A DNA stretch of 64,000 bases from an uncultured Candidatus Saccharibacteria bacterium (GTDB lineage Bacteria; Patescibacteriota; Minisyncoccia; Phycocordibacterales; UBA918): contig CAYGTV010000002.1 of the NCBI GenBank assembly GCA_964353135.1, positions 67,204 through 131,203 of the forward strand. Reading direction: 5' to 3'. Shown here one piece after another: positions 1 to 64,000 of this stretch. The notes beneath the pieces were generated by a model. It was not told where the DNA came from and did no database searches. It saw nothing but the letters and a program-made list of their open reading frames with translations. The translations under genes and the position numbers were made by a program. Each line of letters opens with the position of its first letter. Positions within the stretch are counted from its first letter, which is position 1.

Positions 1-89
1 GTGGTGACGAGAATCAAATTGAATCTAGGTATATAAAACTAAGGTTTGACCAATTAAAAGAAAAATCTATTGCTCATCAACAAGAAAAG

Positions 90-1172
90 GTGAAAGAAGA
101 ACAGGAAAGAAATCAAAAAGAAGAGGCTGAAAGCGCAATACGCGAAGCTGAGATTAAGGAGGAAGAAAAGAAAAAGAAGAAACTAGGAGCTGGTTTTTCT
201 GCTTTTGTATGGATTTTTAGTTTTGTAATAATTTGGAGCAACATTGATTGGGCAAAATCAGTTGGTTTCGATTCAAGTGAAGAAGCTACTCAGGGCTTAA
301 CCGAACTTTTGACGTACTCAGTAATACACATTATTTCTATTTTCTTTGTGTTGGCTAGAGGTAAAAAAATTGACAGACAAACAGAATACTTAGAAGGAGT
401 TAAACCTAAAAGATTGAAAAGTAGCTTCAACATACGTCTTTTAATTGTCTTGTTACTTATCGGAATTATTGTATGGACGATATCACCCATCTTCAACAAT
501 TCACGAGAGGAAGATGTATCAGTGTTCATAAACGATGTAGTAGAAGGAACATCAAACAGCGAAAATCAGGAGCTGGTTAGTGTTATACGAAACTTCAGGG
601 ACTCGATGAGTAAAATAGAGCAAACAACCCTACCAAACACAATGAAATTGTTGGATTCTGATTATTTAGAATACTCGTCTTACTCAACAATTATGAACGT
701 TAGACGTATCAAAGATCTATCCGATAAGGCCTCTCAAGAACAATTACGTCTGCCGTTAGCAAGGAATGAAGTTGTGTCAGAATTTATAGCGGAAGTTAAA
801 AACTCAACGCTTAGTTTAGAGGAGAAGAATGCATTAATAGAACGTATAGCAAAACCTCTAAGCGAAGAAACCATGGCAAGAATCGTAGCTTCAGAAGCAT
901 ATTATGATTCTATTTATGATTTATATAATTTTCTAGAGATTGAATACTATAACTATAAACTTGAAAGAGATACGCTTGGAGGATTTGAAATTATTTTTTC
1001 ATCAGAAGAAAACACGAGAAACTACAATGAATTAATTGAACAACTCAATATCAAGGCGGCAGCACTTGATGTAGCAACATCTAATGAAAACTCTTATATT
1101 CAATCAGGTTTAGATTCAAGCGGTATTGATATGACTACTGAAGAATTTATAGAAACTATGTACGGAAACTAG
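90..1172 (+). CDS. Hypothetical membrane protein with a Lys/Glu-rich N-terminus and 2-3 TM helices; the ORF is open to the window start so the true N-terminus may lie upstream
   Basis: Long ORF in very AT-rich DNA; predicted TM segments (FSAFVWIFSFVIIW, LIVLLLIGIIVW); no recognisable catalytic motif; no in-frame stop between position 1 and 90. Confidence 0.45.
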   Translation: MKEEQERNQKEEAESAIREAEIKEEEKKKKKLGAGFSAFVWIFSFVIIWSNIDWAKSVGFDSSEEATQGLTELLTYSVIHIISIFFVLARGKKIDRQTEYLEGVKPKRLKSSFNIRLLIVLLLIGIIVWTISPIFNNSREEDVSVFINDVVEGTSNSENQELVSVIRNFRDSMSKIEQTTLPNTMKLLDSDYLEYSSYSTIMNVRRIKDLSDKASQEQLRLPLARNEVVSEFIAEVKNSTLSLEEKNALIERIAKPLSEETMARIVASEAYYDSIYDLYNFLEIEYYNYKLERDTLGGFEIIFSSEENTRNYNELIEQLNIKAAALDVATSNENSYIQSGLDSSGIDMTTEEFIETMYGN

Positions 1173-1192
1173 CCGCCCTTCCCCGCCCTTCA

Positions 1193-1221
1193 TTTTGTGG
1201 GGCCCCGGCATCCCCACAAAA
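1193..1221. terminator. Bidirectional hairpin TTTTGTGGGG-loop-CCCCACAAAA between convergent genes, nested in a GC-rich 90-nt element (1171-1259)
   Basis: Perfect 10-bp inverted repeat read from the sequence; outer 8-bp stem AGCCGCCC/GGGCGGCT. Confidence 0.5.
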
Positions 1222-1278
1222 CAAAGCTTCGTAGGCGGTGGAGATAAGGTCGGGCGGCTTCGGCAGTAACTTATAAAA

Positions 1279-2970
1279 TTAATCAGGCACTCCTTCTCTA
1301 TTAGGGTTATTGATCCAAACTTCAATTTCATCAATAAATAGCCAAATGTCATCATCTTCAGGCTTCACATAGTCTTGTTCTTCTGGATCTGATCCAAGAG
1401 TTAAAAAAATATCATTCAGCCATTTTGGTTTGTTGTTAGACCTTTCAACATTCAAACCTGGCAACCAACATTCCAACTCTCCGCACGGAACAATGAATAC
1501 ACCAAACAATTTAAGCTCATTCAAAAACCAAATAACTTCATCTTGATCAGTAGCTTGAAAAGCTTTAATGCCTAACTTTTTGATTTGTTGCCTATCAATT
1601 TGATCTGCTTTTATTTTTATTCGATTTCTTGTTTCCTTCAGCCCATTAAGTCTTACCTCCTCACAATGTAGAAGTGGCCAAACACACCTGAATTCATCCC
1701 CACATATAACATCAAAATCCATTACTGCTACTGCTGGTATTCCAAGCTTTCGAAGTGGAGCTATTATTCTTGGTATTTGTTGCCAGCTGTGAGCATTCAT
1801 AAATAGTACGTCTTCTGCTCCTCGACCAATATCTAAAAGCCTAACGTTTACCTCTTCATATACAGCTCTATCGGAGTCTGCCTCAGTAACAACAACACCT
1901 CTGTGAAAAAGCGCCCTGAGAACATTAGTTGAGCGAAGTAACGGGTCTTGCATCATTTGGGTAATCACTAGCGGTTCTACGGACCTCGCAGTAGAGACAC
2001 CATCAATGTACGTTAGACGAACCAGCCTTACATTACTGTATGATTGTATACACCCCATTAGAAAATCTGAACTATGTGTAGCAACAATCATTGAAGCATC
2101 TCTCTCTCGGACAGTCGACGTTAAAAATTTACCAACACGTCTTGCTAAGGTGGGATGTAAAAATGCCTCAGGTTCATCTACCAAAAGAATCTTGTGAGGC
2201 AAACTCATTGCAGCTGAAACTAACCCAATTGAAGTTCGTAGTCCATCACCTAAATCTGATACTAATGGTGACTTACTATGAAACCTTCTAGATTCAGCAC
2301 CCAATCCTTGTTCTATATCAGAATCTGGCTCATCATCACTAATCCTGACTCTAAAAGAACGCATTCCAGTTGGATCAATAGTGAAATATTTTCCAAATGC
2401 CTCTTCAGTAAATTGACGTACTTTACCTCGAGCATCATCATCTGCAAACAAGGCCCACAGATGGTTTTTGGGATAACCTTCAAGAGGACCAGTTTCTTTT
2501 GGATCAACTAAATCAAAACGAGTTCTACCATCTAGTCTCAAAGTAAAAAGTTTTACGAAGTTAGATAAAATTGGATTTCTAAACCGAACCTTATCTCCGA
2601 ACCAAGAAACTAAAGACGGTTCATGCACCTGCTGATGTAAAGCATTCTCACCAGTCCTAATTACGGGACGAGCTATCCAAAAATGTTCAGGCTGGGCTAT
2701 TTGATTCTCAGGGGGTTCAGTTTGATGAATCTTCATCATTGCTTCAAACTCCTCAAAAGTATCAGGATATATGATCTCAATTTCGTCGAAGACCTTTAAT
2801 ACTGGATTTGCACCAGAACAATATTCTTCGATCTCTCGTAAAGCTAGACTTTTACCAGAATTATTTGGACCAACAATTACTGTTACGTTTGTTATACCAA
2901 TATCCAAAGGATCAGAGCCTGGTTTACTACCAACTTTAAATTTTAGACTTGAAAGGTTTAGTTTGGACAC
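1279..2970 (-). CDS. OLD-family ATP-dependent endonuclease: ABC-type ATPase (AAA_21-like) fused to a C-terminal TOPRIM nuclease domain; candidate antiphage defense protein
   Basis: Walker A GPNNSGKS; OLD-typical Walker B LLVDEPEAFLHP; TOPRIM-like VVVTEADSD ... VAVMDFDV (E then DxD); about 560 aa like class 1 OLD proteins; the gene is AT-rich relative to neighbours. Confidence 0.7.
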   Translation of the reverse strand: MSKLNLSSLKFKVGSKPGSDPLDIGITNVTVIVGPNNSGKSLALREIEEYCSGANPVLKVFDEIEIIYPDTFEEFEAMMKIHQTEPPENQIAQPEHFWIARPVIRTGENALHQQVHEPSLVSWFGDKVRFRNPILSNFVKLFTLRLDGRTRFDLVDPKETGPLEGYPKNHLWALFADDDARGKVRQFTEEAFGKYFTIDPTGMRSFRVRISDDEPDSDIEQGLGAESRRFHSKSPLVSDLGDGLRTSIGLVSAAMSLPHKILLVDEPEAFLHPTLARRVGKFLTSTVRERDASMIVATHSSDFLMGCIQSYSNVRLVRLTYIDGVSTARSVEPLVITQMMQDPLLRSTNVLRALFHRGVVVTEADSDRAVYEEVNVRLLDIGRGAEDVLFMNAHSWQQIPRIIAPLRKLGIPAVAVMDFDVICGDEFRCVWPLLHCEEVRLNGLKETRNRIKIKADQIDRQQIKKLGIKAFQATDQDEVIWFLNELKLFGVFIVPCGELECWLPGLNVERSNNKPKWLNDIFLTLGSDPEEQDYVKPEDDDIWLFIDEIEVWINNPNREGVPD

Positions 2971-3070
2971 CTGGACATCTTATCATCTACAAGAAAATTA
3001 TGTATCTCATACAATATTTGGTTCCAACACTCGCTAACTAGGGGCACCACATAAGGCGATTACGCTACAG

Positions 3071-3108
3071 AACCAAAAACAGCTTTCTGCTGAAAGCTGT
3101 TTTTGGTT
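3071..3108. terminator. Rho-independent terminator hairpin AACCAAAAACAGCTTTC/GAAAGCTGTTTTTGGTT
   Basis: 17-bp perfect stem with flanking T/A runs; sits between the pil operon 3' end and the OLD gene 5' end. Confidence 0.55.
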
Positions 3109-3123
3109 TGATCTGTATAGATA

Positions 3124-3633
3124 CTACTGGCTTAGTTCGGGGACCAGTACCTCATCTCCAGCTGACTCTTCTAGAGGGGTCACCTCGGCTGCCGGCTCCT
3201 CGATAACAATCTCCTCTCCTGGTTCTACAGACTCTTCTTCTGTTACAACTGGGGTACTAGTGGCGGTCGAGGTACTAACCTCAGCAATTGTTGGTTCTGG
3301 AGGTGCTGCTGGTGTTGGCGCAACACTTCCGGCAATGGTTCCAAAATTGGTCGCTCGGATCTCAAACACCGTAAGTGCTTGGTCTACCAGTTCAGCCTGG
3401 TAGCGTGGATTTGCGATGACTATTTCTGTATCAGTTGCCCCGCCATCACGGTTAGAGAGATAGGTATACCCGTTCCAGACTGCTATACCGATGACGATAC
3501 AGCAAGCAACCCCAATACCAATAAACCAGTCTCGTTTTGGATGAAGGATTTTTACTTGTATGTGACCTGAACCCGATTTTGATTTAAATAGGTTTCGCGC
3601 CATTTGCTTGATTTGTTGCGTTGGATTACTCAT
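3124..3633 (-). CDS. Hypothetical bitopic membrane protein with an acidic, Pro/Thr-rich C-terminal tail; last gene of the pilM-N-O operon
   Basis: One TM (WFIGIGVACCIVIGIAVW); 8-nt overlap with the upstream PilO-like gene implies co-transcription. Confidence 0.45.
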   Translation of the reverse strand: MSNPTQQIKQMARNLFKSKSGSGHIQVKILHPKRDWFIGIGVACCIVIGIAVWNGYTYLSNRDGGATDTEIVIANPRYQAELVDQALTVFEIRATNFGTIAGSVAPTPAAPPEPTIAEVSTSTATSTPVVTEEESVEPGEEIVIEEPAAEVTPLEESAGDEVLVPELSQ

Positions 3634-4150
3634 AGGTCAGCACTACTACATCAATCATAACATCAGCCCGCCAAAGCACTCCTGACTGCCTCCGTAATTT
3701 AACTGACACCAACTCAGATACATATGGAATATTTTCGAGCAACCGAATAAAAGCTTCGACCTGGGTTAAGCTACCATTAATTGCGTACCCAACTGAAAGA
3801 TAGGTTTGTTTGTCGTCTCGCTCTATCTCTGTTGGATTGAGAGTTTCAAGTTCTATACCCCGGTCTGCTGCTAGCTGTTCTATGTAGTTAAGAAAGTCGA
3901 TACTATCTGACTGCGATGTTAGGTAGTATGACTGCAATTTATCACGTTCGGCCTGTGTTTCTTGGTCTAACTTTTGCAGGCGTGCAAAAGCTGTTTGCTG
4001 TGATTGATCAATAGCAATCGCTGCGACCTCCTCAGACAAGTCTTCTGACTCAGCTATGATAGTCCGTACACCAAACACAACTAACACCAGCATGGTTGTG
4101 AACAAAAGTGCTGCAATAATCGCTACTCGTTTTGTTTTTCCATTGATCAT
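3626..4150 (-). CDS. pilO: Type IV pilus assembly protein PilO-like
   Basis: N-terminal TM then coiled-coil; position after PilM and PilN; 4-nt overlap with the PilN-like gene. Confidence 0.5.
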   Translation of the reverse strand: MINGKTKRVAIIAALLFTTMLVLVVFGVRTIIAESEDLSEEVAAIAIDQSQQTAFARLQKLDQETQAERDKLQSYYLTSQSDSIDFLNYIEQLAADRGIELETLNPTEIERDDKQTYLSVGYAINGSLTQVEAFIRLLENIPYVSELVSVKLRRQSGVLWRADVMIDVVVLTYE

Positions 4151-4689
4151 AAGCTATCAGGGTTAACTGTTACTGTAATCGTAAAATCAATATCCTGATT
4201 TTGAGCCAGGTTTTCAATAGGCAAATCTACTTGTGTCACATATGGCAGTGACTCAATTCGATCGCGGAATGATGCCAAGGCCTGACGATTTGCGGCTTCC
4301 CCTGTCAATCCGATAGGGGCAAGCCCTTGCAGATCTCGTGAGAGTTGTACACTTGCTATCTCTATCCCCTGCCCGTTAACTGACCAGATATCTACTAGTA
4401 CCGATGACAATTTCACCTGCTCAGTTGTACGGACAATCGTTTTCGCCTCTTGGTTTGATGTATCTAACTCGGCTACCATTTTGTCGTATGCTTCGGTCCT
4501 CTCAATTACGTTAGCTGCGGTTTCAGCGTACGCAGCGCTGGTTCCACTGATCAACAGATAGGTGGGGTACATAAGTAACAGTCCAATAAACAGTGCGGCT
4601 GACCACAAAATTAACCATGCACTAGCTAACCTGATCCAGTACAAACGGACCAATTGCTTTTTTGACTCTGGTGGAATAAGGTTTGTCAT
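4147..4689 (-). CDS. pilN: Type IV pilus assembly protein PilN-like
   Basis: N-terminal NLIPPE motif resembling the PilN INLLP signature, followed by a TM helix; operon context. Confidence 0.55.
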   Translation of the reverse strand: MTNLIPPESKKQLVRLYWIRLASAWLILWSAALFIGLLLMYPTYLLISGTSAAYAETAANVIERTEAYDKMVAELDTSNQEAKTIVRTTEQVKLSSVLVDIWSVNGQGIEIASVQLSRDLQGLAPIGLTGEAANRQALASFRDRIESLPYVTQVDLPIENLAQNQDIDFTITVTVNPDSL

Positions 4690-5774
4690 ACGTTAATTTC
4701 TGAACCTAGCGCCAGCCCTATAGCAGTGGCGTACCCATAGGAATGACGTTGATCAATCGGTGGAATAAAATCATCCAGCGAAAATGTATTGGTCCACACA
4801 TTTCCGCGCGAGGCCTCAACACCCAGTGATTCGGTTAAGTATGCTGGCAAACCTTTTAGGTTGGCACTCCCTCCACAAAGAATTATCTTTTGCAGACGAC
4901 GTTCTGTGTCTGACCCTGTCCGCAGGTGCCAGTATTGCATTTGGGTTACCAGCTCGTCCTTGATCACGGACATGGTTGTCATCAGGGCGTCGTGAACCAA
5001 TGACGATTCCGCACCATGAATGAGCCCTTCAGTATTTTTAAGTTGCGTAAGCTCACTTTCCGGTTTGTCACCAAGCTGCTTACGTAGTGCAGCCGAAAGT
5101 TGATTTCCTCCCATGTCGATAGTCGATGTATAGAGGAGTGTGTTTTTATATACAACCCCAATCCCAGTTCGGGTTTTTCCAAAATCAACCAACATCACGG
5201 CCCCGCTCATGTCAGACGGTATCACTGATCGTGCCATTGCTTGAGCCTCAACCTCAAATGAAAGTGGTTGTAATCCGGCGGCTAGGCACGCCTCGTAGTA
5301 TGTCTGCACAGTTTCTTTGGCGTAGGCAGTAACTGCAACGTGCATTGAGCGATCTTTTTCTCCTGAAAAAGGTAAAACGGTGTAATCAAAAAAAACGTCA
5401 CGGGCAGCTATAGGTACGTTTTCAGCTAGCCTAAATTCCAGCAAACTTCGCATTTCACTCAAAGGTGTACTGCGTTTTAGTTCTGTTTCAAATAAATATG
5501 CCCGTTCTTCAGGTAGTGAGACCCTGATAAACTCAGCCCCTGTTTTTGCTTTGCATTCAGCCAAAATCGCTGTGAGCTGCTGGGGATCGGTCACTTCTCC
5601 GCGACTGAGGACTCCGTTTGGAATCGAAATATCTCCCCAGTTGGACAAATCATACGGATTCTTTTTCCCTGGTTCAAGTTTGACGTATTTTAATGACGTA
5701 TCGGAAATATCCAACCCAATGCTTGGGAGTTTTATATAAGAAGGAACCGAAGGACTAAACAACTTAATAGGCAT
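4686..5774 (-). CDS. pilM: Type IV pilus assembly protein PilM (actin-like ATPase fold)
   Basis: N-terminal SIGLDISDTSLKYV typical of PilM/FtsA-like proteins; about 360 aa; upstream of pilN/pilO. Confidence 0.7.
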   Translation of the reverse strand: MPIKLFSPSVPSYIKLPSIGLDISDTSLKYVKLEPGKKNPYDLSNWGDISIPNGVLSRGEVTDPQQLTAILAECKAKTGAEFIRVSLPEERAYLFETELKRSTPLSEMRSLLEFRLAENVPIAARDVFFDYTVLPFSGEKDRSMHVAVTAYAKETVQTYYEACLAAGLQPLSFEVEAQAMARSVIPSDMSGAVMLVDFGKTRTGIGVVYKNTLLYTSTIDMGGNQLSAALRKQLGDKPESELTQLKNTEGLIHGAESSLVHDALMTTMSVIKDELVTQMQYWHLRTGSDTERRLQKIILCGGSANLKGLPAYLTESLGVEASRGNVWTNTFSLDDFIPPIDQRHSYGYATAIGLALGSEINV

Positions 5775-5826
5775 ACGTACATCTAGTAGTATACGTGCTC
5801 GTCCGCATCAGCGCAGCTGTTTCAAC

Positions 5827-6441
5827 TCACAGTTTAAGCCACACGTAGAGTACTACCAAAACGGCAAATACCACACTGGTGACTCCAAGAGACCGCCGGG
5901 CATAGGTCAGCGCTCGCGGTCCAAACCAATAGGTGCACAGCCCTACAACCGAGTATCTAAATCCACGACCTACCAATGAACCTATTAAAAACCAAACAAT
6001 ACTTCCCTGGGTTATACCAACAACCCACGCGGTCATAGTGTACGGGATTGGTGTGACTGCCCCTACCAGTGTGACTAAAAGCGTATTTGAAGTGTCCATG
6101 GTAGCTGTTAGTATCACAAACTGTTCTTGGATACCCGCTGTCATCATCGATTCCAAGAATCCAAAAAAGTATCGAGCGAGAAACAGGGCTACCACACCAC
6201 CGAGTATCGAAGTTAGCAGTGTGACGACAACAATTAATCCTGCCCGGCTACGGTTTGCCAAAATAGCAGCCACCATAAATGGATCGGTAATAATTGGGAT
6301 CGGCAGAGCTGACTCTACAAAAGAAATAAGTCCTACCACTAGCAACCCCGAACGGGACTCCATCAATGTTTGTGCTCGCGTTACTGTCCTCGTGTTGAGG
6401 ACTTTCTCTACGTGAGTATCAAGTGTTGTCGGCTCAATCAT
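5827..6441 (-). CDS. DedA/VTT-domain family membrane protein
   Basis: FVESALPIPIITDPFMVAAIL motif region and multiple TM helices. Confidence 0.5.
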   Translation of the reverse strand: MIEPTTLDTHVEKVLNTRTVTRAQTLMESRSGLLVVGLISFVESALPIPIITDPFMVAAILANRSRAGLIVVVTLLTSILGGVVALFLARYFFGFLESMMTAGIQEQFVILTATMDTSNTLLVTLVGAVTPIPYTMTAWVVGITQGSIVWFLIGSLVGRGFRYSVVGLCTYWFGPRALTYARRSLGVTSVVFAVLVVLYVWLKL

Positions 6442-6442
6442 A

Positions 6443-7207
6443 CTAATACAATCGAGTCCCAGCAGGCAGTTGGTTGGATGGATTCAAAAGTGCAAACACC
6501 CCACCCTCTTCCCCCGCTAAAATCATCCCTTGGCTTTCGAGTCCTTTTATCTTCCTTGGTGCGAGGTTTGCGATAAATGGACACTGCGTTCCAACCAGTG
6601 TTTGTTCATCTTCGAAAAACTCCCGAATCCCAGAAACAATTTGACGAGGTTGCTCCTCACCAAGGTCCACAGTTAGTTTGAGTAACTTATCTGCGTTTTC
6701 AACCACCTCTACCGCCATGATGGTGCCCAATTTAATTTCAACCGCTGCAAATTGCTCAAACGAAATTTCATTTGATTCAGCCTGTTCTTCGCCTGGTATA
6801 GTTTGTGGTTCCAGCATATTTTTTTGTTTAGTTAAGTAAGATTCTAGAATTAGTGCGGCAGCGGCAGCGTCAGTTTGACCATTGCGCCCAGTGATGGTTG
6901 CTGCTTGCTGGGTCGTCATCTGTTCGGGCTCTAGATGAATTGGCATCGGGAGCTGCAATGTTAGATCGGTGATAAATGACTCAATATTAGTTTGGACAGC
7001 ATTTGGCGCACCATCTAGATTAAGGGATTGTCCAATCACAACTTCTGTCACAGATTTCTCTTCAATCAAAGCAATAATTGTTTTCAATAATGACTGATCG
7101 TTTGGAATCACACCATGAGGAAAAGCCATCACGCCTGACTCATCAGTTAGTGCCAATCCTACTTTTTTAGTTCCATAGTCTATTCCCATGAGTCGCATAG
7201 TTTTCAC
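6443..7207 (-). CDS. ruvX: RuvX/YqgF (RuvC-like pre-16S rRNA nuclease / putative Holliday junction resolvase) fused to a C-terminal CsaA/Myf-type tRNA-binding domain
   Basis: N-terminus MGIDYGTKKVGLALTDE (YqgF signature); C-terminus VEIKLGTIMAVEVVENADKLLKLTVDLGEE...LAPRKIKGLESQGMILA matches the tRNA-binding (EMAP/CsaA) fold. Confidence 0.65.
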   Translation of the reverse strand: MKTMRLMGIDYGTKKVGLALTDESGVMAFPHGVIPNDQSLLKTIIALIEEKSVTEVVIGQSLNLDGAPNAVQTNIESFITDLTLQLPMPIHLEPEQMTTQQAATITGRNGQTDAAAAALILESYLTKQKNMLEPQTIPGEEQAESNEISFEQFAAVEIKLGTIMAVEVVENADKLLKLTVDLGEEQPRQIVSGIREFFEDEQTLVGTQCPFIANLAPRKIKGLESQGMILAGEEGGVFALLNPSNQLPAGTRLY

Positions 7208-7223
7208 AGTTTAGCATGTAGAC

Positions 7224-7264
7224 AAAAACCCGGCGAATTCATATATGAATTCGCCGGGTTTTTG
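7224..7264. terminator. Bidirectional terminator AAAACCCGGCGAATTCATA/TATGAATTCGCCGGGTTTT
   Basis: 19-bp perfect palindrome with A-run upstream and T-run downstream. Confidence 0.6.
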
Positions 7265-7269
7265 TTTGT

Positions 7270-7340
7270 GCTCTCACCAGGAGTCGAACCTGGAGCTCCG
7301 GTACCGCAAACCAACGTTTTATCCATTAAACTATGAGAGC
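7270..7340 (-). tRNA. tRNA, anticodon loop UUGCGGU, so GCG (Arg) tentatively; the anticodon stem has two G-U pairs
   Basis: Reverse complement folds as a cloverleaf: acceptor GCTCTCA/TGAGAGC, D-arm GTTT-AATGGATA-AAAC, T-arm CCAGG-TTCGACT-CCTGG. Confidence 0.7.
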
Positions 7341-7376
7341 CTGATAGTAAAAACCATCAACGTCCAACAATATAAC

Positions 7377-7847
7377 CTAAAACCCAAATAATTCCAGCAC
7401 CTTAACTAAAAACGGTTCCATTAGTTCTTCCTCTACCAGCCTCTCTTTAAGGATATCTTCAATCTCATCAATATGATCTGGTGGTAGCGGCATGACAATC
7501 AGTGGCATCAGACGTTGTTCAGACTTGACCAGCAACTGTGGACCACGAGGATCTTCTTCATCTATAAAATACGAGTCAAGGGTTGAGAATGGGTAGTGTC
7601 GATCTTCAATTTTTATTCCTCTGACTGTGATTGCATAGGGAATAATAGCTGGACGCTTGGCTGCTGACACTGCCAGTGCTCCACCTGACAGTCCGATCAA
7701 CAGTGCAAACAGCACACTGTCAAACATAACTGCTGCCACTACAAGCGCGAGAATAATAATCCCCAAAGCAAAAAACCAGTCATTCCCTTTTTCGACATGA
7801 TGATGCTGTGGCGCCTCCCAAGTTATCGATCGTAGTGCTGGTTCCAT
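7377..7847 (-). CDS. Hypothetical membrane protein
   Basis: ORF with two predicted TM helices near the N-terminus; no motif recognised. Confidence 0.4.
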   Translation of the reverse strand: MEPALRSITWEAPQHHHVEKGNDWFFALGIIILALVVAAVMFDSVLFALLIGLSGGALAVSAAKRPAIIPYAITVRGIKIEDRHYPFSTLDSYFIDEEDPRGPQLLVKSEQRLMPLIVMPLPPDHIDEIEDILKERLVEEELMEPFLVKVLELFGF

Positions 7848-7945
7848 TTGTCTTAAAGTTTATCATATTACATGTGTACTTTTTTTGCTCAATCTGGTAC
7901 TATCTTGGCCACTGATCTGATGCGCTAAACATCTACATATCAACT

Positions 7946-8032
7946 GGAGGGATGGCTGAGTGGTTGAAGGCGGCGGTCTTGAAAACCGTTAAGGGTGAAA
8001 GCTCTTCGAGGGTTCGAATCCCTCTCCCTCCG
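7946..8032 (+). tRNA. tRNA-Ser (anticodon TGA), long variable arm
   Basis: Acceptor GGAGGGA/TCCCTCC, anticodon loop CTTGAAA, T-arm GAGGG-TTCGAAT-CCCTC, total 87 nt. Confidence 0.85.
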
Positions 8033-8057
8033 CATAGTGGGACATCTGTCCCAAAAC

Positions 8058-8093
8058 ACCAAAAACAGCGTTCGCATGAACGCTGTTTTTGGT
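8058..8093. terminator. Terminator hairpin ACCAAAAACAGCGTTC/GAACGCTGTTTTTGGT
   Basis: 16-bp stem; shares the CCAAAAACAGC...GCTGTTTTTGG stem motif with the terminator at 3071-3108. Confidence 0.6.
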
Positions 8094-8241
8094 TCGAACT
8101 TACTGTTTTAGACGAAGTGGTACGAAATCGCAAAATTCCAATTTTAGCTTTGTGTTCTTACGTATTCTCCAGTTCGAACTTTTTGAGGGTTTGTGGGATT
8201 CGAACAATGGAAAGGACCGGTACAGAAATACCGGTCCTAGG

Positions 8242-8475
8242 TTAATTTGGGTGATATGCAGATCTTATGAAACAAAATGTCAGTGGCCAGTAGGTAATAA
8301 CCACCATCGCTGCCAGATAACCAACCAACTCGCCCCTGTAGTATTCGTCAAATTGATTCTGCCAGAAAAATTTAATCTCACCGGTCACAAAAAGTTTCCA
8401 GTAGAATATCATTTTCCCAAATACGTAGATGAGCGCGATTGCGAGAATCAGCCACCCTATCAAATCATTTTGCAT
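8242..8475 (-). CDS. Small hypothetical membrane protein (77 aa, 2 TM)
   Basis: ORF with two hydrophobic helices. Confidence 0.35.
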   Translation of the reverse strand: MQNDLIGWLILAIALIYVFGKMIFYWKLFVTGEIKFFWQNQFDEYYRGELVGYLAAMVVITYWPLTFCFIRSAYHPN

Positions 8476-8805
8476 GTGATCCTCCGTTGGTTTCTACCTG
8501 CGCCTTGAGTGGGCAGAAGGCAACGGACGATCCTAGTCGTAGTAAATCAGAAAATATAATTAAATCAAATATTTAGTCGAGGGGTGATTTGTATAAGCCC
8601 GCATAAAGAAAAGTGTCCGCAAGGGTGCTTTTCTTATTTTTTTGGTGGAGGGAGAGTAAAGCGTGGAGCGCTTTACGCAGGGATTCAAAGCCGCATTGAG
8701 ATAGTTTGGATTCGACAGGCGAACAAAGTATCCAGGGTGGATACTGATCCTGTAAGGATCGAATCACTCTACTAACCCTAAAATCTGTGTTAGCCTTTTC
8801 AGTCC
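8476..8805. other. 330-nt non-coding region with several stable hairpins; candidate small RNA(s) of unknown class
   Basis: Hairpin AAGAAAAG-(loop with GCAA)-CTTTTCTT followed by a T-run; GTAAAGCG-TGGA-CGCTTTAC; GGATTCGAC motif; no ORF. Confidence 0.2.
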
Positions 8806-9252
8806 ATGAATTGCTATACTTATAAAATGAAACACTTACAAGAATTACCGGTAAATACCAGGATTATTATCAGCTCGCTATGGACCGCGATGCTGTTTGT
8901 TTACGCATACATTGATATATTTGCATTTTTTAGAGCCGACGTACTAGAAAACGCACTAGCTGGGAAAGTATTTATTTTTGAAGCCAATCAGCTCTTTTTT
9001 ATTTTCACTACGATATACGTTTTGATTCCAATCAGTATGATAGTTCTGACGTTGGTAGTAAGAGCAAACATTACAAAAATTTGTAACTTAATTATTGCAC
9101 CATTATATATTCTCACTATTGTTGGATCGATGGTTGGTGAAACCTGGATGTATTTCTTGATGGGAAGCACTGCAGAAATCATTATCTTGTGCACCATTAT
9201 ATATCAAGCTACAACCTGGCCATCCACAAAACCAGAACCGATCACTGATTAG
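8806..9252 (+). CDS. Hypothetical multi-pass membrane protein
   Basis: 148-aa ORF with 4 predicted TM helices. Confidence 0.45.
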   Translation: MNCYTYKMKHLQELPVNTRIIISSLWTAMLFVYAYIDIFAFFRADVLENALAGKVFIFEANQLFFIFTTIYVLIPISMIVLTLVVRANITKICNLIIAPLYILTIVGSMVGETWMYFLMGSTAEIIILCTIIYQATTWPSTKPEPITD

Positions 9253-9253
9253 C

Positions 9254-9288
9254 AAAACAAAAAACCGCTCTTGCGGTTTTTTGTTTAC
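9254..9288. terminator. Bidirectional terminator AAAACAAAAAACCGC/GCGGTTTTTTGTTT
   Basis: Inverted repeat between convergent genes. Confidence 0.5.
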
Positions 9289-9301
9289 CTTCTCTTTTTC
9301 G

Positions 9302-9568
9302 CTACTTCTTTGCTTTGACGATCCGGGCAGTCAGTCGTGACTTTTTTCGAGCAGCTGTGTTTTCTTTGATCACGCCTCGTTTTGCTGCTTTGTCGATTGC
9401 TTTGTAAGCAGACGGTAGTAGTTCTTCTGCTTTTTTGATGTCGCCTGCTAGAACAGCTTTATCAACTGACTTGGTAACATCTTTCATTGCTGACTTACGT
9501 CGAATATTGAACACTTTTTTGCGTTCTGATCCTCGTAGTGCTTTTTCGGCTCCTTTAGTAATTGGCAT
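9302..9568 (-). CDS. rpsT: 30S ribosomal protein S20
   Basis: 88-aa basic protein, MPITKGAEKALRGSERKKVFNIRRKS... matches the S20 family. Confidence 0.85.
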   Translation of the reverse strand: MPITKGAEKALRGSERKKVFNIRRKSAMKDVTKSVDKAVLAGDIKKAEELLPSAYKAIDKAAKRGVIKENTAARKKSRLTARIVKAKK

Positions 9569-9762
9569 AAATATATTTCTCTATAGTGGCGGTACTGTAC
9601 CGTATTGATATGGAAAAGGCAAGCCCTCCCAAGCTTTTTTAGTCGTGAATGTTTTGGTACTTATATAACTAGGTCGTGTCCAAATTACCACTTAAAAAGC
9701 CTAGGTGGGCAAGGGTTTTGGGCGCGTGTTTCAAACTATAATCTAGTACAATAGGAAGTACC

Positions 9763-10335
9763 ATGATTCGCCAGTTACGAGGAGAAATAACTCATATTGA
9801 AGAGAATGCACTCATTGTGGATGTAAATGGAGTTGGATACCTGGTCTACACTCCAACCAACACAACTGCCCATACACTGTATGCAGAAACATTGATGCAT
9901 ACGTATCTAGCGGTACGTGAGACGGCGCTTGATCTATACGGATTCTCATCGGTCGTCGAGCGCCGTTTGTTTGAGCTACTACTGAGTGTTCCAAAGATTG
10001 GACCAAAATCGGCCCTTGATGTGATGTGTAAAGCCAGCCCTACCCTCTTGATTGAACAGATCGCCACTGGTGAACCAGTTCAGCTGCAAAAGCTGTCAGG
10101 TATTGGCAAGAAAACGTGCGAAAACATCGTCAATCATCTACACGAAAAACTGGGTGATCTGGCTGAACACATCACCCCAACCGGACCACTAGACAGCAAG
10201 CAGGCAGACGCAATTGATGCGCTGGTTGCACTGGGCTACGATGTGGCATCAGCTCGCGAAACTGTAGCGTCACTCAACACCGACGACAATTCCGTCAACG
10301 ACATTATCACCAAAGCCTTACAAAAATTACCGTAA
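9763..10335 (+). CDS. ruvA: Holliday junction branch migration complex subunit RuvA
   Basis: MIRQLRGEITHIEENALIVDVNGVGYLV N-terminal OB domain; HhH region; about 190 aa. Confidence 0.85.
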   Translation: MIRQLRGEITHIEENALIVDVNGVGYLVYTPTNTTAHTLYAETLMHTYLAVRETALDLYGFSSVVERRLFELLLSVPKIGPKSALDVMCKASPTLLIEQIATGEPVQLQKLSGIGKKTCENIVNHLHEKLGDLAEHITPTGPLDSKQADAIDALVALGYDVASARETVASLNTDDNSVNDIITKALQKLP

Positions 10336-10339
10336 TACT

Positions 10340-11626
10340 ATGAGCGACTTCAGACAAACTGTTAAAAAAATTATCCCGAAAAAAGTATTTACTTTTTTCC
10401 AACCAGCTTACCACTATGCTCTGGCTTATATTGGTGCTGTGAAATACCGACACCCATCACGCGATATTGTTGTAATCGGAGTTACCGGTACAAAAGGAAA
10501 ATCAACTACCACCGAAATACTCGCGCAAATATTGCGCGGCGCTGGATACAAAACCGCTTCACTTTCAACTATTCAGTTTACTTACGGTGAAGAAGTTGAA
10601 CGGAATCTATTTAAGATGACCATGCCAGGACGGTATTTTACCCAGCAGTTTTTGCGCCGGGCGGTTGATGCCGGCTGTACGCACGCCGTAATGGAAATGA
10701 CATCAGAAGGTGCCAAACAATACCGACATAAATTTATCGATGTTGATGCTCTACTGTTTACCAACCTTACCCCAGAGCACATCGAATCACACGGCTCGTT
10801 TGCAAACTACAAAGCAGCCAAATTGCGACTAGCTCAAAATGTAGCCGATAGTCCAAAACGACCACGTACCTTAGTGGCAAACGTCGATGATGAGCACGGT
10901 CAAGATTTTCTTAATTTTGAAGTTGAGCACATCCTCCCCTACCGACTCAACAATCTGACCTTACACTCACTGCAAAAAGATTCAGTGACAATGGTGATCG
11001 GAGGAGTGACTATCCGCGTGCCAATCGTTGGAGTATTTAACGTGTACAACACCCTAGCGGCAATTACCTATGCAAGATCGATTGGGATTTCACTTGAATC
11101 AATCCGTGAAAGCCTGGCAAAATTACCACCAGTGGCTGGACGAGTCGAACAATTTCATTCACCCTCAGGTGCCACAAAGAAAATCACCGCAGTTGTCGAC
11201 TACGCCCACACACCCGATTCACTGACCCAGCTATACCAAGCGTTTGCAAATAAATACAAAATTGGAATCCTGGGGAACACCGGTGGTGGGCGTGACACTT
11301 GGAAACGACCTGAGATGGGGGCGATTGCCGAGCAGTATTGCGACCATGTCATTCTCACCAACGAGGACCCATATGATGAAAACCCTCAATCTATAGTCGA
11401 CCAGATGCGCGACGGAATGAGTGAGGGAGCACCGGTTGAGATCATAATGGATCGCCGGTCAGCTATTAAACACGCCATCAACATCTGCCCAGAAGGTGGC
11501 TATGTGTTGATCAGTGGAAAAGGTACCGATCCATACATCATGGGCCCAAACGGCACCAAACAAGAGTGGAGTGACGCGCAAGTGGTGCGAGAGCTACTTG
11601 GTGAACTTGCTCTAGCTACCGACTAA
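10340..11626 (+). CDS. Mur ligase family protein (MurE/MurF-like catalytic and C-terminal domains, no N-terminal domain)
   Basis: P-loop VIGVTGTKGKSTTTEIL; Mur ligase middle-domain and C-domain motifs; 428 aa. Confidence 0.6.
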   Translation: MSDFRQTVKKIIPKKVFTFFQPAYHYALAYIGAVKYRHPSRDIVVIGVTGTKGKSTTTEILAQILRGAGYKTASLSTIQFTYGEEVERNLFKMTMPGRYFTQQFLRRAVDAGCTHAVMEMTSEGAKQYRHKFIDVDALLFTNLTPEHIESHGSFANYKAAKLRLAQNVADSPKRPRTLVANVDDEHGQDFLNFEVEHILPYRLNNLTLHSLQKDSVTMVIGGVTIRVPIVGVFNVYNTLAAITYARSIGISLESIRESLAKLPPVAGRVEQFHSPSGATKKITAVVDYAHTPDSLTQLYQAFANKYKIGILGNTGGGRDTWKRPEMGAIAEQYCDHVILTNEDPYDENPQSIVDQMRDGMSEGAPVEIIMDRRSAIKHAINICPEGGYVLISGKGTDPYIMGPNGTKQEWSDAQVVRELLGELALATD

Positions 11627-12605
11627 ACAAATTGTAGAACCGATCCTGCAAATTGATCATCCAGGCGTCATTTAAAAATGACGTTGATATATGGATGTAT
11701 GTCATAACCACAAATAGCTGCAGATTGAGTAGAAGATACGCCAAGTCCGGGGTATCTGGCTGAAAAAAATAGTACGCGGCCAGTACAAACGGAGCAGTCG
11801 CTAACACGTTGTGAAAAATAAAAGTCCAATACACCTTTACTCCCCGTTTCTTCATTTCAACCAGATAAAATAGCAACCAGGTCATAAAGTGGTACCCAAC
11901 CACAAACACGTACATATAAATATAAGCCGGTGGTCCATACACAGACACCAAAGTAGTAGTACCGACAATCACCAACAGTAAAAAGATTGTTAATTTTGTG
12001 AACCTATACTTTAGCCACGCTATGAATAGTGTCAGTAGACTCAATCCAAACCCAACCCAAAAAATCTGACTAAAGGCTGCAAGTCCGAGGTAATACTCTT
12101 CAAATATAAATGTCACTGCCATAGTACTGACGTTAGCAAACTGAAGATTCTGATCAAAGAAAAAGGTTTTATCGGGCACTGAGTAGGTTAGTAGCGCAAT
12201 CACAAAAATAGCCAGTGCACACAAATGTAACAAAGGGACTATGTAACCCGTTTGTCGTTCAATCAACGTTTGTTCGTTAAGTAAGCCGTGGAGTAAAAAA
12301 TATAAAAACCCGATAAACAACGCCGCCACAAACCCGACAAAATAAAACAGGGTGAAAGAGAGTCCAATCGAAAATAGTGTTAAAAATATAAATGATCCGA
12401 CATACTGCCAGGGGTTTGGTTTTCTAAAAAAACCTTTGATCTGGTAGTAAAAACCAACTAAAAAATGCCCGTAGCCAAACACAATAATTGCCACCAGAAT
12501 CGCTTGCCATTGCTGGACACTGTTTCCAAAAATCGCATATGTCTGGGCAATACAGATAATTACCCCCAGAAAACTATATAGCTTATTTGCAATGTAGGTG
12601 GTCAT
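11616..12605 (-). CDS. Hypothetical polytopic membrane protein
   Basis: About 9 predicted TM helices; no motif recognised. Confidence 0.4.
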   Translation of the reverse strand: MTTYIANKLYSFLGVIICIAQTYAIFGNSVQQWQAILVAIIVFGYGHFLVGFYYQIKGFFRKPNPWQYVGSFIFLTLFSIGLSFTLFYFVGFVAALFIGFLYFLLHGLLNEQTLIERQTGYIVPLLHLCALAIFVIALLTYSVPDKTFFFDQNLQFANVSTMAVTFIFEEYYLGLAAFSQIFWVGFGLSLLTLFIAWLKYRFTKLTIFLLLVIVGTTTLVSVYGPPAYIYMYVFVVGYHFMTWLLFYLVEMKKRGVKVYWTFIFHNVLATAPFVLAAYYFFQPDTPDLAYLLLNLQLFVVMTYIHISTSFLNDAWMINLQDRFYNLFSR

Positions 12606-12606
12606 A

Positions 12607-14103
12607 TTATCTGGGTATTTCGGTTATCCGTAGTTGCCAGCCATCACCATCAGTCACAATGTCTGGGACAGACACCTCGCCTGTTGGTGTAAACACTTGC
12701 GATGATACCCCATTTCCAGCACTTACGATGTACTGCTGATTCCAGATCGCTTGCACCCGTAACATGCTGGTCAGCTGACTCCAAAGTGAGTACGGCTCAT
12801 TAAACCAAGCATGAGAAACTGGGTGAGCAATAAATGGCACACTCCCCCGCTCACTCAAAACAGTTCGCACCCCCCACGGCGATACACTTTCAAAACAAAA
12901 CAGCATTCCTGGTGAACTATCGGCATGACCACTTTGATCAATGTTTGAGCCAACTGCAAACGCCACCGTTTTTGCAAACTGGTCGACCACTTCATCACGA
13001 CCAAATAACTTCAGTACCTTCATATATAAGGTTGGCATAAATTCACCCTGCGGAACCAAATAGCGTTTGTGTGACTGGTCAATAATACTCTCTTGTCCAT
13101 TGTAGACAAACGATTGTATAACCGCTTTCTCATCATCATCCGCTCGACCACTATCGACAATGACTGTTTCTGCTCCACCAGAACGAAACGCAAACTGGGC
13201 AGCAACTAGGCTCGGTTTACTTTGCTGATCAAAATAGCGCGAGTCCTCGGGTAAAACAATATAATTAGGTTCCATACCAAGCGCGGTTTGCACCGCAAAC
13301 TCTAACTGCGCTTGCGCCTGTTCTCTTCCAGTACTCGTTCGCAATTGATCCAACTTAAAATCAGTATCGACCACTGCCACTGTGTAGGGATCTTTTGTAG
13401 GGCTACTATCAGGTAGTGAAATAAAGCTAGTAATAAATACCAGAACTAGCAGCGCGACTATGTATCCCTTATTTAGTTTCAACGATAGTACGTACAGGAC
13501 CATCACGCTAATTGCCACCATGAGCACACCAAGTGAATATACCCCTGCAATCTGGGCCGCCTGAATTAACAACGGGTGGGCAGCTAGTAGGTACCCCACA
13601 TAACCAAAACTAAAAGCAGTAGTAACCGATCCACCGGGACCAATTGTGATGATTGAAAAAATAAGCGAGCCGAACATTTCACTGGCAATCCACAGAAACG
13701 GAATTGAAAGATATGTAACTACAAGCGACGTGTGTTTTTGTAGTAACCTACAACCAATAGCGAACACTATCCCCGCACTTCCCAGCCACAAAGCAGCCGT
13801 GCTCCACCAGAAAAAAATTAAAATCAGTTGTATATATCCTAAATCAATTCCTATCCATTCAATTGGATACACACTCCAAAACCAAACAAGTGACAGGGCT
13901 GACTTGGTTGTCCAAGCGAGCAAACTACCAAGGACTACGTGTTTAAGTTCAGACTGTCGTAATGCTAGATAAATCGTAGACCCGATACCAGCGATCCCTA
14001 AAAACCAAACCACCGGAATGACAAAACCAATTCCAAGCAACAGCCCGGTGACTGTCCACTGCAGCAACCAACTATTTTTGAAGTAGGTCATGATATATAA
14101 CAA
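12607..14103 (-). CDS. lnt: Apolipoprotein N-acyltransferase-like (Lnt family): polytopic N-terminus plus a carbon-nitrogen hydrolase domain
   Basis: TM-rich N-terminus; IVLPEDSRYF (E), HKRYLVPQGEFMP (K, Lnt KxxLVPFGEY-like), LFCFESV (C) matching the CN-hydrolase E-K-C triad. Confidence 0.6.
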   Translation of the reverse strand: MLYIMTYFKNSWLLQWTVTGLLLGIGFVIPVVWFLGIAGIGSTIYLALRQSELKHVVLGSLLAWTTKSALSLVWFWSVYPIEWIGIDLGYIQLILIFFWWSTAALWLGSAGIVFAIGCRLLQKHTSLVVTYLSIPFLWIASEMFGSLIFSIITIGPGGSVTTAFSFGYVGYLLAAHPLLIQAAQIAGVYSLGVLMVAISVMVLYVLSLKLNKGYIVALLVLVFITSFISLPDSSPTKDPYTVAVVDTDFKLDQLRTSTGREQAQAQLEFAVQTALGMEPNYIVLPEDSRYFDQQSKPSLVAAQFAFRSGGAETVIVDSGRADDDEKAVIQSFVYNGQESIIDQSHKRYLVPQGEFMPTLYMKVLKLFGRDEVVDQFAKTVAFAVGSNIDQSGHADSSPGMLFCFESVSPWGVRTVLSERGSVPFIAHPVSHAWFNEPYSLWSQLTSMLRVQAIWNQQYIVSAGNGVSSQVFTPTGEVSVPDIVTDGDGWQLRITEIPR

Positions 14104-14590
14104 TACCAGCTGTGGTGGCGACGTTCAGCGACTCTTTTACACCCAACATCGGCAGACTCACCACAACATCACATATCTCCATAGTATCTGCTTCTACCCC
14201 TACCACTTCGTTACCTACAAGATACGCAACTTTCTCTGGTATAGAAAATTCTTTAAGTGGTATCGAACTCTCAGATAGCTCCACTGCAGCAACAATAAAT
14301 CCTTCTCCTTGCAGTTGTGCAACTACTTCCACGCTACTTCCAAATTGCTCCCAGGGAATTACATCTACGGCACCGAGTGATGTTTTTACAATCTCTGCCT
14401 GTGGTCGACCAAAGCGATCAATCGGTGTTGGTGTATATCCAACTAGGAAAATTTTATCAACCCCCGCTCCGTCAGCGGTGCGAAACATAGCTCCTACATT
14501 GTGTGCACTTCGTATGTTTTCGAGGATAAGATATTTCATTTCTAGTAGATTACCAGAAGCATAGTCAAAAACGTTTGATTTTAAAATCAA
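14072..14590 (-). CDS. SpoU/TrmH-family RNA 2'-O-methyltransferase
   Basis: NIRSAHNVGAMFRTADGAGVDKIFLVGYTP SPOUT motifs; about 170 aa. Confidence 0.75.
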   Translation of the reverse strand: MILKSNVFDYASGNLLEMKYLILENIRSAHNVGAMFRTADGAGVDKIFLVGYTPTPIDRFGRPQAEIVKTSLGAVDVIPWEQFGSSVEVVAQLQGEGFIVAAVELSESSIPLKEFSIPEKVAYLVGNEVVGVEADTMEICDVVVSLPMLGVKESLNVATTAGIVIYHDLLQK

Positions 14591-14619
14591 AAATGTTATA
14601 GTTTCGCCACAAAAAACAT

Positions 14620-14692
14620 GCGCCCTTAGCTCAGTTGGTAGAGCGGCTCCCTTTTAAGGAGATGGTCCAAGGTTCGAGCCCTTGAGGGCGCA
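14620..14692 (+). tRNA. tRNA-Lys (anticodon TTT)
   Basis: Acceptor GCGCCCT/AGGGCGC, D-arm GCTC-AGTTGGTA-GAGC, anticodon loop CTTTTAA, T-arm CAAGG-TTCGAGC-CCTTG. Confidence 0.85.
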
Positions 14693-14697
14693 CAGCA

Positions 14698-14724
14698 AAA
14701 GAATCCCTGTGGGGATTTTTTGTT
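14698..14724 (+). terminator. Terminator hairpin AATCCC-TGTG-GGGATT followed by TTTTTTG
   Basis: Directly downstream of tRNA-Lys. Confidence 0.5.
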
Positions 14725-14938
14725 TGTGCGCCCTCAGCAAAGTTCATAACTTTGCGTAAGGGCTCGAAAAGAGCGAGTATATCGCCCGGAACGAAGTGAG
14801 GACGATTCGAGTGTCGGGGTCGCGTCGCACAGTAGTTTCAAGTTCAAAGAACGTAGAAAGTACTGATGCAAAGGTGACCGAGCCTCACGTAAATATACTT
14901 AGTGATTCGTGACCACAGTACGCCCAAATCCAAAGCAT

Positions 14939-15634
14939 TTACCCCCTCCCCATCAACACCACCCGAAACACATTCCCCACCACCCCAATCAACAACCCAA
15001 GCAGCAGCAACCCGACAAACCTAGTCAGCACAAAAAAGAATTCACCCAGGGCTGTAACTGGTTCCACCACTGGTATGCCCGCCATGAACACCTTGAGCGA
15101 CCACCACATCCCCGCTGGAATACTTACAAATGCGGCAGTAGTTGGTTCAACCAAATACATCGCCGTACCTGTCACCAGTAATGCAAACGTGAGCGTTACA
15201 AAATAAATCAATACGTTCAACGATAGAACACTCATACTATTTTCATCTGTGACATTGCTTCTAGTAACTTTTGCCAGACGTAACATGCGAAGCAACCTAA
15301 TGATCCGTAGCGCCCGGGCTGATTTGAGGAAGGTAAAGTTACCAAGCCCTAGGAAGGTGGGCAGAATTGCCACCAAGTCGATGTACCCAAAAAAACTCGT
15401 CGGGTATTTCCAGGCTGGTTTACTCGCGACTGTTCGACCAATGTATTCAACCGTAAACAAAAGTACCGCCACCCATTCAATAATTAAAAAAGTCTGACTG
15501 TGTTGCTCTAGCGACGGAACTGTTTCCAGCACCACCGCCACAATCGAAATAATCGTCAGCAAAGCAAAAAAGTCGTTCACATAGTGGGATGTCTTTCCTT
15601 TCTCATCAAAGGCTTGTTGTGCGAGTTGCTTCAT
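14939..15634 (-). CDS. Voltage-sensor-containing ion transport (ion channel family) protein
   Basis: S4-like ARALRIIRLLRMLRLAK; pore-helix-like IPAGMWWSL; no canonical TVGYG filter. Confidence 0.5.
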   Translation of the reverse strand: MKQLAQQAFDEKGKTSHYVNDFFALLTIISIVAVVLETVPSLEQHSQTFLIIEWVAVLLFTVEYIGRTVASKPAWKYPTSFFGYIDLVAILPTFLGLGNFTFLKSARALRIIRLLRMLRLAKVTRSNVTDENSMSVLSLNVLIYFVTLTFALLVTGTAMYLVEPTTAAFVSIPAGMWWSLKVFMAGIPVVEPVTALGEFFFVLTRFVGLLLLGLLIGVVGNVFRVVLMGRG

Positions 15635-15650
15635 ATAAAAAGTGTACCAC

Positions 15651-16355
15651 TTACTTTCCTCCTAACACCCACTGCTCTAGTGCCAAATCAATATCACGAA
15701 TCCCTGCGTGTCCGGCGTGATACAGCTCGATGAGCGACTGGGAAAGATGTGTGACTTCTCCCGGAGCGAATTTAGAAAGTGAGCGTTTTGCTTTGTTATA
15801 GGGAAAATCTTTCATCCCGGCTTCAGCCGCATTCCTAGTTACTTCCGCCAGGCGCAAGGCTTTTAATTGCCACCATAAAATCCCAATCAGTTCTTCAGGC
15901 GCCGAGCCAGCTGCTTTGGCTTCTTGGAGTAGCACCCAGAGTTGCCGACGATCCTTGCTCGCTAGAGCATCAGCCATCGCAAAGGTATTAAAATGTTCAC
16001 TTTTTTTAGCTGTGAATTCTTCTACCGTTGTCGCGTATTTTCCGTACGACTTTTTAGCTGGGGCCAACAGTGCTCTTTCAAGAATCAAAAACGTATTACC
16101 AGACTCGCTCATTTCCTTGAGGTTATTTTTTACCTCTTCAGCGAAATCAGCATTGTCAGCTGGCGTATCGATCACAAACCACTCTTCCCCGCCAAACAGT
16201 GATGAAGCACCTAGTGCATCTGCAATCTGTCCAACAGCATAGCTATTAGCATCGAGTGTGGTGAGCGTTCCTTCTTGTGACAGATTTGTGTCGGCAAAAG
16301 CAGTCGCGGCATCACGCACTTTCTGTCGATCGGTTCCATAGTAAATATGCAGCAT
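15651..16355 (-). CDS. holA: DNA polymerase III delta subunit-like (HolA)
   Basis: MLHIYYGTDRQKV N-terminus and C-terminal FAMADALASKDRRQLWVLLQEA...ELIGILWWQLKAL resembling HolA domain III. Confidence 0.5.
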   Translation of the reverse strand: MLHIYYGTDRQKVRDAATAFADTNLSQEGTLTTLDANSYAVGQIADALGASSLFGGEEWFVIDTPADNADFAEEVKNNLKEMSESGNTFLILERALLAPAKKSYGKYATTVEEFTAKKSEHFNTFAMADALASKDRRQLWVLLQEAKAAGSAPEELIGILWWQLKALRLAEVTRNAAEAGMKDFPYNKAKRSLSKFAPGEVTHLSQSLIELYHAGHAGIRDIDLALEQWVLGGK

Positions 16356-16385
16356 ATGTGTGTATTGTACTCGAGAAGGTGTAGA

Positions 16386-16413
16386 TTGACAAAAGTATAT
16401 TTTTAGGTATAAT
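16386..16413 (+). promoter_or_regulatory. Sigma-70-like promoter TTGACA-16 nt-TATAAT upstream of the 16447 gene
   Basis: Exact consensus hexamers read from the sequence. Confidence 0.45.
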
Positions 16414-16446
16414 ATAGTTTAATCTAACCTATTAGGAGCACTTGAA

Positions 16447-16866
16447 ATGCGCGCACTTGTACTTTCCATCCTTCTTCTTGCCCCTTCATTTTCGCATGCA
16501 GACGAATATGACTGGTTTGAAGAAGACTCTTCTGTCAGTATAGTTATATACGGCCTAAATGAATCAGAATGCTTGCAGGAGTACTTTTCTGCAAAAAACC
16601 ATCTTCTCCAAGAATATGGAGTGGATATGGGTTGGTTTGGGGTTGACGATCATTTTGAAATATTGATCAGAGACTCCATGCCGGAGAAGGCATTCCAAGG
16701 ATTTGGATCTCAAGAAATTTGGGACTGGGTCGGTTTAACCAAAGATGCTACCGAGGGTGAGATCAATGATGCGTGGTGCATTAAAATGCGCCGCCATTAT
16801 TCCTCCATCTTCACTTCAGAATCAGATTCGACGTGGACTAAACTCGTTGATCTCGTAATGAACTAA
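16447..16866 (+). CDS. Small secreted hypothetical protein (signal peptide)
   Basis: N-terminal MRALVLSILLLAPSFSHA signal; strong promoter upstream. Confidence 0.45.
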   Translation: MRALVLSILLLAPSFSHADEYDWFEEDSSVSIVIYGLNESECLQEYFSAKNHLLQEYGVDMGWFGVDDHFEILIRDSMPEKAFQGFGSQEIWDWVGLTKDATEGEINDAWCIKMRRHYSSIFTSESDSTWTKLVDLVMN

Positions 16867-16935
16867 TACAGCCCTGGAACAATCCGTTCTCGGGCTGTTC
16901 TACTTTTTACCTAAAATTACTTCAAACTTTCAAAA

Positions 16936-17928
16936 CTAATCTGTTTCTTTATTTTGAGTTTTATCAACCTGATACTTCTCATTCAAAATTTGAGCAGTAA
17001 GTCCTGATTTTTCATAGATTGCAGCCTCGTGACCGGCATCTTTGTCAACGTACATCACGTAAGAATCAATAACTGTCTCCAGGGCATGATCCATAGCTTC
17101 TCGAGAATTTGTATCAAACCCGATTTCAGTTTCAATTTTTTCTGGAGAAAACGTCCTATCTTTATTAGCTGTTACCAGTATTGTCTTGGTTTGATGATCT
17201 TCGTCTAGAGCCTCTTGGTTAGACTTGAGTGACTCTAATATCGGAATAATATCTGAATTCACAATCCCTGGAATTTCCTTGGTTGCACGATAGATAGGTT
17301 TTTTAGTAATCTCTGTTCCGGTTAGGACTGATTTCATTACTGAACCCATGCGAGTCAGTTCACCAGGTTTAGTAAACGCTCGTTTGGTATTGGTCACTTG
17401 CTGCTCTGCGAGTCCTGCCACCGTACGCCCAACCAACGCACCGCGAGTGTCTTCACCGTGCATACCACCAGGGTTATTTAAAACCAAATCTTCCGCCAGA
17501 CCTGGTCGCAAAGCAGCTATGACTGAAGCAAGAATTGCTCCCTGTGAGTGACCAATAAAATCAGCTCGATCAATACCGGCTGCTTCTAACACCTGGATTA
17601 TTTCTGCAGCTTTACTTTTTATAGTGTCAGAAATATCGAATGCCTCCAAAGCATCAATGTCACCCTGCTCCATCTCTATACCTTTTAGAGGATTCATAAA
17701 TAGTACCTTTCGTCCAGAATCAAACAGATCTTCAACTTCAGCCCGGTATTCTTCTGCACCGGCACCAAATCCACCCAAAAATACCACCCATTGCTCTGAA
17801 ATAATCTCCTCAGGTTTTACTGAAACGAATTCAAGCAACCGCCCGTCAACCTCAACTTTTTGAGAAACAAACTGCTCATCAAATCCCGCTGATACCTGTT
17901 CCTGATCTGTGTGTGACTCAATGCCCAT
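16936..17928 (-). CDS. Alpha/beta-hydrolase fold esterase/lipase
   Basis: Nucleophile elbow GHSQG (FIGHSQGAIL). Confidence 0.6.
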   Translation of the reverse strand: MGIESHTDQEQVSAGFDEQFVSQKVEVDGRLLEFVSVKPEEIISEQWVVFLGGFGAGAEEYRAEVEDLFDSGRKVLFMNPLKGIEMEQGDIDALEAFDISDTIKSKAAEIIQVLEAAGIDRADFIGHSQGAILASVIAALRPGLAEDLVLNNPGGMHGEDTRGALVGRTVAGLAEQQVTNTKRAFTKPGELTRMGSVMKSVLTGTEITKKPIYRATKEIPGIVNSDIIPILESLKSNQEALDEDHQTKTILVTANKDRTFSPEKIETEIGFDTNSREAMDHALETVIDSYVMYVDKDAGHEAAIYEKSGLTAQILNEKYQVDKTQNKETD

Positions 17929-17966
17929 AATTACTTTTTATTGTATTAATACTTTCACCATACTAC

Positions 17967-20384
17967 CTACTTCATCTCATTCCAATTCTCCCCCACTTTC
18001 ACATCAGCCACTAAAGGTACTCCGAATGTTTCTTTTCCTTCTAGCGCTGCCTCCATAATTTTAACCAACTCTGGCACCACACTTTTTACTTCGCTGTCTT
18101 TAACCTCAAACACAAGTTCATCGTGCACCTGTAGGAGCATTCTGACTTCGTCTGATTTTTTTAGCCCTTCGATATAGTCGTGGATTTGTCGCATTGCTAC
18201 CCGCATACAGTCTGCTCCGGTTCCTTGGATTGGGGCGTTGATGGCCATTCGTTCAGCCTGGGCACGAATAAATGGAATGCTAGAAGAAATTCCTGGGAAA
18301 TGCCTCCGTCGGCCAAACATCGTTTCTGTGTAGCCTTTCTCACGGGCGAATGATTTGGTTTCCTCCAGGTACTCGGCCAACCTCGTGAAGGTATTAAAAT
18401 ACGCATTGAGGAATTCCTGAGCTTCGGCTCGGCTGGTTTCCTCACCTAGATTGGTCCGTAGGGCGTTTACCCCCATGCCGTAGAGGATCCCAAAGTTTAT
18501 TACCTTGGCTTTGCGACGCATGTCCGCGGTTACCTCTACCTCACTCACTCCAAACACGCGAGACGCCACCCCACTGTGCACGTCCTGGCCACTTTTAAAA
18601 ATCTCAATCATTGATTTGTCTTGTGACATGATTGCCGCAATCCGGAGCTCAATCTGAGAGTAGTCAATCGCCACCAACTGATACCCTTTTTCTGCCACAA
18701 ACGCCCCCCGGACCATCCTCCCTTCCTCCGTACGAATCGGAATGTTTTGCAAGTTAGGATCTTTGCTGGCCATTCGTCCAGTTGAAGTTCCTGTCTGGAG
18801 TAACGTTGAATGAATCCGTCCATCGGACCCAACCATATCTGGCAAATTATCAATATACGTCGAGACGAGTTTTTTCAGTTCCCGATACCGCAGGATGTCG
18901 GCAATGATCGGGTGCTCATCAATTAGTTTTTCAAGTTCGGACTCTTTGGTACTACGTTGTCCGCCTCCAGTTTTCTTGGCGTTCTTTGGTTTGAGTTCCA
19001 ACGTATCAAATAGTATCTCTCCCATTTGTTTTGGTGAGTTGATGTTAAATTCCACTCCAGCGTGTTTGTAGATTGATGTCTCCAAACTAGCTAACTCGGT
19101 GTGCAATTTTTTAGAAAGTTTTTTGAGGTAACTCGTATCGAGAATGATACCCGTCTTTTTCATTTTTTCTAGCACCGGAATAAGCGGTAGTTCGATATGT
19201 TCATACAACTCCCACAAACCTTCTCCCTGGACCCTTTTTTCCATTGCAGAGATCGTCTCGTTCCACGTAGTCGTCTGCAAAAACGACCGACCATAGTCGA
19301 TGATGTCGTCGTAGGTGGCGTTGGTTCGCTCGCTTTCAAGAAGCCACAACAAGATCGAGGCTTTTTGAATATCAACCTCCCCCACTTTCTGTGCTTCGGC
19401 AGCATTGTCTACTAAAACCACATTAAACAAGCGTTCGATCCTTCCTGTCATATTTCTGAAGCCAAATTCACTAAACAAGTTTTGAATTTGTTCTACTTCT
19501 GCATGCTCGCGCCACTCGGTCGTAGCCAAGTCAAAACTTTCAAGCGCGTCTGTGCGGATGGTCGCCAGCATTTTTGAAAACTCGGCGTCTTCTTTCCCGT
19601 CACGAAGTAACCCAATGATCCGTTTCGTGACTCCCGCTGCAAGGAATTTTTCTTCTCCATCTTTTTTCTCTAACTTTTCATAAATTTGCTCGAGGGTACC
19701 AAAGGTGGTCAGTAGCGTGGTGGCAGTTTTTTCACCAATCCCACGAATTCCCGGGATGTTGTCAGACGCGTCGCCACGCAGTCCTTTGTAATCAACCACC
19801 ATCTTTGGCCCAAACCCAAACCGAGCTTTCACAGCCGCCTCATCATAAATAACTGTGTCGTTAATTCCTCGCTTGAGGGTGAACACTTCCACTCGTTTTT
19901 TATCGACGCACTGCAGGGTATCCATATCACCAGAGGCGATCACCACTCGCAGTTCTGGGGTGGCCTTTGTCAGGTGTGCAATTGTCCCAATCAAGTCATC
20001 TGCTTCAAAGCCAGGTTTCTCAAAGATCGGAATCCCAAAGTATGTAAAGATATCCCGAGCGCGGTTAATCTGAGAAATAAGGGCATCATCAGTTTTTTGT
20101 CGGCCGCCTTTGTATTCTTTGTAGGCTTCGTGACGGTAGGTTGCTTCTGGCAAGTCGTAACAAGCAGCAATGTACTGCGGCTTAAAATCCTCGATGATCT
20201 TAAGCAGCATAGTGGTAACTCCGTACAGAGCACCGGTCGGTTCACCAGTTGGTGACGCAAAGTCTGGCAACGCATGGTACGCCCGATGTAAAATAGCGTG
20301 TGAATCAAGTAGCACAAGCGTTGGGATTTCTTTGCTGGGTTTTTTAGTTGCCATAGTAAAAATAGTATAACTTTTTTGATACAC
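17967..20384 (-). CDS. polA: DNA polymerase I (5'-3' exonuclease plus polymerase domains); true start probably MATKKPS near 20354
   Basis: 5' nuclease motifs, Klenow-like polymerase motifs (RRKAKVINFGILYG, HDELVFE). Confidence 0.9.
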   Translation of the reverse strand: MYQKSYTIFTMATKKPSKEIPTLVLLDSHAILHRAYHALPDFASPTGEPTGALYGVTTMLLKIIEDFKPQYIAACYDLPEATYRHEAYKEYKGGRQKTDDALISQINRARDIFTYFGIPIFEKPGFEADDLIGTIAHLTKATPELRVVIASGDMDTLQCVDKKRVEVFTLKRGINDTVIYDEAAVKARFGFGPKMVVDYKGLRGDASDNIPGIRGIGEKTATTLLTTFGTLEQIYEKLEKKDGEEKFLAAGVTKRIIGLLRDGKEDAEFSKMLATIRTDALESFDLATTEWREHAEVEQIQNLFSEFGFRNMTGRIERLFNVVLVDNAAEAQKVGEVDIQKASILLWLLESERTNATYDDIIDYGRSFLQTTTWNETISAMEKRVQGEGLWELYEHIELPLIPVLEKMKKTGIILDTSYLKKLSKKLHTELASLETSIYKHAGVEFNINSPKQMGEILFDTLELKPKNAKKTGGGQRSTKESELEKLIDEHPIIADILRYRELKKLVSTYIDNLPDMVGSDGRIHSTLLQTGTSTGRMASKDPNLQNIPIRTEEGRMVRGAFVAEKGYQLVAIDYSQIELRIAAIMSQDKSMIEIFKSGQDVHSGVASRVFGVSEVEVTADMRRKAKVINFGILYGMGVNALRTNLGEETSRAEAQEFLNAYFNTFTRLAEYLEETKSFAREKGYTETMFGRRRHFPGISSSIPFIRAQAERMAINAPIQGTGADCMRVAMRQIHDYIEGLKKSDEVRMLLQVHDELVFEVKDSEVKSVVPELVKIMEAALEGKETFGVPLVADVKVGENWNEMK

Positions 20385-20393
20385 TACTCCTAC

Positions 20394-21101
20394 ATGAAAA
20401 TTTTTTATAAAATAACTGGCATAATTCGCAACTGGGGGTTACTAGTTCGCTCACTTATTGCCCGAACACCTGACCGCGTGCGACACAATGTGCCGTACAT
20501 TTCTCAATTTGCTAACCCAGGCTGGGCTGAAATGGTTCTAAAAGATGGACAACCGTTAGCCAAAGATATGCTGTGGCCAGACTCAGGAGCTCAAACAATA
20601 GAAGAATATGAACACTGGGCGTTATCGCTCTGCGGAATGGCTTGCGCTAGTATGGTGCTAGCATTTTTTACCACCAAGACATATAGAACGATTAAACTAG
20701 CCAAAGACGCAACAAAAGCTGGAGTATATACCGAAACAGACGGGGAGATTTCCAGTATGCAGTATCGACCATTTGTAAAATGGATTAAAAAGTTTGACAT
20801 CAAAGCCGTTATCTATACAAAACTGACCCTACGTTCTATCCAAACACTATTAGCAGACGGGGCGCTTATTATTGCGTCGGTAAATCCAAATATCCGTGGG
20901 TTTAACACCGCTCCAAATGCCCAAGTTGGTGGACACCTGGTACTGATTACTGGCTACAATAAAATTGAAAAAACTATAACTATCCAAAACCCCGCAGGAT
21001 TTGAAAATAACCAGAGCCAGGAAAATCACTCTATTCCATTCAAAGAGTGGACGATCTACTTTGCTGGACTAGGGATCTCGGTACAGAGCACTAGGAGATA
21101 A
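20394..21101 (+). CDS. Peptidase C39-like (papain-fold cysteine peptidase) domain protein; start set at the second Met to avoid a 5' overlap with polA
   Basis: VPYISQFANPGW...SLCGMACASMVLAFF (Cys) and GGHLVLITGY (His) resemble the C39_2 domain. Confidence 0.45.
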   Translation: MKIFYKITGIIRNWGLLVRSLIARTPDRVRHNVPYISQFANPGWAEMVLKDGQPLAKDMLWPDSGAQTIEEYEHWALSLCGMACASMVLAFFTTKTYRTIKLAKDATKAGVYTETDGEISSMQYRPFVKWIKKFDIKAVIYTKLTLRSIQTLLADGALIIASVNPNIRGFNTAPNAQVGGHLVLITGYNKIEKTITIQNPAGFENNQSQENHSIPFKEWTIYFAGLGISVQSTRR

Positions 21102-21543
21102 ACACCTCTCTTTCCTCCCCCTCTTTAATACTGATTGTTACTACTACTTTCTCTGCTGGTAGAATGTCAGCAATTTTCTCTGGCCACTCAAGGCATATGA
21201 GTGTACGAGGCGTTTTAAATAATTCCTCGAACCGAAGGGGTCCAACTTCACTGATGTCTTCGATTCGATAGGCATCAATATGAATCAATTGATCAAAATA
21301 CTGATCCCCCTCCAACAGATAGGCTTTCATAATCCCAAACGTTGGACTAACTACTGTCTCGGTCACTCCGAGGTGTTTCGCGAGCTGTTGAGTAAACGTA
21401 GTTTTGCCAGCACCAAGGTCACCAGTGAGCGTGACGAGTGACGAGTGATCAGTCACATTGGTAGCCTGCTCTAGGACAGCATAAATCACTGATCCAAAAT
21501 CAGCTGGAGTTTGCACCTGAAACGTTGTTTCTTTCATTTCCAT
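21091..21543 (-). CDS. tsaE: tRNA threonylcarbamoyladenosine biosynthesis protein TsaE
   Basis: TLTGDLGAGKTTFTQ P-loop and VVSPTF motif; 150 aa. Confidence 0.8.
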   Translation of the reverse strand: MEMKETTFQVQTPADFGSVIYAVLEQATNVTDHSSLVTLTGDLGAGKTTFTQQLAKHLGVTETVVSPTFGIMKAYLLEGDQYFDQLIHIDAYRIEDISEVGPLRFEELFKTPRTLICLEWPEKIADILPAEKVVVTISIKEGEEREVFIS

Positions 21544-21705
21544 ACAGATTAGAGTTTTTATAAACTAGATGCAAGTGTGCCAGTTGGAGAATTTGTGTGA
21601 CTAAGACGTATAGAAGATACGGCGCACGAACATAAATTTGAAACTGGTGCAGGTGCGCTAGTTTTAGAAAGTCTATTATAGCAGGCATGTTACCATTATG
21701 GTGAT

Positions 21706-23439
21706 ATGGTTCAATTCGATGATTCAGATCTCAACGCTAGACTTGCCGGTCTACGTGAAAAAGAAGCAGAACGTGCATCTGCCAACCTCGCTCCTCAGTA
21801 TGGGTACGAGCATATTGACCTGCATGGCTACACTATTAACCCTGAAGCTATCTCTGCAGTTGATGAAAAGCTGGCACGAGCTGCCGAGTTAACTGGGTTT
21901 GAATTACTAAACAAAACTCTATCAGTCGCCATCAAAGATCCAAACAATATTAAAACCAAAGCTGCCCTGCAGACACTCGCAACTAAAGGCTACACTCTCG
22001 ACGTCTTTATGACATCGTCCGCCAGCCTTGAGCACGCTTGGGAACGTTACTCAGATATCACCAATGCGACAGCATCAAAAAAAGGTACGTTCGAAATAAG
22101 TGCAAAGGACATTCTGGAGCTTACCAAACGTATCCATAAAGAGTCAGATATCGCGGTAATCCTCAGTGAGATTAATAGTGCTAACAACAGCTACCGAATA
22201 TCGGCTACCCTGGAACTGATTTTTGCTGGCGCACTTGCTTTGCGCGCTTCTGACATCCACATCGAACCAGAAGATAGCGCTATCAGGCTACGGTACCGCT
22301 TTGATGGGGTGCTACACGACATTATTGACCTAGACACATATATGTATGGGCGAATGATGTCTCGCTTGAAATTGCTATCGGGCATGGTGCTCAATACAAA
22401 AGCAGAGGCTCAGGACGGTCGATTTACCTTTGAAACTGGAGAAAAAGAAGTAGAAGTGCGTTCATCAGTGATCCCTGGGGCTTACGGAGAATCAATCGTG
22501 ATGCGTTTGCTTGACCCAACTGTGGCCAGTTTTGCAATGGATAAACTTAACCTCAACCAACACATTGCTGGCGTGGTTAAAAATGAACTTAAAAAACCAA
22601 ACGGTCTCATTATTACCACTGGACCAACTGGATCTGGTAAAACGACCGCCTTGTACGCTTTTCTACAAGAAGTGCACGGCGAAGGAGTCAAAATCATCAC
22701 GATTGAAAATCCGGTTGAATACAAAGTGGAGGGAATTGTACAAACTCAGGTTGAGGGTGACTACACATTTTCGTCCGGTCTGCGTGCCCTGCTGCGGCAG
22801 GACCCTGACGTGATCCTCATTGGAGAGATTCGTGATGCTGAGGTAGCATCCACTGCCATGCACGCCGCTCAAACTGGCCACCTCGTGCTCACCACGATGC
22901 ACACCAACAGTGCGGTTGCAGCATTTGTCAGACTGATAGACCTGGGGGTAGATGCTCGGATGTTTGGGAGTGCGGTTAACCTAGTGCTTGGGCAGCGACT
23001 AGTGCGATTGCTGTGTTCTGAGTGTAAGGTCCCTCACACCCCTACTGAGGAAGAATCACGCATCATTTCAGCTGTGCTAAGTGACCATCCACATCCTGAC
23101 ACTGTCCCTATGGCCAGTGAAATATATACTGCTCCTGGCTGTGAAATCTGTAGCAACACTGGGTTCAAAGGAAGAAGTGGTATTTATGAGGCTATCCTCA
23201 TGGACGAGGCAGTAGAAGCAGTTGTGTTAAATGACCCACGAGAACACATGATCCTAGACGCAGCCAAACCACAAGGCATCCCAACCATGCTGCATGATGG
23301 TATGGAAAAAGTACTACTAGGACTCACCTCAATGGAGGAGTTAGAACGAGTGATCGAGCTTCCTAGAATACTTCAAAGTGCAATCTCTCCTAAAGAGACA
23401 CCAAAAACTGACGACGATTTCCTTTCACACGTAGTGTAG
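21706..23439 (+). CDS. pilB: Type IV pilus / type II secretion assembly ATPase (PilB/GspE family)
   Basis: GSPII_E N-terminal domain, Walker A TGPTGSGKTT, Asp/His boxes, C-terminal tetracysteine CxxC...CxxC. Confidence 0.8.
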   Translation: MVQFDDSDLNARLAGLREKEAERASANLAPQYGYEHIDLHGYTINPEAISAVDEKLARAAELTGFELLNKTLSVAIKDPNNIKTKAALQTLATKGYTLDVFMTSSASLEHAWERYSDITNATASKKGTFEISAKDILELTKRIHKESDIAVILSEINSANNSYRISATLELIFAGALALRASDIHIEPEDSAIRLRYRFDGVLHDIIDLDTYMYGRMMSRLKLLSGMVLNTKAEAQDGRFTFETGEKEVEVRSSVIPGAYGESIVMRLLDPTVASFAMDKLNLNQHIAGVVKNELKKPNGLIITTGPTGSGKTTALYAFLQEVHGEGVKIITIENPVEYKVEGIVQTQVEGDYTFSSGLRALLRQDPDVILIGEIRDAEVASTAMHAAQTGHLVLTTMHTNSAVAAFVRLIDLGVDARMFGSAVNLVLGQRLVRLLCSECKVPHTPTEEESRIISAVLSDHPHPDTVPMASEIYTAPGCEICSNTGFKGRSGIYEAILMDEAVEAVVLNDPREHMILDAAKPQGIPTMLHDGMEKVLLGLTSMEELERVIELPRILQSAISPKETPKTDDDFLSHVV

Positions 23440-23465
23440 GTTGCTGGAACATTAGATTCAAAAAG

Positions 23466-23503
23466 GCAAACACCTCGCGGTCAAGACCGCGAGGTGTTTT
23501 TCT
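23466..23503. terminator. Terminator hairpin AAACACCTCGCGGTC/GACCGCGAGGTGTTT plus T-run
   Basis: Perfect inverted repeat downstream of pilB. Confidence 0.55.
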
Positions 23504-23822
23504 ATGATACATTCGATAAGTAAAAAGATTCGTTCGTTTCAGCTCAAGAAGATAACTCTCTAAACAAGACTTCCGCATTGAAAGTGAATGCCGCGCTAAG
23601 GAAGTTTGTCAGCGCTCCCGGTCTAGGCCGGGTGCCAAAAACCCCTCGCAACGCATCCAAGTTGTTTAGAGAGTTATATTCTGGAGTGAGAGGAATCAGT
23701 GATGAACCAGACGGTCCAGCACGTAGGAGCTATCGAATCCCATATACATTAGCACAGATAAAATATTTGTCAACACCTAGAGCAGCGTTTTTGTTTTGCT
23801 GGTACAATATTGAAGAACGCTT

Positions 23823-24812
23823 ATGACTGACAAACCGAAAACCATCACGCGCGATGATGCACAAAACCTCGATCGCACTCTACGACCACAAACTTGGGAG
23901 GAGTATATTGGTCAAGCTAAAATCAAAGAGAACCTGCGAATCTTGCTGACTGCTGCCAAAGAACGTGGCCATGCAGCTGAACATATTTTGCTCTATGGGC
24001 CGCCAGGGCTTGGAAAAACCACATTGTCTAACTTGGTAGCCAAGACTCTTGGTACAAATATGAAAACCACCTCCGGCCCGGCGATTGAAAAGGTTGGTGA
24101 CCTGGCAGCAATCCTAACCAACCTTACTCCTGGTGATGTGTTGTTTATCGACGAGATCCATAGACTGAGTAAAAGCATCGAGGAGGTCCTCTACCCCGCC
24201 ATGGAGTCAGGGGTGCTTGATATCATCATCGGCAAAGGGCCCTCGGCTCGCACCGTACAGCTCGAACTACCTCCATTTACCATGGTGGCTGCCACCACTC
24301 GCATCTCACTCTTATCAAGTCCTCTGCGGTCACGGTTTTCTGGTGGAACGTTTCGGCTCGAGTTCTATAGTGACGATGAAATTGGACAGATCCTCGGTCG
24401 GTCAGCCGAACTACTTGGAATGGACCCCACCCCTGAAGTCATCAGTCAGATCGCTCGTCGATGTCGAGCTACTCCCCGTACAGCTAACTATTTGCTCAAA
24501 CGTTGCCGCGACCTCGCTCAACTAGAAGGAACTGATTTAACTGCTGAAATTATCGACGAGACATTTAGGTTGCTCGAAATTGACACCTTGGGATTAGGCG
24601 CCCCTGACCGAGCCGTGCTTGATGTGATTATTAATAAGTTCAACGGTGGTCCAGTTGGACTAAACACCATTGCAGCCGCCACCGGCGAAGAACCGTCAAC
24701 CATCGAAGATGTCATAGAACCCTACTTGATACGTCACGGCTTGATTGAACGAACTCCCCGGGGTCGAACTGCCAGTCCTGAAGCCTATAGTCATTTAGAG
24801 AACTTACGTTAG
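23823..24812 (+). CDS. ruvB: Holliday junction branch migration DNA helicase RuvB
   Basis: AAA+ motifs LLYGPPGLGKTTL and DEIHRL. Confidence 0.9.
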   Translation: MTDKPKTITRDDAQNLDRTLRPQTWEEYIGQAKIKENLRILLTAAKERGHAAEHILLYGPPGLGKTTLSNLVAKTLGTNMKTTSGPAIEKVGDLAAILTNLTPGDVLFIDEIHRLSKSIEEVLYPAMESGVLDIIIGKGPSARTVQLELPPFTMVAATTRISLLSSPLRSRFSGGTFRLEFYSDDEIGQILGRSAELLGMDPTPEVISQIARRCRATPRTANYLLKRCRDLAQLEGTDLTAEIIDETFRLLEIDTLGLGAPDRAVLDVIINKFNGGPVGLNTIAAATGEEPSTIEDVIEPYLIRHGLIERTPRGRTASPEAYSHLENLR

Positions 24813-24817
24813 GTTTT

Positions 24818-25471
24818 ATGGAAAAATTTACTCCCCAAGAAAGCATAATACATAATCAGAAAAAGATTGAAGACCAAGAACATATGAGCAGTGGTCAAAA
24901 ACTTATTAGGTATGTACTAGCTAACATCAAACCCACTGAACATATACAAAGGTATGGAAATAAAAGCAACGAGCAAAGTAAACGAGAAACACTCAATCAA
25001 TCTGTCGCTGAACACGTAGCTTCTATGACAGAAATCCTTGAATTTCTTGTATCTCAAGAAAGCGAGGGAACCTTTGCCGAGCTCGATACTGAAAAAATGC
25101 GAAAAATGATTAGGTTCCACGATAGACATGAAATTCTTATTGATGATTTGGTATACAAAAGTGACCAATACCGGGCAGAGGAAGCTATTGCTGAGCATAC
25201 CAACGCTGATTTTTTGAAAAAGGTTGGTTTTTCTGATGCGCCAGCTATAATGGAAGAATATCAACTGGGAGAATCTGATGAGGTTAAAATAGTGAAAGCA
25301 ATAGATCGATTAGAAGCGTATACAACAAAGATGCATGGGGACCCGAGATCAATTATAGAAAACCGAGTAAGCGATGCTATTGAAATAGCGGAAAATATCA
25401 AACACATTTCCCCAACCCTATACCACGCCAGTATTTTAGCGATTCGCTGGCTACAAAAACAGAACGAGTAA
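24818..25471 (+). CDS. HD-domain phosphohydrolase (YfbR-like 5'-deoxynucleotidase family), tentative
   Basis: AEHVASM (His), RFHDRHEILIDDL (HD...D) motif spacing. Confidence 0.4.
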   Translation: MEKFTPQESIIHNQKKIEDQEHMSSGQKLIRYVLANIKPTEHIQRYGNKSNEQSKRETLNQSVAEHVASMTEILEFLVSQESEGTFAELDTEKMRKMIRFHDRHEILIDDLVYKSDQYRAEEAIAEHTNADFLKKVGFSDAPAIMEEYQLGESDEVKIVKAIDRLEAYTTKMHGDPRSIIENRVSDAIEIAENIKHISPTLYHASILAIRWLQKQNE

Positions 25472-25482
25472 CTAATTAAAAT

Positions 25483-26022
25483 ATGTCAGGACACAATAAA
25501 TGGTCAAAAATTAAACATAAAAAAGGTGCAACCGACGCTCAGCGCAGCAAGCTATTCTCGAGGCATTCATCTCTCATTACGATGGAGGTTAAAAAAGCTG
25601 GTGGTAGCGCTGACTCGGCCAATGTTATAGCTGCGGTTGATCGAGCGAAAAAGGATTCCATGCCCAAAGACGCAATCGAGCGAGCGCTAGCAAAAGGTTC
25701 GGGTACTGGAGCAGCCAATATGGAGGAGGTTCTCTACGAAGGGTACGGCCCAGGGGGTGTTCCCCTTCTCATTGAGGCAGTGACCGACAACAACAACCGT
25801 ACGGCTCCAGAAATTAAACACATCTTTAGCAAGGCTGGAATAGAACTTGGTGTACCAGGCTCGGCTGCGTGGGCATTTACCAAAGGTGCAGAGGGGTACA
25901 CTCCTAACAACCCAATGGAACTAGACGATGCAACAGGAGAAAAATTGGCTGACTTTGTAGAGAAACTAGAAGAGCAAGACGACGTCACTAACGTCTACAC
26001 GGGCGCTGACACCCCTGAATAA
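25483..26022 (+). CDS. yebC: YebC/PmpR-family transcriptional regulator (shortened form)
   Basis: MSGHNKWSKIKHKKGATDAQRSKLFS N-terminus; in the conserved yebC-ruvC context. Confidence 0.8.
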   Translation: MSGHNKWSKIKHKKGATDAQRSKLFSRHSSLITMEVKKAGGSADSANVIAAVDRAKKDSMPKDAIERALAKGSGTGAANMEEVLYEGYGPGGVPLLIEAVTDNNNRTAPEIKHIFSKAGIELGVPGSAAWAFTKGAEGYTPNNPMELDDATGEKLADFVEKLEEQDDVTNVYTGADTPE

Positions 26023-26024
26023 TT

Positions 26025-26486
26025 ATGTCCCTTTGGAACATTCGTTGGTTTAAATTACGAGGTCTCACTTTTGCAAATCTGCAAAAAATATGCGGGTTTA
26101 TTTTACAGATCCCAGTACCCCCAAAATTTTCGGTTGGGTGTTTTATCGAACAAGATGGAAAGTATCTTGTGATAGACCTAACATATCGTACTGGGGTCGC
26201 TTTTCCTGGAGGAATGATTGTCCCTGGAGAAAATGTAGAATCGGCACTAAAACGTGAGGTATTCGAAGAAACTGGATTAACCGTTACTGACTATACCTAC
26301 ATAGAATCATGCGAGGATATACAATACGGCCTATCGGTTATCGCCCTGGCGTTTTCTGTTACAGCGACGGGGACATTGAGTGACTCAACCGAGGGCACTC
26401 CTATTTGGATGAGTCCTGAAGAGATTCAAGAAAAGATAACGTATAACAACTGGAAAAAAATGTTCACTAACTATCTACAGCGGTAA
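26025..26486 (+). CDS. NUDIX hydrolase
   Basis: Nudix box GGMIVPGENVESALKREVFEETGL. Confidence 0.7.
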   Translation: MSLWNIRWFKLRGLTFANLQKICGFILQIPVPPKFSVGCFIEQDGKYLVIDLTYRTGVAFPGGMIVPGENVESALKREVFEETGLTVTDYTYIESCEDIQYGLSVIALAFSVTATGTLSDSTEGTPIWMSPEEIQEKITYNNWKKMFTNYLQR

Positions 26487-26487
26487 C

Positions 26488-26967
26488 ATGAGAGTCCTTG
26501 GGGTTGATCCTGGATATGACCGTGTTGGTCTGGCTGTCATGGAATACGAAAACGGTATCGAGAAGTTACTCTTTTCAATGTGCTTAGAAACTAACAAAGC
26601 AGACCATATACACCTACGCCTCCAACAAGTTGGAGATACGATTACTAAACTAGTTACAGAACACCAGGTTGATACCCTTGGTATCGAAACACTCTTTTTC
26701 AACAAAAACGTTAAGACCGCCATGAGTGTAGCCGAAGCTCGCGGAATCATTATTTATACTGCCCTCCAAGCTGGATGTCAGATTTATGAGTTCAGCCCGC
26801 AGACAATTAAAATCGCCACTACGGGCTATGGCAACAGTGACAAGGTCGCAATGATGACAATGGTAAAACAATTAGTACCCGACGTTCCACCAAACGCCCT
26901 TGACGACGAGTACGATGCAATTGCTGTTGGTATTACCTGCCTTGCACATCACGGAAGAAGCGTATAG
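26488..26967 (+). CDS. ruvC: Crossover junction endodeoxyribonuclease RuvC
   Basis: MRVLGVDPGYDRVGLAVME catalytic N-terminus; 159 aa. Confidence 0.85.
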   Translation: MRVLGVDPGYDRVGLAVMEYENGIEKLLFSMCLETNKADHIHLRLQQVGDTITKLVTEHQVDTLGIETLFFNKNVKTAMSVAEARGIIIYTALQAGCQIYEFSPQTIKIATTGYGNSDKVAMMTMVKQLVPDVPPNALDDEYDAIAVGITCLAHHGRSV

Positions 26968-27042
26968 AATCGTCCCAATTGTGCACCTAATCAGTTGCTT
27001 ACCGCACATGAATTTGATACAACATATACGTAAAAACTTTGT

Positions 27043-27306
27043 ATGGTAGATGAAACAAACACAGACGAAGAACTAGAAGAAATGGACGATGAGGATGCGT
27101 CATTGGGTGACGATATACTCGATGAGGTTGCAGGAGATGAAGTTGATGAAGAAGACGAGCCAGAAGGGTTTGGACACATCGACGATAAGGATGTGAAGGA
27201 GGTGTCAGAAAATGAAGATGAAGACGAGGAAGAAGATGACGCTGCTCTAGAGGACGACGCCGAAGACGTCGACTACGACAGCTTCGACGATATAGACGAG
27301 ATGTAG
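27043..27306 (+). CDS. Hyper-acidic small protein (87 aa, more than 50% Asp/Glu)
   Basis: ORF followed by its own terminator; MVDETNTDEELEEMDDED...; the opposite-strand ORFs here are mirror artefacts. Confidence 0.45.
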   Translation: MVDETNTDEELEEMDDEDASLGDDILDEVAGDEVDEEDEPEGFGHIDDKDVKEVSENEDEDEEEDDAALEDDAEDVDYDSFDDIDEM

Positions 27307-27310
27307 CAAT

Positions 27311-27340
27311 AAAAAAACCGATCATCCGATCGGGTTTTTT
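27311..27340. terminator. Terminator AAAAAAACCGATC-ATCC-GATCGGGTTTTTT
   Basis: Perfect stem with T-run. Confidence 0.6.
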
Positions 27341-27449
27341 ATTGTTGCTCCCTGCACTGCACTCGAAAATGAAAACGGCTAACGCCTTTTCATTTCGCTC
27401 GTTACGTTTGGTAGTAACTCTTGCTAATCACCTTTGATTGCAAACAAAA

Positions 27450-28691
27450 CTATTTTTTAATTAGTACGCACAACTGTTTCTTCCCTCTTCTAAGCAACGC
27501 CAGTCCAGCTGAAAAATGTTCTTCACCTAACTGTAAATCTGTATCTGTGACTTTCTCTTCCTGGAGGGTGATAGCATTACTTTCAATAAATGTTCGAGCT
27601 TCACGTTTACTGGTTGCCAGTTCAGCACAAACCAGCACATCAACCAAACTGTCACCCACTGTAACCTCTGCAGTTGGTGCTGAAGCGACTAGGACAGCTT
27701 TTGCTTGTGTAGAAATACCAACAACCGAACCACCTCCAAACAACAGTTCTGAGACCTCGAGAGCGGCTTGTGCTGCAGCCACACCGTGAACTAGCACCGT
27801 TACTTCAAACGCTAATTTCTTTTGCGCTGCACGCGCTCCTGGATTCATCTCGAAATCCTTTTCAATAGCTGTAATTTCTTCTAGTGGAAGGAAAGTAAAC
27901 AGTTTCAAATAATCAATTGAACTCTCGTCGCTGGCGTTGAGCCAGAACTGATAGAATTCATAGGGTGTAGTTTTCTCTGGATCAAGCCACACTGCATTTC
28001 CTTCACTTTTTCCGAACTTCTTTCCGGTGGCTTTATCAACCACTAGCGGTAGGGTCAATGCATACACAGTGTGCTGATCCTTTCGTCGAACTAAATCAAC
28101 CCCAGCGATAATGTTGCCCCACTGATCAGAACCACCAATCTGTACATCACATCCAAATTGTCGGTGCAACTCTAAATAGTCATATCCTTGAATCAAAGGA
28201 TACGCAAACTCTGTATAAGATAAACCAATCTCACTCGTAAGCCGTTTTGCAATCGCTTCTTTTTTCATTAATTCATTCACCGTGAAATGTTTTCCTATAT
28301 CTCGCAAGAAATCGAGTAGCTTGATATTTTTAAACCAATCGTAGTTATTTACAATCTGAAGGTCATCGACTCCGATTAAATGTTTTGCTTGCACCTGCAA
28401 TTTTTCAACCCGTCGGGTTATTTCTTCTTCAGGCAAGAGAGGACGCTCTACATCTGGCTTTGGATCACCAATTCGTCCAGTTGCTCCACCAGCCAACATG
28501 ATCACCTTGTGTCCAGCGATCGCTAAATGCCGCATCAACATATACCCCACAAAGTTCCCAGCATGAATTGATTCAGCAGTTGGATCTACGCCAAAATAAA
28601 TCGTTCGTTTTGGTCCGTCGAGAATTTCCTCTATATCCGCCGAGGTTTGATGGATAAATCCTCGCTCCGTGAGTTCTTGGTGCAATTTCAT
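27450..28691 (-). CDS. tyrS: Tyrosine--tRNA ligase
   Basis: Class I HIGH-like AESIHAGN, KMSKS-like KFGKSEGN, C-terminal S4-like domain. Confidence 0.9.
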   Translation of the reverse strand: MKLHQELTERGFIHQTSADIEEILDGPKRTIYFGVDPTAESIHAGNFVGYMLMRHLAIAGHKVIMLAGGATGRIGDPKPDVERPLLPEEEITRRVEKLQVQAKHLIGVDDLQIVNNYDWFKNIKLLDFLRDIGKHFTVNELMKKEAIAKRLTSEIGLSYTEFAYPLIQGYDYLELHRQFGCDVQIGGSDQWGNIIAGVDLVRRKDQHTVYALTLPLVVDKATGKKFGKSEGNAVWLDPEKTTPYEFYQFWLNASDESSIDYLKLFTFLPLEEITAIEKDFEMNPGARAAQKKLAFEVTVLVHGVAAAQAALEVSELLFGGGSVVGISTQAKAVLVASAPTAEVTVGDSLVDVLVCAELATSKREARTFIESNAITLQEEKVTDTDLQLGEEHFSAGLALLRRGKKQLCVLIKK

Positions 28692-28770
28692 AACGAAATA
28701 ATGCTAGCACACATTCGTATAAAGGTGTCTAGACAACACATGCTACTATTGCTATATATAGTCTCATTAT

Positions 28771-31038
28771 ATGAAAAAAACACAGGAGTGGTTTAAAAAA
28801 AACTGGAAAGAGGTCATCATTGACGGCCTTATTTTGTTTTTTGCTGGTTTTATTATTGTGTCAGCCGGAATCCTGATCTGGATCTCGAGTCTGCAAATTC
28901 CTGACCTCTCTGCATTTGATGAACGTCGAGTCCTACAGTCAACTAAAATCTACGACCGAACCGGTGAAGTACTACTCTATGACCTACATGAGGACGTAAA
29001 GCGAACCATAGTCCCTCTCGAAGATATGTCGCGCCACATAAAAAATGCGACAGTCGCAATTGAAGATGATCAGTTCTACAACCACTTTGGGATCGACGTG
29101 AGAGCAATCATCCGCGCTGCTGTAAGTAACTTTCAAGATGGTGACTTATTAGGTGGCCAAGGTGGATCAACAATCACCCAGCAGGTGATCAAAAACTCTG
29201 TTTTAGAGCGTGATAAAAAACTGAGTCGAAAAGTAAAAGAAGCGATTCTTTCAATTAAACTTGAACGAGAACTTACTAAAGAAGAAATCCTAGAGGTGTA
29301 TCTAAATGAATCACCATACGGTGGAACTATTTATGGAGTAGAGGAAGCCTCCCAGAGCTTTTTTGGAAAGAAGGCTGCAGACCTAACCCTCCCTGAGGCA
29401 GCCTACCTTGCTGCCCTACCTCAGGCTCCTAGTTACCTCTCACCATTTGGTAACAACAAAGACGCTCTAGATCGACGACAACAACTTGTGCTTGATCGGA
29501 TGCGTATCAACGGATTTATTACAGTCGAAGAATATGAAGCAGCAAAAGACGTTGAAGTAACATTTAGCACTGGTGCTATTACTGGTATCAAAGCTCCTCA
29601 CTTTGTCATGACAATTATCGAAGAACTGACCGAGCAGTTTGGAGAAGAAGCAATGGCTGAACAAGGGCTTCGAATCATCACCACTCTTGATTACGAACTA
29701 CAGGCAGCTGCAGAAGAAATCGTACAGCGTAAAGCACTGGAAAACGCTGATAAATTTAAAGCCTCAAACGCAGGATTGGTCGCAACTGATCCCCAAACTG
29801 GAGACGTTCTAGTTATGGTTGGGTCTCGTAACTATTTTGACGAGGAAATTGATGGTCAGTTCAATATTGCTCTGGCGAGTCGCCAGCCAGGTTCGTCAAT
29901 TAAACCGTTTGTGTACGCTAACGCGTGGCGAAAAGGTTATCTACCAGCCACCATCTTGTTTGATGTACCAACCCAATTCTCACCGGCTTGTGAAGCGTGG
30001 GATACAACGTCTGATTCACCATGTTATGCACCAAGAAACTACAACAACAAATTTGTGGGGCCAATCAGTATGCGAAATGCACTCGCACAATCACTAAACA
30101 TCCCGGCCGTTAAAACCCTGTATCTCGCCGGCCTAACTGACACTCTTAAATTTGTAAACGATATGGGACTCACAACTCTCAATGACCCAGACCGATATGG
30201 GCTGACATTGGTTCTTGGTGGCGGTGAAGTACGACTCAAAGACATGACTCACGCGTATGGAATCTTTGCCAACGGTGGTATTCGAGCTGTACCAAGAAGT
30301 ATCCTTCGAATCGAAGACACAAACGGCAATATTATCGAAGAACGAGATGTCGTTGAGCAGCGGGTACTAGAAGAGAACATTGCCAACATGGTAAGTGACG
30401 TACTGTCAGACAATGTAGCCCGTGCACCACTATGGGGTTCATTTTCACTAGTAAACTTTGGTGACCGTGATGTAGCTATCAAATCTGGTAGTACTAACAA
30501 CCTCCGTGATGCTTGGATTATGGGCTATGCCCCCAATATGGCAGTTGGGGCCTGGGTTGGTAACAACGACAACGCTCCTATGGGCGGGGGTCTTTCAGGA
30601 CTGATTACTACTCCAATGTGGCGAGAATTTATGGATATAGCACTTGAAAAAGTTGAGGTGCAGACGTTTACCCAGCCACAAATCAATACCGCAGGTGTAA
30701 AACCAGTCATCCGTGGTCAATACATCAACACCGAACTACTCTTGCAAGCCTTACAGGAAACGGAAGGAGGAGCATCAATTGATGTGGGGCAAGTGTACGG
30801 AAACATTCACTCAATTCTGCATTTCGTAAACAAAAATGACCCAACTGGACCAGCTCCACTCAACCCAGCTAGTGACCCAGCGTATGTTAACTGGGAATAC
30901 GGGGTGCAGAACTGGAACAAAGAAACCTTTGGTTCACTCTTCCCTAGTGAAGAACCAACAGTAGAAGAGCAACCAGCAGAAGACGTACCGACAGAAGAAG
31001 AACCGAGCAACAACCGTCGCTCATCCCGTAATCGCTAA
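28771..31038 (+). CDS. Class A penicillin-binding protein (PBP1A; glycosyltransferase GT51 plus transpeptidase)
   Basis: N-terminal TM; GT51 motif EDDQFYNHFG; transpeptidase SSIKPF (SxxK), KSGSTNN (KTG-like). Confidence 0.85.
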   Translation: MKKTQEWFKKNWKEVIIDGLILFFAGFIIVSAGILIWISSLQIPDLSAFDERRVLQSTKIYDRTGEVLLYDLHEDVKRTIVPLEDMSRHIKNATVAIEDDQFYNHFGIDVRAIIRAAVSNFQDGDLLGGQGGSTITQQVIKNSVLERDKKLSRKVKEAILSIKLERELTKEEILEVYLNESPYGGTIYGVEEASQSFFGKKAADLTLPEAAYLAALPQAPSYLSPFGNNKDALDRRQQLVLDRMRINGFITVEEYEAAKDVEVTFSTGAITGIKAPHFVMTIIEELTEQFGEEAMAEQGLRIITTLDYELQAAAEEIVQRKALENADKFKASNAGLVATDPQTGDVLVMVGSRNYFDEEIDGQFNIALASRQPGSSIKPFVYANAWRKGYLPATILFDVPTQFSPACEAWDTTSDSPCYAPRNYNNKFVGPISMRNALAQSLNIPAVKTLYLAGLTDTLKFVNDMGLTTLNDPDRYGLTLVLGGGEVRLKDMTHAYGIFANGGIRAVPRSILRIEDTNGNIIEERDVVEQRVLEENIANMVSDVLSDNVARAPLWGSFSLVNFGDRDVAIKSGSTNNLRDAWIMGYAPNMAVGAWVGNNDNAPMGGGLSGLITTPMWREFMDIALEKVEVQTFTQPQINTAGVKPVIRGQYINTELLLQALQETEGGASIDVGQVYGNIHSILHFVNKNDPTGPAPLNPASDPAYVNWEYGVQNWNKETFGSLFPSEEPTVEEQPAEDVPTEEEPSNNRRSSRNR

Positions 31039-31310
31039 AGGATTACTTTCGGAGCATTCTTTATACCCATCTCACCCTCTAAACGGCTAAGTATGGCCGT
31101 TTTATGGTGTTGCAGTTCTGACTTTAAAACACTGGGTACCTTGAGGGCAATCGTTTTATTTCCGACGCTATAAGAAACTTGTTCTTTGGTTATTTCAAAA
31201 GGAGTAATCTCGCACACGATTTCAGCCACTCTTTTTTCAACCGAAGCCTGTGGTGGAACCAGGATTTTTTGGTACCGAGCAAATAATGAACCTAGGTGTT
31301 TCATTTCCAT
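31035..31310 (-). CDS. DUF721/DciA-like small protein downstream of dnaN
   Basis: 91 aa; conserved position; C-terminal TIALKVPSVLKSELQHHKTAILSRLEGEMG resembles DUF721. Confidence 0.5.
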   Translation of the reverse strand: MEMKHLGSLFARYQKILVPPQASVEKRVAEIVCEITPFEITKEQVSYSVGNKTIALKVPSVLKSELQHHKTAILSRLEGEMGIKNAPKVIL

Positions 31311-31322
31311 ACACCAGGGGAA

Positions 31323-32417
31323 TTATTTGTTCATCGGCATGACGAGATATCGCTGATTGGTGTCATTTACCCCATGCAAGATCATCGGCCTACCAATCCC
31401 AGCAAAACTTAGTTTGAGTGAGTCCCCTGAAATATGTGACAACGGATCCATAATAAACTGCTGATTAAAATTAAGAGAAAGCTCCTCCCCTTCTACAGTC
31501 GCCTTAATTGTGTCAGTTGTGTGTCCGACCTCATTATTTTGGGAAGACACCGTCAGGTTATTGTCGCTAATAACCAGTGTCACCTGCCTAAATTTATTCA
31601 AGAAAATATTGGTCTTTTTAAATGACTGCTGTAGGTCACTCTTGAGAAGAGTGACGTAGGTGACGTACTCTTTAGGGATAATTTGCTCATAATCTGGAAA
31701 TGAACCTGTCACCAACCTGGTAGAAACATACACCCCACCAGGAAACCGTAAAGCACACTGATTGTCATCCATACCAAAAAGCGGATCCTCACCAACAGCA
31801 TCACATATCCGAGCCAGCTCCAGAGCATTTTTCTGTGGCACCATAAATGACTCTGTAAGAGTAAGTCCTTTTTGAGAAACAGTCTTCTCCATCAATCGAA
31901 ACGAATCAGTTGCAACAAATGTTAATGAGTGTTCTTTCTTTTGTTGGATAAACACACTACCTAGTTCAGGTTTGATAGACGTCTGAGAAGCCGCAAACGC
32001 CACGCTCTTGATCCCAAACGCAAATTGGGCACCCTGCAGGGTGTTACCCAAATCTGTGAGCTGCTGAACCACGGGGAACTCTTCCGGGGAGAATAGTTTA
32101 ATTGAAGTGTTAGAGGTTTTGCTTTCAATTTGTAGAACCTGTTCTTCCATCCGGAGAGTGATTTTCTCCTGAGAGATAAACTGAATACTTTGTAGAAAGA
32201 TTTGTGTTGGTACAGCCACCACACCAGTTTCAACAACTTCTCCTGATAGAGGAATTTCAAGATTAATCTCTAGGTTAGTTGCTTGGAGTGTAATCTGACT
32301 TTCTCGCGCCTCAATCCGAACACACTGCAGCACAGGCAAAGTGACATGTTTGGTGCTAATGCGCCCAACTAGCTCTAGAGCTTTTTGTAGTTCACTGTGG
32401 AGAAGGGTTATTTCCAT
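31323..32417 (-). CDS. dnaN: DNA polymerase III beta sliding clamp
   Basis: About 365 aa with a three-domain clamp pattern; immediately downstream of dnaA. Confidence 0.85.
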   Translation of the reverse strand: MEITLLHSELQKALELVGRISTKHVTLPVLQCVRIEARESQITLQATNLEINLEIPLSGEVVETGVVAVPTQIFLQSIQFISQEKITLRMEEQVLQIESKTSNTSIKLFSPEEFPVVQQLTDLGNTLQGAQFAFGIKSVAFAASQTSIKPELGSVFIQQKKEHSLTFVATDSFRLMEKTVSQKGLTLTESFMVPQKNALELARICDAVGEDPLFGMDDNQCALRFPGGVYVSTRLVTGSFPDYEQIIPKEYVTYVTLLKSDLQQSFKKTNIFLNKFRQVTLVISDNNLTVSSQNNEVGHTTDTIKATVEGEELSLNFNQQFIMDPLSHISGDSLKLSFAGIGRPMILHGVNDTNQRYLVMPMNK

Positions 32418-32736
32418 ATTTTTATATTAACTTATTTTACTCTTTATTATTAGTGCTGTGGAGATGTGCAAAAGTCTCATCCGGTGTTGTAATAAAGGCT
32501 GTAATCATGTGGGTAAATTGCGTAGAGCTGTGGGTGGTCCGACAAATGACGGGGAGTACCTGTGTATTACTTTTTGGAAAAATTATAACCTGTTGGTAAG
32601 TCGGGTTATTTGTAGGGGTATTCCCCAGTAATCCCCGATTGTTCTAGGTAGTAATCCTCAGGTTACTCATGGCTGTATACAGGGTTACTCACATTGACTT
32701 GTTTAAAATAATCGCCCTAACGTTAGGGCGATTATT
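32418..32736. promoter_or_regulatory. dnaA-dnaN intergenic region with degenerate DnaA-box-like TGTGG(A/G) motifs and the dnaA terminator hairpin (32706-32738)
   Basis: TGTGGAGAT, TGTGGGTAA, TGTGGGTGG read from the sequence; hairpin ATCGCCCTAACGTTAGGGCGAT. Confidence 0.35.
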
Positions 32737-34122
32737 TTATTTCAAGAGTAGCCGCACCTGAGTAATTTCTTCTTCCAGCTCGGTGTCCCCTTTTAATTCA
32801 TTTTTTATCTTCTCACAGGAATGGATGACAGTTGTATGGTCTCGGCCTCCCAATTTCTTGCCAATGGCTGGGTATGAAATTTGGAAGTCTTCACGCAAAA
32901 TATACATAATGATCTGGCGTGGTTTTACAACTTCTTTACGTCGAGTCTTTTCGTAGATGCTGGCGTGGTCAATATCGTAGTAGCGAGCTACTTTCTCCAC
33001 TACGTCTGTGATGGCGAGAGTTTTGCGTGGTCGCGAGCTGTTTTTAATGATGGTTCGGACCTCTTCGATAGAAAGCACCCTCCCTAGCAGCTGTGACTGG
33101 CACATGATGCTGTTGAGAGCACCCTCTAGCTCTCGCACGTTCCCCTCAATCGTAGCTGCCAGGTGGTCGACTACGTCATCTGCTAGGGTGATGCTGTTTT
33201 GGGCAGCTTTTGCTCGCAAAATAGCCGCTCGTGATTCGATATCTGGGGCTGGTAGGTCAACAATCATTCCTTGGGCAAACCGTGATTGTAGTCGCTCTTC
33301 CATCCCGTTTAAGAGGGCTGGGTGAATGTCACTTGAGAACACAATTTGTTTGTTGTTGTCGTGTAGAGCATTAAACAAGTGAAAGAGTTCCTCCTGAGTT
33401 TTTTCTTTGGTGGCTAGGAACTGCACGTCGTCCATAATTAAAACGTCGTACTGGCGGTAGCGGTCTTTGAAATTATTAGCGCTTCCACTTTGGAGTGAGT
33501 TAAAGTAATCAACCGCAAACCGCTCTGAGGTTACGTAAAATACTTTCTTGCCAGTTTTTTTGATATGGTTTCCTACCGCTTGGATCAAGTGAGTCTTACC
33601 ATGACCAGTTTTTCCGTAGATAAATAATGGGTTGTAGGTAATTCCGGGTTTTTCACTGACAGTTTTGGCAGCTGCGTGTGCTAAAGCATTATAGGGCCCA
33701 ACCACAAACGTATCAAATGAGTATTTTGGGTTGAGGTTATCACTCTTGTTGATGTAGTACTCCTCTAGCGGTAGGGCAGCGTTAACTGTTTGGTTTTTGT
33801 TTGATTCCTGCTTTCGTTCATTTCGCTGCGCTACGATATATTCCACACTTCGTACGTGAGGCGTGATTTCACGTAGGGTTTTGAGGATCATCGTTTGGAA
33901 TTTGTCCTGCAGCCAGTCTTTAACAAATACACTTGGTACACCAATAGTAGCCAGGCCGTCTTCGAGGGTGACGATATGCGTGTCTCGGAACCAGGTTTTA
34001 AAGTTGGCGGTTGTGATTGCCAATTCAATTTTTACCAATGCATCATCCCACAACTGTTTTACATCAACCTGTTCAGTTTTGACGATGCTATTTGTTTGGT
34101 GTGAAGAGGTGATTGGATTCAT
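32737..34122 (-). CDS. dnaA: Chromosomal replication initiator DnaA
   Basis: AAA+ GKTGHGKTHLIQAVGN; C-terminal DnaA-box-binding HTH domain. Confidence 0.9.
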   Translation of the reverse strand: MNPITSSHQTNSIVKTEQVDVKQLWDDALVKIELAITTANFKTWFRDTHIVTLEDGLATIGVPSVFVKDWLQDKFQTMILKTLREITPHVRSVEYIVAQRNERKQESNKNQTVNAALPLEEYYINKSDNLNPKYSFDTFVVGPYNALAHAAAKTVSEKPGITYNPLFIYGKTGHGKTHLIQAVGNHIKKTGKKVFYVTSERFAVDYFNSLQSGSANNFKDRYRQYDVLIMDDVQFLATKEKTQEELFHLFNALHDNNKQIVFSSDIHPALLNGMEERLQSRFAQGMIVDLPAPDIESRAAILRAKAAQNSITLADDVVDHLAATIEGNVRELEGALNSIMCQSQLLGRVLSIEEVRTIIKNSSRPRKTLAITDVVEKVARYYDIDHASIYEKTRRKEVVKPRQIIMYILREDFQISYPAIGKKLGGRDHTTVIHSCEKIKNELKGDTELEEEITQVRLLLK

Positions 34123-34424
34123 ACAGAAATACGTTCGTAGTTTGCATTATACGCTCTCTATTACTCCTGTAAATATTTTTGTTTTTTGTAATAGATTCCC
34201 AGAACAAATTCATCTTATAAATTCGCAACTGGGGATAGCTTGTGGATAGCGATGGAACAACTGTAAAGGCTGGAATCTTTGCGGTTTTGGGCGTCTAGCA
34301 ACATCAGTGGATGCATAATTTTCAACTCCACATAAAATTCTCCCTACCAACTATTTTATTGCAACTACATTTCCTTGCAAAGTGCGAAATTTTCGGTATA
34401 GTTACGGCCACTAAACACACATGT
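34123..34424. promoter_or_regulatory. Candidate oriC / dnaA promoter region: DnaA box TGTGGATAG, an AT-rich tract, divergent rpmH promoter
   Basis: TTGTGGATAGCG at about 34241; AT-rich stretch about 34165-34200; classic rpmH / dnaA arrangement. Confidence 0.4.
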
Positions 34425-34574
34425 ATGCCAAAACGAACGTATCAACCAAAAAAGCGAAAGCGAGCAACTACTCACGGCTTCCTGGCTCGCTCAGCGACAC
34501 CAAGTGGTCGTAAGATCATCCAAGCCCGACGCCGAAAAGGCCGAGCACAACTGACTGTCAAAAAGGCACGTTAG
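34425..34574 (+). CDS. rpmH: 50S ribosomal protein L34
   Basis: [45 protein letters not shown] matches the L34 family; internal ATG within the longer predicted ORF. Confidence 0.85.
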
Positions 34575-34579
34575 CGAAC

Positions 34580-34614
34580 AAAACCCCGAGGACAGACCTC
34601 GGGGTTTTTGTTTT
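34580..34614 (+). terminator. Terminator/attenuator AAAACCCCGAGG-loop-CCTCGGGGTTTT after rpmH
   Basis: 12-bp GC-rich stem plus T-run. Confidence 0.6.
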
Positions 34615-34625
34615 AAATGCCTCCT

Positions 34626-34664
34626 TATCTGTGTATCATATATGATACACAGATAGAGTTTTTT
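34626..34664 (+). promoter_or_regulatory. 30-bp perfect palindrome TATCTGTGTATCATA|TATGATACACAGATA followed by a T-run; second hairpin between rpmH and rnpA
   Basis: Read directly from the sequence; ends 22 nt before the rnpA start. Confidence 0.5.
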
Positions 34665-34685
34665 AATTTTGTATAATAGTCACAC

Positions 34686-35018
34686 ATGTTAGCTAAAAAT
34701 CAGCGTCTCTCTAAAAAACAGTTCGATGAGTATTTTAAAACTGGAAAACGGTTTCATTTTACCCATTGCGCTATCATCTATACTCCCCTTCCAACCCTGC
34801 ACGGCTCAGTGGTGGTCGGAAAAAAAGTGTCCAAAAAAGCGGTAACACGAAATGCAATCCGGCGTCGAGTGTATGCTCAAATCCGTAACGTGTGTAACAT
34901 GCATGATGCAACGGGGGTGTTTATTATTATCATCAAACCAGCATACACACAGCTATCTCGCAAAGCTGCCCTGGCTGACCTCAACGCCCACATTGCAGAC
35001 GTGATTAAAAAAACGTAA
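34686..35018 (+). CDS. rnpA: Ribonuclease P protein component
   Basis: 110-aa basic protein directly after rpmH; RNase P protein family pattern. Confidence 0.8.
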   Translation: MLAKNQRLSKKQFDEYFKTGKRFHFTHCAIIYTPLPTLHGSVVVGKKVSKKAVTRNAIRRRVYAQIRNVCNMHDATGVFIIIIKPAYTQLSRKAALADLNAHIADVIKKT

Positions 35019-35032
35019 ACTGAGCAGCAATT

Positions 35033-35761
35033 ATGTTTAATTATATTTGGCACACGTTCTTCTTTGACCCAGTGTACAACTCATTAGTTTTTTTTATTGA
35101 TGTTATTCCTGGGGGGGATGTTGGTCTAGCGATTATTGCAACCGTATTTCTAGTAAAAACCATCCTCTTCCCGATCTCAATAAAAGCTGCTCAGACTCAG
35201 CGGATCATGAAAGAAATTGAGCCGCAATTAAAAGAGCTCAAAGAAACCCACAAAGACGACCGTGAAGCTCAAGCCAAAGCCATGATGGAGATCTACCGCG
35301 ATGCGGGGATGAATCCGTTTGCTAGTATCATCCTGATTTTTATCCAAATTCCAGTGGTGATTGCGTTGTATTTTTCTGTCTATAAGGGTGGCGGTATTCC
35401 TCTGCCAGCGATCAACACAGACATTTTATATAGCTTTGTAGCCGAGCCGATCACTATTTCGATGAATTTTCTAGGGATGATCGATATCACACAGCGGAGT
35501 GTGTTACTCGCCATTGCTGCCGCTGTGACACAGTTTTTTGTAGTCAGTGTCACGATGCCAAAACTCCCTCCAAAAGTAGAGGGAGCCGAGCCAAGCATGA
35601 AAGACGATTTTATGCGCAACATGCAGGTACAAATGAAGTACGTCATGCCGATTTTAATCGGAGTAGTGGCCTACACTATTTCAGCTGCAATTGCTCTCTA
35701 CTTCCTTGTGAGCAACATCGTTGCCCTAATTCAAGAAGTGTTTGTTAGGAAGCATCGGTAG
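35033..35761 (+). CDS. yidC: Membrane protein insertase YidC (short, Gram-positive type)
   Basis: 5-TM core; conserved position after rnpA. Confidence 0.8.
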   Translation: MFNYIWHTFFFDPVYNSLVFFIDVIPGGDVGLAIIATVFLVKTILFPISIKAAQTQRIMKEIEPQLKELKETHKDDREAQAKAMMEIYRDAGMNPFASIILIFIQIPVVIALYFSVYKGGGIPLPAINTDILYSFVAEPITISMNFLGMIDITQRSVLLAIAAAVTQFFVVSVTMPKLPPKVEGAEPSMKDDFMRNMQVQMKYVMPILIGVVAYTISAAIALYFLVSNIVALIQEVFVRKHR

Positions 35762-35767
35762 GAAATA

Positions 35768-36700
35768 CTAAGAATTTACAAAACAAGTTACTTGATTTGG
35801 TCCAAAAGCGGTAGTGGTAACATAATTAGCGTTAGCCAGGCAGTTCTCTGTAATTTGTTCACATGTATCTGTTCCGGCTAGGTCGCAGGGAAGTGTTATA
35901 GGTGTTGTTCCAAACCTTGGGTCGTTAGGATCGGCAATAATTTCATCTAATGTCACATACCCAGTTTCGTCAAAATCTGCTGGATAGGTACAAACGTCGC
36001 TCATCCATAAATTTCTTTCCTCTAAAACTCCACCTCGAGAGCCACAAGACACTAAACAATCGCTTCCAGAAAATCCACCTATCCAAGATCCTCGGCTACA
36101 CGTGACCCTTAGACACCCAGCGTCGCTAGCACATATTTCTTCTGCTGCAGTTGGAGCAGGAACACAAACTAAGATCTCAGCTGCAGTTTCATTATTTGTT
36201 TCAGACCTAATAGTTCTACCTTCTTCAGCCCTACAGCCTTGAATAAAAACGGCTACGGCGTCTACGTCATTAGCAGGTATCGTTTGATTATCTGCAACTC
36301 GTGCCAGTATAATATTACCTTGTGCATCTCTTTGTGCCTCAGGTGTTGCAACCTGTGAAATATCCGGATTAAAACTAGTCAACTCAGGATTAATAACAGT
36401 CAAGATAAGAACCGCAGACATAACGATTAGCAAACCAAACAAAGCTCCTTGTATATCTTTTTTAGCCTCCCCCTTTTGGGTGACAATGTCAGTAAACATG
36501 TATTTGAGTCCTGCAATGATGATTTTAACTACCGCTAGTAGTGCAGCAATACTAATGAACATCACGTAGACTGCTTGAATATAAGCGTCAAAACTACCGC
36601 TAGCACCCTGCTCCACTCCAGGAATACCAACTAGAAAATTTTGGGCATAGGTAGTTGCTGGTAGTGTAACCAGTACTACGAGAAGAAAGAAAAATTTCAT
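35768..36700 (-). CDS. Secreted/membrane protein with a VirB2/TrbC pilin-like N-terminus (signal peptide plus two hydrophobic helices) fused to a Cys-rich C-terminal domain
   Basis: MKFFFLLVVLVTLPATTYA signal; helices YIQAVYVMFISIAALLAVVKIIIAGL and ALFGLLIVMSAVLILTVI; 18 Cys in the C-terminal 180 aa. Confidence 0.4.
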   Translation of the reverse strand: MKFFFLLVVLVTLPATTYAQNFLVGIPGVEQGASGSFDAYIQAVYVMFISIAALLAVVKIIIAGLKYMFTDIVTQKGEAKKDIQGALFGLLIVMSAVLILTVINPELTSFNPDISQVATPEAQRDAQGNIILARVADNQTIPANDVDAVAVFIQGCRAEEGRTIRSETNNETAAEILVCVPAPTAAEEICASDAGCLRVTCSRGSWIGGFSGSDCLVSCGSRGGVLEERNLWMSDVCTYPADFDETGYVTLDEIIADPNDPRFGTTPITLPCDLAGTDTCEQITENCLANANYVTTTAFGPNQVTCFVNS

Positions 36701-36706
36701 ACTAAT

Positions 36707-37912
36707 TTAGTTAGAGGTAGTTTCATTGATAATATTTCTGTATACCCAGAGGGTTTCATCAACTTTATTTTGAAAAAAGAAATTTGAGTCATTTTGCCCA
36801 AACTGAGGGTTAGTGAGATCAACTTGACGCCCTGTAGCGTCTTCAGGTGCGATAATAAATCTCCCTAAATCACGAGTAAAACTGTATTCCCACAACAGAT
36901 CGTTGCTTGTACGTGTTCCTCTGTACCAGTCATCGGGTGTATTTGGAGATGGATTGAAAGAGTCTACGCCGCAAATCACCGCTGTAGTATTAGTTTTTCC
37001 AAATGCGCATTTTTCAGGCATGAAAGTCACAGGTGTCTGATTTGGAATAAGTTCACCGACACCAATACTAAATGTGGAGTATGTACTGTCAATTACTTCA
37101 CTGTAGATTATGAACTCATCAGACCCTAATGCCGACAAACCATAGCCAGTGGCATTGAGTCGAGTGACTTGCCCATTAGTGTAAGAGTATACGTATCCCT
37201 CTAGCTCCCTGGTGGTTTTAGGGTATACAATATGCGGCCCAGCATTAGTATGATGCCAAGCAATGGTTGCTTCGACAAACGGCACGGTGAACAAGGTTGA
37301 TATGTCACTTGTGCGAGGGTTGTATTTTTTTACTATCAACTCCCCCACCCCTTCGGTAGCAAACAAAAATTCATTTTCAGCTGTTGCTGTAAAAGACACA
37401 ATTGCTTCGTTTAGTTCAAAGTTACTCAGGCGATCAGTAGTAGTACTAATGGTTCCCAATACAAAACTAGCACGAGGTCCGGTGTCGGATTGCATAAGAA
37501 CATGTTTTCCATCAGGTGTAATTGCAGCGGTAGTAGCAAGAGGGATAGTTGTAGCAGAAATTCGTTCTGATTCTTCGGTAAACAGGTTGATTTCATAGAT
37601 ATGACCAGTTCCTGATTCAACATACCGTACAACTGGATCAGATGTGCTGGCAACTATTATTTCAGCAAAACCTGCCACGGGGGTGGTTGTTAACTGTCGT
37701 AGGCGTTCAATTTGGTCAGATGGTTCTTCAGTTTCTTCTGGAACGGGTTCTTCATCAGGAATAATTACTGTTGGGTCAGTAGAATCACCAAAACCAAAGT
37801 CATTAAATGAAACGTTGTCACTGGTTGTGCCGGTAAATAGAATATATGCCCAGATCCCGATCAAGATCAGTACTATTGCAATTCCTCCGGTAATCAATAG
37901 GGTACGTTTCAT
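36707..37912 (-). CDS. Hypothetical secreted/anchored protein (N-terminal TM, acidic linker, beta-rich domain)
   Basis: Signal-anchor LLITGGIAIVLILIGIWAYILF; no motif recognised; operon with 35768 and 37916 genes. Confidence 0.4.
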   Translation of the reverse strand: MKRTLLITGGIAIVLILIGIWAYILFTGTTSDNVSFNDFGFGDSTDPTVIIPDEEPVPEETEEPSDQIERLRQLTTTPVAGFAEIIVASTSDPVVRYVESGTGHIYEINLFTEESERISATTIPLATTAAITPDGKHVLMQSDTGPRASFVLGTISTTTDRLSNFELNEAIVSFTATAENEFLFATEGVGELIVKKYNPRTSDISTLFTVPFVEATIAWHHTNAGPHIVYPKTTRELEGYVYSYTNGQVTRLNATGYGLSALGSDEFIIYSEVIDSTYSTFSIGVGELIPNQTPVTFMPEKCAFGKTNTTAVICGVDSFNPSPNTPDDWYRGTRTSNDLLWEYSFTRDLGRFIIAPEDATGRQVDLTNPQFGQNDSNFFFQNKVDETLWVYRNIINETTSN

Positions 37913-37915
37913 AGA

Positions 37916-38893
37916 TTAAAAATTCACTACTACACTATCTTCAACACCTTGTAATATCTCTGATAGCGATCGCACATGGAAGTTAAGCACAGTCCGCCCC
38001 CCAATCCCTGCCCGACTAAGCGTTATTTCGTAGGGATTTAAAACACCATTATCGGTTTCAATTTTGTTGATTTCCCACTGGGCTATATCGGGACGATTGA
38101 ACACCCGAGTATCGAGGTTGAATGGTTCAGCTTGGAGTGTTAGCACATTGCCAACTAGTGAGGTATTTGACTGTAGAGGTCGATTTTTTATGCCATAGAG
38201 TGAGTGTTTTTCGTAGAATGCAAGTTCTGGCTGTACGCTAGTCATCCTAACTGCCCGTCTAGCCAAAGTGTTTCCTTGCAGGTCAGCTACGTTTACGATC
38301 AATACCGGCGCAGATCCGCGCGGTGTTTCGAATGACATTTTGTTTCCGCCACGAATTGCCCCGTTTTCTAGGGTTTGTTGATCTACTGTCCATGTATATA
38401 CCAGCTGGTTTGAATTTAGGAAGTTTGTACCATTATGTAGAAGTGCGGTTGCATTGACTTGGCTCGTATAGCTTGGCAGCGCTCGCCCCTCATACCAATC
38501 TGGAACCCGGGTTTGTGGTTCGATGATAATATCGATATAGATTGGATTAATAGTGCGGGTGATGGTCTGTGTCGTACCTTGAGGAGTTTGTAGCGTGGCT
38601 ACGATAGTTGCATTACTCCCAGCTGCCCCGGCTACTAGTTCTGCAGTACGCTGGTTAGAAAAAACCTCGACCACTTCCCCAGCATAGGTCCAGGTAATCT
38701 CTGATCCAAATAAACTACCACTGTAGTCATCGATTGAGGCAGTAAAGGGTTCCCCTGGTCCAGGAAAACTAGGGCTGAGGGTGATTGAAGCTTCGCGGTT
38801 GTTGCTGGTGAGACTTTGGAAATTCCCTACCTGAGCAAGGCTAACAGCTGGAAGGATTGTAAGTAGAAATAGTAAGCAGTAGCGGTACCACAT
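37916..38893 (-). CDS. Hypothetical secreted protein (signal peptide)
   Basis: MWYRYCLLFLLTILPAVSLAQ signal; first gene of a three-gene operon. Confidence 0.4.
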   Translation of the reverse strand: MWYRYCLLFLLTILPAVSLAQVGNFQSLTSNNREASITLSPSFPGPGEPFTASIDDYSGSLFGSEITWTYAGEVVEVFSNQRTAELVAGAAGSNATIVATLQTPQGTTQTITRTINPIYIDIIIEPQTRVPDWYEGRALPSYTSQVNATALLHNGTNFLNSNQLVYTWTVDQQTLENGAIRGGNKMSFETPRGSAPVLIVNVADLQGNTLARRAVRMTSVQPELAFYEKHSLYGIKNRPLQSNTSLVGNVLTLQAEPFNLDTRVFNRPDIAQWEINKIETDNGVLNPYEITLSRAGIGGRTVLNFHVRSLSEILQGVEDSVVVNF

Positions 38894-39142
38894 ATACCAT
38901 ATATAGTAGCAGAAGTGAGGTATACAATAGCCAAGTTATACGTAGTATCCACAATTTATACACAGGTTGTCCGCAGAAATGAGTGGATGAAAGCAGTTGC
39001 TGTTTTTAGCAATATGTGGTATACATGTACCTAGGACTGCTTGCAGTCAAATAGTTTTTCCACAGTGTGTGGTCCCCCACATACAAATTGTAACCTGCGG
39101 CACAGAATATTGTCCGCTATCACCACTAGAAAGGAGCTCCTT

Positions 39143-39451
39143 ATGGAACTCAAAACTATTGCGTTGGCAGCCGCATTCGCTGTCGTTGGTTCGTCGCCTG
39201 TATTGGCTCAGGACATTGTCCTTGCCTCTGTTTCGTCCAGCGATGAAGTAGAAATTTTGCCTGCTGGTCCATCTCCCTGGTGCGCCCAAAATGGTAATGA
39301 TGGTTGCTACCAGACCATGTTCATTGAATCGGGGCCAATTCTCGCAAGTGCTTCAGCCAAGTCTTCCAAAAACTTTGCTGCCGAAAATGGCTACGGCGAT
39401 CTGGAACAAGTGCACGTCGCAGCAATGACCCCTTACTTCTTTAAAGACTGA
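39143..39451 (+). CDS. Small secreted protein (signal peptide, two Cys)
   Basis: SD AAAGGAG before ATG; MELKTIALAAAFAVVGSSPVLAQ signal; terminator at 39470-39500. Confidence 0.45.
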   Translation: MELKTIALAAAFAVVGSSPVLAQDIVLASVSSSDEVEILPAGPSPWCAQNGNDGCYQTMFIESGPILASASAKSSKNFAAENGYGDLEQVHVAAMTPYFFKD

Positions 39452-39504
39452 GTTGATTTCGATCAACAACAAAAGCGACAAGTCCGTTTTACAGCGGGCT
39501 TGTT

Positions 39505-40350
39505 TTAATTTGGGTGTTTCCAAACTAATCTGATCCATGAAAGTATGAATGGATAAATCGGAAAAGCTGAGCCAACTACTGCTAGCAAGAACAACATCTT
39601 TTTTTTCAATCCCTTTTCTCCGCTCAGTGATTTAATCCCGGTTGTGCTATAGATAAACCAAACTAGCATTAATTGTAATACGCCTAATAAAAATACAAAT
39701 GCAAATGGTATGATCATTAGTCTAATTGGGTCGAAAGCAAAACCAAAGAAGTTTTCCGTCGCTATGCTGATTAATCTACTGACTCCAATCGCACCTTCAC
39801 CGACTAACATAATAACCTGCCCAGCTAATGTTATAAACTCTGTGCCTAACGGAATTTCGGCAATGTAGTTATATATGTATAATGTGATTGCTAGTCCTAC
39901 AATACTCATAAGAGCAAATGGTAATTGAATAGCGAAATACCAAAATATTACCCAACTGCCAACCCAGGCATTGATCGCTGTAACTTTAGTTCTGCCAAGC
40001 AGCAGATTTGAATTTTTGGCTTTATGTTCTACTTTTTTACGAACTAGTGGCATTCGACCGGGTTGGTAGTTCGGTTCCTGGTTAGTGTTCGCGTACTCCC
40101 TCTGTACTCGGTTGATCTCGTTTGGTCGGAGGTTGGTGTACCGCTCTGTAGCATCATACTGCTTAGAAAAAGCCTCGTCTGTGGTTTCATGAAAAGGATT
40201 TTGATCAGTATCAGTATTTACAGATTGTCTTTTTCTACGGGGAACTGTATTGCGACGTCTTGCATCACGTCTGATGTTTCCAGGGTTAGAGCCTGCTCCT
40301 GGTGAAGGGGGTATTTGTCTAGTTTCAAGTTGGACGTTAGAGACTTGCAT
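39505..40350 (-). CDS. Hypothetical membrane protein with a disordered basic N-terminus and 4-5 TM helices, adjacent to the T4SS cluster
   Basis: ORF; TM-rich C-terminal half; separated from VirB4 by a terminator. Confidence 0.4.
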   Translation of the reverse strand: MQVSNVQLETRQIPPSPGAGSNPGNIRRDARRRNTVPRRKRQSVNTDTDQNPFHETTDEAFSKQYDATERYTNLRPNEINRVQREYANTNQEPNYQPGRMPLVRKKVEHKAKNSNLLLGRTKVTAINAWVGSWVIFWYFAIQLPFALMSIVGLAITLYIYNYIAEIPLGTEFITLAGQVIMLVGEGAIGVSRLISIATENFFGFAFDPIRLMIIPFAFVFLLGVLQLMLVWFIYSTTGIKSLSGEKGLKKKMLFLLAVVGSAFPIYPFILSWIRLVWKHPN

Positions 40351-40382
40351 TGATTATATTTTACACCACAAGTCATAACAAT

Positions 40383-40415
40383 AAACGGTGGCGAACACTG
40401 CTCGCCACCGTTTAT
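40383..40415. terminator. Terminator AAACGGTGGCGA-ACACTGC-TCGCCACCGTTT
   Basis: 12-bp perfect stem downstream of the VirB4 ATPase gene. Confidence 0.55.
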
Positions 40416-40425
40416 TGTGTCCGTG

Positions 40426-42234
40426 TTACATCCCGGCTGCTTCCAATTCCTCGCGGGCTTTTTTGATTGCCATGAGTTGCGATGGGTCCGAGGTGATGAT
40501 TTGATCCTCGGTGTAGCTGGCGATGATTTTGATGGCGACGTGTTTGAGTCCAGCAAAGAAGATCCCCTCCCCTACGTTTGATTCCAGCAGTAGGAATTTT
40601 TCCTCGTCGGTTAGGTTAAAGGTTTTCTGGATGTTATCGATCGCTGTTGGCGATTGTTTCATCAGTAGCTGGATGCTGGAGTTGGTGATCATCGGGACAC
40701 CGTAAGGTGAGCGCAGGAAGTCATCCACATCCTGAGTGATAGTAGCGATCCCCAGGTAGTACTTTCGACCGCGCTTTGCAAGTGAGAACAAGAACGATGC
40801 AGTGTCTTCGCTTTTCATCATCCACCACGCCTCGTCGATCACCATCAGACGCTTGGCCAGTCGTCTACGGACACTTCCCCAGATAAAGTTGGTGATGATG
40901 TACATGGCGATGGTTTTTAATTCGTCCTCCATGTCACGCAAACTGAACACCACAAATTTTTGGTTGATGTCGACGTTGGTTGGTTGGTTCATGAACCCGG
41001 CCCAGGTTCCACTGGTGTATTTTTGTAGTCTAGCAATCAGTGAGGCACTGCCGTCCATGCCGGCTAGAACCATTTCAAAGTCAGACAGTAGTGGTGGTTC
41101 CATGTCAGAAAAGTCAGCGTCACCAGTGATGTCCTTGAGGGCATAGGTTTCCTGGATTGCGAGGTCGAGGATGGTCTCTTCCTCCGGTGTCAATGCGGTG
41201 TATTCGTTGTTTCCGCCGAGCATGAGCCGAAACAGTCCAATGAGTTCGATGATGTGTGAACGCAGCACGTCGCGGGGATCCTCGTCGCTCGCTGGTGGCG
41301 GGAGGTCAAACGGATTAACGTGGTGGTTGGATGAAAGTGAGATGTTGAAAAACCGACCACCGGTGGCTTCTGCCAAGTACTCGTATTCACGCTCTGGGTC
41401 GAGCACGATCACCTCGGTCCCAAACATTAGTGATCGCAGGATTTCTAGTTTCAGACCGTATGACTTCCCGGCACCAGAGGTCGCAAACGTTACCGAGTTG
41501 TAGTTGGTGAGACTATATCGATCAAACAAAATGAGTGACGAGTTGTGCCGGTTGATACCGTACAAAATCCCAGTGTCCGAAGTGAGGTCGAACGAAGTAA
41601 ACGGAAAGAAGCTCGACAGTGGCGACGAATTGAATTTGCTGTGCACCTGTAGGATGTCATCGTTGAGCGGAAAGACACTTTTAATCCCCTGCTCTTGTTG
41701 GAATAGAGCTGGTTTCATATTGATCAGCCTTGAGTCGAGCATACCCCGGATGTCGTTTTCTACTTTGTTGATGGCAGCTTCGTCTGGACCGTAGATTGAA
41801 ATATAAAACCCAACGTCAAACAGCTTTTCTTCTGACTGTTGTAGTTTGTCTCGGAGTTCTTCGAGGTTACGGTACGATGCCTCGAGCTGTGGATCACGCA
41901 CTTCCCCACGCTCTTGCTTGATACTGATCTGGCTTTGTACCTCGGCTACTTTTTTCTGGAACTTTTTTAAGGAAGCGGCCGTGTCTACTGGGTGAATGAA
42001 AATCGAAACATCGATTTCCTTGGCCAGGTTTAATACTGGTTCAATCCATCCGTCGTTGAGATACCGTGGATAGTTTACCGCGTAGTATGTCCGGGCATTT
42101 ACCCCACTGATGTTGATTGCCCGCGGACTGATTTTGATTGCAGAGGGTGCAATAACATCAGTCAAAGTCATAAGCTGATCTTTGAATGGGTCATCTTTTT
42201 TATTGGGCGGTTGGAGGAAGTCTAAAAAAGCCAT
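40426..42234 (-). CDS. VirB4/TraC-family conjugation-type ATPase, C-terminal (ATPase) part
   Basis: Walker A TSGAGKSYGLK, Walker B MVIDEAWWMM, VirB4 family motifs; 602 aa covers only the C-terminal two-thirds of a typical VirB4. Confidence 0.8.
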   Translation of the reverse strand: MAFLDFLQPPNKKDDPFKDQLMTLTDVIAPSAIKISPRAINISGVNARTYYAVNYPRYLNDGWIEPVLNLAKEIDVSIFIHPVDTAASLKKFQKKVAEVQSQISIKQERGEVRDPQLEASYRNLEELRDKLQQSEEKLFDVGFYISIYGPDEAAINKVENDIRGMLDSRLINMKPALFQQEQGIKSVFPLNDDILQVHSKFNSSPLSSFFPFTSFDLTSDTGILYGINRHNSSLILFDRYSLTNYNSVTFATSGAGKSYGLKLEILRSLMFGTEVIVLDPEREYEYLAEATGGRFFNISLSSNHHVNPFDLPPPASDEDPRDVLRSHIIELIGLFRLMLGGNNEYTALTPEEETILDLAIQETYALKDITGDADFSDMEPPLLSDFEMVLAGMDGSASLIARLQKYTSGTWAGFMNQPTNVDINQKFVVFSLRDMEDELKTIAMYIITNFIWGSVRRRLAKRLMVIDEAWWMMKSEDTASFLFSLAKRGRKYYLGIATITQDVDDFLRSPYGVPMITNSSIQLLMKQSPTAIDNIQKTFNLTDEEKFLLLESNVGEGIFFAGLKHVAIKIIASYTEDQIITSDPSQLMAIKKAREELEAAGM

Positions 42235-42239
42235 ATAAA

Positions 42240-42872
42240 TTATTGTACATTAGGAGCCGCACCGGTTGGATCGCCAGGGTTATATAAATGGTAGTACAAC
42301 TCAACTAGTTCGTCCTTTTGTAGTCTCATGGTTCGAACCCCAACCCCAGCCAGTCCCTGAGTGACCATACCAACTCTCTGTTCTAACTGTAGGCGGTGTT
42401 CTTCGAATTGTTGATCGTTGGTTAGGGCTGCTGTACTACCGCCACTAAATAAACTAGTAACACCCTTTTGCAGGTTTAGTTTGGTAGGTGAATATGGAAT
42501 AACCACAAAGAAGCTCTTGCTCATCACATCAACGTCAGTTGTAAACGAACGAATGAATTCCATGTATTCAGCCAGCTGGATCTTCATTAGGTCGTTGTCC
42601 TGCTTCCCTTCCATACTTGCAAGTAAACCAAGGTATGGTTCGATGTTCAATTTTCTTGATTGTACATAGATTTGTAAACTGAAATCAAGGGTATTTAAAA
42701 AACTTTGGAACTGTTGCAGGATGGCTTTTTGTTCATCGAGTGATTTGAGGGCAAAGTTAACTGATGAAGCCAGCAGCACCATGAGCATTTCTCCATCACG
42801 CTTAATAACCACACCATCTTTGATGTCGCGGATTGGAACAAAACGTTGAGTGGCTGCTTTTTGGTTTGGCAT
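42240..42872 (-). CDS. VirB4-family N-terminal domain encoded as a separate ORF
   Basis: FVPIRDIKDGVVIKRDGEMLMVL...SLDEQKAILQQFQSFLNTL matches the N-terminal region of VirB4/TraC-like ATPases; stop codon 5 nt before the ATPase ORF start, in a different frame. Confidence 0.6.
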   Translation of the reverse strand: MPNQKAATQRFVPIRDIKDGVVIKRDGEMLMVLLASSVNFALKSLDEQKAILQQFQSFLNTLDFSLQIYVQSRKLNIEPYLGLLASMEGKQDNDLMKIQLAEYMEFIRSFTTDVDVMSKSFFVVIPYSPTKLNLQKGVTSLFSGGSTAALTNDQQFEEHRLQLEQRVGMVTQGLAGVGVRTMRLQKDELVELYYHLYNPGDPTGAAPNVQ

Positions 42873-42873
42873 A

Positions 42874-43299
42874 CTATTCTGGTTTTTGCATAGCTTGTAA
42901 TTCGAGTTTTCTGGTCAGTGAGGTGATGCTCTTGTGTGATGAACCGCGGTTGCTAGGAGTTACAGCATACGATGAGGTTGGTTCTGATTTTATTTTGGTC
43001 TCATCTTTGTACACAACGTCAGCTTTTTGATGCCAGAGGTATAGTTTGTCATTGGTGACGTAGTTGTACACGGCCTCCAAGAAGTAAGAAAATGGTCGGT
43101 TGTTGACTGGGAAAAAGGCCAGTGCGGCAGCCAAGAGAGCAATCGGTAGTCCTAGTAGTACAAATACAATGAACGGAAATATGAAAAACATTACAACCGC
43201 TGCACCCACGCCACCACCGAGGTACACAAATTGCCGCCAGGTCAGTGGTCCAAAGATCTTGTCCTCGATTTCAATAAATTGTGGTACTTCAAACCGCAT
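42874..43299 (-). CDS. PrgI-family (VirB3-like) small membrane protein of Gram-positive-type T4SS
   Basis: N-terminus MRFEVPQFIEIEDKIFGPLTWRQFVYL, characteristic of PrgI-family proteins; two TM helices. Confidence 0.7.
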   Translation of the reverse strand: MRFEVPQFIEIEDKIFGPLTWRQFVYLGGGVGAAVVMFFIFPFIVFVLLGLPIALLAAALAFFPVNNRPFSYFLEAVYNYVTNDKLYLWHQKADVVYKDETKIKSEPTSSYAVTPSNRGSSHKSITSLTRKLELQAMQKPE

Positions 43300-43447
43300 C
43301 CGAATAGAAATAACTATGGCTTACTGCCAGTAGTTGTGTGTTGAGTAATAATGGTCGACCAAGTATTCATACGTATATCTGTGTCCTGTTATTTCTAACA
43401 GGACACGTAGATACTAGTAGTATACACTGCGTCGACTATAGAACCGG

Positions 43448-44017
43448 CTATTTTTCAGGAGTGCCCCACTGGGCAGTGGTGTTTTTCTCAGCGTTTCCTT
43501 GACCATTGAGAATGGTCTCTTGGCTGGCAGCCTGGTGCACCGGTTCTTCTTCGGTACGGATAGTTTCCATATCGTGAGCCATTGTTCGGATTGGTTGGAG
43601 TTGCTTGAATGCTGCTTCGGTTTCAGCTAACTCAGCCGCAAGGGTGTCCTGACTGTCAGTGGATACTTTTGTCATCTCAGCAGGCTGAGGTTGTGTAGTA
43701 ATTGGTACTGGGGTGTTTGTTGGTTGATTGAGCGGAGCGAGGAAATCAAGCACATCTGCTGTGATTCTCATAGCGTCTGGTTGCGATATCTGGAGACGTT
43801 CTACAAATAGTTCTGGAAGTTTTTCCTGCGGAACCAGCCCAAGAATAACGTCGCCAACGGCAACTAAAAAATGCAAATGTCTATCTTGATCCGATATACC
43901 ATGTCGCTGGGAAATAGTATACAAAGCTTGGCCGTTTTCTGATCCTTCGTATAGCGATCGCTGCTTGGCAGTTGCTGTGTTGTAGGCATCTTCACGTTGT
44001 TCGTCGGTGAAATTCAT
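43448..44017 (-). CDS. Hypothetical protein in the T4SS cluster
   Basis: ORF co-oriented and tightly spaced with the VirB6-like gene; no motif. Confidence 0.35.
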   Translation of the reverse strand: MNFTDEQREDAYNTATAKQRSLYEGSENGQALYTISQRHGISDQDRHLHFLVAVGDVILGLVPQEKLPELFVERLQISQPDAMRITADVLDFLAPLNQPTNTPVPITTQPQPAEMTKVSTDSQDTLAAELAETEAAFKQLQPIRTMAHDMETIRTEEEPVHQAASQETILNGQGNAEKNTTAQWGTPEK

Positions 44018-44022
44018 AAATT

Positions 44023-46440
44023 TTATTCGTTGAAGAAATCCTCCTTGGCTTTTTTAGAAGTTATGTAAGCTGCCATCCGTGGATCGTTTTGTTTGTAGAA
44101 CTTTATTGCTCCTGCTAGGTCCGTTCGTTCATCTGCAGTCATTTCACTCTTGCCTTGGTTCGCTGCACGAGCAATCGCCTTCATCATATCCACTGTCATA
44201 TTGTTACCAACCTCGGTGAGTGTCCCTGTTTTACGGTCAAAGAACGTCTCAAGTGGTAGTTTACCAATTGTTTCGGTGTTGGATTTAATATATTTTTCAC
44301 GTTGTTTTTTGAGAACGTCACCAGTAAGTGGTGTAGCAGCTGTGGTTGTCCCGTCAAATTTATTCTTTGCATCCTTATTTTGAATGTCAACCCGGCCCTT
44401 ACTGATGATATTTTCAATTCCCTTTGAACGTGTTGCAGATATTTTATCGTATTGTTCAATGCTGATTTTACCTGAGTCTTTGAGTGTCTCTAGTTGTTTT
44501 TCTGATAATTGTGAAGCAATAGCCTCAGTATTGAGTCTCTCAAATGAGAAGTTGCTCAACTCTTCGTTAGATAATCTGCTAACCATTTTAGCAAGACCTT
44601 CCATAGCATCTGCTAGCTCCTCAGCTTCTGACCCGACGTCGTTGAGTACCTTCTCAAACCCAGCAAAGCGCGCAGTTTCTCGACCCGCCCCCATGTCTTT
44701 CTTTTGTTGTCGAGTGAAGTCCCCAGTCTCTCCAAGAGCTTTGATTTGCTCAGCTGATAGTTTGCCAAGTATTTCAGGTGAGTTGCGGACATTTTCGCTT
44801 AGGCGCCGCAACTCTGCCGTTGACATTTTACCAACCACACCGCCAATTTTAGTGTTAGCTTCGTCAATTTTTTTACGTACGTCACGCCGTTCGTCTGGAG
44901 TCAAGGTATTACCAGGAGCTAGCTTTGCTTCTTCCTCTTTTAGTTTCTTGCGCTCTTCTCTAAGAGTTTTTTCTCGATCAAATTCATCGCCGTTTTGGTT
45001 AAATGAGTTGTTTTGTCTTGCGATTCGTTCTCGTTGTTGATCAATAGTTTCAGAACCTAAAACGCTGGCACGGGTACCTCTATCAAGTCCTGCTCCAACA
45101 GTACTATCAAGTCCACGAGCAGCTGCACGCCCAATCGCGCCCTTATTACCAGCCCAAGCAGTGACACGATTGAGTTGACGACGGCTGACTTCGCTACCTT
45201 CATTGATACCACGAGCCATATAACCACCGGCTCCCCGGCCAACTCCCCGAGCAGCGTAACTACCGACAGCACCATAGGCAGCGAGTGGACGTCGTACAGC
45301 CCCGCGCACTCGAGAGTTAACACCATTGCTTACTTTTGCCATCACTCCACTACCATCTGAGGCAAGTTTTCCTGCAACTTGTACTGCAGCAATAAGGAAA
45401 CCAGCAGAAAGAATAAACGGTCCAAGCCCTCCGGCAAAGTTCGCAGCAATTTCTGACACAGTTCCTGTTGGGTTAAATACGTCGCTATTTTGCTGTGTTA
45501 GGTTTCCTAGTCCTCCCCCCTGGGCCGAACCACCTGCCCCAACTCCGTCACCAAAGAAGTTATCAAGTATTGATGCTGCAAAAAATATCATAATGATATA
45601 TACCGGTGCGTAGAATGATTGTTTTAGAAACCCTGACCAGTATTTGTCACTCATGTTTTTGAAGCCTGGGAATATCCAACCTAGGAACATAAAAGGCGAA
45701 AGCACCATGTATACCGATAGCGCAATAAAGCGAATGATAAGCATAATTCCACCAACACCAAACGCAAAAGCACCGATGATGTTAATGATTCCAATACCAA
45801 ATATATACGACCACGGAGCTGCCCCGTCACCGTCTAAACCAGGTGCGTTTTCTCCACTAAAGTTAATCGTTGAAATACCCATTAACCGGAAGAATGTATC
45901 GCCAACTCGGACAGATGTTGGGTTGCCATCAAGGTCATCGCCAATTGTGTCAAAACCAGCAACAGCAATTTCCGAGGCAAGGATGTTGGTGAAATCAACT
46001 ACAAATTTAGTGATAAACAAACTAAAGTTGATTAGAAGAGCGGCGATTATTAGTGAGACGAGCGTCTTTTTGGTTTGAGAATCATCACTGTTGAGGATCA
46101 TCTTGAAGCCAATGTACACGAGACCAAAAATAAACAAGATATTGAATAGGTCTCTAACCAGTACCCAAAGTTGGTCAACCGCAAGTCCGACTCCACCAGA
46201 GTTGTAAATTGAACCAAAATTGATTACAAACGTGTTGATCCCGTAGTCCAGTAGTGAACCTCCAACCCAAAGTAGCCACCCAGTTAAGTTTGAGATTACA
46301 AAGAAGAGAATTCCTTCGATTGTATCCTGGGCAAAAGCCACCTGTGGGAACAAAGCCAACATAGCTACTCCAAACAAACTCAGGATAGTTATCCATAGTG
46401 TTAGTTTGTTTTCGAGTAGGAAATGCTTCATAAGTATCAA
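44023..46440 (-). CDS. VirB6/TrbL-like polytopic membrane protein with a Gly-rich linker and long C-terminal coiled-coil extension
   Basis: Signal/TM then 6+ TM helices; C-terminal about 400 aa hydrophilic, K/E-rich repeats. Confidence 0.55.
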   Translation of the reverse strand: MILMKHFLLENKLTLWITILSLFGVAMLALFPQVAFAQDTIEGILFFVISNLTGWLLWVGGSLLDYGINTFVINFGSIYNSGGVGLAVDQLWVLVRDLFNILFIFGLVYIGFKMILNSDDSQTKKTLVSLIIAALLINFSLFITKFVVDFTNILASEIAVAGFDTIGDDLDGNPTSVRVGDTFFRLMGISTINFSGENAPGLDGDGAAPWSYIFGIGIINIIGAFAFGVGGIMLIIRFIALSVYMVLSPFMFLGWIFPGFKNMSDKYWSGFLKQSFYAPVYIIMIFFAASILDNFFGDGVGAGGSAQGGGLGNLTQQNSDVFNPTGTVSEIAANFAGGLGPFILSAGFLIAAVQVAGKLASDGSGVMAKVSNGVNSRVRGAVRRPLAAYGAVGSYAARGVGRGAGGYMARGINEGSEVSRRQLNRVTAWAGNKGAIGRAAARGLDSTVGAGLDRGTRASVLGSETIDQQRERIARQNNSFNQNGDEFDREKTLREERKKLKEEEAKLAPGNTLTPDERRDVRKKIDEANTKIGGVVGKMSTAELRRLSENVRNSPEILGKLSAEQIKALGETGDFTRQQKKDMGAGRETARFAGFEKVLNDVGSEAEELADAMEGLAKMVSRLSNEELSNFSFERLNTEAIASQLSEKQLETLKDSGKISIEQYDKISATRSKGIENIISKGRVDIQNKDAKNKFDGTTTAATPLTGDVLKKQREKYIKSNTETIGKLPLETFFDRKTGTLTEVGNNMTVDMMKAIARAANQGKSEMTADERTDLAGAIKFYKQNDPRMAAYITSKKAKEDFFNE

Positions 46441-46448
46441 TCGTTTCT

Positions 46449-47909
46449 TTAGTTGGTTTGAGTACTGCTGGTTGCTGTGGTTGTGCTTAGTCTATCTAGA
46501 ACGGCATTTAAGCCTCTACTGTCAACAGGATCAATACCAATAAGACTCATTTGTTCTCTCCACTCGTTTAGGTTTCGACTTTTTCGTCCATCGTCAGTGA
46601 TATCAAGGTTAGAGTACTCGATAAATATTGCAATTTGGCGATCAGATGTTGCACTGTCGTATTCAGTTAGCAGACTTGTAAGTGCAGTGATGTTGTCGTT
46701 ACTAATAAATATTTCATTAGCAATTTCTTCATTTAGTATAGCTGCTACGTCTCGTGCCCCTTGAGGATTTTCATCGTCTAGTATGAACTCTGTAAGTAGA
46801 TCAAGTAATAGCTGACTCTCTAATCGATAATTTCTTTCAGAGCGTAATGCGTCAGAAAGATTGTCTCTCGCAGTCCCAGTGATGTTGCCTGATCCATCAA
46901 TACTTTCCTGATACAGAGCGTCAAGGTATGAACCATCATAACCGCCGTAACTCTGTCCGGTGTTACCAGATAGCCCAAGTAGCCCAGCTGCTCCGGAAAT
47001 AGCCTGGTTTGCAAGTGCACCTAACAGTTCCCCAATGTATTCGTTGACTTCATCCGCTTCCACTAAAACGTCTTGTCCAGCGCCTAGAACTTTGTTTAGT
47101 TGGCCAGCAATTGTTACGCCTGGAGTAGTGATTGTGCAGTTTTCTTCGTTTGTACCTTCGATGAGTTCACACACTGATTGAGACAGGAAACCTCCGCCAA
47201 ATTCCAGTAGCTGTAGCTCCTCCCCCTGGGCATTGATGAGTCGGGCTCGCCCAGCTGCTTGTGCGCTGAGTACTGCACCATAGGGTGTGTACGTTTGGGG
47301 TGTGGCGGTGATAGTCAGCCAGTCAGCCAGCCCTCGCCCTGGATCAGTACCATCGATGAATCCTTGGATGTTATCGATCACCCCGCTGAGGGTACAGGTT
47401 GGCGCGGATTGTTCTCCGTCTCTTCCCTGTTGGTATTGCACAGCGACTGCAATTTGAACATCTAGCCGGAACGGCGCACAAATAAAGGATCCGACGTCAC
47501 CCAATTCACTGATGAATTGTCCAAATTCTTGGTCTGCCACGTCTGTGAGGAACCCTCGTAGATCAGTCACAAATGCTGGTCGTCCTTGGAAGCCGGAGTT
47601 TACCCAGTTTAAAAATTCGTTTGCCATCATACTGATCGCACGTTTAGCCAAAGACCACGCAATTCCGTCTAGACTGATACTCTTACCCCAACCAAGAGTT
47701 TCTGTTGCAGCCGATATAGTTTCTTGGGCGGTTGACCAAAAGTTCTGCAAGGTATTTCTTGGGTCAAATACAACACTACCACTGGCTGCCGCTTCGACAG
47801 TCTCTACCTGACTAGTTGGTGCTTGTGGCACATAAACCATCACAAAGGCAAACACAACAAAAATTGTGCCAACTAGTAATTTTTTTAAAGCTAGAAAAAG
47901 AGTATCCAT
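46449..47909 (-). CDS. Hypothetical secreted protein (signal peptide) in the T4SS cluster
   Basis: N-terminal hydrophobic signal FVVFAFVMVYVP; 4-nt spacing to neighbours. Confidence 0.4.
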   Translation of the reverse strand: MDTLFLALKKLLVGTIFVVFAFVMVYVPQAPTSQVETVEAAASGSVVFDPRNTLQNFWSTAQETISAATETLGWGKSISLDGIAWSLAKRAISMMANEFLNWVNSGFQGRPAFVTDLRGFLTDVADQEFGQFISELGDVGSFICAPFRLDVQIAVAVQYQQGRDGEQSAPTCTLSGVIDNIQGFIDGTDPGRGLADWLTITATPQTYTPYGAVLSAQAAGRARLINAQGEELQLLEFGGGFLSQSVCELIEGTNEENCTITTPGVTIAGQLNKVLGAGQDVLVEADEVNEYIGELLGALANQAISGAAGLLGLSGNTGQSYGGYDGSYLDALYQESIDGSGNITGTARDNLSDALRSERNYRLESQLLLDLLTEFILDDENPQGARDVAAILNEEIANEIFISNDNITALTSLLTEYDSATSDRQIAIFIEYSNLDITDDGRKSRNLNEWREQMSLIGIDPVDSRGLNAVLDRLSTTTATSSTQTN

Positions 47910-47913
47910 ATTA

Positions 47914-48804
47914 TTAAGAATTAAATTCTGGGCTAAAGATTATGAATGATAAAGCTGGATCATTTGGGCCAACAAGCGATGCGTATGGTTCCAGGATCAA
48001 GTACATATTTTCTAGCGCAATTCGTAGTCCTAGTGCATCGTCTTGGTAGCGTTTGATGCGCACAAGCGCGAGGGCTGGGTCTTCGGCTGCGATCACCATT
48101 GCTCCAATGCTCTCGTGTAGGGCGTTAAAGGTATTAATTAGATCAAGGTGTTGCTTTACAGCAATCGCAGGAACAGGAACAGTTAATGCAATATCGCGCA
48201 TGTTTTTGTATGCTTCAGAAATGTTATTAAGCTCGTCAATGTATGACTGATCTGGGGTTATATCTTTGAGAGCGTCAGATAGAATATCGATCTCCCCTCG
48301 ACCGTTATTAATATTGTTATTGGTGATAGTCAGGGCAATAGTATTGGCGTAATCGAGTATGTCTGCGTCCTCCCATTGTGTTAGTACAGTAATATCTGGC
48401 ACATCATATAAATCATATGCTGCCTGGCTGGTCATGGTATCTATAGCGCGACCGACCACTTCTTCTTGGGTTCGTCCAAAAGGTCCAGCGGTTTTTGACC
48501 TAACTAGATCCTCGATAAAATCAATTCCAAGCTGACCAGTAAGTGTGTCTGGTAGCTCATAGTCTGTGTCTACTTGATCAAGAATGATTGGGGCTGTAGT
48601 AACAAACTCGTCCCGCCAGTCCTCGATACCATTGCGGTCTTCATCGAGAACCTCGATTGCGACCCGGGGCTGTGCCACAACCACCGCAGCTGGTTGACTT
48701 TGAAAATTCGATACACCAAAGTTGCTTAGTACGTAGGCACCAGCAACCAGTGCAAATCCAACTAAACAAGCGCCGATAACGCGCGGATTAAAATTCCGTT
48801 CCAT
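47914..48804 (-). CDS. Bitopic membrane protein, first gene of the T4SS cluster (possible VirB8-like scaffold)
   Basis: Short cytoplasmic N-terminus, one TM (VIGACLVGFALVAGAYVL), about 260-aa ectodomain. Confidence 0.3.
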   Translation of the reverse strand: MERNFNPRVIGACLVGFALVAGAYVLSNFGVSNFQSQPAAVVVAQPRVAIEVLDEDRNGIEDWRDEFVTTAPIILDQVDTDYELPDTLTGQLGIDFIEDLVRSKTAGPFGRTQEEVVGRAIDTMTSQAAYDLYDVPDITVLTQWEDADILDYANTIALTITNNNINNGRGEIDILSDALKDITPDQSYIDELNNISEAYKNMRDIALTVPVPAIAVKQHLDLINTFNALHESIGAMVIAAEDPALALVRIKRYQDDALGLRIALENMYLILEPYASLVGPNDPALSFIIFSPEFNS

Positions 48805-48882
48805 AGTATTTAGTATAGCAGTCGTACATCAGCCAGACTGCAGTTACTACCTATATATGTGTCTATCTGTGGAAAATTGCCT

Positions 48883-49683
48883 CTATTTTCTCTGTAAAAG
48901 TCTAATCAGATCAATAAAATTAGTAATAGAGAGGTCCTCTGCCCTACTCTCTGCAACTAATCCTAATGTTGTGAGTGAATGACCCACAGATTCTTTTTGA
49001 AATAATTTTGCCAGGTTGCCTGCCAGTTGTTTGCGTTTTTGTCCAAAACCAGCGTGTACCACATCAAAAAAAACATCGTCAGATATACCGTGCAGCCTAG
49101 AACGATTGATGTTATAGATTGCGACAATGGCTGAGTCGACTGCCGGTGGCGGCGTAAAGTGTCCGCGTTTAATAGTATCAATGTATGCAGGTTCACCAAA
49201 GACTTTGACTGACAGTGAGAGGATGGATTCTTTTGGATCTCTTGCAATCCGCTCGGCCACCTCTTTTTGAATCAAAAAGACCAGGGTGTTTGGCTGGATG
49301 TCAGACTCCAGGCACTGACGAAATAGAAGCCCAGAAATATAATATGGAATGTTGGCCACTACTTTAAAGGCTTGATCAACTAAGCCAAACATAGCCATGT
49401 CGAGTTTCCGCGCATCATGATGATGTATGACTAGTTGCCCGTTTGTGATTTCGTTTACAAATGTTTCTTTGAGTGAATCGATTGCCCGCAGGTCGGCTTC
49501 GACGGCGATTACGTTGCATCCTCGCTTCAGAATTTCCGCCGTTAGGATCCCGGTCCCTGGCCCGATTTCAAGCACAGTCTCTCCAACCGCTAGGTTAGCA
49601 GCGTCACACATTTTTTTAGGCACAAAGTCACTGTTCAGAAAGTGTTGCCCGAGGGACTTTTTGTGTTCAAACTTTTCTTTCAC
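48883..49683 (-). CDS. rsmA: 16S rRNA (adenine1518/1519-N6)-dimethyltransferase RsmA/KsgA
   Basis: SAM motif LEIGPGTGILT; KsgA family length and pattern. Confidence 0.85.
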   Translation of the reverse strand: MKEKFEHKKSLGQHFLNSDFVPKKMCDAANLAVGETVLEIGPGTGILTAEILKRGCNVIAVEADLRAIDSLKETFVNEITNGQLVIHHHDARKLDMAMFGLVDQAFKVVANIPYYISGLLFRQCLESDIQPNTLVFLIQKEVAERIARDPKESILSLSVKVFGEPAYIDTIKRGHFTPPPAVDSAIVAIYNINRSRLHGISDDVFFDVVHAGFGQKRKQLAGNLAKLFQKESVGHSLTTLGLVAESRAEDLSITNFIDLIRLLQRK

Positions 49684-49709
49684 AAATGTAGCGTACGCGG
49701 AATCGGAAA

Positions 49710-51686
49710 TTAATCAAGATACACCGTTGTCTCGTACCCGCTGCTATCCCCTCCTCCACCAAAGCCCTTTGGTTCTGATGCTTCTACATGTTCGCCACTA
49801 ATGTCATTGATGAACTGTGATGGAAGATTTACTTTTTGCTGCCCAAAGATGGTTCGCATGTGGGCGTAGGTGAGATAGATTTTTTTCTCGGCTCGGGTGA
49901 GGGCAACATAGAACAAACGTCGCTCTTCTTCTTTGTCAGTTTTTCCATCGTCGAGGCGTTCATGTGGAAAGAGTCCTTCTTCGAGACCAGTGATAAACAC
50001 ATATGGAAACTCGAGCCCTTTAGCGGCGTGAATGGTCATCAGTCGGACAGCGTTTTGTTCTTCTTTATCTTTGAGTTCATCTTGGTCAGATTGCAGCGCT
50101 GCGGTTTCCAGCAGCATCTCGACTGCTTCAGTTGGGTCGACCGTATCAAACCGACTCGCAAGCGTAACGAGCTCGCGCAAGTTTTCGATTCGCTCTAACG
50201 CTTCTTCGGTTCCCTCTTCTTTCAAGTGATCTTCGATGCCAGATCGCTTCATGATGAATTTGATTGTTTCAGATAGCGTTTTTTCTGTAGCTGCTTTAGC
50301 GATATCCATCATGATGTCATCAAACTTTTTTACTTTAGCTTGAGCGCCAGCGTTAAGTTCAGATCGTTTCCCTTCGATTACTTTAAGCATCGTGACTTTC
50401 CCAATCCCACGAGCTGGGGTGTTGATTACCCGAGTCATGTCAGCATTACTACCTGGGTTTAAAGCTAGCCTGAGGTATGACAGTACATCCTTCACTTCTT
50501 TTCGTTCGAAAAATTTAGTCCCGAGTAATTGGTACGGGATTTCAAAATTGAGGAATGCTTCCTCAAGGGCACGTGATTGAAAGTTTGTTCGATACAACAC
50601 GGCGATGTTGCTTGGATCAGCACCATCATTGATCAGCTCTTGGGCTGTCATTGCGATGTATTCCGCTTCGTCGTATCCAGTCATCCCGGCGTAGAGGGTA
50701 ATTTTTTCACCTTCGTGATTGTTGGTAAAAACATTTTTCTCAACTCGGTTTTTATTTTTCTTGATGATGTCGTTACTCGCTGCGATGATGGTTTGGGTCG
50801 ACCGGTAATTTTCTTCGAGCAAGATAGTCGTTGAGTTTGGGAAGTGGTTTTCAAATTGAAGCACATTTTTAATATCCGCACCTCGCCAACTGTAGATGTT
50901 TTGGTCGATGTCGCCTACTACACATATATTGTGTGCGTCTCCAGCCAGTAGCTCGGCAATTCGAAATTGCACTTTGTTGGTGTCCTGGTACTCGTCAACG
51001 TGAATGTATTTGTAACGGGCCTGAAGAGTCTCACGCACGGTTTTATTTTCCTCGAGCATGCGTAGAGTCTTTACTAAAAGATCATCAAAATCGAGTGACT
51101 GCTCTTTATATAATATGTCTTCGTATTTTTCCCAGACTTGTGCCACGACTTCTTCGAAAAACGATCCAGCGGCGTCACTGTACGCCAGACGTGAAACCGC
51201 ATCCCCTTTAGCGCGACTAATCGCAGAGATAATTTTCCGTGGTTCAAATTCTTTGGGGTTATAGCCGGCTTGCTCGATTCCTTGTTTCACAGCTTTTTGG
51301 CTGTCACTGCGATCATAAATGGTGAAGTGCCGGCGCAACCCAACCGCGTCGTGAAACTCACGCAGTAGCCGTACTCCCAGCGCGTGGAAAGTCGTAACCA
51401 CTGGTTGGCTGTCTAGTACCGCCCGGTTAGAAGGGGGGAACTTGTGGGTGAGTGCCACCGCTCGTTCACGCATTTCACTCGCTGACTTGTTGGTAAATGT
51501 CATCGCGAGAATATTGTGCGGTGCAGTCCCCTGATGGATGAGGTGTACGATCCGATGCGTGATCACTCTAGTTTTTCCTGACCCAGCACCAGCCAAAACC
51601 ATCACTGGTCCTTCGGTATGCAACACCGCTTGTTTTTGTGGTTCGTTTAATCCATTGGTGTAGGGTAGCTCTGGAGTGTCGGTCAT
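49710..51686 (-). CDS. pcrA: ATP-dependent DNA helicase UvrD/PcrA family
   Basis: Motif I AGAGSGKTRVITHRI, motif II VDEYQDTN, SF1 motifs throughout. Confidence 0.85.
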   Translation of the reverse strand: MTDTPELPYTNGLNEPQKQAVLHTEGPVMVLAGAGSGKTRVITHRIVHLIHQGTAPHNILAMTFTNKSASEMRERAVALTHKFPPSNRAVLDSQPVVTTFHALGVRLLREFHDAVGLRRHFTIYDRSDSQKAVKQGIEQAGYNPKEFEPRKIISAISRAKGDAVSRLAYSDAAGSFFEEVVAQVWEKYEDILYKEQSLDFDDLLVKTLRMLEENKTVRETLQARYKYIHVDEYQDTNKVQFRIAELLAGDAHNICVVGDIDQNIYSWRGADIKNVLQFENHFPNSTTILLEENYRSTQTIIAASNDIIKKNKNRVEKNVFTNNHEGEKITLYAGMTGYDEAEYIAMTAQELINDGADPSNIAVLYRTNFQSRALEEAFLNFEIPYQLLGTKFFERKEVKDVLSYLRLALNPGSNADMTRVINTPARGIGKVTMLKVIEGKRSELNAGAQAKVKKFDDIMMDIAKAATEKTLSETIKFIMKRSGIEDHLKEEGTEEALERIENLRELVTLASRFDTVDPTEAVEMLLETAALQSDQDELKDKEEQNAVRLMTIHAAKGLEFPYVFITGLEEGLFPHERLDDGKTDKEEERRLFYVALTRAEKKIYLTYAHMRTIFGQQKVNLPSQFINDISGEHVEASEPKGFGGGGDSSGYETTVYLD

Positions 51687-51854
51687 AATGCGGCTATCAT
51701 AGCATGATTGCTTGACGTACGAATTTAATTGGTTATTATCAGTTATGAACCTATGAATACAAATTCATTTTACATGCATCGCCGATGGAAAAGCCTTGAG
51801 GAGGTGTGTGTTTACGTGTTTGATAAATAATTTATAGAATAAAACTCAAAACAA

Positions 51855-51897
51855 AACCGCCTTCTCATTTATGTGAGAGGCGGTTTTGTTTTGATAC
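51855..51897 (+). terminator. Terminator-like hairpin AAACCGCCTTCTCA-TTTA-TGTGAGAGGCGGTTTT in the 5' leader of the 51985 gene
   Basis: Perfect stem plus T-run; a second hairpin CGCTGGTGG...CCACCAGCG at 51911-51937 and a third GGCGCC...GGCGCC follow. Confidence 0.45.
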
Positions 51898-51984
51898 TCG
51901 TTGTCGATACGCTGGTGGGGTCTAGAAGCCACCAGCGTGGCGCCAACGGGGCGCCAGTTCTTTACAACGAAGGAGTGAGGCAGA

Positions 51985-53063
51985 TGCCGCTACTAATCGA
52001 AAATAACTATGACGATGTGTCTTTGATGGATCTGGTTTCTTTGCGTGAGCAGGGGTACTCAGTTCTCAAGTCACCACATGTTGGTAATCAGCATCCGAGC
52101 AATTTGGTTTGCGCCGCTTTGGGTATATCACTTGAAATGGTGTCTTTTACTCAAGGGGTTCGCGATGTTAATTTTCACCCACATTTGCGGATTGCAGGTG
52201 GGTGTAGCAAGGAGTTGTACAGTCCTGCTACGTGGACACCATTTGCGTCAGTAGAAGAAGCAAGAGAAATCTCTATGATTTCTTTCTTTCCACCATCGCT
52301 GTATGCAAGTAAAGTGTCTGCAACCACCTATCACCAATCGTCAGTCCAGGAATTATTTCCAAATACGGAAGTGATTACGGATATGGAACGCATGCAAATG
52401 TATCCGGCTCTGGCAGCGACTGTACTACATGTAACAAATCAGGTGATTCGGGGTATGTGGTACCGACACGTGAGCAAGGATGGTGTAGTGACAAAACAGA
52501 CACAAAGTTACTTGTCAGCTAGTACGCTTGAAACTGATATATTTCAATTCAGTAACAATGCGTCAGGATGGGTTGTTCCAAATTTGGTGCACATCATTTT
52601 TGATTTGGTTTACCAAACGTTGTCTTCTGGTCGGGATGTTGTGTACCACTTATCAGGTCCACAAATGGTGCAATACGTTGGTGGGTATGCAGATAAGTTG
52701 GAATTAATGTATGACGCACTACGTCAGCATATTCCAGCCTTACCCCTGACATTGAAAGCGCGGATTGTGCCAGTTGCAGCTGCAAGGTTTATGACTGTGC
52801 CTGAACGTGTGGAAGCCCTAGCCACATTTGCTGAGGTTCGTGACCAGCTGCAAAACTCAGTAGTAGCACGTGAATTTGTGACACAGTATCCAGAATTTAC
52901 TCAATCAATTGAGTCTGGTACGACTTTGTCGCAATATGATTTCAAGGATATGCGTGATATCAAAATGGATGCGTGGATGCTTGTCGCACCACTGTCAGAA
53001 GTTACTGCGCTGTATGAAAGTCTCACCCACGTTGCACGCTCACCCGCATTACCGGCGGCTTAA
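51985..53063 (+). CDS. Hypothetical protein; start set at MPLLIEN after a good SD (the longer predicted ORF includes the structured leader)
   Basis: AAGGAGTGAGGCAG-ATG; 359 aa; no motif recognised. Confidence 0.4.
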
Positions 53064-53123
53064 TAAATCGGTGGGCAGCTTAGCTGCCCACCTTTCTATA
53101 CTATTATTAGTTAAAATTACTTT

Positions 53124-54059
53124 ATGAAAATTTTTGATTTGCACCAAGACTTGTTGACTCACCTGCGCTTTGGAGAGCAGTTTGGTCAGTCGCCCCAAAC
53201 TAGCTGGGATGATATTAAAAAAAGTGATATCGATTTAGTAATCGCGACTGCGTTCCCCTGTCCTCCCGGTGATGATCAGTATCATAATTCTGTTCCTGAT
53301 TTAATTACAGAAGAATTACAGATGTATGTCGATTATTTACAAGAGCAACTAGATTGGAAATTAGTCGCTGGTGCTGCTGACCTAGATTCAAAAAAGCAAA
53401 AAATTATTTTGCACCTAGAGGGCCTCAATGTGTTTAATGGTTCTGCCGCTGATTGGAAACAATTACATGACTGGGTCGCACTTGGGGTTCGTTCAGTCGG
53501 GACGCATTGGAATGTAGAAAACAAATTGGGCGGCGGTACTCTGCAGCCAGAGGTTGGGTTGACTGATCTGGGTCGCGAAGTGGTTCAGTACCTAGAAAAT
53601 CAAAATCTCATTTTTGATTTGGCACATATGGGTCGTCAAGGATTTATGGATGCGGCAACTATCACTAGCCGTCCGTTGTATGTGAGTCACGGAAACGCCG
53701 ATGCGATTTGTCCAAACGTTCGTAACTACACTGACACCCAATTGAAAATGATCGCAGCGACTGATGGTGTGATTGGAGTATTTTTTGCTAATACTTTTGT
53801 AGTTGGTAAAAATAAACCAGGAGCTATCACTGACATAGTTGCGCACATTAATTACATTCGTGATTTGATTGGAGCGCGACACATTGCAATTGGTAGTGAC
53901 TTAGGTGGCATCATTTCTGGTGGTATTGATGACCTTGGACACGTAGCTGAATTATCTAATTTGTGCACGGCTTTACAAGAAGCTAACTACACAGAATCAG
54001 ATATTGAAGCGATCTTGTACCAGAACGCCAAGCGAGTTTTGGAAAGCCACTTAGGTTGA
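53124..54059 (+). CDS. Membrane dipeptidase (peptidase family M19)-like amidohydrolase
   Basis: N-terminal FDLHQDLL, LAHMGRQGF...YVSHGNADAICPNVRNYTDTQLKMIAATDGVIGVFF matching M19 metal-binding regions. Confidence 0.6.
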   Translation: MKIFDLHQDLLTHLRFGEQFGQSPQTSWDDIKKSDIDLVIATAFPCPPGDDQYHNSVPDLITEELQMYVDYLQEQLDWKLVAGAADLDSKKQKIILHLEGLNVFNGSAADWKQLHDWVALGVRSVGTHWNVENKLGGGTLQPEVGLTDLGREVVQYLENQNLIFDLAHMGRQGFMDAATITSRPLYVSHGNADAICPNVRNYTDTQLKMIAATDGVIGVFFANTFVVGKNKPGAITDIVAHINYIRDLIGARHIAIGSDLGGIISGGIDDLGHVAELSNLCTALQEANYTESDIEAILYQNAKRVLESHLG

Positions 54060-54075
54060 TGTAAACAAAATAGAA

Positions 54076-54103
54076 AAAGCCCGGCGCTTGCGCCGGGCTT
54101 TTG
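54076..54103. terminator. Bidirectional terminator AAAAAGCCCGGCG-CTTG-CGCCGGGCTTTT
   Basis: Perfect stem between convergent genes. Confidence 0.55.
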
Positions 54104-54120
54104 GTTACTTGTTAAGAACC

Positions 54121-54726
54121 TCAAAGATCTTTTTTGTATTCATTCCAGAGAGGGAGCCAATCGTCACGGGTGACCGACAGAATGATTTCGTCATGTCGTT
54201 CACCAAACCGATAGAACCTGCTACGCAACCGAGCTTCTTCTACATACCCACACTTCTTGCTGTATGCAGCTGAGCGGCCATTGAATCCAATCACTCGTGA
54301 CTCAACAAGATGCAATCCAATAAAATTGAACGCATAGTCAAGCAAGACCATCTTGGCGTCGGTACCGTACCCTTGGTTACGATACTTTTCATCAAAGATA
54401 ACTGATCCTGTGGTGGCAGTGCCATTGATTGGATCAATGTGGTGCAATCCCATGGTGCCGATCAAGACGCCTTCCAAAGTGCAGATAGCGACTGTGATGT
54501 CGTCAGCACTTGGCTTCTGTTTGCTTTTAATCCAGTCTTCTTCGTACCCCAAACCTTTTGGAACAGAAGTGGCTAGAAATTGGTAGGCGTCTGGATTATT
54601 TATGCCACGATAAATCGCAGGCGCATCTGTCATTTCCAGTGGGCACAGCATGGCTTTTTTGCCCTTGCGCCAAAAGACACGATTTTCTTTGGTAACTTCA
54701 TTCATGACGTTTCCTTTCTTTGTCAT
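54121..54726 (-). CDS. GNAT-family N-acetyltransferase (RimL/RimJ-like)
   Basis: Acetyl-CoA binding motif region RNQGYGTDA. Confidence 0.7.
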   Translation of the reverse strand: MTKKGNVMNEVTKENRVFWRKGKKAMLCPLEMTDAPAIYRGINNPDAYQFLATSVPKGLGYEEDWIKSKQKPSADDITVAICTLEGVLIGTMGLHHIDPINGTATTGSVIFDEKYRNQGYGTDAKMVLLDYAFNFIGLHLVESRVIGFNGRSAAYSKKCGYVEEARLRSRFYRFGERHDEIILSVTRDDWLPLWNEYKKDL

Positions 54727-54774
54727 TTCGAGTTTGGGTTGGGTGTTGAGCGGCGATAGTCGCCGCTCAACTTT

Positions 54775-55599
54775 TCAGAACGACATTCTTTGACGATCGT
54801 ACAAATCACGAAAGGTTGGGGATACCTTGTAGAGCCCCTCGAAGTCGTTCGTTACCGCTTCTATTTGAGGTTCGTTTGGAGCACACTCATGTGGCATCTT
54901 AAGACACACAAACTTCGTGCACTGCCGCAGTGTTGCAAACTTGTGCGCAATCACCACCGCTGTAACGCCCATCTTCATGACCTCGTCGATGCCGTCTTGT
55001 ACTTCTGCCTCGGTCTTAGGATCTTGTGCAGAAGTTACTTCGTCGAGCAAGAGTACTTTGGGACGCTTCAAGATGGCTCGGGCGATTAAGAGACGCTGTC
55101 TCTCGCCGCCCGAAAGCTCCATACCATAGCGGCCGACTTCTGCACCAAGTCCTCCCTTTTCGGCAAAACGTTGCCAGAGTCTGCCGCTGATAGCTTGGAT
55201 AACACCAATAATCTCTTCGTCAGTGACAGTGTTTCGTCTTTGATCAGAGAGACCGTAGAGCATATTTTCTTTCACCGTCCCACTCATGGTTACCGAGTCT
55301 TGTTCGATTGACGCTAGATACCGCTTTACGTGAGACAAGTTTTGCCGGGCATAGTCACGACCATTAATGTAGACCGTGCCTTTGCTTGGATTAAAGTCGC
55401 GTTGTAAGAGTGACTTTAACGTTGACTTCCCTGCTCCACTTTCACCGATGAGCGCTACTCGCTCACCGGCACCGATAGTCAGATTGATATTTCTGAGTAC
55501 CGCCTCACCATTTGGGTAGGTGTGTGTGACGTTACGTAGTTCGAATCTGATCGAGTTCTTCATCATCTTCCTCCAAGATAAAGTCGTCACCCTCAGCAT
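54775..55599 (-). CDS. ABC transporter ATP-binding protein (NBD only); true start probably MKNSIRF near 55563
   Basis: Walker A GESGAGKST, signature LSGGERQRL, Walker B LLLDEVTSA. Confidence 0.8.
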   Translation of the reverse strand: MLRVTTLSWRKMMKNSIRFELRNVTHTYPNGEAVLRNINLTIGAGERVALIGESGAGKSTLKSLLQRDFNPSKGTVYINGRDYARQNLSHVKRYLASIEQDSVTMSGTVKENMLYGLSDQRRNTVTDEEIIGVIQAISGRLWQRFAEKGGLGAEVGRYGMELSGGERQRLLIARAILKRPKVLLLDEVTSAQDPKTEAEVQDGIDEVMKMGVTAVVIAHKFATLRQCTKFVCLKMPHECAPNEPQIEAVTNDFEGLYKVSPTFRDLYDRQRMSF

Positions 55600-56716
55600 A
55601 GTGTGATTCGGACGGGATTATGAGCTTTGCTTTGATTCCTGAGGCTCGCTCGGTGTTTTCGATTAGGTGACGCTGTAAGGAACCAATGCGCCAGAGTTGA
55701 TCTTTTACGAAGTTTAGCCAGAGATACATAGCCGCATAAAGTCCAGCTTCCCAGTTGGCCGAAAGGCCATATAAGAGCACGGCAACCATAACGCCGATGT
55801 TCGCAAATGAGCGAAATAGGTCGACGATTTGGAAGTCTCGACCCCAAAGAATGAAGTCAGGATCAAGTACCGCTTTCAACTTTTCGTAGATAGTCCGTTG
55901 CACGAACTGTTCCGTGCCAGTCACCTTTACCTGGCTAAACTGCACCCAACGTTCGCTGGTCCAAGCTTGAGCCTTGCGCCACCGTTCATCGATCTCTTTG
56001 ATGCGGCCACTGAAGTAGTGGTTTACCAAAAAGAAAAAGACCATGTTGATTACAATCAGTCCGGTGACGATTAGTCCAACCACCCAGTCGTTTAGTGTGA
56101 TGTACACCAAAGATGAGAGCAAGATAGCCACTGCTTCTGAACCCTCGAACAACACTGCGTACTGAATGTTAGCCACTTTGTCTTTGAGGATTTCAATTTG
56201 CTCAGGGCTTACACCAGTTTCTGCGCTTTTGAGCTCACCATGAGTTTTTCGGAACTGCAGTTCCGAAAGTCGGACAGGAATGTGCAATGTATTGTGGTTC
56301 CAGGCCCACTCGCGATGCGCACTTTGCCAAGCAAGGACTAACCTTGCGATTATCCAAAACAGTCCGATTTGTATAATCTGGTTGTACGCCTCTGATTGTC
56401 CTCCTTGGCCGATGGCTGTGATCAGCTGGTTCAGTGAATTCACAACCTCCATGCTGATAAGCATGCCAAGCAGCATTAATGCCAGAGCATACAGCGCATG
56501 CCGCCGCCCTTCAGGCGGTAACAGCTCATGCCATATCCACTTAAAGGTATCGATGGCCTCAGCAAAACTTTGCCAGGCCTCCGCTATGAAGTGTTTCGTT
56601 TGTGTGTAGTGCGTCATTATGACCCTCCTGTTGTCGAAGAACGTTGCAATTACTAGGTTTTTAGGCCCAAAAGAACAAAAGCAGCTTGTCGGTGAGACAA
56701 GCTGCTTTGAGGACAC
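55532..56716 (-). CDS. ABC exporter transmembrane domain protein (type I exporter TMD, 6 TM)
   Basis: Six TM helices with exporter-like topology; directly upstream of and overlapping the NBD gene. Confidence 0.7.
   Translation of the reverse strand: MSSKQLVSPTSCFCSFGPKNLVIATFFDNRRVIMTHYTQTKHFIAEAWQSFAEAIDTFKWIWHELLPPEGRRHALYALALMLLGMLISMEVVNSLNQLITAIGQGGQSEAYNQIIQIGLFWIIARLVLAWQSAHREWAWNHNTLHIPVRLSELQFRKTHGELKSAETGVSPEQIEILKDKVANIQYAVLFEGSEAVAILLSSLVYITLNDWVVGLIVTGLIVINMVFFFLVNHYFSGRIKEIDERWRKAQAWTSERWVQFSQVKVTGTEQFVQRTIYEKLKAVLDPDFILWGRDFQIVDLFRSFANIGVMVAVLLYGLSANWEAGLYAAMYLWLNFVKDQLWRIGSLQRHLIENTERASGIKAKLIIPSESHYAEGDDFILEEDDEELDQIRTT

Positions 56717-64000: not shown

What the first reader, a model, noticed from the sequence alone, without database searches (positions are those of the whole stretch)
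40426..42872. VirB4 ATPase split into two adjacent ORFs (N-terminal domain 210 aa, ATPase 602 aa) separated by 5 nt and a frame change
The 210-aa ORF matches the membrane-associated N-terminal region of VirB4/TraC ATPases. The downstream ORF starts (MAFLDFLQ...) within what is normally the middle of VirB4. Together they total 812 aa, a typical VirB4 length. The junction mRNA reads GTACAATAATTTATATGGC: stop TAA, 5 nt, then ATG. This could be a natural two-gene arrangement, a recent pseudogenising mutation, a sequencing indel, or programmed recoding.
Basis: seen in the sequence. Interest (0 to 1): 0.5.

Follow-up and report, generated by a model that had tools for sequence, protein, structure and literature searches.

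The report
Two-gene VirB4 (TrsD plus ATPase)

Summary
On the minus strand, a 210-aa ORF (42240-42872) ends in TAA, and 5 nt later, in another frame, a 602-aa VirB4 ATPase ORF (40426-42234) begins. The two are colinear with full-length VirB4 proteins.

It is not a pseudogene, an indel or a recoding site.
- All 120 best homologues of each ORF have the same short lengths.
- 149 of the 150 best representatives in a 50%-clustered library are stand-alone proteins no longer than 443 aa.
- All 80 species-level genomes examined carry the same stop-then-start arrangement.
- In those genomes the gap varies from 1 to 497 nt, the junction sequences are not conserved, and all three frame relations occur.

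The small protein is the Patescibacteria counterpart of TrsD of staphylococcal pGO1/pSK41 (Pfam PF26593 "TraC-like"). Quinonero-Coronel et al. 2025 (PMC12102498) reported it as a remote homologue of the VirB4 N-terminus, the most abundant T4SS component in Patescibacteria, and usually adjacent to virB4. The gene neighbourhood (PrgI/VirB3, VirB6-like, VirB2-like pilin, dnaA, ksgA) matches that paper.

Two minor refinements: the break lies inside the canonical VirB4 N-terminal domain, at about the same point as in pSK41 TrsD/TrsE, and a rare fused relative exists. Verdict: already known, low interest.

The parts
42874..43299 (-). PrgI/VirB3-like small membrane protein (141 aa). Its stop codon lies 1 nt before the ORF1 ATG.
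   Evidence: Pfam PF12666 PrgI at 8e-11, 42.8 bits against a cutoff of 27. Hydrophobic hairpin at residues 23-67. Stop and start read TAG-T-ATG.
42240..42872 (-). TrsD-like protein (210 aa), corresponding to the first half of the VirB4 N-terminal domain and encoded as a separate gene (Pfam PF26593 'TraC-like').
   Evidence: NCBIfam VirB4_plasma positions 100-259 of 894 at 2.5e-10, CD1110 positions 4-102 of 752, and TrsD/TraD positions 24-144 of 201 at 1.4e-3. PF26593 is precomputed for the identical protein. AF2 model has pLDDT 85, and its 14 best PDB matches are all TrwK/VirB4 of R388. hhalign against pSK41 TrsD gives E 7e-5. There are 2,770 homologues, and the best 120 are all 208-221 aa.
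42235..42239 (-). 5-nt intergenic spacer (TTTAT) between the ORF1 stop TAA and the ORF2 ATG.
   Evidence: In 80 relatives the spacer is 1-19 nt in 64 and 45-497 nt in 16, and it is not conserved in sequence.
40426..42234 (-). VirB4 ATPase lacking the first ~200 residues (602 aa). It comprises the second half of the N-terminal domain (about residues 1-216) plus the P-loop C-terminal domain (about 217-602), with Walker A GAGKS and Walker B-like VIDEAWW.
   Evidence: NCBIfam CD1110 at 348 bits against a cutoff of 325, model positions 182-733 of 752. Pfam P-loop_TraG, AAA_10 and DUF87. PDB 4AG5 VirB4 C-terminal domain at 3e-38 to residues 217-582. The 120 best homologues are 571-605 aa at 85% identity or more.
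40378..40418 (-). Perfect 19-bp stem with a 3-nt loop directly after the ORF2 stop. Probably a transcription terminator or stabiliser ending the virB4 unit.
   Evidence: RNA fold gives -30.9 kcal/mol, z = -6.2, and 0 of 200 shuffles fold as well. It is followed by promoter-like hexamers TTGTTA-17-TATAAT at 40381-40353. Its function is inferred.
44023..46440 (-). VirB6/TrbL-like polytopic membrane protein (805 aa) of the same cluster.
   Evidence: Pfam TrbL at 2.2e-4, 21.5 bits, below the cutoff of 25.9. Multiple hydrophobic segments in residues 12-361. The same gene sits upstream in the Logan contig L082.
43448..44017 (-). 189-aa protein of unknown family lying between the VirB6-like and PrgI-like genes.
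   Evidence: No Pfam hit. Called as a gene in L082.
35768..36700 (-). VirB2-like T4SS pilin-domain protein (310 aa) at the edge of the cluster nearest dnaA.
   Evidence: Pfam PF18895 T4SS_pilin at 3.8e-6, 27.3 bits against a cutoff of 26.6.

Best explanation
This is the normal, functional gene pair of the Patescibacteria (CPR) type IV secretion system. A TrsD-like gene encodes the first ~200 residues of what is a single VirB4 polypeptide in most other systems. Directly after it comes a virB4 gene encoding the remainder: the second half of the N-terminal domain plus the P-loop ATPase domain. The genes lie in one tightly packed operon, prgI/virB3-like, then 1 nt, then trsD-like, then 5 nt, then virB4, and are presumably translated as two polypeptides by termination and re-initiation coupling.

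Inferred, not shown: the TrsD-like protein binds the shortened VirB4 non-covalently and rebuilds a complete VirB4 N-terminal domain. That domain then docks on the membrane through the PrgI/VirB3-like protein, and the assembled ATPase energises the T4SS.

The fission is old. It is shared across Paceibacteria and their relatives and lies at about the same position as the TrsD/TrsE boundary of staphylococcal plasmids pGO1/pSK41, which belong to the MPF-FATA class. My confidence that this is a natural conserved two-gene arrangement is about 0.97. My confidence in non-covalent reconstitution of a VirB4-like unit is about 0.7.
For: Conservation:
- The best 120 ORF1 homologues are all 208-221 aa, down to 71% identity.
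- The best 120 ORF2 homologues are all 571-605 aa.
- In the 50%-clustered library there are 2,197 hits. Of the best 150, 149 are stand-alone proteins no longer than 443 aa and one (P0269, 797 aa) is fused.
- In 80 of 80 GTDB species genomes found with the ATPase as probe, so without presupposing ORF1, a TrsD-like ORF ends in a stop upstream of virB4. Gaps are 1-497 nt and frame offsets are 34/25/21.

Colinearity:
- NCBIfam full-length models are covered in order by ORF1 and then ORF2.
- The fused relative P0269 aligns to ORF1 over its residues 1-210 and to ORF2 over the rest. It sits in the same PrgI...yidC-rnpA-dnaA context.

Fold:
- The ORF1 model has pLDDT 85.
- Its only significant PDB matches are TrwK/VirB4 chains of the R388 T4SS, with E from 9e-5 to 9e-3 and TM about 0.56. 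The next hit has E = 0.2.

Precedent:
- pSK41 has trsC, trsD (227 aa), a 14-nt gap, then trsE (672 aa).
- The ORF1 family profile against TrsD gives hhalign E 7e-5.
- ORF2 52-570 aligns to TrsE 62-617 at E 2e-35, so both ATPases start at about the same point.

Literature (PMC12102498):
- TrsD shares remote homology with the VirB4 N-terminus.
- There are 2,272 homologues in Patescibacteria, 1,664 of them next to virB4.
- The homologue is essential in Ca. Southlakia epibionticum.
- virB4 lies near dnaA and ksgA, as it does in this window.
Against: No direct evidence shows that the two polypeptides associate, because no co-folding or interaction test could be run. The hhalign probability against pSK41 TrsD is only 62%, and the NCBIfam TrsD score (18.5 bits) is far below its curated cutoff of 200. 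The link to staphylococcal TrsD is therefore remote homology plus synteny, not family membership. ORF1 evolves faster than ORF2: 71-75% against 85% identity at rank 120 of the two hit lists. Some relatives add long disordered C-terminal tails. The paper also notes TrsD genes that are not adjacent to virB4 in Gracilibacteria. Each of these would fit some function beyond simply completing VirB4.
Confidence: 0.85

Rival explanations
1. Recent pseudogenisation: a frameshift or nonsense mutation has broken a once-intact virB4 in this genome.
For: A stop followed by a frame change in the middle of a VirB4-length reading region. A fused 797-aa relative exists.
Against: The same split occurs in 80 of 80 species-level relatives and in hundreds of database proteins from 97% down to about 35% identity. 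Protein lengths are preserved, columns are invariant, and each ORF2 has a proper ATG start (MG.../MA...). Both halves are under obvious purifying selection.
Confidence: 0.01
2. Sequencing or assembly indel: the real gene is continuous and the split is an artefact.
For: The source is a metagenome-assembled genome, and homopolymer-rich A/T sequence surrounds the junction.
Against: An independent Logan assembly of run ERR3534985 gives the identical 5,339 bp. Relatives from many studies and assemblers all have the split, with different spacers. A single indel could not fuse the frames in any case: the ORF2 frame has its own stop (TAA, 42250-42252) 15 nt upstream of its ATG.
Confidence: 0.01
3. Programmed recoding (ribosomal frameshift or stop bypass) produces a full-length VirB4 from the two ORFs.
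For: The ORFs are adjacent, in different frames, and only 5 nt apart.
Against: A shift would have to occur in the 7 nt between the ORF2-frame stop and the ORF1 stop (TGTACAA), where there is no X XXY YYZ slippery motif. Across 80 relatives all three frame relations occur (34/25/21), 25 of them being in-frame with a stop. Gaps reach 497 nt and the junction sequences are unrelated. Recoding sites are conserved; this junction is not.
Confidence: 0.01
4. The TrsD-like protein is a diverged, independently acting T4SS accessory factor, for example an assembly or adaptor subunit. It would be derived from the VirB4 N-terminus but would not simply complete the VirB4 fold.
For: ORF1 diverges faster than ORF2. 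Homologues exist with 150-230-aa disordered Pro/Ala/Thr-rich tails or N-terminal extensions. [quoted passage not shown]
Against: There is strict adjacency and tight spacing in 64 of 80 genomes. A fused relative is colinear with both halves. ORF2 lacks the first ~200 residues that full-length VirB4 models include. The ORF1 fold matches VirB4 and nothing else in the PDB.
Confidence: 0.12

Closest known systems
TrsD + VirB4 gene pair of the Patescibacteria T4SS (Quinonero-Coronel et al. 2025, Microb Genom, PMC12102498). The essential T4SS of Ca. Southlakia epibionticum is as cited there.
   Same: A small TrsD-like protein remotely homologous to the VirB4 N-terminus is encoded next to virB4. PrgI/VirB3, VirB6-like and VirB2-like pilin genes lie nearby. 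The locus is chromosomal, close to dnaA and ksgA, and I saw no relaxase. All of these are found in the window.
   Different: Nothing substantive. The paper does not spell out that the adjacent VirB4 is correspondingly shortened, where the break lies, or that rare fused forms exist.
TrsD/TraD + TrsE/TraE of staphylococcal conjugative plasmids pGO1/pSK41 (MPF-FATA class, pGO1 subclass; NCBIfam NF041427)
   Same: The gene order is the same: small membrane protein (trsC / PrgI-like), then a ~210-227-aa TrsD, a short gap, then an N-terminally short VirB4 of 602-672 aa. The ATPases start at about the same alignment position. Profile similarity of ORF1 to TrsD gives E 7e-5.
   Different: Homology is very remote: 19% identity, and 18.5 bits against a family cutoff of 200. 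pSK41 is a conjugative plasmid with a relaxase and a coupling protein in the operon. Here the system is chromosomal, next to the replication origin, with no relaxase seen.
Single-chain VirB4/TraC/PrgJ/CD1110 ATPases (e.g. TrwK of R388, PDB 7O41/8RTD; T. pseudethanolicus VirB4 CTD, 4AG5)
   Same: ORF1 plus ORF2 together cover the whole length in order. The ORF1 model matches TrwK, and ORF2 217-582 matches the 4AG5 C-terminal domain.
   Different: Those proteins are one polypeptide of ~750-900 aa. Here the first ~200 residues are a separate gene product.

Membership tests
VirB4 family T4SS ATPase (ORF2) | Score above the curated cutoff of a VirB4 family model | tested here: met
   NCBIfam NF045971 CD1110 family at 348.4 bits against a cutoff of 325. 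Pfam P-loop_TraG at 88.7 bits against 25.8.
VirB4 family T4SS ATPase (ORF2) | Walker A and Walker B nucleotide-binding motifs in the C-terminal domain | tested here: met
   GAGKS (ATSGAGKSYG) and hydrophobic-DE (LMVIDEAWW) are present and invariant in alignment A2. The C-terminal domain aligns to 4AG5 at 3e-38.
VirB4 family T4SS ATPase (ORF2) | Complete N-terminal domain within the same polypeptide | tested here: not met
   ORF2 starts at model position 182 of 752 (CD1110), 283 of 894 (VirB4_plasma) and about 196 of 792 (VirB4_CagE). The missing part is ORF1.
TrsD/TraD family (NCBIfam NF041427) / Pfam PF26593 TraC-like (ORF1) | Score above the curated NCBIfam TrsD cutoff | tested here: not met
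   18.5 bits against a cutoff of 200, E 1.4e-3. ORF1 is a remote homologue, not a member of the staphylococcal subfamily.
TrsD/TraD family (NCBIfam NF041427) / Pfam PF26593 TraC-like (ORF1) | Match to Pfam PF26593 | tested here: inconclusive
   PF26593 (TraC-like) is the precomputed domain of the 100%-identical protein P0001 and of all 120 listed homologues. My own hmmscan against the local Pfam copy returned nothing, presumably because that copy lacks the model.
TrsD/TraD family (NCBIfam NF041427) / Pfam PF26593 TraC-like (ORF1) | Stand-alone ~200-aa protein homologous to the VirB4 N-terminus and encoded directly upstream of an N-terminally short VirB4 | tested here: met
Patescibacteria-clade T4SS (MPF-FATA-related) | PrgI/VirB3, TrsD, VirB4, VirB6 and VirB2-like pilin genes clustered | tested here: met
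   PrgI at 42.8 bits against 27. T4SS_pilin at 27.3 bits against 26.6. The VirB6/TrbL match is only sub-threshold (21.5 bits against 25.9), though the protein is polytopic.
Patescibacteria-clade T4SS (MPF-FATA-related) | Chromosomal location near dnaA/dnaN/ksgA, with no relaxase in the cluster | tested here: met
   dnaA at 32737-34122, dnaN at 31323-32417, yidC at 35033-35761 and ksgA at 48883-49683. No relaxase domain was found in any of the 27 ORFs scanned. Not every ORF was scanned.
Patescibacteria-clade T4SS (MPF-FATA-related) | VirB4 falls in the monophyletic Patescibacteria clade of the VirB4 tree | not tested
   No phylogeny was built. All 80 best genome hits are Patescibacteria MAGs at 67-90% identity.
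Programmed ribosomal frameshift / recoding site | Slippery sequence in the overlap, and a frame relation and junction conserved among relatives | tested here: not met
   The overlap window is 7 nt (TGTACAA) with no slippery heptamer. Frame offsets are 34/25/21, gaps are 1-497 nt and junctions are unrelated.
Pseudogene | The disruption is lineage-specific and intact orthologues exist in close relatives | tested here: not met
   80 of 80 relatives are split. The protein lengths of both halves are conserved.

The most novel reading that the evidence does not exclude
The break inside the VirB4 N-terminal domain is a single ancient fission shared by the pGO1/pSK41 subclass of Gram-positive conjugation systems and the whole Patescibacteria T4SS clade, with occasional secondary re-fusion such as P0269. 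On this reading the free TrsD subunit is not just a passive half-domain. It would be an exchangeable assembly or regulatory module, consistent with its faster evolution, the tail-bearing variants and the unlinked copies in Gracilibacteria. It would give these essential, non-conjugative T4SSs a different stoichiometry or control from canonical VirB4 machines.
Probability: 0.25. Interest if true: 0.35.

Novelty: already known. Interest (0 to 1): 0.1.

Why it matters
It matters little as a discovery. The arrangement is published (PMC12102498), has a Pfam family (PF26593) and has a plasmid precedent (TrsD/TrsE).

Its practical value is for annotation. Split virB4 in CPR genomes should not be flagged as a pseudogene, frameshift or assembly error. 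The ~210-aa "hypothetical protein" upstream of virB4 should be named as the TrsD-like N-terminal piece of VirB4.

A modest open point remains. No function has been shown for TrsD in any system, although its homologue is reported as essential in a cultivated Saccharibacterium. Whether it simply completes the VirB4 N-terminal domain is therefore still worth a biochemical test.

Tried and rejected
I used the ATPase alignment A2 instead, which also avoids presupposing ORF1.
- A sequence search of the PDB with ORF1 gave only a chance LolA hit at E 0.42. The link to VirB4 needed the predicted fold.
- The local Pfam scan of ORF1 gave no family, although PF26593 is precomputed for the identical protein.
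- I planned to predict a fused ORF1+ORF2 chain to test docking. I abandoned this, so the association of the two proteins remains an inference.
- The main text of Guglielmini et al. 2014 (PMC4027160) does not name TrsD. The homology statement is cited from the 2025 paper only.
- The consensus terminator scan did not report the hairpin after ORF2. A direct fold did show it.
- Pseudogene, indel and recoding readings were considered and rejected, as set out under the rival explanations.
Full report
**Observation.** The finding is real and sits at the stated coordinates. On the minus strand, ORF1 runs 42872->42240 (210 aa) and ends with TAA. Five bases (TTTAT) follow, and ORF2 starts with ATG at 42234 and runs to 40426 (602 aa). 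The two starts are 638 nt apart, so the frames differ. A Logan assembly of run ERR3534985 is identical to the window over 5,339 bp, junction included.

**What the two ORFs are.** ORF2 is a VirB4-type ATPase. It scores 348 bits against the NCBIfam CD1110 VirB4 family (cutoff 325), matching model positions 182-733 of 752. It also hits Pfam P-loop_TraG, AAA_10 and DUF87, and residues 217-582 align to the crystallised VirB4 C-terminal domain 4AG5 at 3e-38.

ORF1 matches only the N-terminal parts of full-length VirB4 models: VirB4_plasma positions 100-259 of 894 at 2.5e-10, and CD1110 positions 4-102 of 752. It also matches, weakly, the TrsD/TraD family. An AlphaFold2 model of ORF1 built on 37 homologues is confident (pLDDT 85). 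Its only significant matches in the PDB are 14 chains of TrwK/VirB4 from the R388 T4SS, with E from 9e-5 to 9e-3 and TM about 0.56; the next hit has E = 0.2.

The two ORFs are therefore colinear pieces of one VirB4.
- ORF2 retains about 215 residues ahead of the C-terminal domain, so the break lies inside the canonical N-terminal domain.
- ORF1 has no hydrophobic segment. Any membrane attachment would go through the PrgI/VirB3-like protein, which has a hydrophobic hairpin at residues 23-67 and whose stop codon lies 1 nt before the ORF1 ATG.

**Is the split an accident?** No.
- ORF1 has 2,770 database homologues. The best 120, down to 71% identity, are all 208-221 aa and come from Paceibacteria, Kaiserbacteria, Nomurabacteria and Parcubacteria.
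- The best 120 ORF2 homologues, at 85% identity or more, are all 571-605 aa.
- In a library clustered at 50% identity, ORF1 has 2,197 hits. Of the best 150, 149 are stand-alone proteins no longer than 443 aa, and one (P0269, 797 aa) is a fused VirB4.
- I probed one genome per GTDB species with the ATPase, so as not to presuppose ORF1. In 80 of 80 loci (67-90% identity) a TrsD-like ORF ends in a stop codon upstream of virB4.
- In those loci the spacer is 1-19 nt in 64 and 45-497 nt in 16. The junction sequences are unrelated, and the frame relations are 34, 25 and 21 for the three possibilities.

This rules out a recent mutation and an assembly indel. It also rules out programmed recoding, which would need a conserved frame relation and a slippery site. 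In this window the ORF2 frame has its own stop 15 nt upstream of the ATG, leaving only TGTACAA as a possible shift window.

**Relation to fused forms and to plasmids.** The fused relative P0269 aligns to ORF1 over its residues 1-210 and to ORF2 over the rest at 53% identity. The window's break falls in a poorly conserved linker. P0269 lies in the same context: PrgI upstream, with yidC, rnpA and dnaA nearby.

Staphylococcal plasmid pSK41 has the same order: trsC, trsD (227 aa), a 14-nt gap, then trsE (672 aa). The ORF1 family profile aligns to pSK41 TrsD end to end (E 7e-5, probability 62%). ORF2 52-570 aligns to TrsE 62-617 (E 2e-35), so the two ATPases begin at about the same position.

**Literature.** Quinonero-Coronel et al. 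2025 (PMC12102498) describe exactly this. [quoted passage not shown] They counted 2,272 homologues, 1,664 of them next to virB4, and the homologue is listed as essential in Ca. Southlakia epibionticum. They report the system as related to the MPF-FATA class, usually without a relaxase, and located near dnaA, dnaN, ksgA and rnpA.

The window fits point by point:
- VirB2-like pilin protein at 35768-36700
- VirB6-like protein at 44023-46440
- PrgI-like protein at 42874-43299
- dnaA at 32737-34122, dnaN at 31323-32417, yidC at 35033-35761 and ksgA at 48883-49683

Pfam already holds a family for ORF1 (PF26593, TraC-like).

**Mechanism.**
- Shown: two conserved genes, tightly packed in one operon, whose products together cover a VirB4.
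- Inferred: they are translated separately, probably coupled. The TrsD-like protein then binds the shortened VirB4 to complete its N-terminal domain, which docks on PrgI/VirB3 at the membrane as the VirB4 N-terminal domain does in R388. I could not test the interaction, because the fused-chain prediction was abandoned after a bad alignment.
- A 19-bp perfect hairpin (-30.9 kcal/mol, z = -6.2) directly follows the ORF2 stop. Promoter-like hexamers come after it, which suggests that virB4 ends a transcription unit. This is also inferred.

**Verdict.** The arrangement is already known and widespread, so interest is low. What this work adds is small: the position of the break inside the N-terminal domain, its correspondence with the pSK41 TrsD/TrsE boundary, quantified junction variability, and a rare fused relative.

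Noticed in passing
window 31323-34122 and 35033-35761: dnaN (31323-32417, -), dnaA (32737-34122, -) and yidC (35033-35761, +) lie within ~2-8 kb of the T4SS cluster, so the window spans the chromosomal replication-origin region. This matches the published origin-proximal location of Patescibacteria T4SS. GC skew in 2-kb bins is noisy and shows no clean switch.
   Followed up: partly
window 40353-40418 (minus strand): A perfect 19-bp stem with a 3-nt loop (-30.9 kcal/mol) lies right after the virB4 stop. The promoter-like hexamers TTGTTA-17-TATAAT at 40381-40353 overlap its 3' end by 4 nt and run downstream, ahead of the next gene (39505-40350, 281 aa, hydrophobic C-terminal half). The consensus terminator scan missed the hairpin because its T-run lies inside the stem.
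   Followed up: partly
L083:544-2937 (GCA_964615945.1, CAZTUR010000004.1), protein P0269: A rare fused TrsD-VirB4 (797 aa, one ORF with no internal stop) in a Patescibacteria MAG, in the same PrgI...yidC-rnpA-dnaA context. Whether it is ancestral or a secondary re-fusion was not determined.
   Followed up: partly
proteins P0250, P0287, P0303 (not in the window): Some TrsD-like homologues carry 150-230-aa low-complexity Pro/Ala/Thr/Gln-rich C-terminal tails. Others (P0291, P0329, P0370) have N-terminal extensions of ~95-150 aa. The window's ORF1 has neither.
   Followed up: no
window 40426-42872: The ATPase half is much more conserved than the TrsD-like half in broadly the same group of genomes: 85% against 71-75% identity at rank 120 of the hit lists.
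   Followed up: no
window 36707-40350 and 43448-48804 (minus strand): Several ORFs in or beside the T4SS cluster have no significant Pfam match: 401 aa (36707-37912), 325 aa (37916-38893; only a sub-threshold DUF5839 hit, E 1.3e-3), 281 aa (39505-40350), 189 aa (43448-44017), 486 aa (46449-47909) and 296 aa (47914-48804). They are candidates for lineage-specific T4SS components.
   Followed up: no
window 1279-2970 (minus strand): A 563-aa protein has AAA_21/AAA_15 and OLD-like TOPRIM domains, an OLD-family nuclease that looks defence-related. It lies in the lowest-GC part of the window (0.37 against ~0.44).
   Followed up: no
window 21706-26967 (plus strand): A PilB/GspE-type T2SS/T4P ATPase (21706-23439, T2SSE at 1e-107) is followed by a run of same-strand ORFs (23823-26967). 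This may be a type IV pilus cluster ~15 kb from the T4SS.
   Followed up: no
loci L002, L006, L011, L014 and many others: Many genome records whose VirB4 is 67-86% identical to this Paceibacteria-type protein are titled 'uncultured Candidatus Saccharibacteria bacterium'. These deposited names look like generic or wrong labels rather than true Saccharimonadia.
   Followed up: no
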